30,243 nt of DNA from an uncultured Clostridia bacterium (GTDB taxonomy: Bacteria; Bacillota; Clostridia; Oscillospirales; Oscillospiraceae). The notes below the pieces were generated by a model. That model worked only from the letters and a program-made list of their open reading frames with translations. It was not told the origin of the DNA and searched no databases. Position numbers and translations under genes: made by a program. The stretch spans positions 1 to 30,243 of the forward strand of contig CAMHRJ010000001.1 of the NCBI GenBank assembly GCA_946187475.1. Reading direction: 5' to 3'. How positions within the stretch are numbered: position 1 is the first letter of the stretch; every line of letters begins with the position of its first letter. This document shows, piece by piece, positions 1-30,243 of the stretch.

Positions 1-1
1 G

Positions 2-217
2 GGCGTGCTGACCTCGGAGCAAAAGGCCGACGCGATCACAAACCTGCTGCAGGGCGTGCACCACGGACAGTCCGTGGGGCTGCTGCTGGTGATGACCGTG
101 CTCCCCTGCGCGCTGATGTTCGCGTCCTATGTACTTTACAAAAAGCGTTATAAGCTGGACGAGGCGGAATATGACCGCATCTGCGCCCAGCTGGAGCAGA
201 GAAAGGCGGCAGTATGA
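2..217 (+). CDS. 3' end of a GPH-family (MelB/UidB-like) MFS sugar:cation symporter, truncated by the window edge
   Basis: Last hydrophobic helix (LLLVMTVLPCALMFASYVLY) followed by the GPH-type tail KRYKLDEAEYDRICAQLEQRK. The stop overlaps the next start (ATGA, 214-217). Confidence 0.7.
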   Translation, partial: GVLTSEQKADAITNLLQGVHHGQSVGLLLVMTVLPCALMFASYVLYKKRYKLDEAEYDRICAQLEQRKAAV

Positions 218-984
218 GCATCACAAAAACGGTATTGAACATCCTGGCCCCGCTGCCAAAGATCGAGGATTATGACCGGTTTCTCTTCATCGGCCCCCAC
301 CCGGACGACATTGAGATCGGCGCCGGCGCCACGGCGGCAAAGCTCGCCGCCATGGGAAAGCAGGTGACCTTCCTCATCTGCACCGACGGGCGCTACGGAC
401 TCACCAACGCGCCGGCAGGCATGACGCCGGAGGCGCTCATCCCCCTGCGGCAGCAGGAATCCCTGGCGTCCGCCGCCGCGCTGGGCGTGACCGACGTGCG
501 GTTTCTGCCCTTTGAGGACGGCGGCTTCTACGACCCCGAGGAGCTGACCCGCGCCATGGCCCAGGTAGTGGGCGAAGTGCAGCCCCAGGTGCTCTTCGCG
601 CCGGACCCCTGCGTCAGCAGTGAGTGCCACGTGGACCATCTCCGCACGGGCGAATGCGCCCGGCGGGTGGTCTTCGCGGCCCACTCCGCCCCGGTCATGG
701 GGCGCCTTGGCGCGAAAAGCGCCCCCGTGGAGGCCATCGCCTATTACATGACGGCGAAGCCCAACCGCTTCGTGGGCGTCAGAGGCTTTTTCGAGCGGCA
801 GAAAGCGGCACTGGCCTGCCACGCAAGCCAGTTTCCCGAAAACTGCGGCGCCACGCGGACCCTGCATTTTTACCTGAAGCTGCGGGCCATCGATTTCGGC
901 CTGCGCACCGGGAAGGGCAAGGCCGAGGGCTTCCGCCTGCTGGACGCGACGCACATGCACTGTTTGCCCGAGGCAGACGGATAA
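214..984 (+). CDS. PIG-L/LmbE-family metal-dependent N-acetyl deacetylase
   Basis: Motifs GPHPDDIEIGAG, TDGRYG, RQQESLASAAALGV, LPFEDG and HVDH. Confidence 0.9.
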   Translation: MSITKTVLNILAPLPKIEDYDRFLFIGPHPDDIEIGAGATAAKLAAMGKQVTFLICTDGRYGLTNAPAGMTPEALIPLRQQESLASAAALGVTDVRFLPFEDGGFYDPEELTRAMAQVVGEVQPQVLFAPDPCVSSECHVDHLRTGECARRVVFAAHSAPVMGRLGAKSAPVEAIAYYMTAKPNRFVGVRGFFERQKAALACHASQFPENCGATRTLHFYLKLRAIDFGLRTGKGKAEGFRLLDATHMHCLPEADG

Positions 985-1000
985 AGACCCAAAACAGCGA

Positions 1001-1029
1001 CCGCCCCGCACGAAAAACGTGCGGGGCGG
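1001..1029. terminator. Bidirectional intrinsic terminator between convergent genes
   Basis: Perfect 12-bp inverted repeat CCGCCCCGCACG-aaaaa-CGTGCGGGGCGG. A T-rich run follows on +, and an A-run precedes it. Confidence 0.8.
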
Positions 1030-1036
1030 ATGGTTT

Positions 1037-2362
1037 TTATTTTACTTTCTTCTCGGGGATGAGATAGATGAACACCAGAGAGCTGACCAGCAGCAAAAAC
1101 GGGTAGAAGAGGTTCGGAATCACATCGAAGGCCGAGAGTCCGTGGCCCATTTCGTTGGCGGCCGAGAGGGCCACCAGCATCTGGGCGCCGTAAGGGATGA
1201 TGCCCTGGAACACGCAGGAGAAGGTGTCCAGCAGGGACGCGGTCTTGCGCTTGGAAATGCCGTAGCGCTCCGCCATCTGGGCGGCGATGGGGTTGGCCAT
1301 GACGATGGCCACGGTGTTGTTGGCGGTGGCGATGTCCATGGCGCCCACCAGCAGGCCCATGCCCAGCTGGCCGCCCTTGCGGCCCTTGAAGACCTTCAGG
1401 ATGCCGTTTAAGAGCGCCTCAAAGCCGCCGTGCTCCCGAATCAGGGCGCAGATGGCCGCCACCAGGATGGCCACCATGGTGGTCTCGAACATGCCGGCAG
1501 CGCCGCTGCCCATGCTGGACAGGAGCTCCGTGGCGGGAATGGCGCCGGTGGCCAGCATGATGACAGCGCCGGAGAGAATGCCCGCCAGCAGCACCACAAA
1601 GACATTCACGCCCGCCAGGCCGCCCAGCAGCACCAGCACATAGGGGATGATCTGGATGAGGTTATAGGGCTTCAGCTCCATGGCCCCGATGCCCGCCCAC
1701 AGGCTCAGCACCAGGATCAGCACCAGCGTCACCAGGGCCGCCGGGAGGGCGATGGCGAAGTTTTCCCGGAACTTGTCCTTCATGTCGCAGCCCTGACCGT
1801 TGCAGGCGGCGATGGTGGTGTCGGAGATGAAGGAGAGGTTGTCGCCGAACATGGCGCCGCCCATGACGGAGGCGATGCACAGCGGCAGGGAAAAGCCGGA
1901 GGCGTCCGCCGCGGCCACGGCGATGGGCGTGATGAGCGTGATGGTGCCCACGCTGGTGCCCATGGCGGTGGAGACGAAGCAGCTGACCACGAACAGCACC
2001 GCCACGGCGTAGCGAGCGGGGATGATGGACAGCATGAAGTAGGCCACGCTCTCGGCGCTGCCCCGACCCACGACGCCCACGAAGATGCCGGCCTCCATGA
2101 AGATCAGGATCATGGTCACGATGTTCTGATCGCCGATGCCCCGGCCCATGACGGCCAGCTTCTTGTCAAAGGACAGGCTGCGGTTCTGCAGGCAGGCCAC
2201 CAGCAGCGCCGCCAGAAAGATCACCACGATGGGAATGTTATAAAACCCCATGGGGATCTTGAGCACATATTCAAACAGGATGCCCAGGCCCAGATAGAGC
2301 ACCAGAAACACGCCGATGGGAAGCAGCGCGGCGGGGTTGGAGCGGATTTTCGTTTCGTTCAT
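1037..2362 (-). CDS. Na+/H+ antiporter NhaC-family membrane transporter (family includes amino-acid, e.g. methionine, transporters)
   Basis: 441-aa polytopic protein with STAMGTSVGT, GGAMFGDNLSFISDTTIAA, DKFRENF, DIATANNTVAI and LLDTFSC...IPYGAQML motifs. RBS-like GAAGGA upstream. Confidence 0.85.
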   Translation of the reverse strand: MNETKIRSNPAALLPIGVFLVLYLGLGILFEYVLKIPMGFYNIPIVVIFLAALLVACLQNRSLSFDKKLAVMGRGIGDQNIVTMILIFMEAGIFVGVVGRGSAESVAYFMLSIIPARYAVAVLFVVSCFVSTAMGTSVGTITLITPIAVAAADASGFSLPLCIASVMGGAMFGDNLSFISDTTIAACNGQGCDMKDKFRENFAIALPAALVTLVLILVLSLWAGIGAMELKPYNLIQIIPYVLVLLGGLAGVNVFVVLLAGILSGAVIMLATGAIPATELLSSMGSGAAGMFETTMVAILVAAICALIREHGGFEALLNGILKVFKGRKGGQLGMGLLVGAMDIATANNTVAIVMANPIAAQMAERYGISKRKTASLLDTFSCVFQGIIPYGAQMLVALSAANEMGHGLSAFDVIPNLFYPFLLLVSSLVFIYLIPEKKVK

Positions 2363-2401
2363 CGGTTTCTTCCTTCTTCCAAAGTATCAATGACGCGCCA
2401 A

Positions 2402-2426
2402 AGCGGAGACCGTTTCGGTCTCCGCT
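2402..2426 (-). promoter_or_regulatory. Strong hairpin in the 5' leader of the NhaC-family gene (possible attenuator)
   Basis: Perfect 11-bp inverted repeat AGCGGAGACCG-aaa-CGGTCTCCGCT located between the promoter and the start codon, with only a short U run after it. Confidence 0.5.
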
Positions 2427-2447
2427 CCGGTTTTGAGCGACTGGAAC

Positions 2448-2476
2448 AGTATAGGAAAAAACCCTCATTTTGTCAA
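2448..2476 (-). promoter_or_regulatory. SigA-type promoter of the NhaC-family gene
   Basis: TTGACA (2476-2471), 17-nt spacer, TATACT (2453-2448). Confidence 0.8.
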
Positions 2477-2524
2477 GTAACAAACCCATCCCAACTGCGA
2501 GGGATGCCGATTCCAAAATCCCGC

Positions 2525-2553
2525 TTTACTTTCCGCCCGTTCTGCCTTACAAT
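2525..2553 (+). promoter_or_regulatory. Putative SigA promoter of the carboxypeptidase gene
   Basis: TTTACT, 17-nt spacer, TACAAT, about 30 nt upstream of the start. Confidence 0.45.
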
Positions 2554-2583
2554 ACTTCCGAACCAACGAAAGGAGCATGCATC

Positions 2584-4089
2584 ATGACCAATTCCGAGCG
2601 CCTGCAGGCGCTGTTTGCCCATCTGGACGAGATCGAGGCCTATTTCCGGGTCCTCGGCAAGGTGAATTTCGACATGTCCTGCTGCGCCCCGCCGGAGGGC
2701 ATGGCCAAGGCCGGCGAGGACATGGCCATCCTGGGAAAGCAGGTCTACGCCCTGACCCACGACCCTGCCTACATCGAGCTGCTCACCGCCCTTCACGAAG
2801 ACGGCGAGGGGCTGACCCCCGTGCAGAAGAAGGCCGTGGAGCATCTCTATGAGCGCTGGGCCCGGGAGAAGAACATCTCCCCGGAACTGAGCTTCGAGAT
2901 GGACATGGCGGCCAGCCACTCCTACAGCGACTGGCTGGAGGCCAAGCAGGCGGCGGATTTCTCCAAGTTCCGGGATTCTCTGGAGGCCCTGATCCGCTAC
3001 CAGCGCATGCAGATCGACCTGCGGGATGCCCACCCGGCGGGCTACTACAACACCTGCCTGGACGACAACGAAAAGGGCGGCAGCGAAGCGCAGCTGGACG
3101 CCTTCTTCGCGGCTCTGAAGGCCCGGATCGTTCCGCTGGTGCAGCGCATCGCCCAAGACGGCAAGTCCATCCGCGAGGACTTCATGACCCGGCCGGTGTC
3201 CATCCCCCAGCAGGAGGCCTTCTCCCGCTGGCTGCTGGAGCTGGAGGGCCTGCGGTCCACGGCTTTGGTGCTCATGACCACGGAGCACCCCTTCACCACC
3301 AACTTCGGGCCCAAAGACGTGCGCGTGACGACCCATTATTACGAGGAGAACTTCATCTCCAACATCTTCTCCACCCTCCACGAGGGCGGCCACGCCCTGT
3401 TCATGCAGAATGAGCCGGAGGAGGTCTACGAAAACCACTGCGCGGACAACATGACCAACGCCATGCACGAGACGATCTCCCGGTTTTTCGAGAACATCGT
3501 AGGCCGCAGTGAGGGCTTTGTGCACTACATTTTCCCCAAGCTCCGGGAGCTCACCGGTGACACCTTCGCCGACGTGACGGAGCGGGAGCTCTACGAGGCA
3601 GTGAACGTGGCCCGGCCCAGCCTGATCCGCATCGAGGCGGACGAGCTGACCTACTGCCTGCATATCCTGGTGCGGTATGAGCTGGAGAAGGCCTTCATCA
3701 ACGGGGACATCTCCGTGGATGAGATCCCCGCCATGTGGAACGCAAAGTACAAGGAATATCTCGGTCTTGACGTGCCCGACGACGCCCGGGGCTGCCTCCA
3801 GGACGTGCACTGGACGGGCTACGGCTTCGGCTACTTCCCCAGCTACGCCCTGGGCAACGCCTACGGCGCCCAGATCCTCCACCGGATGGAGCAGGATTTC
3901 GACGTGAACGCCGCCCTGCGCGCCGGCGATCTGGGCAAAATCGGCACATGGCTGAAGGAGAAGGTCTTCTCCATCGCCTCCCTCACCACCCCGGACGAAT
4001 GGATTCGCGCCATCACCGGCGAGAGCCTGAACCCGGATTACTACCTGGATTATCTGGAGCGGAAATTCGCAGAGGTCTACGACCTGTAA
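2584..4089 (+). CDS. M32-family (carboxypeptidase Taq-like) metallocarboxypeptidase
   Basis: HEXXH motif (LHEGGHAL), HPFTT, HETISRFFEN, IRIEADELTY, GCLQDVHW and GYFPSYALG. Start moved from 2470 to ATG 2584, which follows an AAGGAG RBS. Confidence 0.93.
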   Translation: MTNSERLQALFAHLDEIEAYFRVLGKVNFDMSCCAPPEGMAKAGEDMAILGKQVYALTHDPAYIELLTALHEDGEGLTPVQKKAVEHLYERWAREKNISPELSFEMDMAASHSYSDWLEAKQAADFSKFRDSLEALIRYQRMQIDLRDAHPAGYYNTCLDDNEKGGSEAQLDAFFAALKARIVPLVQRIAQDGKSIREDFMTRPVSIPQQEAFSRWLLELEGLRSTALVLMTTEHPFTTNFGPKDVRVTTHYYEENFISNIFSTLHEGGHALFMQNEPEEVYENHCADNMTNAMHETISRFFENIVGRSEGFVHYIFPKLRELTGDTFADVTERELYEAVNVARPSLIRIEADELTYCLHILVRYELEKAFINGDISVDEIPAMWNAKYKEYLGLDVPDDARGCLQDVHWTGYGFGYFPSYALGNAYGAQILHRMEQDFDVNAALRAGDLGKIGTWLKEKVFSIASLTTPDEWIRAITGESLNPDYYLDYLERKFAEVYDL

Positions 4090-4109
4090 GCATCGGAATC
4101 CACACAAAG

Positions 4110-4139
4110 ATCGGAGCAGGTCCCCGGACCTGCTCCGAT
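4110..4139. terminator. Hairpin between convergent genes (probable terminator)
   Basis: Perfect 14-bp inverted repeat ATCGGAGCAGGTCC-cc-GGACCTGCTCCGAT. The U tracts are weak. Confidence 0.65.
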
Positions 4140-4170
4140 TGCTCATGTTTGCAGATATGGAATTGTCCGA

Positions 4171-6018
4171 TCAATCCGCCGTCCGGCTCAGATAGGCGAG
4201 AATCTGCTCGTCGGTGGTCTCCGGGCCCACATTGATGCGCCCCAGGTCGATCAGCGACTGGGGAAGCCCCTGCACGATGGTGTTGACCCGGCTCTCGTCG
4301 GTGGTCAGGGTGCAGCGGTAGCCGGCTTCCTTCAAGATCACGTCCGTGATGGTCTCATGGTAGCCCCGGGGAAAGGCCAGAACGTTGGGCGCCGGCAGAC
4401 CAAAGCGCTGAAAGACTTCGTTCTGCTGCTGGATGTCCGCCCGCAGCGCGGCGGCGTAATCCTCCTGGGACTCCTCCTCAAAGGGGACGATGGAGGACCG
4501 CACGGGGCTGTGGGACTCGTAGGCCTCCTCCTGATGCATGTCATAGGTGTGGGACTGGACGGAAACCAGCCCGTCCCGGAGGAACTCCTGGATCTCCGCC
4601 TGGCCAAAATGGGGCGTCAGGGTGAATTCCGTGTCTTTGTAATACTTCTCGTGCCCGATGGAGCAGCCGATGGCAAAGATCGTGGCGGGAATGTGCAGCT
4701 CCCGCAGAACCGGGTAGGCCTCGGTATAATTGCTGAGGTATCCGTCGTCCATGGTGATCAGCACCGGCCGCTCCGGCAGGGGCGTGCCGCGGTCCACATA
4801 GTCGATGAGGTCCTGAACCGCAACGGGATGATAGCCCGCCTCCAGCAGCAGACGCATCTGATGGGCGAAGGCCTCGGTGCTGAGGAGCGTGGATTCGCCG
4901 CCCGGGTCCGCCACAAAATGATGATACATCAAAATCGGGACCGTTTCGGTGTGCTTCCCGCCGGCCTCGGCGGCCAGGGTCCGCAGAGTTTCCGCGCTGA
5001 CGGGGCTCCCCTGCTGGCAGTACACGCCGAAGCCCGCCGGCCATTTCTCGTCGTCGGGGGCGAAGACCCGGTCCAGCACCATACGGATGGTGTCGTTGCG
5101 GGTGTGGCTGTCGTCGTAGAAATAGCGGGCGTCGAAGGTCAGCGGTGTGATCTGGAAGTTCCAGTAATCCGTCACCTGGGACAGGGCGGTATAGTATTCG
5201 TTGAGGGTCTCGTCCGTGTAGCCGCTGAGCTGACTTTCGCTGACCGGGGCCAGCACCACCAGCAGCTCCACGCCCTTTTCCGCGCACAGGGCGCGAATCT
5301 GCCCCACGGCCTCCGCGCAGGGGGAAATGTTGGTCAGAGCCTCCGCAGATTCCGCCGTGGGAAAGTCACCACCGTGGAGCGCCAGATAGTCCTCCAGCGA
5401 GCCGATGGGCTCCACGTCCCGGACCCGCTTGTCGTAGGTGCCGTCCTCCGGAACGAACACGTCAAAGGCCTGGGGCAGCAGGGTGTCCTGCCGCAGGGAG
5501 GAGAGCTTCTCCATGGAGTAGTGGGGACTGGCAAACAGGAACTTCGCCCAATAGGACGCCCGGCTCTCTCCGGAGACCGGATACCAGCCGGAATCCAGCG
5601 CGTCGGACTTCGTTTCCGGCAGATTCGCCTCGTTCAGTCCCAGCACCAGGCAGAGCTGCTTCACGTCCGGGTCCTGCTCCAGCAGCCAGGCCGCCAGCCG
5701 CAGGTCGTAGGCGCTGTCCGCGCCGTAATGAAACATGTTGTAGTAATGATGCCCGGTATAGGCGTCCAGCACCTCCGGCAGGAAGGACGCCGCGGAGGAC
5801 GACCCGATCACATAGGCGTCGAACTCGTCCAGCTTATCGGAGATGTAGACCGCCTTGCTGTTTCTGGGGTTCAGCGTCAGAGAATAGGAATCCCAGGGCA
5901 CCACCCGGTCGCCGAAGGCCTTGAAGGGGTCCACAGCATCATTGAACAAGGCCCAGACCACAAACACCAGCAGCAGCGCCGCCAGCACCATGCCGAGCCA
6001 TCGTTTTCCACTCATCAT
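4171..6018 (-). CDS. Membrane-anchored fusion: N-terminal SGNH/DltD/AlgJ-like acyltransferase domain plus C-terminal CE4 (IcaB/PgaB-like) polysaccharide deacetylase
   Basis: N-terminal TM helix ending FNDAVDPF, then a GSS motif (YVIGSSS) and a DxxH-like motif (FYDDSH). The C-terminal part has VPILMYHHF, ITMDDGYLSNY, QSHTYDMH and LAFPRG. Confidence 0.75.
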   Translation of the reverse strand: MMSGKRWLGMVLAALLLVFVVWALFNDAVDPFKAFGDRVVPWDSYSLTLNPRNSKAVYISDKLDEFDAYVIGSSSAASFLPEVLDAYTGHHYYNMFHYGADSAYDLRLAAWLLEQDPDVKQLCLVLGLNEANLPETKSDALDSGWYPVSGESRASYWAKFLFASPHYSMEKLSSLRQDTLLPQAFDVFVPEDGTYDKRVRDVEPIGSLEDYLALHGGDFPTAESAEALTNISPCAEAVGQIRALCAEKGVELLVVLAPVSESQLSGYTDETLNEYYTALSQVTDYWNFQITPLTFDARYFYDDSHTRNDTIRMVLDRVFAPDDEKWPAGFGVYCQQGSPVSAETLRTLAAEAGGKHTETVPILMYHHFVADPGGESTLLSTEAFAHQMRLLLEAGYHPVAVQDLIDYVDRGTPLPERPVLITMDDGYLSNYTEAYPVLRELHIPATIFAIGCSIGHEKYYKDTEFTLTPHFGQAEIQEFLRDGLVSVQSHTYDMHQEEAYESHSPVRSSIVPFEEESQEDYAAALRADIQQQNEVFQRFGLPAPNVLAFPRGYHETITDVILKEAGYRCTLTTDESRVNTIVQGLPQSLIDLGRINVGPETTDEQILAYLSRTAD

Positions 6019-6026
6019 TCAAACCT

Positions 6027-7589
6027 CTATATGTTTTCGTACACATACGCGATGGGCGTATAGCCCACGTTGGCGTAAACACAGAACACCGCCAGCAGCA
6101 GCGCAAGGAACATCAGCGCAAACTGCACGCCCCACGGTCGCTCGGTGATCCAGCGGCTGACCCGGACCCCGCGCTCCTGGGCGAGACTGACGGCAAGCAG
6201 CACCGCGCAGGCCAGGCCCACCTGAATCAGCAGCGGCATGGTGAGCCCCAGGCCATGGAGCATCTCGGCCGAAACGGCAGAGAATCCGGGGCGGACCAGG
6301 GTATGCTTCAGCATCCGCAGGGCGGACATGAGCGAGGTCGCCCGGGAGAAATAGCGCCCCACGATCACCAGCAGATTGGTCCGCAGGATGCCGAACACCT
6401 GCATCAGACGGTCCTTTCGCAGCAGGGCGTAACGCTCCCGCAGGCGCGCCGCCTTCGGGACCCAGAGCAGGCCCAGAGACATCCAGAAGCCGTTCCACAT
6501 GCCATAGGCCAGATTGGAAAGGCCCGGACCCTGCCAGACGCCCACGGCCAGAAACACGATAAACGTGACCACGCAGGGCGTGGCGCGCTTCGCCAGCTCC
6601 GGCGGAAGCACCTTTCTGCACCATTTGGAAAATCGCTGAAAGCTCTTGGACAGGGCCAGGGGATAGAACAGATAGTCCTTCATCCACTCGCCCAGGGAGA
6701 TGTGCCACCGCCGCCAGAAATCCGCGAGGCTGGTGGAGAAATAGGGCTGGCGGAAGTTTTCCATCATGTGCACGCCGAAGAGCTCCGACGCGCCGCAGAC
6801 CAGATCGATGCCGCCGGAGAAGTCGCAGTACAGCTGCAGGCAATACAGCGCCGCGCCGAGGAAGGACACGACGCCGGGATAATCATAGAATCCGGAATAG
6901 ACGCTCTGGACCAGGGGCGCCAGGGCGTCCGCGATCAGGGCCTTTTTCAGGATGCCGTAGAGCATGCGCCAGACGCCGTTTTGAATGTTGGCCCAGTCGA
7001 AGTCATTGCCCCGAAACAGCTGGGGCGCCAGGTCCTGATAGCGGTTGATCGGGCCCTGGACCAGCTGCGGGAAATAAGCGGCAAACAGCGCGTAGCGCAG
7101 GAAATTGCGCTCCGCCGCCGCCTTGCCCTTGGAGACGTCGATCAGATAGGCAGAGGTCTGGAACACATAGAAGGAAATGCCCAGCGGCAGCAAAAAGGAC
7201 GGGACCGGGAGCGAAAGGTGGAACACCTGGTCCAGGGCCACGACCCAGCTGGCGGAATATTTCAGCAGCAGGAGCGACGCGAAGTTCAGCAGCAAAATCG
7301 CGGTCAGGACCGCCCGCTTTTTCCGCTTGAGCGCCTGCTTTTCCGCCTGCCGCTCCTCCCGGGTCTGGCCGGCGGGGCGGATTTTGCTCAGCCGGTCCAG
7401 CCACAGGCCGAAGCCGTAGGTCAGGACGATGGTGACCAGGAAATAGAGTCCCGCGCGCAGCCCATAGGTGAGATAAAACACCAGACTGGCCGCGAAGAGG
7501 ATCACCCAGCGGTGCTGCTTCGGCAGCAGGTAGTACAGCACCACTGCCGCCAGCAGGAAGCCGAGGAACGCCAGACTGTTAATGGACAT
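6027..7589 (-). CDS. MBOAT-family O-acyltransferase (AlgI/DltB-like)
   Basis: LPLGISFYVFQ, YFPQLVQGPI, QLYCDFSG, ENFRQPYFS, FWRRWHISLGEW, YLFYPL and catalytic-type GVWQG (Gln where many members have the His of GxWHG). Confidence 0.9.
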   Translation of the reverse strand: MSINSLAFLGFLLAAVVLYYLLPKQHRWVILFAASLVFYLTYGLRAGLYFLVTIVLTYGFGLWLDRLSKIRPAGQTREERQAEKQALKRKKRAVLTAILLLNFASLLLLKYSASWVVALDQVFHLSLPVPSFLLPLGISFYVFQTSAYLIDVSKGKAAAERNFLRYALFAAYFPQLVQGPINRYQDLAPQLFRGNDFDWANIQNGVWRMLYGILKKALIADALAPLVQSVYSGFYDYPGVVSFLGAALYCLQLYCDFSGGIDLVCGASELFGVHMMENFRQPYFSTSLADFWRRWHISLGEWMKDYLFYPLALSKSFQRFSKWCRKVLPPELAKRATPCVVTFIVFLAVGVWQGPGLSNLAYGMWNGFWMSLGLLWVPKAARLRERYALLRKDRLMQVFGILRTNLLVIVGRYFSRATSLMSALRMLKHTLVRPGFSAVSAEMLHGLGLTMPLLIQVGLACAVLLAVSLAQERGVRVSRWITERPWGVQFALMFLALLLAVFCVYANVGYTPIAYVYENI

Positions 7590-7592
7590 CCA

Positions 7593-7823
7593 TCAGTCCT
7601 CGTTCATCCGCTGCTGCACCAGATTCCAAATGGCCTCCGCGGAGTTGAAATGCTCCGGAAGCAGATCATCCGCGCTGATGGAGATGTCGAACCGGTCGTT
7701 CAGCTCTCCGACGATCATCACGATGTCCAGCGATTCCAGAAGCTCGTCGTCAATCAAATGGGTCTCCGCCCGGAAATCCACATCCGGGCAGCAGTCTTCC
7801 AGCAGTTCGTACAGTTCATCCAT
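7593..7823 (-). CDS. Acyl/aminoacyl carrier protein (DltC-like)
   Basis: Acidic 76-aa protein with LIDDELLESLDIV (phosphopantetheine Ser in ESL rather than DSL) and a C-terminal HFNSAEAI. Its start overlaps the end of the ligase gene. Confidence 0.85.
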   Translation of the reverse strand: MDELYELLEDCCPDVDFRAETHLIDDELLESLDIVMIVGELNDRFDISISADDLLPEHFNSAEAIWNLVQQRMNED

Positions 7824-9321
7824 GGTGCATTTCTCCTGTTACAATGGCTTTTAATTCTTTTCGGTCGATCTTTCCCGTGCGCGTCATGGGAAAGGCGCTG
7901 ACCCTGCGCAGCTGCGCGGGCAGCATATATTTCGGCAGCTTGCTTCTCAGTGCCGCGGCGAGGGCCTTTTCCTCCGCCTCGCCCTGATAAAACAGCACCA
8001 GCCGCAGGGCCTCCGCGTCATAGACGCAGGCGGAAACCGCGACGCCCTCCGCCGCGTTGGCGCAGAGCTCGATCTCGCCCAGCTCGATGCGGTGTCCCAT
8101 GTGCTTGATCTGTGTATCCTTCCGGCCGGCATAGTACAGCACGCCCTGGCGCAGAAAGCCCAGATCGCCGGTGCGGTACATCCGCTCGGGAAAGGCCTCG
8201 CAGCGGGGATTGGGCACGAAGGCCTCCGCTGTGAGGGCGGGTCTGCGATAATAGCCCATGGCCAGGCAGGAGCCGGTCACGCAGATCTCTCCGATCTGCC
8301 CGTCCTCCGTCACCGCCGCATCCCCGTCCAGCAGGAACACCTCGCAGTTCGGGAAGGCCGTGCCGATGGGGATGGCCGCCTCCGGCGCCGCGCCCGGCGC
8401 CACGATGTGATAGGTGCAGTTGCAGGTGATCTCCGTCGGGCCGTAGAGATTCACGAACCGAACCCCCGGCAGATGGCGCTGCCAGTACTGCAGCGTTTTC
8501 GGCGGGAGCACCTCGCCGGAAAAGAGGACGTTCTTCAGTCCCTCCGGCTTTACGCTCTCGAAGGTGTTGAGCTCCGCCACGATCTTCAGCGCCGGCACCG
8601 CCCAGATCAGCGTGTCGATGCGCCGCTCGATGATGCGCTCCATCAGCAGCTTCGGGAAGGAAAACAGCTTTTTCTCCAGGATTTCCACGGTTCCGCCGGT
8701 CTTCAGGGCCAGGAAGATGTCCTTGACCGACACGTCAAAGTCAAAGGGCGCCTGGTTGCCGAAGACCGTGCCCTCCGGAAACCGGAAGACCCGCTGGAAC
8801 TGCTCCGCCATGTCGATGACCGAGCGGTGGCTCACCGAGACGCCCTTGGGCTCTCCGGTGGAGCCGGACGTAAAGATCACATACAGCAGATCGGTGTCCT
8901 TCCGGCCCGTCCAGGGCTCACATTGGGCGGGATTGCCGCGCAGCTGGTCGGGCGTCAGCGTCCGACGTGCGCCCAGGGCATCGGTGCTGCGGGCGGGCTC
9001 CATGAGCAAAACCGCCTCCGGCTCCGTCACGGCGAGCATCCGCTCCACCCGCTCCCGGGGCAGGGTCAAGTCCAGCGGAATGTAATAATTGCCGCTGTAG
9101 ACCACGGCGAAGAAGCCCAGCAGGTCCTGCACCGTGTGGCGAATCGACACCGCAACGGGCCGGTTTTCCGTTCCCAGGGCTTCGTGCAGATTCCGCCCCA
9201 GGGCGGAAATGGAATCCCAGGCCTCCCGATAGGTCAGGCGGGTATTCCGGTCGGAAAAGGCGATCCGCTCCGGAAATCGCTCCGCCGAGGCTTTGAAATA
9301 GGACAGTACGTTGATGATCAT
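7816..9321 (-). CDS. Stand-alone amino-acid adenylation enzyme (DltA-like AMP-binding ligase)
   Basis: A3 YVIFTSGSTGEPKG, A4 PFDFDVS, FSGEVL, A5 NLYGPTE, A7 YRTGDLG, A8 GRKDTQIKHMGHRIELGEIE and A10 TRTGKIDRK. ATG 9321 is preferred (GGATGG 9 nt upstream); ATG 9330 is the alternative. Confidence 0.9.
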   Translation of the reverse strand: MIINVLSYFKASAERFPERIAFSDRNTRLTYREAWDSISALGRNLHEALGTENRPVAVSIRHTVQDLLGFFAVVYSGNYYIPLDLTLPRERVERMLAVTEPEAVLLMEPARSTDALGARRTLTPDQLRGNPAQCEPWTGRKDTDLLYVIFTSGSTGEPKGVSVSHRSVIDMAEQFQRVFRFPEGTVFGNQAPFDFDVSVKDIFLALKTGGTVEILEKKLFSFPKLLMERIIERRIDTLIWAVPALKIVAELNTFESVKPEGLKNVLFSGEVLPPKTLQYWQRHLPGVRFVNLYGPTEITCNCTYHIVAPGAAPEAAIPIGTAFPNCEVFLLDGDAAVTEDGQIGEICVTGSCLAMGYYRRPALTAEAFVPNPRCEAFPERMYRTGDLGFLRQGVLYYAGRKDTQIKHMGHRIELGEIELCANAAEGVAVSACVYDAEALRLVLFYQGEAEEKALAAALRSKLPKYMLPAQLRRVSAFPMTRTGKIDRKELKAIVTGEMHHG

Positions 9322-9378
9322 GAACAGCATCCATCCGATCGATGGTTTTGCAGGAGATGCCTCCTGCCTAATTTGATA

Positions 9379-9407
9379 ATTATATCATAGTAGATTTTGG
9401 GTGTCAA
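9379..9407 (-). promoter_or_regulatory. Consensus extended SigA promoter of the dlt-like operon
   Basis: TTGACA (9407-9402), 17-nt spacer, TGn-TATAAT (9384-9379). Confidence 0.85.
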
Positions 9408-9456
9408 CGAACGGACAGGCCTCGCGGCGGACGGGAATTTTAACGACCGCATTTGC

Positions 9457-9485
9457 TTGACGCGGATGCGGGCGCATCCTATAAT
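9457..9485 (+). promoter_or_regulatory. SigA promoter of cls with a palindromic spacer
   Basis: TTGACG (9457-9462), 17-nt spacer, TATAAT (9480-9485). The spacer contains GGATGCG-gg-CGCATCC. Confidence 0.8.
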
Positions 9486-9514
9486 AAACAAAAAAGCCCC
9501 GGGAGGGATGCACA

Positions 9515-11080
9515 GTGGATTCCAAGGAAACCGTCGTCATGCTGGCAAAACCCAGGAAGAAAGGCCTGCTCCGGCTGGTGTTCAGCCGCTTTTTTGTGAT
9601 TGTGCTTCTGATCGTTCTGCAGCTGCTTCTGTTCGCGTCGGTCTATCTCTGGCTGCAGCAGTACATGCCCCACTATGTGGTCATCCAGGTCGTCTTCACC
9701 ATTCTGATGATCCTGTATCTGTTCAACAGCAGCATGGACTCCTCGGCCAAGCTCACCTGGATGATGCTGATTGCGGTGCTTCCCTTTATGGGCGCAGCGT
9801 TTCTGCTGTTCACCCAGATGAATTTCGGCCACCGGGCCATCCGGGACCGGGAGGAGGCCCTCATCGACCAGACGAAGCATCTGATTCCCCAGGACGAGAC
9901 CGTGCGCGCGGCCCTGGCGGGAGACATCTACGGCACCGACGATCTGCAGACCTATCTGAGCCGCAGCGGCTGCTTCCCGGTCTACGGCAACACCGAGGTG
10001 CGCTACTTCCCCCTGGGCGAGGAAAAATTCGCCGCCATGCTCCAGGAGCTGGAAAAGGCCCAGCAGTTCATCTTCTTCGAGTACTTCATCATCGAGGAGG
10101 GCTACATGTGGGGCCGCATCCTGGAGATTCTGAAGCGCAAGGCCGCCGCGGGCGTGGACGTGCGCGTCATGTATGACGGCATGTGCGAAATCTCCAACCT
10201 GCCGGCGGACTACCCCAAGCGGCTGGCCAAGGTGGGCATCCGGGCCAAGGCCTTCGCCCCGGTGCGCCCCTTCCTCTCCACCCACTACAACTATCGCGAC
10301 CACCGGAAGATTCTGGTCATCGACGGCAAGGTGGCCTTCAACGGCGGCGTAAATCTGGCGGATGAGTACATCAACCGCAAAAAGCGCTTCGGCCACTGGA
10401 AGGACACGGCAATCATGCTCCGGGGCGAGGCGGTGCAGAGCTTCACGCTGCTGTTCCTGCAGATGTGGAATCTCACGGAGCGGGAGGCGGACTTCACCCA
10501 GGCGAAGCTCCCTGCCCCCGCCGCAGAGGCGCCGGGCTTCGTCATGCCCTACGGCGACTGCCCCCTGGACAACGACAAGGTGGGCGAATCCGTCTACATC
10601 GACATGCTCTACCGCGCCAACACCTATGTCCACATCATGACGCCCTATCTGATCCTGGACGACGAGCTGCTGACGGCGCTGAAATACGCCGCCCAGCGGG
10701 GCACCGACGTGAAGCTGATCCTGCCGGGCATCCCGGACAAATCCACGGCCTACGCCCTGGCCAAATCCCACTATCGGGCTCTGACCGAGGCGGGGGTGCA
10801 GATTTACGAATACACACCGGGCTTCATCCACGCCAAAGTCTGCGTCAGCGACGACATCCGGGCCGTGGTGGGCACCATCAATCTGGACTACCGGAGCCTG
10901 TATCATCACTTCGAGTGCGCCACTTACCTCTACCGGGTGCCCTGCATCGCGGAGATCGCGGCGGACGTTGCCGCCACGCTGGCAAAGTGCCGGGCGGTCA
11001 CCCCGGAGAGCATCAAAGGCGAAAAGCTCTCCTACAGGCTCATGGGCTTTATCCTGAAGCTGGTGGCCCCGCTGATGTAA
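9515..11080 (+). CDS. cls: Cardiolipin synthase
   Basis: Two HKD motifs (DHRKILVIDG, IHAKVCVSDD), GGVNLADEY, WKDT, GTINLDYRS and N-terminal TM helices. GTG start with a GGAGG RBS. Confidence 0.93.
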   Translation: MDSKETVVMLAKPRKKGLLRLVFSRFFVIVLLIVLQLLLFASVYLWLQQYMPHYVVIQVVFTILMILYLFNSSMDSSAKLTWMMLIAVLPFMGAAFLLFTQMNFGHRAIRDREEALIDQTKHLIPQDETVRAALAGDIYGTDDLQTYLSRSGCFPVYGNTEVRYFPLGEEKFAAMLQELEKAQQFIFFEYFIIEEGYMWGRILEILKRKAAAGVDVRVMYDGMCEISNLPADYPKRLAKVGIRAKAFAPVRPFLSTHYNYRDHRKILVIDGKVAFNGGVNLADEYINRKKRFGHWKDTAIMLRGEAVQSFTLLFLQMWNLTEREADFTQAKLPAPAAEAPGFVMPYGDCPLDNDKVGESVYIDMLYRANTYVHIMTPYLILDDELLTALKYAAQRGTDVKLILPGIPDKSTAYALAKSHYRALTEAGVQIYEYTPGFIHAKVCVSDDIRAVVGTINLDYRSLYHHFECATYLYRVPCIAEIAADVAATLAKCRAVTPESIKGEKLSYRLMGFILKLVAPLM

Positions 11081-11090
11081 CACAACAAAA

Positions 11091-11123
11091 AAGAACGGCA
11101 CACCCGGTTGGGGTGTGCCGTTT
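11091..11123. repeat. Palindromic REP-like element / bidirectional terminator, copy 1
   Basis: AACGGCACACCC-ggttg-GGGTGTGCCGTT with A and T flanks. The arms are identical to the copy at 25538-25570, in inverted orientation. Confidence 0.8.
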
Positions 11124-11127
11124 CGTT

Positions 11128-11643
11128 TCAGTATTCGCCCTGCCAGCGGGGCGGTGCGGGGACGATCTCCCCGGTTTCGAGGCTTTTGGGCACGTCGATC
11201 AGGCGCTGGTTGGCGCTGCCCCGGAACATGAGCTCCAAACTCCGCTCCGAGAGCAGGAAGGGCCCGTCCACCAGCACATCCAGCAGTGACAGAAGCCGGC
11301 GCTGCGCCTCAGTTCCGGCATCGCGCAGATGCTCAAAGGTGTAGCCCGTGTAGCTTGCGATCTCATATCCCTCGGCCTTCAGCCGCTCCGCCAGCTCGCA
11401 AAAGCCCTCCGCCTGGGCAAAGGGTTCGCCGCCGGAGAAGGTCACGCCGCGGCAGAGGGGATTCTCCATGGCAATGCGCGCAAGGGTTTCGGTGTCCATG
11501 GGCGTTCCCTCGCCGAAGGCCCAGGTCTCCGGGTTCTGGCAGCCCTCGCAGTGATGGGGACAGCCCTGGGCAAAATACGCCGTGCGGATGCCGGGACCGT
11601 CGACGATGGAGTCCTCGGCAATCCCGGCCATTTGGATCATCAT
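11128..11643 (-). CDS. nrdG: Anaerobic ribonucleotide reductase activating enzyme (radical SAM)
   Basis: SIVDGPGIR, CxxxCxxC (CPHHCEGC), GVTFSGGEPF, DVLVDGPF and FRGSANQR, directly downstream of nrdD. Confidence 0.95.
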   Translation of the reverse strand: MMIQMAGIAEDSIVDGPGIRTAYFAQGCPHHCEGCQNPETWAFGEGTPMDTETLARIAMENPLCRGVTFSGGEPFAQAEGFCELAERLKAEGYEIASYTGYTFEHLRDAGTEAQRRLLSLLDVLVDGPFLLSERSLELMFRGSANQRLIDVPKSLETGEIVPAPPRWQGEY

Positions 11644-11646
11644 GGG

Positions 11647-11802
11647 TTACTTCGCGATGCTGTGCTTGACGCGGTCGCGCTCCTCGGCCTTCTTGGCGTC
11701 GTTCCACTTGTCCATGGTACCCACGAGATAGCCGGTGATGCGGCGGATGCGCTCGAAGCCGACGCCGGCGCCCATTTTGCTCTGCTTGGAATCTACGGTC
11801 AT
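11647..11802 (-). CDS. Stand-alone 51-aa glycyl-radical domain of class III RNR (detached NrdD C-terminus); not in the ORF track
   Basis: My translation is MTVDSKQSKMGAGVGFERIRRITGYLVGTMDKWNDAKKAEERDRVKHSIAK. It carries the NrdD RxxGYL glycyl-radical loop and the C-terminal ExxDRVKH motif. AGGAGG RBS at 11816-11811, ATG at 11802, TAA at 11649-11647. Confidence 0.9.
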   Translation of the reverse strand: MTVDSKQSKMGAGVGFERIRRITGYLVGTMDKWNDAKKAEERDRVKHSIAK

Positions 11803-11835
11803 AACTGGTTCCTCCTGTTTATCTTCGTTTTTTGT

Positions 11836-14115
11836 TTATTCGATACCGACAAATGCTTTGATCTGCGGGAATTTCTTGATGAGCTCCTGCATCCGCTCCT
11901 CGGAGACGGCCTCGCCTTCCTTGCGGCCGCAGCGGGGGCAGGTGTCGCCGATGACGCCCACATAGCCGCAGATGGGATCGCGGTCCACGGGATGGTTGAT
12001 GGAGCCGTAGCCGATGCCCTCATCGTGCATGCACCGGACGATCTGCTCAAAGGCCTCCACGTTCTTGGCGGTGTCGCCGTCCAGCTCCACATAGGAGATG
12101 TGGCCGGCGTTGCACAGGGCGTGGTAGGGCGCCTCGATGTGGATCTTCTCATAGGCGCTGATGGGATACCAGACCGGCACGTGGAAGGAGTTGGTGTAGT
12201 ACTCCCGGTCCGTCACGCCGGGGATCCTGCCATAGCGCTGGCGGTCCATGCGGGTGAAGCGGCCGGACAGGCCCTCCGCCGGGGTGGCCAGCAGGGTGAA
12301 GTTCATCTTCATGGCCTGGGACTTGTCATCGCAGAACTTGCGCATGCGGCCGATGATCTCCAGACCCTTTTCCTGCATGGCGGGGTCCTCCGCGTGGTTC
12401 TTGCCGTAGAGGGCGGTCAGGGTCTCCGCCAGGCCGATGAAGCCGATGGAGAGCGTTCCGTGCTTGAGCACCTCGCGCACCTCGTCATAGGGGCCCAGCT
12501 TGTCGGAATCCAGCCACACGCCCTGTCCCATGAGGAAGGGATAGTTGTAGACGCGCTTTTTCGCCTGGATCTCAAAGCGGTCCAGCAGCTGCTGCGCCAC
12601 CAGCTCCAGCATGTCATCCAGCATTTTCAGGAATCGCGCCTCGTCGCCCTTGGCCTCCAGCGCCAGACGCGGCAGGTTGATGGAGGTGAAGGACAGGTTG
12701 CCGCGGGAATAGGAGATCTCCTGCTCCGGGTCATAGACGTTGCCGAGCACGCGGGTGCGGCAGCCCATGGTGGCCACCTCCGTCTCCGGACGGCCGGGCA
12801 CATAGTACTTGAGGTTGTACGGGCTGTCCAGGAACACGTAGTTCGGGAACAGGCGCTTGGCGGAAACCTTGCAGCTCAGGCGGAACAGATCGTAGTTCGG
12901 GTCGCCTTCGTTGTAGTTCACGCCCTCTTTGACCTTAAAGATGTGGATCGGGAAGATGCAGGTCTCGCCGTGGCCCAGACCGGCGTCCAGCGCCAGCAGC
13001 ACGTTGCGGATGACCATGCGGCCCTCGGGCGTGGTATCGGTACCGTAGTTGATGGAGGAGAACGGCGTCTGCGCGCCGGCGCGGGAGTGCATGGTGTTCA
13101 GGTTGTGCACAAAGCCCTCCATGGCCTGATAGGTGTCGCGCTCGGTCTGATCCTCGGCCCGGCGGCGTGCCCGCGCAACCAGGTGCGCCGCAACGTCTGC
13201 CTCGATGCACAAACTATCATACAGATGCGAGGCGAGGGAAGCGTCGAAGCCCTCGGTGGGCTCCAGCGCATTGGGCCCGAAGGAGGCTTCCGTTTTCTCG
13301 ATGGCCTCTGCCACTGCATCGGCGAGATTGTCCTCGTCCAGATGATCCTCCACCACGTCCGTCAGCTTTTTGCGGAACTGGCTGCGGAAAGTCTTTCCCA
13401 CGCCCAGGGCCATGCCGTAGTCAAAGTTGGGGATGGACTGGCCGCCGTGCTGGTCGTTCTGGTTGGACTGGATCGCGATGGCGGCGAGGGCGGCGTAGCT
13501 CTGGATGGACTGGGGCTCGCGCAGGAAACCGTGGCCGGTGGAAAAGCCGTCTTTGAACAGGCGGATGATGTCGATCTGGGTGCAGGTGGTGGTGAGAGCA
13601 TAGAAATCGAAGTCATGGATGTGGATATCGCCCTCGCGCTGGGCTTTGGCGTGCTCCGGGCGGAGCAGATAGGCCTCGTTATAGGCCTTGGCGCCGGCAG
13701 CGCCGATCTGCAGCATGGCGCCCATGGCGGTATCACCGTCGATGTTGCCGTTTTCGCGCTTCAGGTCGGAGAGCTTCGCGTCCTTGCTGGCGATCTCATC
13801 GATGGTCTTCATCAGCGTGGTGCGGGACTCCCGCGCGCGGGTGCGGGTGGCGCGATAGATGATATAGGACTTGGCCGTGTTGGTGAACTCATGGTGCATG
13901 AGCTCCTGCTCCACCATGTCCTGAATGACCTCGATCTGGGGCGGCTCTGCGCCGCAGCGGCTTTCCAGCGCGCTCTCAACGGCTTCCGCCACACGGGCAG
14001 CGTCCGCCACCGTGCCTTCGCCCGAGGCCCGCATCGCCCGCAGCACCGCAAGGGCGATTTTCTCTCTGTCATAGGGGACGACGCGGCCGTCCCGCTTGAT
14101 AATCATCTGTATCAT
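11836..14115 (-). CDS. nrdD: Class III anaerobic ribonucleoside-triphosphate reductase, catalytic subunit lacking the glycyl-radical C-terminus
   Basis: N-terminal ATP cone (IIKRDGRVVPYDREKI), GDIHIHD, TTTCTQID, finger loop TMGCRT, ATPAEGL, YYTNSFHVP, GHISYVE and a Zn-ribbon-like DPIC...CPRC, ending AFVGIE-stop. Start moved from 14283 to ATG 14115 (GGAGA RBS). Confidence 0.95.
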   Translation of the reverse strand: MIQMIIKRDGRVVPYDREKIALAVLRAMRASGEGTVADAARVAEAVESALESRCGAEPPQIEVIQDMVEQELMHHEFTNTAKSYIIYRATRTRARESRTTLMKTIDEIASKDAKLSDLKRENGNIDGDTAMGAMLQIGAAGAKAYNEAYLLRPEHAKAQREGDIHIHDFDFYALTTTCTQIDIIRLFKDGFSTGHGFLREPQSIQSYAALAAIAIQSNQNDQHGGQSIPNFDYGMALGVGKTFRSQFRKKLTDVVEDHLDEDNLADAVAEAIEKTEASFGPNALEPTEGFDASLASHLYDSLCIEADVAAHLVARARRRAEDQTERDTYQAMEGFVHNLNTMHSRAGAQTPFSSINYGTDTTPEGRMVIRNVLLALDAGLGHGETCIFPIHIFKVKEGVNYNEGDPNYDLFRLSCKVSAKRLFPNYVFLDSPYNLKYYVPGRPETEVATMGCRTRVLGNVYDPEQEISYSRGNLSFTSINLPRLALEAKGDEARFLKMLDDMLELVAQQLLDRFEIQAKKRVYNYPFLMGQGVWLDSDKLGPYDEVREVLKHGTLSIGFIGLAETLTALYGKNHAEDPAMQEKGLEIIGRMRKFCDDKSQAMKMNFTLLATPAEGLSGRFTRMDRQRYGRIPGVTDREYYTNSFHVPVWYPISAYEKIHIEAPYHALCNAGHISYVELDGDTAKNVEAFEQIVRCMHDEGIGYGSINHPVDRDPICGYVGVIGDTCPRCGRKEGEAVSEERMQELIKKFPQIKAFVGIE

Positions 14116-14128
14116 GTCTGATTCTCCA

Positions 14129-14144
14129 TAACTATATATTGTGG
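14129..14144. promoter_or_regulatory. NrdR box 1
   Basis: Minus strand CCACAATATATAGTTA matches the NrdR consensus acaCwAtATaTwGtgt. It lies just upstream of the nrdD RBS. Confidence 0.8.
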
Positions 14145-14161
14145 TGTTTCTGGAAGGTTCG

Positions 14162-14177
14162 CAACTAAATATAGCAT
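14162..14177. promoter_or_regulatory. NrdR box 2
   Basis: CAACTAAATATAGCAT, one core mismatch. It is 33 bp from box 1 and overlaps the -10 element. Confidence 0.7.
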
Positions 14178-14196
14178 TATTATCGAAACGTGTCAA
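14168..14196 (-). promoter_or_regulatory. SigA promoter of the nrdD operon
   Basis: TTGACA (14196-14191), 17-nt spacer, TGn-TATATT (14173-14168). Confidence 0.8.
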
Positions 14197-14262
14197 GCCG
14201 TCCGGGCAAGAATCTTGCTGCCGTGAACCCGGTGTTCCGATGGGGAAATATGGCCGGATGCA

Positions 14263-14295
14263 AAAAACCTGTCCGCAATTCACGGACAGGTTTTT
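14263..14295 (-). terminator. Intrinsic terminator after the ABC exporter operon
   Basis: AAAAACCTGTCCG-caattca-CGGACAGGTTTTT, immediately downstream of the stop at 14302. Confidence 0.85.
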
Positions 14296-14301
14296 GGGGG
14301 G

Positions 14302-16113
14302 TTATCCCAGGGCGGACTTGGTGGCCTCGTCCTCATACTGCCGGGTGTAGAGCCGGTAGTAATAGCCGCGCTTGGCCATGAGCTCCTCGTGCCGGCCCTG
14401 CTCTACGATCTTGCCGTGGTGCACGGTGAGGATTACGTCCGCGTGCTGGACGGTGCTCAGCCGGTGGGCGATGACGATGCTGGTGCGGCCGCGGATGATC
14501 GTGTCGATGGCGGACTGGATTTTCTGCTCGGTGATGGTATCCACCGAGGCGGTGGCCTCGTCCAGCACCAGGATGCGCGGGTCGGCGAGGATGGCCCGGG
14601 CGAAGCTGATCAGCTGCTTTTCCCCGGTGGAGAGCAGGTCGCCGCCCTCCCCCACGTCGGTGTCCAGCCCATGCTCCAGCCGGTCGGCCACCTCCGTGGC
14701 GCTCACCAGCTCCAGAGCCCGGCGGATGTCCGCTTCCGATGCCTCGGGATTGCCGTAGAGCAGGTTCTCCCGCAGGGTGCCGGAGAAGAGATGGGGCGTC
14801 TGCAGCACATAGCCGATGGCGCTGTGGAGCCAGAGCTGGCTGCGCTCCCGGGCGTCGCGTCCGTCGATGAGCACCTGTCCCTCCGTGGGCTCATAGAACC
14901 GGCAGATCAGGTTGGCCAGAGTGGATTTTCCGGCGCCGGTCTCGCCCACGATGGCCACATTGGTGCCGAAGGGGATCTCCAGCGAGAAGTGCTCCAGCAC
15001 GGTCTCCTCCCCATCGGGATAGCGGAAGGTCACGTCCCGGAAGGAGATGTCGCCCCGAATCGGCTCCCAGTTTTCCCGTCTGGGCGTGAAGCAGTCGCCG
15101 TAGGCCTCCACCACCGCGGGGGAATCCTTCACGTCCGGCTCGGTCTCCAGCAGCTTCGTCAGCCGCTCGATGTTCACCTGGGTGGTGATCAGGTCGGAGA
15201 TGGCGTCCACCACCCAGCGAATGGGCTCCATGAGTCCCTGGGCATAGCTCATGAACATGGAGAAGGTGCCGATCTGGGTCTTGGCGATGTAGCCGCCCTT
15301 CCAGAGCACCACGGCCAGGGCCAGAGAGGAGGCGAAGTTCATGGTCACGGCGAAGAGGCCACGCAGTCTGGCGGCGCCGATGGCCCGCCGGCGAATGCGG
15401 GACGTGTCCGCGACGAAAGCGCGCTCCATGGTGTCCTCCACCACCAGGGTCTTGATGGTCCGGGCGCCGGTGATGCCCTCGTTGAAGTTGCCGGTGATCT
15501 GGGAGTTGATCTCGCGAATTTCCCGGTTGGCCCGGGTCAGTCCCCGCTGGAACAGGGAGAAGAGCAGCACCGTCAGGGGCAGTACCGCCATGACCAGCAG
15601 CGCCAGGCGGGCGTTGATCACCAGCATGACCACCACCGCGCCGACCACATAGCCCAGCTGCCAGAGGCTGTCCAGCAGCGTCCAGCTCACCAGGGCGCCG
15701 ATCTTCTGGGTGTCCGACATGACCCGGGCGTGGAGATAGCCCACGCTGTTCTGGTTGAAGTAGGAAAAAGACAGAGTCTGCAGGTGGTTGAAGGCGGCGT
15801 TGCGCAGGTCCTTGTCCACGCCCACCTCGATCTCCATGCTGAAGATGCAGGCAACGTAGTTCACCAGGGCGCCGCCGCAGATCAGCGCGAGGTAGAGGAT
15901 GACAAACAGGACAATGGTATCCAGGGTGCCGCCGCCGATGAAGTGGTTCAGGGCATAGCGCTGGAACAGCGGCACGCCGATGTCCACCAGCGAGCCCACG
16001 ACGCAGCCCAGGATCATGCCGAAGACGGCTTTTTTGTAGTGTTTCAGATAGGGCAGCAGCTTCCCGATGCCGAAAAACGGGAGGCGCACGGTGTCGGTGG
16101 TGTGCCGGTTCAT
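14302..16113 (-). CDS. ABC exporter, fused TMD-NBD half transporter, subunit 2
   Basis: Walker A GETGAGKST, degenerate signature LSTGEKQ, consensus Walker B ILVLDEAT and IAHR. Overlaps the stop of the partner gene. Confidence 0.93.
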   Translation of the reverse strand: MNRHTTDTVRLPFFGIGKLLPYLKHYKKAVFGMILGCVVGSLVDIGVPLFQRYALNHFIGGGTLDTIVLFVILYLALICGGALVNYVACIFSMEIEVGVDKDLRNAAFNHLQTLSFSYFNQNSVGYLHARVMSDTQKIGALVSWTLLDSLWQLGYVVGAVVVMLVINARLALLVMAVLPLTVLLFSLFQRGLTRANREIREINSQITGNFNEGITGARTIKTLVVEDTMERAFVADTSRIRRRAIGAARLRGLFAVTMNFASSLALAVVLWKGGYIAKTQIGTFSMFMSYAQGLMEPIRWVVDAISDLITTQVNIERLTKLLETEPDVKDSPAVVEAYGDCFTPRRENWEPIRGDISFRDVTFRYPDGEETVLEHFSLEIPFGTNVAIVGETGAGKSTLANLICRFYEPTEGQVLIDGRDARERSQLWLHSAIGYVLQTPHLFSGTLRENLLYGNPEASEADIRRALELVSATEVADRLEHGLDTDVGEGGDLLSTGEKQLISFARAILADPRILVLDEATASVDTITEQKIQSAIDTIIRGRTSIVIAHRLSTVQHADVILTVHHGKIVEQGRHEELMAKRGYYYRLYTRQYEDEATKSALG

Positions 16114-17942
16114 GCGCCCACCTCCCCCACAGAGCTGCTTTGAATCTCGCAGATCTTCTGGTAGACGCCGCCGGCCTTGGAGAGGGTCTCGTGGTTGCCG
16201 CGCTCGTTGATCTCGCCCCGGTCCAGCACCAGGATCTGGTCGGCCTTGGAGAGGGTGGTGATGCGGTGGGAGATCAGCAGAATGGTGGCGCTGCCAAAGC
16301 GGCGCTCCAGCTCCGCGCGGATTTTGGCGTCGGTCTCCGTGTCAACGGCGGAGAGAGAATCGTCAAAAATCAGGATGGGCGTGTGCTCCGTCAGCGCCCG
16401 GGCGATGGCCGCGCGCTGCTTCTGTCCGCCGGAGAGGGTCACGCCCCGCTCGCCCACGAAGGTGTCATATCCCTTTGCAAAGCCCATGACCGTCTCGTCC
16501 AGACAGGCGGCCCGCGCCGCCTCCCGCACGGCTTCCAGCGTCATGGCTTCGTCCGTGATGGCGATGTTTTCCCGGATGGTCCGGCTGAAGAGATAGGGCT
16601 CCTGCAGCACCATGCCGATGTTCCGGCGCAGGTGGCCGGTCTCGATGTCCTTCAAGTCCACACCGCCGATGGTGATGCGCCCGCAGCCCTCCGGGAGGTC
16701 GTAGAGCTTGTCCAGCAGGAGCATAAGGGTACTTTTGCCGCTGCCCGTGCCGCCGAGGATGCCCAGGGTAGTGCCCGCCGACACCGTGAAGCTCACGTGC
16801 TTCAGCACCTCACGGCGCCCTTCGGCATAGCGGAAGGAGACGTTTTCAAAGACGATGTCCTGATCCATCGCCGGCCGGAGGCTGCGCCCGGTCTCCCGCT
16901 CCTCCTCTGCCTCCATGATGTAGGCGATGCGGTCCATGCTCACGCCGGCCTTGCTCATCTCGGCGATCATGCGGCCCAGCATGCGCACGGGCCAGGTCAT
17001 GATGGCGCCGTAGGAGAGAAAGGCGATGTATTCGCCGGCGGTCATCTCGCCCCGGAGGCAGAGCACCGACCCGAAAACCACGATCAGCATGATCTGCAGC
17101 CCGGAGAGTACGTCGCTGAGGCTCCAGAACTGGGCCAGCGGGCGGGCCAGCTTCATCCAGAGTCCGGTATAGTATTCATTCTGCGCCTCGAAGCGCTCCC
17201 GCTCCCGCCGCTCCTGGCCGAAGGAGCGCACCACCCGCACACCGGTGAGATTTTCCTGGGCGATGTCCGAGAGCTTCCCCTCGTTTTCGTCACAGTCCAG
17301 AAAGGCCTTGCCGATCTTCCCGTGGAAGTGCACCGACCGGAGGATGATATAGGGTACCGGCAGCATGGCGATGATCGTGAGCTTCCAGTTCATGCTGAGC
17401 ATGAACCCAAGACTCAGCGCCAGCAGCACCACGATGCGGAAAATGCTGGTCATCTGCTCGGACACGAAGCTTTTGAGGGTTTCGATGTCGCTGGTGCAGC
17501 GCTGGATGATGTCCCCGGTGCGGTGCTGGCTGTGCCAGGCGTAGGGCAGGCGCTCGATGTGGCGGAAAAGCTCGTCCCGCATGGTTTTCGTGAGGGTCTC
17601 GGCGCCCCGGGTGTTGCACACGCGGAAGCTGTATTGGGCAGCCACCTTCACGGCGGCCACCACGAGGATTGCTGCCGCCATGATCCAGATGTGCTCGCCC
17701 AGATAGGCCCAGCCTCCGGCCCGCTGGGCCAGCGCCATGGCGAAGGCCGGGAGATCGGCCGCCTTCCCGCCCAGGGCGTTGTCCACCGCAGCCCGGACGA
17801 TCTGGGGACTCACCATGTCCGCCAGAGCGGTCACGGCGGCGGAGACCATGCTGATCAGGAACCAGCCCTTGCTCCCCCGGAGAAACCGCCAGAGCAGGGC
17901 CCGTTCCCGGGCTTTTTCGGTTGTCGTCTTTTTGGGATTCAT
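16110..17942 (-). CDS. ABC exporter, fused TMD-NBD half transporter, subunit 1
   Basis: Walker A GGTGSGKST, consensus signature LSGGQKQR, degenerate Walker B ILIFDDSL and ISHR. N-terminal TMD with GDIIQRCTSDI. Confidence 0.93.
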   Translation of the reverse strand: MNPKKTTTEKARERALLWRFLRGSKGWFLISMVSAAVTALADMVSPQIVRAAVDNALGGKAADLPAFAMALAQRAGGWAYLGEHIWIMAAAILVVAAVKVAAQYSFRVCNTRGAETLTKTMRDELFRHIERLPYAWHSQHRTGDIIQRCTSDIETLKSFVSEQMTSIFRIVVLLALSLGFMLSMNWKLTIIAMLPVPYIILRSVHFHGKIGKAFLDCDENEGKLSDIAQENLTGVRVVRSFGQERRERERFEAQNEYYTGLWMKLARPLAQFWSLSDVLSGLQIMLIVVFGSVLCLRGEMTAGEYIAFLSYGAIMTWPVRMLGRMIAEMSKAGVSMDRIAYIMEAEEERETGRSLRPAMDQDIVFENVSFRYAEGRREVLKHVSFTVSAGTTLGILGGTGSGKSTLMLLLDKLYDLPEGCGRITIGGVDLKDIETGHLRRNIGMVLQEPYLFSRTIRENIAITDEAMTLEAVREAARAACLDETVMGFAKGYDTFVGERGVTLSGGQKQRAAIARALTEHTPILIFDDSLSAVDTETDAKIRAELERRFGSATILLISHRITTLSKADQILVLDRGEINERGNHETLSKAGGVYQKICEIQSSSVGEVGA

Positions 17943-17982
17943 TGGTAAATCCGTGTCCTCTCACATGGGTTTCGTGCTCTTA

Positions 17983-18011
17983 AGTCTATCAGAAAGCCTC
18001 TGAAAACACAA
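17983..18011 (-). promoter_or_regulatory. Possible promoter of the ABC operon with a short inverted repeat in the spacer
   Basis: TTGTGT, 17-nt spacer, TGn-TAGACT. The spacer holds TCAGA-N5-TCTGA (17989-18003). Confidence 0.35.
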
Positions 18012-18054
18012 GCCTGTGCAGCCGACGGAGCATTGGCAGCTTCCGCCGCGCAAC

Positions 18055-18095
18055 AAGAGCGGATTTCCCGCAGTTATTGCGAGAAATCCGCTCTT
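18055..18095. terminator. Terminator hairpin downstream of the PucR-type gene
   Basis: 18-bp stem AAGAGCGGATTTCcCGCA-gttat-TGCGaGAAATCCGCTCTT. The single mismatch becomes a G-U pair on the minus-strand RNA. Confidence 0.8.
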
Positions 18096-18147
18096 TTGTT
18101 CTATCCTGAAAAGGAAGCGTGAAAAGACAATACCAGATCGTTCTGGT

Positions 18148-19401
18148 TCAGCCGGGGGAGGACGTTTCCTTCCGGTGCTCGATGATCCGGCAGCCGATAT
18201 ACAGCCGTTCAAACGTGTCCTGATCCGTCAGCTCCACACCCATGATCTCCTGGCAGCGCTTGATGCGATACATGGCGGAGTTGCGGTGGATGAAGAGCTT
18301 CGCCGCAGTCTTGGACATGTCGCAGAGGGAAAACAGATAGCAGCACAGGGACTCGTAGAAATTCGTGGAATTCTGCCGGTCAGACTCCAGCAGGGTTTTC
18401 AGCTCCGGGCAGATCAGGTTTTCCGGCAGCAGGTTTCGCGTACCGTTGGCGGCGAGGATCTCGGAATAGAACTGGGAAAACAGGTACCAGCTGCCGCCGC
18501 TCGCGTCCAGAAGACCGTACTGCATGCTGAGCTTCGCCTGCTCCACATAGAGGCTGCGTTTTTCCAGGTCGTCAAACACGTTGCTGACGCCGCAGACGCA
18601 CTCCACCTTGCCGGCGGCCTCCTCCCGGATGGTCTCCAGGATCACCCGGACGGCCTCCCTGCTCTGGATGCTGCGGAAGAACAGCAGGATGGAGTCCTCC
18701 TGATTGGAGTAGATCATGCGGGGATAGTGGGACTTGATGCTGCTGCGCAGATTCTGCAGCTTGCCGCTGACGGGATTGCGCAGGGAAACGGCTATGATCA
18801 CGTACTTGGGGATGATGTTTTCTTCCCGGAAGAACGTGGTGTTTTTTAATAAGGAGAGGGGTGACTCCGTGTCCTCCAGCAGGATCTTGGCCACGTAGGC
18901 CCGCTCCGGCGCGCTGTACTCCTGGCCCTTCTTCCCGGCCAGAAAGATCTCCGCCGCCGTGCGCAGCGCCGCGTTCAGCTCCAGGGCCAGGGCCTCGTTT
19001 TCCGGCGTGGTATAGAGCACCGACGTGATGGCGTCGGGCTTTCCGTCCAGCAGGACGCCGCAGGTGGTTTGGGGAGAATCCTTGGAGATGCCCCAGTCCA
19101 CTTTGAAAGGCTCCGTCTGATCCGAGAGCCGGTCCATATAGCCGTCCTTGTAATATCCGTCGATAACCACCTCCGGCGCGGCGGTCCCGGTCTCAATGAT
19201 GGCCTGCCAGTAGGGGTCCGGACAGGGATCCGGCCCGCCGTAGGCCAGCAGATGATAGGAGATGTCCGTGAGAATCACGGGCAGCCCAAAACTTTCATAC
19301 ACATTTGCATACAGCTGCCGCACATCGTTGCAGCGGGGAAGGGCCTCCAGCACCGTGCGGTAAACATTGGCGGTTTTCGCGGTGATTTCCGGTTCCTTCA
19401 C
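18148..19401 (-). CDS. PucR/CdaR-family transcriptional regulator
   Basis: C-terminal HTH LCCYLFSLCDMSKTAAKLFIHRNSAMYRIKR, a GGDEF-like middle region (CGVSNVFDDL) and a GAF-like N-terminus. Start moved to GTG 19401, 10 nt after AAGGAGG. Confidence 0.9.
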   Translation of the reverse strand: MKEPEITAKTANVYRTVLEALPRCNDVRQLYANVYESFGLPVILTDISYHLLAYGGPDPCPDPYWQAIIETGTAAPEVVIDGYYKDGYMDRLSDQTEPFKVDWGISKDSPQTTCGVLLDGKPDAITSVLYTTPENEALALELNAALRTAAEIFLAGKKGQEYSAPERAYVAKILLEDTESPLSLLKNTTFFREENIIPKYVIIAVSLRNPVSGKLQNLRSSIKSHYPRMIYSNQEDSILLFFRSIQSREAVRVILETIREEAAGKVECVCGVSNVFDDLEKRSLYVEQAKLSMQYGLLDASGGSWYLFSQFYSEILAANGTRNLLPENLICPELKTLLESDRQNSTNFYESLCCYLFSLCDMSKTAAKLFIHRNSAMYRIKRCQEIMGVELTDQDTFERLYIGCRIIEHRKETSSPG

Positions 19402-19454
19402 GGTTCGATCGCCTCCTTGGGGTCGCGCATTTTCCTCCTTTTTCCTACCGCTTA

Positions 19455-19483
19455 AAATTAACACAAGATTTTTCCAATTTCAA
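19455..19483 (-). promoter_or_regulatory. Putative promoter of the PucR-type gene
   Basis: TTGAAA (19483-19478), 17-nt spacer, TGn-TAATTT (19460-19455). Confidence 0.5.
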
Positions 19484-19624
19484 GGGTTTTTCGACGGTTT
19501 TTTTCCGAATCGGCAAATTCGAGGCCCTGAGCGCCTTAGCCGCCTCCTTGTTTATAAATATACCATGTCTCCTATAATTCTTTCGCTAATTAACGCATTT
19601 ATCTTATTATGTCCGTTATTTTTG

Positions 19625-19665
19625 GGCAAACGACAAAAAAGATTTGTTGATTTTTTGGCAAACGA
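19625..19665. promoter_or_regulatory. Direct repeat, candidate regulator binding sites
   Basis: GGCAAACGA at 19625-19633 and 19657-19665, 32 bp apart, both preceded by T runs, in the AT-rich divergent promoter region. Confidence 0.4.
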
Positions 19666-19787
19666 ACATAGCCCAACGTTCTTTTTGCGAATAAAATAAC
19701 AATTGCAAAGGTTACGGTCGGTCTCTGACGAGAGGTTGGCCTCGGAAACAAAACAGCACTCGGATGCATCCCGTTTCTTCGCACGCC

Positions 19788-19825
19788 CCATTCCAATCCA
19801 TTCAATCCATCCAATCCATCTAAAT
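19788..19825 (+). repeat. Four imperfect tandem 9-10-nt repeats just before the MFS RBS
   Basis: CCATTCCAAT / CCATTCAAT / CCATCCAAT / CCATCTAAAT. Confidence 0.8.
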
Positions 19826-19844
19826 GACGAGAGGAGAAAACATC

Positions 19845-21134
19845 ATGCAAAAAAGTGCTCTTGTAAAAAGCTCAAAATATGCATGGATGATCTGCGCGAT
19901 GCTGGTATTGATGCAGTTCATCTACGCAGGCATCACCCTCAGCACGGTCACGCTCTACATGGAGCCGATCCTGGCTGAGCACCCCGGTCTGGCCCGCACG
20001 GCCTACGCACTCACCATCACCATCAACGGCGGCGCAAACGCCATCATGAGCTTCTTCTACGGCAACCTGGTTCAGAAGTTCGGTCTGAAAAAGATGGTCG
20101 CCTTCTGCGCCATCATCATGGTCGCGGGCGTTCTGCTCTACGCAAACGGCACGGCCATGTGGATGTTCTACCTGGGCGCTGCTCTGGAAGGCATCAGCCT
20201 CTGCTTCTGCTCCGGCGCCACCTGCTCGGTCATCTTCTCCCAGTGGTTCAGCAAGAACACCGGCACGCTGCTGTCCCTGACGGCTGTGGGCTCCGGTCTC
20301 GCCGGCGTCATCTTCAGCCCCATCGTGCAGAACTGGATCAACACCATCGGCTGGCAGGGCTCGCTGTACATCAACCTGGCCATGGTCGTCGTCACCGCCG
20401 TCCTGCTCATCATCTTCCTGAAGGAATCCCCCGAGCCCTACGGCGTGAAGCCCATGTGGAACGACCAGGTCAAGATCGCAACAGACGAGGGCAAGATCGT
20501 CCCCTACGGCGTCACCTCCAAGGAGGCTTACAAAACGCCGCAGCTCTGGATCGCCACCTTCGGCGTCGGTCTGCTGGCCCTGATCATCTACGGTTCCATC
20601 ACGAACCTGGCCATCTACTCCTCCGACCTTGGCTACAACCCGGGCACCATGCTCTCCATCATGTATCTGGGCAACATCATCCTGCAGCTGCCCTTCGGCA
20701 TGTTGGCTGATAAGCTGGGCATCCGTCCCTGCATGCTGATTTACGGCATCATGGCTGTAGCCGCCGCCTTCATCTACTCGCTGGCTCCGGCGCAGGGCGT
20801 GTTCATCCTGGGCACGGTTCTGCTGGGCGGCGCCTTCTCCATCCTGAAGGCCACCCTCCCGGTGCTGACCCTGCAGGTCTTCGGCAGCCGCGATCAGGCC
20901 AAGATCATGAGCCCCATGATCGCCGTCATGAACATCGGCGTCGCCTTCGGTACCCCGGTGCTCTCCGCTGCCTATGACATCACCGGCACCTACTCCAAGA
21001 TGTTCGTCCTCTTCGCAGTGGTGGCCGCGGTGCTGACCCTGATGCTGTTCTTCGGTCTGAAGCCCCTGCAGAAGGTCGTCAACCAGAAGAAGGCCGTCGA
21101 GGCCGGCGCCGACAACGTCGACGACATCCAGTGA
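19845..21134 (+). CDS. MFS transporter (OFA/MCT-like)
   Basis: About 12 hydrophobic helices, GNLVQKFGLKK and GMLADKLGIRP loop motifs, QWFSKNTGTLLS. ATG 19845 follows a GAGGAG RBS. Confidence 0.9.
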   Translation: MQKSALVKSSKYAWMICAMLVLMQFIYAGITLSTVTLYMEPILAEHPGLARTAYALTITINGGANAIMSFFYGNLVQKFGLKKMVAFCAIIMVAGVLLYANGTAMWMFYLGAALEGISLCFCSGATCSVIFSQWFSKNTGTLLSLTAVGSGLAGVIFSPIVQNWINTIGWQGSLYINLAMVVVTAVLLIIFLKESPEPYGVKPMWNDQVKIATDEGKIVPYGVTSKEAYKTPQLWIATFGVGLLALIIYGSITNLAIYSSDLGYNPGTMLSIMYLGNIILQLPFGMLADKLGIRPCMLIYGIMAVAAAFIYSLAPAQGVFILGTVLLGGAFSILKATLPVLTLQVFGSRDQAKIMSPMIAVMNIGVAFGTPVLSAAYDITGTYSKMFVLFAVVAAVLTLMLFFGLKPLQKVVNQKKAVEAGADNVDDIQ

Positions 21135-21192
21135 TCTGATCTCTCCGCACGCTGCATACAGAAATTCTCACTCCCCCTTCCCTTTTTCCTCC

Positions 21193-21235
21193 CCTTCACG
21201 CGCATTCGGCCGAAATCCCCGGATGCGTGTGAAGG
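21193..21235 (+). other. Long intergenic RNA stem-loop without a U tract
   Basis: 17-bp stem CCTTCACGCGCATTCGG / CCGGATGCGTGTGAAGG with two G-U pairs on the + strand and a 9-nt loop. Confidence 0.65.
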
Positions 21236-21283
21236 AACCCCCCGAAGGCTGAACGTATTTTGATATAAAGGAGCTTGATTTAC

Positions 21284-23236
21284 ATGGAAAAACGCGATTA
21301 CAGTCCGCTGTTTACCCCCTTTAAGATCGGCAGCATGGAGGTCAAGAACCGCATCGTTCTCTCCCCCATGGGCCATAACGCCTCCCTGCCCTACGGCGCC
21401 AAGGCCGAATCCGAGATCGCCTACTACGAAGAGCGCGCCCGCGGCGGCGTGGGTCTGATCATGACCGGCTGCACCAACATCGACAAGGTCACCGCCCAGG
21501 GCTCCCACGAGGGTCTGCTGGACACCGACCTGGGCATTCCCTCCTTCACCTCTCTGTGTGAGCGCGTCCACCGCTGGGGCGCCAAGATCGGCCTGCAGGT
21601 CACTCCGGGCACCGGCCGCAACGGTTTCCCCAATGAGTTCGGCGATCCTCCGATCTCCGCCTCCGCCATCCCCAGCTTCTTCAATCCCGACGTGATCTGC
21701 CGCGCGCTGACCGTGGAGGAGATCCACGACATCGTGGAGCTCTTCGGACCCGCTGCTCTGGTGGCCCGGGATGCAGGCTTCGACTGCATCGAGGTCCACG
21801 CCCACGCCGGCTACCTCATCGACCAGTTCATGTCCACCTGCTTCAACCACCGCACCGACGAGTACGGCGGCAGCGCCGAGAACCGCACCCGCTTCGCCCG
21901 GGAGATCGTGGCAAAGATCCACGAGACCGTGCCCGGCATGCCGGTCCTGTTCCGCATCGCTCTGGACCACGGCTTCGAGGGCGGCCGAACCTTCGAGGAG
22001 AGCAAGGAAATCCTTGCCTGGCTCCAGAAGGCCGGCATTGACGCCTTCGACGTGGACGCCGGCTCCTACGAGCGTCTGGACTACATCTTCCCGCCCTCCT
22101 ATCAGGGCCCGGCCTGCATGCAGTACGTCTGCGACACCGCCCGCGAGGTTCTGGACGTTCCCGTCCTGAACGGCGGTACCCACGATCCCGACACCGCGCT
22201 GGATCTGATCACCTCCGGCAAGGCGGACTTCGCCGTCATCGGCCGCGCGCTGATCGCCGATCCCGAGCTGCCCCTCAAGCTGATGGAAGGCCGCCGCGAG
22301 GACGTCCGTCCCTGCCTGCGCTGCAACGAGGACTGCATCGGCCGCATCTGGAACCGCCGCACCCGCATGGGCTGCTCCGTGAACACCCGCGTGGGCGAGG
22401 AGGAACACTTCAAGATCGAAAAGACCTGCTGCCCGAAGAACGTGGTCGTCATCGGCGCCGGCCCCGCAGGCTGCGAGGCTGCCCGCGTGGCCGCTCTGGA
22501 AGGCCACAAGGTCACCCTGTTTGAGAAGGAAGGCCGCATCGGCGGCACCGCCCGCACCATCGCCACCTCCTCCTTCAAAAACTACATCCGCGCCCTGTTC
22601 GACTGGTACGAAGTGCAGCTGGACAAGCTGGGCATCGACCTGCGTCTGAACACCGAGATTTCCGCCGACGATCCGATCCTGGCCGAGGCCGACCACATCT
22701 TCGTCACCGGCGGCACCGAGCCTGTGGTTCCCCCGATTCCGGGTCTGGACCGCGAGGACATCTACAGCATGCTGGAGATCCACAAGGATCACAGCCTGGT
22801 CAAGGGCGACAAGATCGTCGTCTGCGGCGGCGGCGAGTCCGGCTGCGACGGCGGCTACGAGCTGGCCCTGGACTACGGCAAGCAGGTCACCATCGTGGAG
22901 ATGGCCGACATCCTCGCTCAGGACGCCATGTTCATCAACCGCGACTGCATCGTGGCCAAGATGGGCAAGCTGGGTGTGCGCATGATGACCAAGACCAAGG
23001 TTCTGGAGATCAAGGACGAGGGCGTCTTGGTTCAGAAGGAAGACGGCAGCACCGAGATTCTGGAAGCCGACTGCGTCATCAACGCCCTGGGCATGCGCCC
23101 GAAGATGGACATGGTCGACGCCGTCAAGGCCAAGTATCCCGTGAAGACCGTCGCCATGGGCGACAGCGCCAAGATGGGCAAGATCGGCACGGCCGTCCGC
23201 TCCGGCTTCTTCGCCGCGATGAGCATCGACCGCTGA
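21284..23236 (+). CDS. FMN/FAD/[4Fe-4S] NADH:flavin oxidoreductase (OYE-like ene-reductase of the FadH / 2-enoate reductase / BaiCD-BaiH superfamily)
   Basis: TIM barrel KNRIVLSPM, YYEERARGGVGLI, EVHAHAGYLIDQF, RTDEYGGS..NRTRF. Fe-S motif CLRCNEDC...CSVN. Two Rossmann motifs, VIGAGPAG and VCGGGESG. Confidence 0.92.
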   Translation: MEKRDYSPLFTPFKIGSMEVKNRIVLSPMGHNASLPYGAKAESEIAYYEERARGGVGLIMTGCTNIDKVTAQGSHEGLLDTDLGIPSFTSLCERVHRWGAKIGLQVTPGTGRNGFPNEFGDPPISASAIPSFFNPDVICRALTVEEIHDIVELFGPAALVARDAGFDCIEVHAHAGYLIDQFMSTCFNHRTDEYGGSAENRTRFAREIVAKIHETVPGMPVLFRIALDHGFEGGRTFEESKEILAWLQKAGIDAFDVDAGSYERLDYIFPPSYQGPACMQYVCDTAREVLDVPVLNGGTHDPDTALDLITSGKADFAVIGRALIADPELPLKLMEGRREDVRPCLRCNEDCIGRIWNRRTRMGCSVNTRVGEEEHFKIEKTCCPKNVVVIGAGPAGCEAARVAALEGHKVTLFEKEGRIGGTARTIATSSFKNYIRALFDWYEVQLDKLGIDLRLNTEISADDPILAEADHIFVTGGTEPVVPPIPGLDREDIYSMLEIHKDHSLVKGDKIVVCGGGESGCDGGYELALDYGKQVTIVEMADILAQDAMFINRDCIVAKMGKLGVRMMTKTKVLEIKDEGVLVQKEDGSTEILEADCVINALGMRPKMDMVDAVKAKYPVKTVAMGDSAKMGKIGTAVRSGFFAAMSIDR

Positions 23237-23274
23237 GAAGCATCCGATCACCGTAAATAACAGGAGGTTTTATC

Positions 23275-23781
23275 ATGGCAGAGTTCAAGCTGAACAAATT
23301 CAAATATGAGCATATCTTCTCCTATGTGGTTGAGGTCGATCCCAACATGTTCTTCCAGAAGCTGCCCAACAAGCAGACCCGCATCACCGGCAACATCACC
23401 GGCGGCAAGGTCTGGGGCCCGAAGATCAACGGCAAGATCCTCCCCATGGGTGCCGACTGGTCGGTCCTTCATCCGCACGGCGTCGTCGACGTCGACTGCC
23501 GCGCCATGATCGAGACGGACGACGGTGCGCACATCAATATGTTCTACACCGGCCGCATCGATCTGGGCAGCGAAGAGGCCGCTGTGGACTACGCCAACGG
23601 CAAGCTCCCGCCCATCATGGGCACCCAGCCCATCCACATCCTGGACACCGACGATCCGCGCTATGAGTGGGTCAACCGCGTGAGTTGCTTCTGCATCGGC
23701 CGCGTCGACTTCACCGGCGATCCGATCTCCATCCAGTATGATGTGTACGCTTTCCGCGCTCTGCTGACGGACGAGGACTGA
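23275..23781 (+). CDS. DUF3237 (UPF0311)-like beta-barrel protein of unknown function
   Basis: ITGGKVWGPKINGKILPMGADW, DVDCRAMIETDDGAHI and DDPRYEWVNR patterns. CAGGAGG RBS. Confidence 0.8.
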   Translation: MAEFKLNKFKYEHIFSYVVEVDPNMFFQKLPNKQTRITGNITGGKVWGPKINGKILPMGADWSVLHPHGVVDVDCRAMIETDDGAHINMFYTGRIDLGSEEAAVDYANGKLPPIMGTQPIHILDTDDPRYEWVNRVSCFCIGRVDFTGDPISIQYDVYAFRALLTDED

Positions 23782-23822
23782 GCCCTAAAGCGAAACCCGT
23801 CGCGTGATCCCATCTGAATCGC

Positions 23823-23855
23823 AGCGGCGGCGTTGACAAAATGCCGCCGCTTTTT
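23823..23855 (+). terminator. Intrinsic terminator inside the co-directional cluster
   Basis: AGCGGCGGCGTT-gacaa-AATGCCGCCGCT followed by TTTT. Confidence 0.75.
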
Positions 23856-23901
23856 CAAAAACCGAATCCCCCTGTGCAGCAGGGGTGAAAGGAGCAATAT
23901 T

Positions 23902-24657
23902 ATGTTTGATCTTCACGGCAGAGTTGCTGTTGTTACCGGCGCATCTGGCGGCCTGGGCCGCCAGTTCGCGCTGGCTCTGGCCGGTCAGGGCGCCGACGTG
24001 GTGCTGCTGGCCCGCCGGATGGAAAAGCTGGAGGCCGTCGCGGAGGAGGTTCGCGCCAAGGGCGTGAAGGCTCTTCCCGTCAAGTGCGACGTGTGCTCCG
24101 TGGACGATATCAAAGCCGCGGTCAAGGCCACCATCGACAACTTCGGCAAGGTGGACATTCTGGTGAACAACGCCGGCGGCGGCCCGCTGTATCCCATCAT
24201 GGAGACGCCGGACGATTTCTGGCAGCACGGCGTGGATCTGGAGCTCAGCGGTGTGTTCTACTGCATCCGTGAGTTCGGCCGCGAGATGGTGAAGGCCGGC
24301 TACGGCCGCATCATCAACAACTCCTCCCTCTTTGGCCGTATCGGCACGGGCTTTATCCCCATCTCCAATTACTGCGCGGTCAAGGGCGGCGTGGTGAACC
24401 TGACCCGCGAGGTGGCGGCGGAGCTGTGCAAGCACGGCATCACCTGCAACTGCGTGTGCCCGGGCTTCTTCCCCTCCGAGTCCAACAACCCCGAGGCCAT
24501 GGAGGCCATGGGCCCCTGGATCAACTCCCGCGTGCCCATGGGCCGCGCCGGCGTGGACGGCGAGCTGGACTCCACCATCATCTATCTGGCGGCGGACGAG
24601 TCCTCCTACGTCAACGGCGCCATCATCTCCTGCGACGGCGGCTGGACCGCCGTGTAA
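23902..24657 (+). CDS. Classical SDR oxidoreductase (gluconate-5-dehydrogenase/FabG-like, probably NADP(H))
   Basis: TGASGGLG, LARR, NNAG, catalytic Ser (NSS) and YxxxK (YCAVK), NCVCPG. ATG 23902 after AAGGAG. Confidence 0.92.
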   Translation: MFDLHGRVAVVTGASGGLGRQFALALAGQGADVVLLARRMEKLEAVAEEVRAKGVKALPVKCDVCSVDDIKAAVKATIDNFGKVDILVNNAGGGPLYPIMETPDDFWQHGVDLELSGVFYCIREFGREMVKAGYGRIINNSSLFGRIGTGFIPISNYCAVKGGVVNLTREVAAELCKHGITCNCVCPGFFPSESNNPEAMEAMGPWINSRVPMGRAGVDGELDSTIIYLAADESSYVNGAIISCDGGWTAV

Positions 24658-24706
24658 GGACACCCGTTTCCGAATGTGAAATCGATTCTTGCGAAAGGAG
24701 TATATT

Positions 24707-25504
24707 ATGGATCTCAAACTGAAAGATAAAGTCGTTCTCATCAACGGCGCGACCGGCGGCCTGGGCAGAGCGGTCTGCTTCGCGCTGAAGGCCGAGGGCG
24801 CCAAGATCGCCCTCTCCGGCCGTGATCCCGAAAAGGTTGCCGCACTGGCGACCGAGCTGGATCTGGGTCCCGACAGACTCTGGACCAACATTGCTGACGT
24901 GACCGTGGAAGAGCAGGTCAAGGCCTATGTGGACGGCGCCATCGAGCACTTTGGCCACATCGACATCGTTCTGCCCAATGCCGGCTATGAGGGCAAGTGG
25001 GAGTTCAACGACCAGCTGACCAAGGAGAACTTCGACAAGGTCTTCAGCATCAACGTCCTGGGCGTGATGTTCATGCTGAAATACGGCGGCGCCGCTCTGG
25101 CGGCCCAGGGCTCCGGCTCCATCGTCATCACCTCCTCCATCGGCGGCGTGGTCGGCAGCCCCGGCATGGCCATCTACTGCGCCTCCAAGCACGCGGTGCA
25201 GGGACTTATGAAGTCCGCCGCCCGCGAGCTGGGTCCCAAGGGCGTCAGCGTCAAGAGCATCAACCCCGACGGCATCTACACCCCCATGCTCTCCCGCATC
25301 GGCAAAAACGCCCTGGGCGACAGCATGACCGAGGAAGAGCGTCTCGCCGCGCTGACCGCCGGCACCTATGACAAGCGCGCTGCCACCCCCGAGGAAGTGG
25401 CTTACCTGATCCTCTATTACGCCTCCCCCTGGGCACAGCACATCTACGGCTCCAAGGTCGTCATCGACGGCGCCAACGGCGACGGCGACACGGTTCGCCC
25501 GTAA
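24707..25504 (+). CDS. Classical SDR oxidoreductase (levodione reductase / hydroxysteroid dehydrogenase-like)
   Basis: NGATGGLG, PNAGYEG, TSSIGG, YCASK and SINPDG. ATG 24707 after AAGGAG. Confidence 0.9.
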   Translation: MDLKLKDKVVLINGATGGLGRAVCFALKAEGAKIALSGRDPEKVAALATELDLGPDRLWTNIADVTVEEQVKAYVDGAIEHFGHIDIVLPNAGYEGKWEFNDQLTKENFDKVFSINVLGVMFMLKYGGAALAAQGSGSIVITSSIGGVVGSPGMAIYCASKHAVQGLMKSAARELGPKGVSVKSINPDGIYTPMLSRIGKNALGDSMTEEERLAALTAGTYDKRAATPEEVAYLILYYASPWAQHIYGSKVVIDGANGDGDTVRP

Positions 25505-25537
25505 CCGCTTCCCTTCCGGCAGAATCCAAAACGCAGC

Positions 25538-25570
25538 AAACGGCACACCCAAATGGGTGTGCCGTTCTTT
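25538..25570. repeat. Palindromic REP-like element / bidirectional terminator, copy 2
   Basis: AAACGGCACACCC-aaat-GGGTGTGCCGTTCTTT. The arms equal the reverse complement of the 11091-11123 element. Confidence 0.8.
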
Positions 25571-25623
25571 CCGTGGTTCGAGTGCAGATAACGGATTTGG
25601 TCTGCAGGCGGTGAACAGGCCTT

Positions 25624-25908
25624 TTACCAGGTGAATTTCTCAATTTCCACGCCGTCGCAGAACTGCGCCTTGCATTCCTGCAGCTGCGCGAATTTCTCCG
25701 TTTGGCAGTGCGCCTGCTGGAGCTCCGGCGTGGTCCACGTCTCTACCAGCAGCAAATCGTCCGGCGCTTCGGCCGCAAAGTAATAGTCGTAGCGGCAGTT
25801 GCCGTCCTCCGCTCTGGAGTTTGCCCGGACGCCAAGCGCGCAAAGCGCCTGATAGAAAGCGTCTCTCTGCCCCGGCTTGCAGTGATAGGTCACATTCCAT
25901 GTCAGCAT
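25624..25908 (-). CDS. ABM-family (putative quinol monooxygenase) small protein
   Basis: 94 aa with KPGQRDAF, SRAEDGNCRYD and LLLVETW...QAH, the dimeric alpha-beta barrel pattern. Confidence 0.85.
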   Translation of the reverse strand: MLTWNVTYHCKPGQRDAFYQALCALGVRANSRAEDGNCRYDYYFAAEAPDDLLLVETWTTPELQQAHCQTEKFAQLQECKAQFCDGVEIEKFTW

Positions 25909-25932
25909 CGTTTTCCACCCTTTCGGTCAGCG

Positions 25933-26952
25933 TTATTTTCCGAAGCCGCAGTTGGGCCACATACACTTCTCACAGCTGAGACACAGCCCGCCGTGTCCGA
26001 GCTTCTTCAGATCCCGCTTCGTCACGCGGACGCCCGCCGCGATGCGCGGGAGCATCAGGTCAAAGATCGTGGTTTTGGCATACATGACGCAGCCCGGCAG
26101 CCCCATGACGGGCGTGCCGTCATCAAAATAGCCCAGCAGGAACATTGCCCCCGGCAGCACCGGGGCGCCGTAGGTGACAATCTCGCAGCCGGTGGCCTTG
26201 ATCGCGCCGGGCGTGCGGTCGTCCGGGTCGACGCTCATGCCGCCCGTGCAGAGCACCATGTCCACGCCCGCGGCATGGTAGTCCAGAACCGCCTGTGTGA
26301 TGGCGTCCATATCGTCGCCGGGCGTGCAGTGATGCGTCACCTCAATGCCGAACCGCCGGAGCTTGCGGATGATCACAGGCGTGAAGGCGTCCTCGATGAG
26401 GCCCTTGGCGACCTCGTTTCCGGTCGTGACAAGGCCAGCGGTTTTGAGTCTGTACGGCAGCAGCTCCAGCAGAGGCTTGTCGCCGCAGACAGTCTCCGCC
26501 TCGCGCAGCTGATCTTCCGCAATGACCAGCGGGATCACGCGCATGCCCGCGAGCTTGTCTCCCGCTTTTACGGGCGTGTTTCCGTGGCGCGTCGCGATCA
26601 TGAGCTCATCGAGACTGTTCACAGCCTCCAGCCGCTCGACGTCCACGCGAAAGAGCCCGTCGAATTCCGCGGTCAGCTCGATCTTGCCCTCCTTGGGGGC
26701 GCTGGCGCGCATACCGTCGCTCTGGCACAGCGCGCGCAGGCGCTCCGCCGCCTCGTCCTCGTGGAGCATGTCCTCGGACTTCTCCCAGACATACAGCGAC
26801 TCCTTGCCCATGCTCAGGAGCACCGGGATGTCCTCTGTAGTTACAACGTGGCCCTTGCGGAAGCGGGCGTCCTTCGTCACGCCGGGGATGATCTGCGTCA
26901 TGTCATAACACAGCACATGGCCGACGGCATCGACGGTTTTGACCAGTTTCAT
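25933..26952 (-). CDS. Molybdopterin-binding protein (MoeA/MogA-like domain)
   Basis: DAVGHVLCYDMT, FRKGHV, LVTTGNEV, LCTGGMSVDPDDRTP, YGAPVLPGAM and MGLPGC. The start overlaps the radical SAM stop (ATGA). Confidence 0.85.
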   Translation of the reverse strand: MKLVKTVDAVGHVLCYDMTQIIPGVTKDARFRKGHVVTTEDIPVLLSMGKESLYVWEKSEDMLHEDEAAERLRALCQSDGMRASAPKEGKIELTAEFDGLFRVDVERLEAVNSLDELMIATRHGNTPVKAGDKLAGMRVIPLVIAEDQLREAETVCGDKPLLELLPYRLKTAGLVTTGNEVAKGLIEDAFTPVIIRKLRRFGIEVTHHCTPGDDMDAITQAVLDYHAAGVDMVLCTGGMSVDPDDRTPGAIKATGCEIVTYGAPVLPGAMFLLGYFDDGTPVMGLPGCVMYAKTTIFDLMLPRIAAGVRVTKRDLKKLGHGGLCLSCEKCMWPNCGFGK

Positions 26953-28238
26953 TCCAAATCACCTCTTGCCGTTATTGGCGTCAGATAGTTTGCGCAAAAC
27001 GGCACGATCGCGCCGTCGCGGTAGACATGCAGCGTGCACTGGCGCAGTCGCTCGACGTTCAGATTCATCGCGTCCTGAAACGCCATGGCCGAGAGCGTGA
27101 GGCTCTGCTGGCGCAGGCGGTAGAGAAAAGCGTCGAAGTCCATCTCGCCGGAAAGATCCGGCTGCGGCTCGTCCGGCGCGCGCCGCCAGTGATTGGCCAC
27201 ATAGGCTCGATTGTCCATGGCTGTCCCTCTGGATCTGGAGGCGTGCTGAAATCTGGCAAGCGGCCGCAGGCTGCCGTTTTCCTCCAGCAGGAACGCCGAA
27301 TGAAACCCGCACAGCGGATGGTCGCACCGCGATGGGAGGAATGCGTCCGCGGGGATTCCTGCCTGCTCGCTGAGATCCGCCATGAGCCGGTCCAGCGTAT
27401 AGCGCGTCTCCGGCGCTTCATCATGCCGCCCGAAGTAGCTCACAGGCTGGAAATGCACGCCGCGCACGGCGGGAACGTGATCACGCGCAAAACGGACTAT
27501 CTCTCCGAGGGCGTGGTCGTTCACGCCTGGTACCACCGTCGGCACAAGGGTGACGCCGATACGGAGCTGATCGCAGACGCGGATCGCCTCCGTCTTCTCC
27601 TTCAGCAGCGGCTTACCGCGCAGGGTCTCATAAATCCCGTCATCCACCCCGTCGAACTGCAGAAACACGATGTCGAGCCCCGCCTCTGCAAGTCGGGCCG
27701 CGTAGTCCGGCTCCGCAGCCAGACGCAGCCCGTTGGTGTTCAGCTGCACACAGCTGCAGCCCGCTTTTTTCGCATAGCGGACAAGGCGGGGCAGATCGTC
27801 GCGCAGGGTCGGCTCCCCGCCGGAGAGCTGCAGCAGCACCGGGCCGGATTTTTCCACAATGTCCGCGATCGCGGCCTCGAGTTCCTCCGCCGTCGGGTCA
27901 TTTTCCGCACTCCCGCCGTTGGCAAAGCAGAAGCGGCAGCGCAGATCGCACCGGCGCGTCACCTCCAGCAGCACGCAGCAGCTCCCGGCCTGATGATCGC
28001 CGCAGAGGCCGCAGTTTTCCGGGCAGCGCTGCCCCTCCCCCGCCTCCATCGGCGGTTCAGAGAGCAGCCACGAATCGAAGTCCGTTTTTCCTTGCCAGAC
28101 AAGGGTGCGGAATTCTCCATGCTCCGGACAGGCTTTTTCTAAATACACACGCCCGTCGTCTTCTTGAAACAGCGCGGCGGAGAGGTTTTTCAGGCAGACC
28201 GGGCAGACGGAGCGTGTGGAACGAATGAGGGCTCCCAT
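26949..28238 (-). CDS. Radical SAM protein of the MJ0619/TrsS-like group (extra N-terminal Cys clusters)
   Basis: CxxxCxxC (CDLRCRFC), QLSGGEPT, QLNTNG, LQFDG and FQPVSYFGR. Additional SVCPVC, CPEHG, CPENCGLC and C-terminal C...PFC motifs. Confidence 0.8.
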   Translation of the reverse strand: MGALIRSTRSVCPVCLKNLSAALFQEDDGRVYLEKACPEHGEFRTLVWQGKTDFDSWLLSEPPMEAGEGQRCPENCGLCGDHQAGSCCVLLEVTRRCDLRCRFCFANGGSAENDPTAEELEAAIADIVEKSGPVLLQLSGGEPTLRDDLPRLVRYAKKAGCSCVQLNTNGLRLAAEPDYAARLAEAGLDIVFLQFDGVDDGIYETLRGKPLLKEKTEAIRVCDQLRIGVTLVPTVVPGVNDHALGEIVRFARDHVPAVRGVHFQPVSYFGRHDEAPETRYTLDRLMADLSEQAGIPADAFLPSRCDHPLCGFHSAFLLEENGSLRPLARFQHASRSRGTAMDNRAYVANHWRRAPDEPQPDLSGEMDFDAFLYRLRQQSLTLSAMAFQDAMNLNVERLRQCTLHVYRDGAIVPFCANYLTPITARGDLE

Positions 28239-28239
28239 G

Positions 28240-29256
28240 TCATTCCCCCATGCCGAAGCTTTCCCGCTTGTGTACCGTGACCTCCAGCTGAAAGCGGTCA
28301 GAGACGGTCTGCTCCGCGCGGGCGATTATGGCGTCCAAAAGCTTTGCCTCGCACGCTGCCGTCGCGTTGATAATGACGGCAAGCTCCGTACACCGGCGCG
28401 CAAAGGGCCTCGTGATCTCCAGCTGCTGTCCGCTCAGCCAGTCCACCTTGCCGTAGTCCCCATCCGGCGTCCAGGCCAGGAGTTTCAAATGCGGGATGCG
28501 CACGGGATTGACCGTGATCTCCTGGGCCAGTTCGCGCAGATACGCCGTGCCGTCAAAATCGAAGCAGCAGACGCGAGCATAATACTGATAATATGCCTCG
28601 CTGAGGCTCCCCATTTCACTTTGGAGCGGGTCACCGTCATAGTCGATCTCCGGGTGCCGCATGGAGGCGCTGCCCTCGTGAAGTGCACGGCAGAGATCGT
28701 CGATCCCGTCGCCCCTGCGGGCGCTGACCGGGATCACCTCCGCCTTGGGATAGCATTCCGAGAGAGAAGCACAGGTCTCGGCAATCTCCTCCGGCGCAAG
28801 CAGATCGCATTTGTTCAGCACGATGAGATCCGCCTCTCGCAGTTGGGAGTCCTGAATGTGCGCCATGTCGCCCCCTGCGCGCAGCTCTTTAATCGTTGCG
28901 GGCTCGATCAGCACCGTGAAGGGCGCGAAATCCAGCTTTCCTGCGAGGCCGTGGTAGACGTGCTCCAGCGCGCCGACGCCGAAACCCGGAATGTCCGACA
29001 CCACGAGTGTGCGCCCCTCTTGAAACCGCGCCTCCACCGTTTCGATCAGCCGGTCGTGGCAGAAGCAGATGCACGCGTCCGTGATCTGATCGGCGCTGCA
29101 GCCGGAGAGCTTGGCAAAGCGATGATCTGCCAGCTCCACGCCTTCACCCAGATCGTTGGAGATCATGGCGACCGTGGGGTCGTGCTTCGCGAGCGCCATC
29201 ATAACGGTGGTCTTTCCCGCGCCGAGAAAGCCGCTGATGACCGCAAATTTGGGCAT
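28240..29256 (-). CDS. CobW/HypB/UreG-like (G3E) P-loop GTPase, putative metallochaperone
   Basis: Walker A GFLGAGKT, ISND, Cys motif CICFC and G4 NKCD. Start moved from 29391 to ATG 29256 (GAGAGGGAAG RBS). Confidence 0.8.
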   Translation of the reverse strand: MPKFAVISGFLGAGKTTVMMALAKHDPTVAMISNDLGEGVELADHRFAKLSGCSADQITDACICFCHDRLIETVEARFQEGRTLVVSDIPGFGVGALEHVYHGLAGKLDFAPFTVLIEPATIKELRAGGDMAHIQDSQLREADLIVLNKCDLLAPEEIAETCASLSECYPKAEVIPVSARRGDGIDDLCRALHEGSASMRHPEIDYDGDPLQSEMGSLSEAYYQYYARVCCFDFDGTAYLRELAQEITVNPVRIPHLKLLAWTPDGDYGKVDWLSGQQLEITRPFARRCTELAVIINATAACEAKLLDAIIARAEQTVSDRFQLEVTVHKRESFGMGE

Positions 29257-29275
29257 ATTCTTCCCTCTTTCTCTC

Positions 29276-30243
29276 TTATCTTCCGCTGCGCTCGGCGCGG
29301 AGCGCAATGAGCTGTGCCGCAATGGAAATTGCGATCTCCTCCGGGGTCTCCGCCCGGATGCTGAGGCCGATGGGCGACGTGACGCGCTCAAAATCCGCGT
29401 CAGTGAAGCCGTATTCCTCCTTCAGCCGCGCCGTGACCCCGGCAATCTTTCGCCGACTGCCGATGACGCCGATGTAGCAGGCGGGGCTCATCATCGCCTG
29501 GGCCTGCACCACGCTGTCGAAGGCGTGGCCGCGGGTCATGACGCAGATATAATCCTCCGGCGTGATCGTAACGGAGGCGGCAAGGTTCGTAAAGTCAATG
29601 AGGCGCACGTCCTCCGCATCCGGGAACAGCTCCCTCTTTGCAAACTCCGGCCGATCGTCCATGGCGACGCAGCGAAAGCCCACGCCCGCCAGCACCGGCA
29701 CCAGCGCCTGCGCCACATGGCCGCAGCCGAAAACCAGAACCCGGCCGGAGCTTTGAATTTGCTCCACATAGAAATCGCGCCCAGCCAGTTCTTCCCGCAT
29801 GGGCTTGCGGCGCATGGCGTCCCGAAGCTCATCTGGCGCATGGATGCCCACAAATCCCCGCGCTCTGGTGTACAACCCCAGACATCCCCCAGCGGAGAGC
29901 TCGGAGATCAGCCAGAGGTCGTGACCCTCAGCGAAAAGCGTCTCCGCTTCCTCCGCGAGAGCGAGCACACTTTCATCGCCCGCTTCGAGGAAGTGGAAAA
30001 ACACCTGCACGTCGCCGCCGCAGATCATGCCGAGATCCTGCACATCGTTTTTGGAGAGCAGGAAGCTCTGCTCGCAGCTTTTTCTGCTCTGCAGCACCTC
30101 CTGTGCCAGCTGCTCGGAGCGGTATTCCACCGCGCCGCCGCCGATGGTGCCGCAGATGCGGCCGGATTTGGAAATGAGCATTCTGGAGCCCGCGCCACGA
30201 GGCGTAGAGCCGGAGGAAGCCACCACCGTGACGAGCACGAGAT
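29276..30243 (-). CDS. xdhC: XdhC/CoxI-family molybdenum-cofactor maturation protein, 5' end outside the window
   Basis: SGSTPRGAGSRM, GTIGGG, GMICGG, FGCGHVA, VMTRGH, GVIGSRRK and SPIGL..AETPEEIAISI. Confidence 0.9.
   Translation of the reverse strand, partial: LVLVTVVASSGSTPRGAGSRMLISKSGRICGTIGGGAVEYRSEQLAQEVLQSRKSCEQSFLLSKNDVQDLGMICGGDVQVFFHFLEAGDESVLALAEEAETLFAEGHDLWLISELSAGGCLGLYTRARGFVGIHAPDELRDAMRRKPMREELAGRDFYVEQIQSSGRVLVFGCGHVAQALVPVLAGVGFRCVAMDDRPEFAKRELFPDAEDVRLIDFTNLAASVTITPEDYICVMTRGHAFDSVVQAQAMMSPACYIGVIGSRRKIAGVTARLKEEYGFTDADFERVTSPIGLSIRAETPEEIAISIAAQLIALRAERSGR

Follow-up and report, generated by a model that had tools for sequence, protein, structure and literature searches.

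A class III anaerobic ribonucleotide reductase locus with its glycyl-radical loop encoded by a separate 51-codon gene

In the solved class III ribonucleotide reductase (RNR) structures found by structure search, one chain contains both the radical glycine and the active site, and to our knowledge this holds for every class III RNR that has been studied biochemically. The locus described here comes from a rumen/gut bacterium of the Oscillospiraceae and lies within a window of 30,243 nucleotides, the whole stretch of DNA analysed. It raises the question of whether such an enzyme can be made of two polypeptides. Its nrdD reading frame closes at a TAA codon that falls just ahead of where the glycyl-radical loop is expected, and the loop is found on a small gene of its own.

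Organisation of the nrdD-peptide-nrdG locus

All three genes are on the minus strand, in the order nrdD, 51-codon open reading frame (ORF) and nrdG. The features of the locus are as follows.

14168..14196, minus strand: predicted sigma-70-type promoter TTGACA-17-TATATT with a TG extension, upstream of nrdD
14132..14174, no strand assigned: two NrdR-box-like palindromic cores, CTAAATATAG at 14165-14174 and CTATATATTG at 14132-14141
14115..11836, minus strand: nrdD body, 759 aa, with ATG at 14115 and TAA at 11838-11836
11836..14115, minus strand: domains of the nrdD body, comprising ATP-cone, catalytic barrel with finger-loop Cys452 (MGCR), Zn-ribbon Cys716/726/729 and an extra 25-aa tail
11803..11835, minus strand: intergenic spacer, 33 nt, with the Shine-Dalgarno sequence AGGAGG at 11816-11811
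11647..11802, minus strand: glycyl-radical peptide gene, 51 aa, between nrdD and nrdG
11128..11643, minus strand: nrdG activase, 171 aa, radical SAM, cluster motif CPHHCEGC
11094..11122, minus strand: intrinsic terminator, a 12-bp stem then a T run, closing the nrdD-peptide-nrdG operon

The first-pass annotation had described an nrdD gene that ends in TAA without an RxxGYL loop, a 33-nt gap with AGGAGG, and a 51-codon ORF that carries the loop between nrdD and nrdG. ORF and profile analysis recovered each of these elements at the positions listed above. The nrdD body ends with ...CPRCGRKEGEAVSEERMQELIKKFPQIKAFVGIE. The AGGAGG in the spacer stands 8 nt ahead of the peptide ATG at 11802, and the loop of the peptide reads RRITG24YL, the codon for Gly24 being at 11733-11731. 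Residues 1-15 of the peptide are a variable N-terminal extension, and residues 16-47 (FERIRRITG24YLVG...RVKH) make up the radical loop and the C-terminal helix. With translation signals independent of those of nrdD, the loop-carrying peptide is a separate, independently translated gene. The nrdG start lies 3 nt past the peptide stop, suggesting that the peptide and nrdG are probably translationally coupled; the corresponding gap is -8 to +3 nt in most relatives, split and fused alike.

The predicted nrdD promoter has 11 of 12 consensus matches and was the top site within 11000-14320. One NrdR-box-like core, CTAAATATAG, overlaps its -10 element, the two cores are spaced 33 bp apart, and no other matches to the box core were found in the whole window. 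A match to the NrdR-box 16-mer was found at 14129-14144 with 3 mismatches (chance expectation 0.05). The genome, a fragmented metagenome-assembled genome (MAG) of 309 contigs (80% complete, 3.3% contamination), has an nrdR gene that is truncated by a contig end (TIGR00244 positions 1-86, 121.8 bits). Judged by these motif matches, the nrdD-peptide-nrdG promoter looks NrdR-controlled.

Relation of the two reading frames to single-chain NrdD

The NrdD body spans positions 1-531 of 562 of Pfam NRDD (E 4.5e-180) and positions 1-713 of 746 of NF005497. Its score was 1051.9 bits on NF005497 against a cut-off of 764 and 555 bits on TIGR02487 against 326, and its ATP-cone domain was matched with an E of 7.5e-23. 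The peptide matches NRDD over 533-562 with an E of 1.3e-8, which passes the cut-off; it also matches NF005497 over 711-744 (E 2.7e-12) and NF011292 (E 6.4e-15). Since the profile ranges of body and peptide adjoin, the two ORFs tile one canonical NrdD with nothing lost. The same tiling was seen against the solved structure closest to the body, PDB 8P23: body residues 315-732 align to chain residues 279-705, and peptide residues 16-47 align to residues 707-738 of 743. The nrdG product scored 136.5 bits on TIGR02491 (cut-off 126.1) and matched Pfam Fer4_12 and Radical_SAM.

The body has the features by which a class III RNR is recognised, including the finger-loop catalytic cysteine (Cys452 in ATMGCRTRV), a catalytic barrel above the curated family thresholds and a cysteine cluster before the radical loop (NHPVDRDPIC716...C726PRC729), a pattern also present in fused relatives of the subfamily. 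An NrdG with the CxxxCxxC motif (CPHHCEGC) is encoded alongside. The exception is the RxxGY motif, which is not on the same polypeptide, the body stopping 1 profile position before it. As the location of RxxGY on a separate gene is the sole deviation, we file the locus as a variant of class III RNR and not as a standard member. Since the body has no loop of its own, the split enzyme can only work as two pieces.

Modelling of the body-peptide complex had been proposed at first pass, and in the model the peptide docks against the catalytic Cys452. The ipSAE was 0.85 compared to 0.47 for the best control, a score that speaks of likeness and not of binding, and to which the model's memory of solved single-chain NrdD structures may contribute. 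Of 78 solved complexes in the benchmark, 51 attained this ipSAE mark, as did 2 of 108 mismatched pairs. Three model runs agree in at least 90% of contacts, with a partner pLDDT of 77 and ~160 interface contacts, and the modelled contacts of the peptide include body residues 451-453 (Cys452) and 705-742. The locus very probably encodes a working class III anaerobic RNR made of two polypeptides, of which radical installation on the peptide, docking and activity are inferred.

The operon, with one promoter that bears NrdR-box-like sites and one terminator, encodes three products, the 759-aa body, the 51-aa peptide and NrdG, and the peptide has its own strong ribosome-binding site. The peptide is the exact counterpart of the final ~35 residues in a single-chain NrdD. 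In the mechanism that we propose, NrdG would take hydrogen from the Gly24 of a free or a docked peptide, and the peptide would insert in the barrel so that the glycyl radical is placed beside Cys452; turnover would thereafter proceed as in single-chain NrdD. The 25-aa tail of the body and the 15-aa N-extension of the peptide are conserved additions that probably form a binding surface replacing the lost covalent link.

The split form shares with single-chain NrdD/NrdG systems (Prevotella copri NrdD 8P23, the closest solved; 9D3X; phage T4 1H78) the ATP-cone, the barrel, the finger-loop cysteine, the Zn ribbon and the RxxGY loop followed by ...RVKH, as well as a radical-SAM NrdG directly downstream and a promoter that looks NrdR-controlled. 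It differs in that the chain breaks off after the Zn ribbon and before the glycyl loop; the body has gained a conserved tail, and the loop has gained a start codon, a Shine-Dalgarno site and the ~15-aa N-extension. A natural RNR whose catalytic chain is distributed over two adjacent genes is known from class II, namely NrdJa/NrdJb of Pseudomonas aeruginosa (Crona et al. 2015, cited in PMC9669993). As summarised in the citing paper, the large piece there is likewise extended at its C-terminus, by an element believed to retain the small piece. The RNR class is another, the radical source is adenosylcobalamin and the break lies elsewhere. NrdJb is a folded domain with a cysteine pair for re-reduction and not a radical carrier. 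No description of a split class III RNR was found in the full-text literature that is open without subscription.

Permanent subunit or exchangeable part

The first-pass annotation had compared the peptide to GrcA/YfiD, a comparison that is apt as an analogy. E. coli GrcA/YfiD and Y06I of phage T4, autonomous spare parts of pyruvate formate-lyase (PFL), are also small stand-alone proteins that have only the glycyl-radical segment, are presumably charged by the activase and act in trans. In contrast to them, the peptide matches only NRDD and has no match to Pfam Gly_radical PF01228. GrcA has 127 aa, is encoded away from pflB and backs up a full-length PFL that has its own loop, whereas the adjacent NrdD here has none, so that the peptide is an obligatory subunit rather than a spare or replacement.

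An obligatory subunit may nevertheless be exchangeable. One reading accepts the two-piece enzyme and competes only with the version in which the peptide is a permanent subunit. It holds that the peptide is diffusible, is charged by NrdG off the enzyme and is swapped after O2 cleavage at Gly24, the body being re-used. It takes up the rationale of the first-pass annotation, by which O2 damage would cost only a small, cheaply replaced peptide and not the 759-aa enzyme. We consider this possible, while leaning slightly against it. It is consistent with the cleavage of glycyl-radical enzymes by O2 at the radical glycine and the rescue of cleaved PFL by YfiD/GrcA (PMC8683613, PMC13450708), and with the presence of two tandem peptide genes at some loci. 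However, the conserved tail, the N-extension and the modelled interface would be just as expected of a permanent, tightly bound subunit, gene fissions may be fixed neutrally, and the carriers are strict gut anaerobes.

The exchangeable reading also draws on a set of stand-alone proteins of ~90-105 aa with a near-identical loop, found in the same order in genomes with fused NrdD (loci L024, L042, L044-L049, L079, L103, L110, L113-L116, L126 and L128). Their core, PFERIRRITGYLVGT.D.WNDAK.AEE.DRVKH, is nearly identical to that of the peptide, but they have a ~50-aa N-terminal domain (...EI.AY....LDG[DE][FY].[DN]L.Y...) where the peptide has a short extension. They also differ in being monocistronic and in varied contexts, where neither nrdD nor nrdG lies within a distance of 1.5-6 kb that varies from locus to locus. 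We found no published name for these stand-alone NrdD-loop proteins, and none of them was found in the present genome. Their occurrence alongside fused NrdD suggests that the loop may act in trans on NrdD.

Extended to these proteins, the exchangeable reading would make the glycyl-radical segment a detachable module in many gut anaerobes, with NrdG charging a free ~50-aa peptide that is swapped after O2 cleavage, and with the stand-alone relatives doing likewise for single-chain NrdDs. We offer this tentatively, as a possibility that falls a little short of even. If it is true, repair with spare parts would be a strategy general among glycyl-radical enzymes rather than confined to pyruvate formate-lyase, and the field would have a natural minimal substrate of NrdG. 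How the buried glycyl-radical domain exits the barrel to meet its activase is still debated. A free 51-residue radical segment makes it possible to test NrdG charging off the enzyme, insertion of the charged loop and replacement of an O2-cleaved loop. According to a June 2026 review, spare-part proteins are known for no glycyl-radical enzymes other than the formate lyases (PMC13450708); the existence of others was speculated on in a 2021 paper (PMC8683613).

Distribution of the split layout and other explanations

Contig C16 of the same genome encodes a conventional fused NrdD with nrdG adjoining. An NrdD match was present in 17 of 17 relatives sampled at ≥90% completeness, the matches within the genus being full-length fused copies, and in the genus sample the split operon was found only in the present species and two sister species (G004 and G005). 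Since a fused NrdD is also present, the split operon in this species is a second, accessory class III RNR beside the conventional one; as all dNTPs could come from the fused NrdD, the present genome does not depend on an active split copy. The earlier proposal of an obligate two-piece RNR thus stands for the enzyme, whose body has no loop, but not for the organism, which has the fused NrdD. Elsewhere, the split enzyme is the only RNR found, as in G292 and G103, each a single contig at 99% completeness, and in G027, at 98%. Searches of these three genomes gave neither a class I/II large subunit nor RTPR nor another NrdD, which indirectly favours radical formation and NTP reduction by the split enzyme.

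With a fused NrdD in the same genome and stand-alone loop proteins elsewhere in the order, the peptide might be thought to serve the fused NrdD or another glycyl-radical enzyme, leaving the loop-less body non-catalytic or otherwise employed. This is very unlikely. The loop of the C16 NrdD (RRTCGYIGTQFWNQGR...) is quite different from that of the peptide, which instead fits the loop of the subfamily to which the body belongs (NF005497/NF011292) and tiles exactly with the body. The body for its part has retained Cys452 and the Zn ribbon, and its profile match is at full score. In searches that were not seeded with the peptide, NrdD bodies ending at profile position ~531 had a companion match to positions 533-562 in all of the genomes (8 of 8), and the three genomes with the split enzyme as their only RNR have no other NrdD for a peptide to serve.

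The first-pass annotation had left it to be checked whether the arrangement of nrdD stop, ribosome-binding site, small ORF and nrdG is conserved. The two-gene layout of body and peptide recurs at ~20 more nrdD-linked loci, which belong to other genera and families. The nrdD-peptide-nrdG order itself occurs in named genomes, among them those of Allofournierella massiliensis DSM 100451 and Scatolibacter rhodanostii, cultured carriers that are available for experiments. The layout spans families and phylum-labelled bins and is frequent among Oscillospiraceae, Lachnospiraceae and their relatives from rumen and gut. As it is common in gut anaerobes and sometimes belongs to the only RNR found, it bears on DNA-precursor synthesis and on the survival of brief O2 exposure by strict anaerobes. 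The peptide had been expected to be easily missed in annotation, which is not generally so: public data contain 7339 small homologues (E ≤ 0.001) that have already been annotated as genes, under the names 'hypothetical protein' or 'anaerobic ribonucleoside-triphosphate reductase'.

These loci also bear on readthrough or recoding of an in-frame TAA, with a fused 822-aa NrdD as the true product. Here the nrdD and peptide ORFs do share a frame, with 36 nt from stop to start and no other stop between them, and the same is true of G004. However, the spacer of the sister species G005 has two in-frame stops, and across the ~20 loci the spacers range from 13 to 122 nt, the relative frames 0, 1 and 2 of body and peptide are used at 8, 8 and 4 loci, and all three stop codons occur at the nrdD ends. 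Every small ORF is preceded by a strong Shine-Dalgarno site (of GGAG, AGGA or GGAA type in the relatives) and an ATG, no Rfam element was matched in the nrdD-peptide spacer region, and TAA is an efficient terminator in bacteria. The frames, the spacers and the double stop in G005 come close to refuting readthrough, for which we see only a very slim chance. An origin of the split in one nonsense change likewise does not fit the differing frames in relatives and the two stops in G005.

The source being a 309-contig MAG with an intact NrdD elsewhere, so that a loss would be tolerable, it must also be weighed whether the stop is an error of sequencing or a nonsense mutation newly arisen in a second nrdD that is decaying. 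The TAA at 11836-11838, which the first-pass annotation had singled out for confirmation, recurs in two independent assemblies, a bovine-gut contig that covers 11585-11961 with 2 differences and a goat-gut contig that covers 11732-12075 with 2 differences. None of these differences is listed at 11803-11838, so the stop and spacer are shared by contigs from other animals and studies, which rules out a sequencing error. The peptide core has a pN/pS of 0.126, and 9 synonymous and 0 non-synonymous differences separate the peptide from L050; by these substitution patterns the peptide is under purifying selection, as is the body. With the split kept across families and phylum-labelled bins, and with the split enzyme as the sole RNR found in some complete genomes, a broken gene is refuted for practical purposes and has next to no probability. 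Loop-less NrdD genes should accordingly not be labelled as pseudogenes. Assembled contigs from RNA libraries that match at ≥95% identity extend over nrdG, the conserved core of the peptide ORF and the 3' part of nrdD, and may stem from DNA carry-over or from relatives; none of them covers the species-specific junction 11766-11835, so transcription of this exact locus is no more than a possibility.

Split-intein 'fractured genes' have reportedly been seen in metagenomes, but re-ligation of the two pieces by protein trans-splicing is hardly credible, as the 25-aa tail and the 15-aa N-extension are far below the length of an intein half, no Pfam intein domain was matched flanking the break, and neither extension is constant in length or sequence from clade to clade, the tail being of two types (the conserved tail has ~45 aa in other clades).

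On a quick maximum-likelihood tree of 97 NrdD bodies, a sample biased toward split forms by the query, the split or fused state needs 5 changes (shuffled mean 22.6), of which the starred branches force at least 3; the tree gives no direction of change, and a single origin of the split as a clean clade is unsupported. Over the 10-kb neighbourhood, G004 and G005 are colinear at ~90% identity; G001, G003 and G006 lack this neighbourhood or have it rearranged. A mobile cassette was considered, and the comparison of G001 and G003-G006 fits gain and loss alike. Among phage records, the peptide query matched mostly fused nrdD genes of C. difficile phages; in one Eggerthella phage, small ORFs follow nrdD.

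Two adjacent genes tile one class III NrdD

The first-pass annotation had described an nrdD stop, a ribosome-binding site, a 51-codon loop ORF and nrdG in succession, and this arrangement was confirmed as written at the same coordinates.

Features of the split nrdD operon
14196..14168, minus strand: promoter, TTGACA-17-TATATT, 11/12 matches, TG-extended
14165-14174 (over the -10) and 14132-14141: NrdR-box core matches, 33 bp apart, the only two in the window
14115 (ATG) to 11838-11836 (TAA), minus strand: nrdD body, 759 aa, C-terminal end ...CPRCGRKEGEAVSEERMQELIKKFPQIKAFVGIE
Spacer between nrdD and peptide, minus strand: 33 nt, AGGAGG at 11816-11811, 8 nt ahead of the ATG at 11802
11802..11647, minus strand: peptide ORF, 51 codons, sequence MTVDSKQSKMGAGVGFERIRRITGYLVGTMDKWNDAKKAEERDRVKHSIAK
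11643..11128, minus strand: nrdG, 171 aa, beginning 3 nt past the peptide stop
11122..11094, minus strand: terminator, 12-bp stem, 3' of nrdG

In profile searches, the body contained the ATP-cone and covered positions 1-531 of the 562 in Pfam NRDD and 1-713 of the 746 in NF005497 (1051.9 bits; cut-off 764), and the peptide supplied NRDD positions 533-562 and NF005497 positions 711-744. Alignment to solved structures placed residues 279-705 of 8P23 (Prevotella copri NrdD) on body residues 315-732, and residues 707-738 of its 743 on peptide residues 16-47. Together, the two ORFs thus tile one canonical NrdD, with the break falling after the Zn ribbon and before the glycyl-radical loop. The third ORF was identified as NrdG (TIGR02491, 136.5 bits; cut-off 126.1). 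The gap from the preceding stop to nrdG, 3 nt in the window, was usually -8 to +3 nt in split and fused relatives alike, suggesting that peptide and activase are a coupled pair in the split form. The nrdR gene was found in the window's genome, truncated by a contig end.

Fused relatives run from CPxCGR through 7-10 residues directly into FERIRRITGYLVG, whereas split bodies carry an extra tail. These tails are conserved and of two types, one of ~25 aa (...E.L.ELRKKYP.MP.F.G.E), which the window's body has, and one of ~45 aa (...LG.YKNYNS.TIGYHGD..EEADRQPN...). At loci L009, L021, L035, L036, L038, L039 and L041 the longer tail holds T-[IL]-G-Y-[HY]-G-D followed by EEADR or a near variant, faintly like the glycyl loop (ITGYLVG...EERDR) but differently spaced; this motif could be a decayed loop duplicate or chance. 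Cys pairs terminate many of the split bodies or peptides (L019, L026, L034, L035, L036, L038, L040, L041, L071 and L111; endings …CGCE, …CGCDGR, …DCCR, …ACCSLEEEHTA and …SSCCG), a feature reminiscent of the redox Cys pairs at the C-termini of class I/II RNRs. No such ending was present in the window's own tail (FVGIE) or peptide.

The stop codon and the spread of the split form

In the window the peptide ORF is in frame with nrdD, with 36 nt from stop to start and no other stop between them. In other families of the order, however, the body and peptide frames differ. Across ~20 nrdD-linked loci the spacer measured 13-122 nt, the relative frame was 0, 1 or 2 in 8, 8 and 4 cases, and the nrdD stops included TAA, TAG and TGA; the small ORF started with ATG (TTG once), with a GGAG-type site ahead in all. 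The sister species G005 has two in-frame stops inside the spacer, and no Rfam element was found in the window region. Readthrough was therefore rejected. Sequencing error or a fresh nonsense mutation was likewise rejected, since the TAA at 11838-11836 was borne out by independent data: contigs from a bovine-gut run (spanning 11585-11961) and a goat-gut run (11732-12075), both from other studies, share the junction with 2 differences each, none listed at 11803-11838, and the layout is the same in two sister species from the genus, at ~90% DNA identity. The succession of nrdD stop, ribosome-binding site, small ORF and nrdG is kept in sister species and in other families. Trans-splicing was rejected because a Pfam search of the products found no intein domain.

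The peptide core (32 codons) had a pN/pS of 0.126 over 83 loci. Compared with close relatives, the window's peptide showed synonymous/non-synonymous differences of 9/0 (L050), 6/0 (L070), and 5/0 and 4/0 (sister species). When 5.8 billion protein clusters were searched for candidates of 28-89 aa, 7339 small proteins matched at E <= 0.001; among the matches listed, most were 51-53 aa and some lay on contigs >100 kb. Public entries give the homologues one of two names, 'anaerobic ribonucleoside-triphosphate reductase' or simply 'hypothetical protein'; a 48-aa MULTISPECIES record covers at least 1000 contigs, and NCBIfam has no peptide-specific model. Within the order, 159 of 401 sampled genomes had a match; the best 150 matches fell equally in open frames of 51-160 aa (75) and in longer frames (75), 70 of the latter being fused NrdD of at least 770 aa. 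Carriers of nrdD-peptide-nrdG include Faecousia, other Oscillospiraceae, Lachnospiraceae, Acutalibacter, Allofournierella massiliensis DSM 100451, Scatolibacter rhodanostii and Clostridium sp. CAG:417, as well as bins putatively labelled Muribaculaceae, Bacteroides, Treponemataceae, Spirochaetaceae and Mailhella.

When 97 NrdD bodies were placed on a quick maximum-likelihood tree, built from their last 430 residues without the loop, split and fused forms clustered strongly but did not separate into two clean clades. Five state changes were needed, at least three forced by starred branches, against a shuffled mean of 22.6, and the window's body belonged to a clade of 29 rows, all of them split (SH-aLRT 97). 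Sampling used the split peptide as the query and the tree has no root, so we claim no number or direction of events.

Several variants were observed. Locus L020 (G217:C7) and L084 have tandem paralogous glycyl-loop ORFs (44 and ~48 aa), ~470 nt apart, between nrdD and nrdG, and genomes G057 and G083 have a second small match ~3 kb from the first, on the opposite strand in G057. In Eggerthella phage EL753P1 (L131, OP172808.1 6611-7170), two small ORFs annotated as 'hypothetical' come after a 952-aa nrdD, and the glycyl-loop match lies in two pieces spanning the end of the second, possibly a split or frameshifted loop gene. Metatranscriptome contigs from four ruminant/gut studies stack on the conserved peptide core (11655-11765) and diverge at 11757-11765; transcripts of other species' related peptides are probably common in these gut communities.

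Function of the two-piece enzyme

RNR is required for de novo dNTP synthesis. When RNR family profiles, and not the peptide, served as queries, the only RNR matches in G292, G103 (both single contig, 99% complete) and G027 (98% complete) were a single NrdD body that stopped at profile position 531-533 and its companion small ORF; no class I/II large subunit (PF02867), monomeric class II enzyme (TIGR02505) or other NrdD was found there. This suggests that the two-piece enzyme must be functional in these genomes, the strongest indirect argument for a working split enzyme. In the same type of search, a loop-less body was always accompanied by a peptide match (8/8 genomes).

The complex modelling that the first-pass annotation proposed gave a predicted docking of the peptide on body residues 100-759 that passed, with an ipSAE of 0.85 against 0.47 for the best control. 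Of 78 solved complexes, 51 attained the mark, as did 2 of 108 mismatched pairs. Contact agreement between runs was at least 90% and partner pLDDT was 77. Peptide residues 8-51 touched body residues 451-453 (finger-loop Cys452 in MGCR), 612-657, 673-679 and 705-742, the last covering the Zn ribbon and where the extra tail begins. Since single-chain NrdD structures are solved, the pass may come from model memory; the model shows a predicted fit of the peptide where the covalent loop sits, rather than binding. Our confidence is high in the architecture, a conserved two-gene class III RNR with the radical glycine on a 51-aa subunit; we infer activation of the peptide by NrdG and its docking.

The suggestion that this organism is confined to an obligate two-piece RNR did not hold. 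Contig C16 of the same genome (15139-16818, L002) carries a second nrdD, conventional and fused, that belongs to a different subfamily, has nrdG adjacent and is cut by the contig end; its loop (RRTCGYIGTQFWNQGR...RVLHL) is unlike that of the peptide. An NrdD match was found in 17/17 relatives of at least 90% completeness, with full-length fused copies within the genus, and the C16 type is the copy common to the rest of the genus. Within the genus sample, the split operon occurred only in the window's species and two close relatives. Here it adds an accessory, second class III RNR to the conventional one; neither a class I nor a class II RNR was found in this genome, which is only 80% complete.

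PFL/YfiD is a spare-part precedent for an oxygen-cleaved enzyme (PMC8683613, PMC13450708). By analogy, it is plausible that O2 would destroy only the cheap peptide. A tightly bound permanent subunit arising by neutral fission fits equally well.

In the full-text literature searched, largely outside subscription journals, we found no paper describing a class III RNR split in this way. Published surveys of insertions and extensions in RNRs report a split class II enzyme, NrdJa/NrdJb, and place the glycyl-radical domain of class III at the C-terminus (PMC9669993).

Stand-alone loop proteins

A second small-protein family of ~90-105 aa was observed in other genomes of the order, at L024, L042, L044-L049, L079, L103, L110, L113-L116, L126 and L128, and was not found in the window's genome. 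Its members join a ~50-aa N-terminal domain (...EI.AY....LDG[DE][FY].[DN]L.Y...) to a near-identical loop, PFERIRRITGYLVG...RVKH. Their neighbours vary (sigma factor, glutamine synthetase, transporters), with no nrdD or nrdG within 1.5-6 kb, depending on the locus. Often co-occurring with a fused NrdD in the genome, these proteins are candidates for genuine spare parts of NrdD.

Follow-up and report, generated by a model that had tools for sequence, protein, structure and literature searches.

A PucR-linked gene cluster pairing a DUF3237 protein with an Fe-S flavoenzyme reductase in an uncultured Clostridia bacterium

What might a gene cluster do that places a transporter, a flavin-dependent ene-reductase, a DUF3237 protein and two dehydrogenases opposite a single regulator, and is it a functional unit at all? 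We consider this question for an uncultured Clostridia bacterium (Oscillospiraceae, rumen/gut), using a window of 30,243 nucleotides, by which we mean the whole stretch of DNA that was analysed.

Gene layout and control signals

All six genes with their stated domains are present at 18148-25504 by Pfam, and gene positions together with these domains bear out the preliminary description of a PucR-type regulator gene lying divergent from five co-directional genes (Table 1). The same description spoke of strong RBSs, which holds once five starts are corrected: in five of the genes the longest open reading frame begins too early and we chose the RBS-preceded start instead, giving an AGGAG-type site at all six genes, 6-10 nt 5' of every plus-strand gene (GAGAGGAG for the MFS gene) and in the form AAGGAGG before PucR. 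With its corrected start the reductase has 650 aa, matching the length of its closest homologues. ABC exporters flank the cluster upstream, and an ABM-domain gene and a TrsS radical-SAM group flank it downstream; as had been claimed, the gene content of the window includes no CoA ligase or CoA transferase inside the cluster or beside it.

Table 1. Coordinates of the cluster's genes, control region and RNA hairpins in the window
Feature	Position	Strand	Remarks
PucR/CdaR-family regulator gene	18148..19401	-	GGDEF_2 and C-terminal HTH_30 (Pfam); GTG start at 19401; ORF reaches 19464
Divergent control region	19402..19844		AT-rich; between PucR and MFS genes
MFS transporter gene	19845..21134	+	MFS_1 (Pfam); ATG start at 19845; longest ORF from 19824
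Strong RNA hairpin	21193..21235	+	Between MFS and reductase genes; no U-tract
Fe-S flavoenzyme ene-reductase gene	21284..23236	+	Oxidored_FMN and Pyr_redox_2 (Pfam); ATG start at 21284; longest ORF from 21275
DUF3237 (PF11578) gene	23275..23781	+	168 aa; Pfam 97.5 bits against a cut-off of 24
Terminator-like hairpin	23823..23857	+	Between DUF3237 and SDR1; 12-bp GC-rich stem, then UUUUU
SDR1 gene	23902..24657	+	251 aa; adh_short (Pfam); ATG start at 23902; longest ORF from 23833
SDR2 gene	24707..25504	+	265 aa; adh_short (Pfam); ATG start at 24707; longest ORF from 24689
Operon-end hairpin	25538..25567		Between convergent genes; 12-13 bp stem

The control region carries a sigma-70-like site (19551-19578), two 16-nt direct repeats, ATTTTT(G/T)GGCAAACGA, at 19618-19633 and 19650-19665, and a 9-nt repeat in three copies (19792-19819). 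The 16-nt repeats are a candidate PucR operator. In the human-gut variants of the locus a similar TTTTGGCGAAAYG box lies immediately upstream of a TTGAAC/-10-like pair, and an operator-like box adjoining a promoter, presumably a regulatory site, appears common to locus types A and B (defined below). The hairpin between the MFS and reductase genes (-33.4 kcal/mol, z = -6.1 versus shuffles) is a candidate for a role in processing, stability or attenuation. That between DUF3237 and SDR1 (-31 kcal/mol for the region, z = -3.1 versus shuffles) may be a partial terminator that sets the level of the SDR genes apart from that of the core genes, and the operon-end hairpin (-28 kcal/mol, z = -4.3) could serve as terminator for both directions.

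The encoded proteins

The MFS protein is presumed to be an importer of the oxalate/formate-monocarboxylate type, a weak carboxylate-type likeness in that its best NCBIfam models (L-lactate SfMCT, a conjugated bile-salt MFS and the oxalate/formate antiporter) all fall below cut-off. The reductase joins an OYE-like FMN domain, a 4Fe-4S motif and an FAD/NAD(P)H domain (Oxidored_FMN, 1.6e-67, plus Pyr_redox_2), and its best PDB matches are 2-naphthoyl-CoA reductase (6qkg, 1e-83) and FadH (1ps9, 1e-73). With residues counted from the TTG 21275 ORF (subtract 3 for numbering from ATG 21284), Cys347-x2-Cys350-x3-Cys354-x12-Cys367 aligns with the FadH cluster cysteines, GxGxxG motifs lie at 394 and 518, and H175-A-H177-A-G-Y180 is invariant in 120/120 homologues. 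The same three-part architecture is found in the Fe-S flavoenzyme clusters of gut anaerobes (the FadH/BaiCD/BaiH/BilR/DZNR/OsrA-B/IsmB superfamily; surveyed by Pascal Andreu et al. 2020, PMC7371122), which similar to ours often have an MFS transporter and SDRs alongside and show a patchy, strain-level distribution. However, the window reductase has an H-x-H-x-x-Y motif and scores far under the NCBIfam cut-offs of both BaiCD, its second-best model (387 bits against 825), and bilirubin reductase (BilR). The CoA ligase, CoA transferase and dehydratase of the bai operon have no counterparts in the cluster; the other bai genes, THDR and the racemase are absent too, in agreement with the earlier statement that it matches neither the bai nor the equol operon. 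The constant DUF3237 partner sets it further apart, and our literature search found no description of a DUF3237 protein paired with an Fe-S flavoenzyme reductase.

The AlphaFold model of the DUF3237 protein (pLDDT 94.9) is a beta-barrel, for which Foldseek returned the DUF3237 structures 3g7g, 4pux and 3c5o as well as PhnH (6jjs/6jjt), the fold also being like that of dirigent pterocarpan synthases, allene oxide cyclase and Diels-Alderases. Identity to the solved family members is only 14-26%. Six polar residues (R36, R76, Y91, D96, D156 and Y158) are invariant, including in a 25%-identical paralogue, which suggests an active site. Among characterised members, PhcF/PhcG and PinX of sphingomonad lignin-dimer catabolism are decarboxylases that need no cofactor, form alkenes and open ether rings, and the fungal PhnH is a hydroalkoxylase; all are small barrels that make or consume alkenes without cofactors, the C=C beside a phenol being formed or consumed as an O-heterocycle opens or closes. 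They share Pfam family and fold with the window protein, whose likeness to PhcF/PhcG and PinX is one of family and description. PhcF and PhcG are adjacent enantiocomplementary paralogues, similar to the tandem DUF3237 pair of type B loci, but the PhcF/PhcG and PinX pathways are aerobic and a dioxygenase cleaves the alkene, whereas the partner here is an anaerobic ene-reductase. The cluster had been put forward as a functional context for DUF3237; the anaerobic context is indeed new, but with PhcF/PhcG, PinX and PhnH already characterised it is not the first.

SDR1, with TGASGGLG, NNAG and YxxxK motifs and Arg-Arg after beta-2, is probably a classical NADP(H)-dependent SDR, and its best PDB matches are of the FabG and gluconate 5-dehydrogenase types. 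SDR2 resembles levodione reductase of Corynebacterium aquaticum (1iy8, 2e-40 over the full length, the next match being eight orders of magnitude worse), a cyclic-ketone reductase whose diketone substrate is itself made by OYE enone reduction. The latter enzyme, however, comes from an aerobic actinobacterium and has an Asp after beta-2 (NADH type) in place of the Gly-Arg of SDR2; the two are alike as members of a related subfamily, not as orthologues.

A conserved DUF3237-reductase core

Related loci fall into four types. Four contigs, two from ruminant MAGs and two from metagenomes, have the window's gene order (type A). Type B, in which DUF3237 is present as a tandem gene pair, comprises genome G128 and about 20 human-gut contigs, many of them close kin that amount to about five distinct lineages, with identities to the window of 75-76% for the reductase, 84-89% for SDR1 and 81-84% for SDR2. 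Type C (about 10 loci, one of them 99.7% identical to Enterococcus sp. 669A) has PucR, DUF3237 and reductase only. In type D, DUF3237 or what remains of it accompanies the reductase, an SDR and a Zn-ADH. The cluster goes beyond chance because the same gene order is found in independent contigs of other bacteria. The label of orphan given to it in the preliminary description does not hold, as assemblies from the human gut commonly contain a close variant and the 90%-identity cluster of the reductase has 745 member sequences.

In a survey of DUF3237 neighbourhoods, a check that had been proposed earlier, the gene adjoins an Fe-S flavoenzyme in 34/36 informative loci, usually with a divergent PucR (homologues of 24-47% identity); loci of types A-C were found via DUF3237 itself, and these adjacency counts are one-directional. 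Viewed from the reductase, DUF3237 adjoins it in only one of ten other genomes with a homologue (G128, type B), PF11578 being wholly absent from eight of the ten, while G097 has a distant copy on another contig. In the reductase tree the DUF3237-linked enzymes are monophyletic and the pairing is clade-specific; sister and outgroup reductases sit in other gene contexts, and genomes with an outgroup-clade reductase do not have DUF3237. One lineage (L065) has lost DUF3237 by decay while its reductase persists, and at one locus the same DUF3237 subfamily lies beside a different C=C-reductase family (FAD_binding_2) and a Zn-ADH. A fusion search, which is weak evidence, found no fused DUF3237-reductase protein.

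The conserved unit is DUF3237 and the reductase (with PucR), in ruminant and human gut alike, and the MFS and dehydrogenases are exchangeable between lineages. An MFS orthologue (about 70% identity) occurs only in type B loci, the gene being replaced or absent in others; SDR1 has homologues (42-89% identity) next to the reductase in every type but C, and in the sister clade too; SDR2 is kept only in types A and B (81-87% identity), and outside these a Zn-ADH takes the second dehydrogenase slot. Of the complete uptake-and-modify pathway proposed earlier, a conserved and apparently inducible uptake-and-reduce cluster stands, but the five genes as a fixed unit do not. The operon is real and conserved, and we found no characterised counterpart in the literature.

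Proposed function and alternatives

As a whole the cluster is best explained, with about even confidence on our part, as a PucR-switched importer with DUF3237, flavoenzyme and SDRs that transform a free molecule reductively. The operon would be accessory and horizontally scattered, and probably switched on by the divergent PucR-type activator; a small organic molecule would be imported in free form, not as a CoA thioester, and reductively transformed in the cytoplasm. The DUF3237 barrel, most likely a cofactor-free lyase, isomerase or decarboxylase, would make or move an activated C=C (enone, styrene or quinone-methide type), which the flavoenzyme would saturate through its self-contained chain from NAD(P)H via FAD and [4Fe-4S] to FMN, and either ahead of this reduction or following it, SDR1 (NADPH-type) and SDR2 (cyclic-ketone-reductase-like) would convert hydroxyl to keto groups or the reverse. 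A diet- or plant-derived compound encountered in rumen and human colon alike is the most likely substrate; examples would be phenolic O-heterocycles, molecules resembling lignans or flavonoids, and cyclic enone acids. In the proposed logic, an enzyme that needs no cofactor opens a ring or decarboxylates its substrate to expose an activated alkene, which a flavin reductase of the gut anaerobe goes on to saturate. By description only, chalcone isomerase and enoate reductase (Fcr/ERED) of Eubacterium ramulus and Flavonifractor plautii share this logic. Lactobacilli follow the same expose-then-saturate logic with phenolic acid decarboxylase and vinylphenol reductase. The lyase and isomerase folds of these systems are unrelated to DUF3237, however, and unlike the flavonoid route the window cluster has no phloretin hydrolase.

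The same genes might instead act on the A ring of steroids or bile acids, parallel to OsrABC, IsmA/IsmB or BaiA/BaiCD, which we consider unlikely. An SDR would oxidise the 3-hydroxyl, and DUF3237 would shift the double bond from delta-5 to delta-4 in the manner of a ketosteroid isomerase. The flavoenzyme would serve as 5-beta (or delta-1/delta-6) reductase, and re-reduction of the 3-ketone would fall to the other SDR, a scheme of oxidation, C=C reduction and re-reduction that two dehydrogenases suit. The gut Fe-S flavoenzymes BaiCD, BaiH, OsrA, OsrB and IsmB reduce 3-oxo-steroid enones alongside SDRs, OsrABC and IsmA/IsmB likewise on free substrates with SDR-type hydroxysteroid dehydrogenases, and the second rank of the BaiCD model, the weak similarity of the MFS to the conjugated bile-salt MFS and reductase homologues at 59% identity in C. 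scindens point the same way. However, the reductase falls well short of the BaiCD cut-off, its motif differs from the H-x-x-H-x-Y described for IsmB and BaiCD, and IsmB is set apart by description in its longer N-terminal part and its cluster cysteines from residue 386. Moreover, OsrABC and IsmA/IsmB genes are clustered neither with each other nor with DUF3237, the cluster is found in ruminant MAGs and Enterococcus, type C loci have no dehydrogenase, and none of the characterised DUF3237 enzymes acts on steroids.

It is also rather improbable, in our judgement, that DUF3237 does not form an alkene and instead carries or chaperones a hydrophobic substrate without catalysis, or is a post-reduction epimerase or racemase like equol DDRC. 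Small closed barrels frequently bind ligands, and in the equol pathway a small racemase accompanies an Fe-S flavoenzyme. Gene order also varies, with DUF3237 preceding the reductase in type C but following it in types A and B, and the tandem paralogues of type B could serve two stereoisomers; yet every characterised family member is a catalyst, and the six polar residues are invariant even in the distant paralogue.

Returning to an alkene-forming or alkene-moving DUF3237, saturation of oxo- or hydroxy-fatty acids by analogy with Lactobacillus CLA-DH / CLA-DC / CLA-ER, a pathway that Kishino and colleagues reportedly described in 2013, is a distinctly improbable reading. A free carboxylate would enter through the monocarboxylate-type MFS, an SDR would form the keto acid and DUF3237 the conjugated enone; once the flavoenzyme had reduced the enone, the other SDR would bring back the hydroxyl. 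This order of dehydrogenase, isomerase, enone reductase and dehydrogenase fits, as do the lack of CoA activation, the resemblance of the MFS to monocarboxylate transporters, the rumen and gut setting, and FadH, the superfamily archetype, which works on dienoyl fatty acyl chains. The cluster, however, has no fatty-acid hydratase, the nearest solved relative of SDR2 is a cyclic-ketone reductase, and the substrates of characterised DUF3237 enzymes are aromatic. Finally, chance neighbours, or two unrelated units (MFS-reductase-DUF3237 and SDR1-SDR2) split by the internal terminator-like hairpin, would be compatible with that hairpin and with the SDR-less type C loci but are very improbable, given that SDR1 homologues accompany this reductase clade in three locus types (A, B and D) and are also found in its sister clade (L018, L024), in different bacterial families, and that types A and B are more alike in SDR1/SDR2 (81-89%) than in the reductase (75%).

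A reductase with a constant DUF3237 partner

The gene cluster running from the PucR regulator to SDR2 is real and conserved, and it is of a known kind, the catabolic clusters built on Fe-S flavoenzymes. What distinguishes it is a constant DUF3237 partner, and the literature we searched yielded no description of a DUF3237-reductase cluster. Pfam recovered all six genes of the preliminary description (see the table), and reading the sequence upstream of each ORF bore out its strong ribosome-binding sites, an AGGAG-like site preceding each of five corrected starts. These starts give lengths that match the closest homologues (reductase 650, SDR1 about 252 and SDR2 265 aa).

Features of the cluster and its flanks, in window coordinates
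Feature	Position	Strand	Assignment or remark
PucR regulator	ORF 18148-19464, start GTG 19401	-	Pfam HTH_30 + GGDEF_2; AGGAG-like site
9-nt units	19792-19819		three copies
MFS transporter	start ATG 19845	+	Pfam MFS; AGGAG-like site
Reductase (650 aa)	21284-23236, start ATG 21284	+	Pfam Oxidored_FMN + Pyr_redox_2; AGGAG-like site
DUF3237 protein (168 aa)		+	Pfam DUF3237
SDR1	23902-24657, start ATG 23902	+	Pfam adh_short; AGGAG-like site
SDR2	24707-25504, start ATG 24707	+	Pfam adh_short; AGGAG-like site
Terminal hairpin	25538-25567		ends the operon
ABM-domain gene (94 aa)	25624-25908	-	antibiotic biosynthesis monooxygenase-like
Three co-directional genes	25933-29391	-	directly downstream of the cluster

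The reductase carries two Pfam domains (PF00724, 1.6e-67, residues 12-341; PF07992, 6.1e-28, residues 389-618), its residues being counted here from TTG 21275, so that 3 is subtracted for the protein that starts at ATG 21284. Between the two domains lies a 4Fe-4S motif, defined as Cys-x2-Cys-x3-Cys-x11-15-Cys, whose cysteines (Cys347-x2-Cys350-x3-Cys354-x12-Cys367) align with the cluster cysteines of FadH, and which is present in 120/120 of the homologues listed. Both domains and cysteines place the protein in the Fe-S flavoenzyme superfamily of the FadH, 2-enoate reductase and BaiCD type, and together with the FMN and FAD/NAD(P)H domains and the GxGxxG motifs (residues 394 and 518) the cluster cysteines make it a self-contained Fe-S flavoenzyme, in which, by analogy with FadH, electrons would pass from NAD(P)H to FAD, then to the 4Fe-4S cluster and finally to FMN. 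The reductase differs from FadH in carrying H175-A-H177-A-G-Y180, invariant in all 120 homologues listed and at all related loci of 50% identity or more, where FadH has G-S-E-G-Y; its spacing of H175-x-H177-x-x-Y180 also differs from the H206-x-x-H209-x-Y211 of IsmB, the arrangement H-x-x-H-x-Y having been reported for both IsmB and BaiCD. Close homologues share 96-72% identity and are followed by a large set at 56-61%, some of whose members are named as C. scindens, Sellimonas, Ruminococcus or Enterococcus proteins. Papers on the steroid reductases OsrA, OsrB and IsmB take at least 50% identity as close.

The DUF3237 neighbourhood survey called for in the preliminary description bears directly on the pairing of the two enzymes. 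A metagenome collection was scanned with an alignment of 22 DUF3237 relatives (A1), which yielded 41 loci, all mapped by tblastn of the window proteins with neighbouring genes typed by Pfam. An Fe-S flavoenzyme adjoins DUF3237 in 34 of these, a count that includes one locus with only the C-terminal part of the reductase on its contig (L038) and one with a decayed DUF3237 (L065); five loci were too short or weak to judge and two are without the enzyme. At one of these two, L035 (4-4683), a DUF3237 gene of the same subfamily (65% identity) is flanked by a Zn-ADH and a 563-aa FAD_binding_2 flavoprotein in the company of a LysR regulator, and another family of C=C reductases has been recruited beside it. 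Moreover, in a maximum-likelihood tree of 40 reductases every DUF3237-linked enzyme falls in one clade, the sister group consists of two genome loci with SDR1-like, reductase, MFS, Zn-ADH and PucR genes and without DUF3237, and outside both lies a clade with unrelated neighbours. The reductase itself is rare and patchy in whole genomes, with homologues in 5/150 genomes of the same family, 0/2 of the same genus and 6/398 of the class. Among ten other genomes with a homologue, DUF3237 is adjacent in G128 only; PF11578 is absent from eight of the ten, and in G097 it occurs only as a distant copy on another contig. PF11578 is rare in the phylum (Bacillota), being found in 4/400 sampled genomes with its copies in unrelated contexts, and a general survey of its neighbourhoods there was uninformative.

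Architectures of the related loci

DUF3237-anchored loci show four architectures, types A to C having been ascertained via DUF3237 itself. Type A has the gene order of the window, which is shared by two contigs from ruminant MAGs and two from metagenomes; the nearest public contigs to the window come from the Oscillospiraceae/Ruminococcaceae MAGs RUI408 and RUG11848. On the ruminant RUI408 contig (L001, 11-1159) the reductase-DUF3237-SDR1-SDR2 block comes after a second Fe-S flavoenzyme gene, cut by the contig end, and a different MFS gene (27% identity). In type B, PucR is divergent from MFS, reductase, two tandem DUF3237 genes (a and b), SDR1 and SDR2, an arrangement seen in G128 and ~20 contigs, many of them near-identical kin that amount to ~5 distinct lineages, with several labelled human gut metagenome. 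Identity to the window is 75-76% for the type B reductase (which forms the 745-member cluster P0006), ~70% for MFS, 84-89% for SDR1 and 81-84% for SDR2, and 41-44% for DUF3237a and 22-28% for DUF3237b (L015:10058-11030, the G128 locus; L043-L063); in the A1 alignment the tandem paralogues keep six invariant polar residues (R36, R76, Y91, D96, D156 and Y158). In G128 and its closest kin the operon is followed by a gene like the D component of 2-hydroxyglutaryl-CoA dehydratase and by a 542-aa gene (L015:13317-16138). Other type B lineages have neither gene at this place, and the HgdD-like genes were rejected as cluster members for want of conservation.

Type C comprises ~10 loci of 40-59% G+C in which PucR is divergent from DUF3237 (65-79% identity) and reductase (56-63%) without a dehydrogenase, one locus being 99.7% identical to a protein of Enterococcus sp. 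669A. Type D, with the order DUF3237, Zn-ADH, SDR1-like and reductase, is found at L037. Locus L065 is alike, but its DUF3237, between Zn-ADH and reductase, has decayed to two fragments in different frames with ~80 codons missing (7773-7935). A 646-aa C. scindens homologue was considered as a further reductase beside DUF3237 and dropped, since L065, the closest locus, holds only this remnant; the L065 reductase shares 80% identity with that C. scindens protein, and we therefore do not claim an intact DUF3237 for C. scindens.

A possible sequence of reactions

The DUF3237 protein belongs to its family both by score (PF11578, 97.5 bits against a gathering cut-off of 24) and by the family's beta-barrel fold, its predicted structure having a pLDDT of 94.9. 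The model matches 3g7g with TM scores up to 0.79/0.88 and 4pux, 3c5o, 9m2z and 6jjs (PhnH) with probability 1.00, and more remotely resembles dirigent pterocarpan synthases, allene oxide cyclase and barrel Diels-Alderases. Its Protein Atlas annotation says nothing beyond 'DUF3237', and no longer protein with a fused DUF3237 domain turned up in a search, which is weak evidence in itself. In Sphingobium SYK-6 the DUF3237 enzymes PhcF and PhcG are enantiocomplementary cofactor-free decarboxylases that form a stilbene by opening a dihydrobenzofuran ring, quinone-methide intermediates having been proposed for such stilbene-forming steps; PinX decarboxylates lariciresinoate with opening of the furan, and PhnH carries out an intramolecular hydroalkoxylation, a reaction of the reverse type. 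The adjacent phcF and phcG genes resemble the tandem paralogues of type B. However, the products of PhcF/PhcG and PinX are cleaved by dioxygenases in aerobes, whereas the partner in the window is a reductase, and none of the DUF3237 papers found deals with anaerobes or Fe-S flavoenzymes.

SDR1 and SDR2 were compared with classical SDRs by the TGxxxGxG cofactor motif, NNAG and the catalytic Ser-Tyr-Lys residues, numbered from the longest ORFs (23833 for SDR1, 24689 for SDR2). SDR1 is classical (TGASGGLG, NNAG at 112, Y180-x3-K184), and so is SDR2 with the variants NGATGGLG and PNAG (Y163-x3-K167). An Arg-Arg pair after beta-2, in SDRs a pointer to NADP(H), suggests this as the probable cofactor of SDR1, whose solved relatives are of the generic FabG and gluconate 5-dehydrogenase types. 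Among solved structures a single relative of SDR2 stands out, levodione reductase, which matches along the full length at 2e-40 (the runner-up is at 5e-32) and reduces a cyclic diketone.

The conserved DUF3237-reductase pair, together with the chemistry of the known DUF3237 enzymes, suggests a sequence of alkene formation and then saturation. By analogy with those enzymes, the barrel would make or reposition an activated alkene via ring opening, decarboxylation or isomerisation, the flavoenzyme would saturate it, and the recurring dehydrogenase pair (SDR and SDR, or SDR and Zn-ADH) would adjust hydroxyl and keto groups; reduction would take the place of aerobic dioxygenase cleavage as the natural anaerobic fate of the alkene. 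As a narrower and rather improbable proposal, which we put forward tentatively, DUF3237 and the Fe-S flavoenzyme might form a two-enzyme anaerobic module for ring opening or decarboxylation and then reduction of the product. Its barrel substrate would be a phenolic O-heterocycle or a benzylic ether or carboxylate of the lignan, neolignan, flavonoid or isoflavonoid type, converted to an alkene or quinone methide that the flavoenzyme would trap by reduction. Among anaerobes such a module would correspond to the sphingomonad routes that combine PhcF/PhcG-PinX with a dioxygenase, and its tandem DUF3237 paralogues would take opposite stereoisomers. The gene pair is common in the human gut, as type B, and also occurs in the rumen.

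One alternative is that the substrate is a steroid or bile-acid enone. The nearest NCBIfam models to the transporter are carriers of the lactate, bile-salt and oxalate-formate types, each scoring under its cut-off. The reductase scores 387.5 bits against the BaiCD equivalog cut-off of 825 (NF041087) and 414.2 against 750 for the long form of the bilirubin reductase BilR (NF045599), and BaiP of C. scindens, a 563-aa protein of another family, was rejected as a match. The gene set had been described as lacking a CoA ligase or transferase and as matching neither the bai nor the equol operon, and so it proved: BaiB and BaiF are absent from the cluster and flanks, as is the 7-alpha-dehydratase BaiE (Pfam, NCBIfam), and Pfam finds in the cluster no FAD_binding_2-type reductase or racemase-like gene that would recall the equol set (DZNR, DHDR, THDR and DDRC), in which THDR (tetrahydrodaidzein reductase) is of the FAD_binding_2 type and DDRC (dihydrodaidzein racemase) is glyoxalase-like. 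An oxo-fatty acid would be another candidate substrate. Lastly, DUF3237 might act as a carrier or epimerase; its characterised relatives catalyse ring opening, decarboxylation and hydroalkoxylation.

Reviews and surveys of gut Fe-S flavoenzymes cover BaiCD, BaiH, BilR and DZNR, to which OsrA, OsrB and IsmB have lately been added; they describe most clades as uncharacterised and report that many of the gene clusters include an MFS transporter. The family is among the most expanded and least understood of gut Clostridia, and all members solved to date (bile acids, bilirubin, equol, steroid hormones, coprostanol) matter to host physiology. The present clade now has a testable signature in its constant DUF3237 partner, predicted PucR activator and accompanying dehydrogenases, and with a close variant widespread in human-gut assemblies, the enzyme pair is a specific entry point to a new diet- or host-derived transformation. 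DUF3237 in turn gains its first anaerobic setting coupled to a reductase, and the module would close a recognised gap in the polyphenol metabolism of gut and rumen, should its substrate be a lignan, a flavonoid or the like.

Regulation and genomic surroundings

The regulator is of the PucR/CdaR family (PF13556, 56.1 bits; PF17853, 25.5 bits; both over the Pfam cut-offs) and lies far under the cut-offs of the NCBIfam equivalogs AdeR, CdaR and PmfR. Types A to C and the sister clade all have divergent PucR-family proteins, of 24-47% identity, and because this linkage is conserved we infer PucR control of the operon. The 443-nt control region contains two 16-nt direct repeats, ATTTTT(G/T)GGCAAACGA, 32 nt apart, and in type B loci a similar TTTTGGCGAAAYG box stands directly upstream of a TTGAAC-17-GATAAA-like promoter, where activator sites typically lie. 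About 25 nt upstream of the MFS ribosome-binding site, three copies of the 9-nt unit TCCAATCCAT are arranged head to tail with a one-base overlap.

From MFS to SDR2 the successive intergenic gaps measure 149, 38, 120 and 49 nt. The first of them, before the reductase gene, contains a very stable hairpin with no U-tract, the gap between DUF3237 and SDR1 contains a GC-rich hairpin with UUUUU after it, and a strong hairpin ends the operon; an Rfam search of the window found no riboswitch or other RNA family. The window, with a G+C content of ~62%, makes up the whole of contig C1 in a MAG of 2.19 Mb and 80% completeness. Convergent with SDR2 and sharing its end hairpin is the ABM-domain gene, which was rejected as a cluster member since it is not kept beside the cluster in relatives. 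The three genes beyond it encode a MoCF_biosynth-domain protein, a radical SAM protein that exceeds the NCBIfam cut-off for TrsS, a (seleno)protein (516 against 490 bits), and a CobW-like GTPase weakly matching 'CobW-related selenoprotein', and this trio looks like a Trs-type selenium-associated radical-SAM system.
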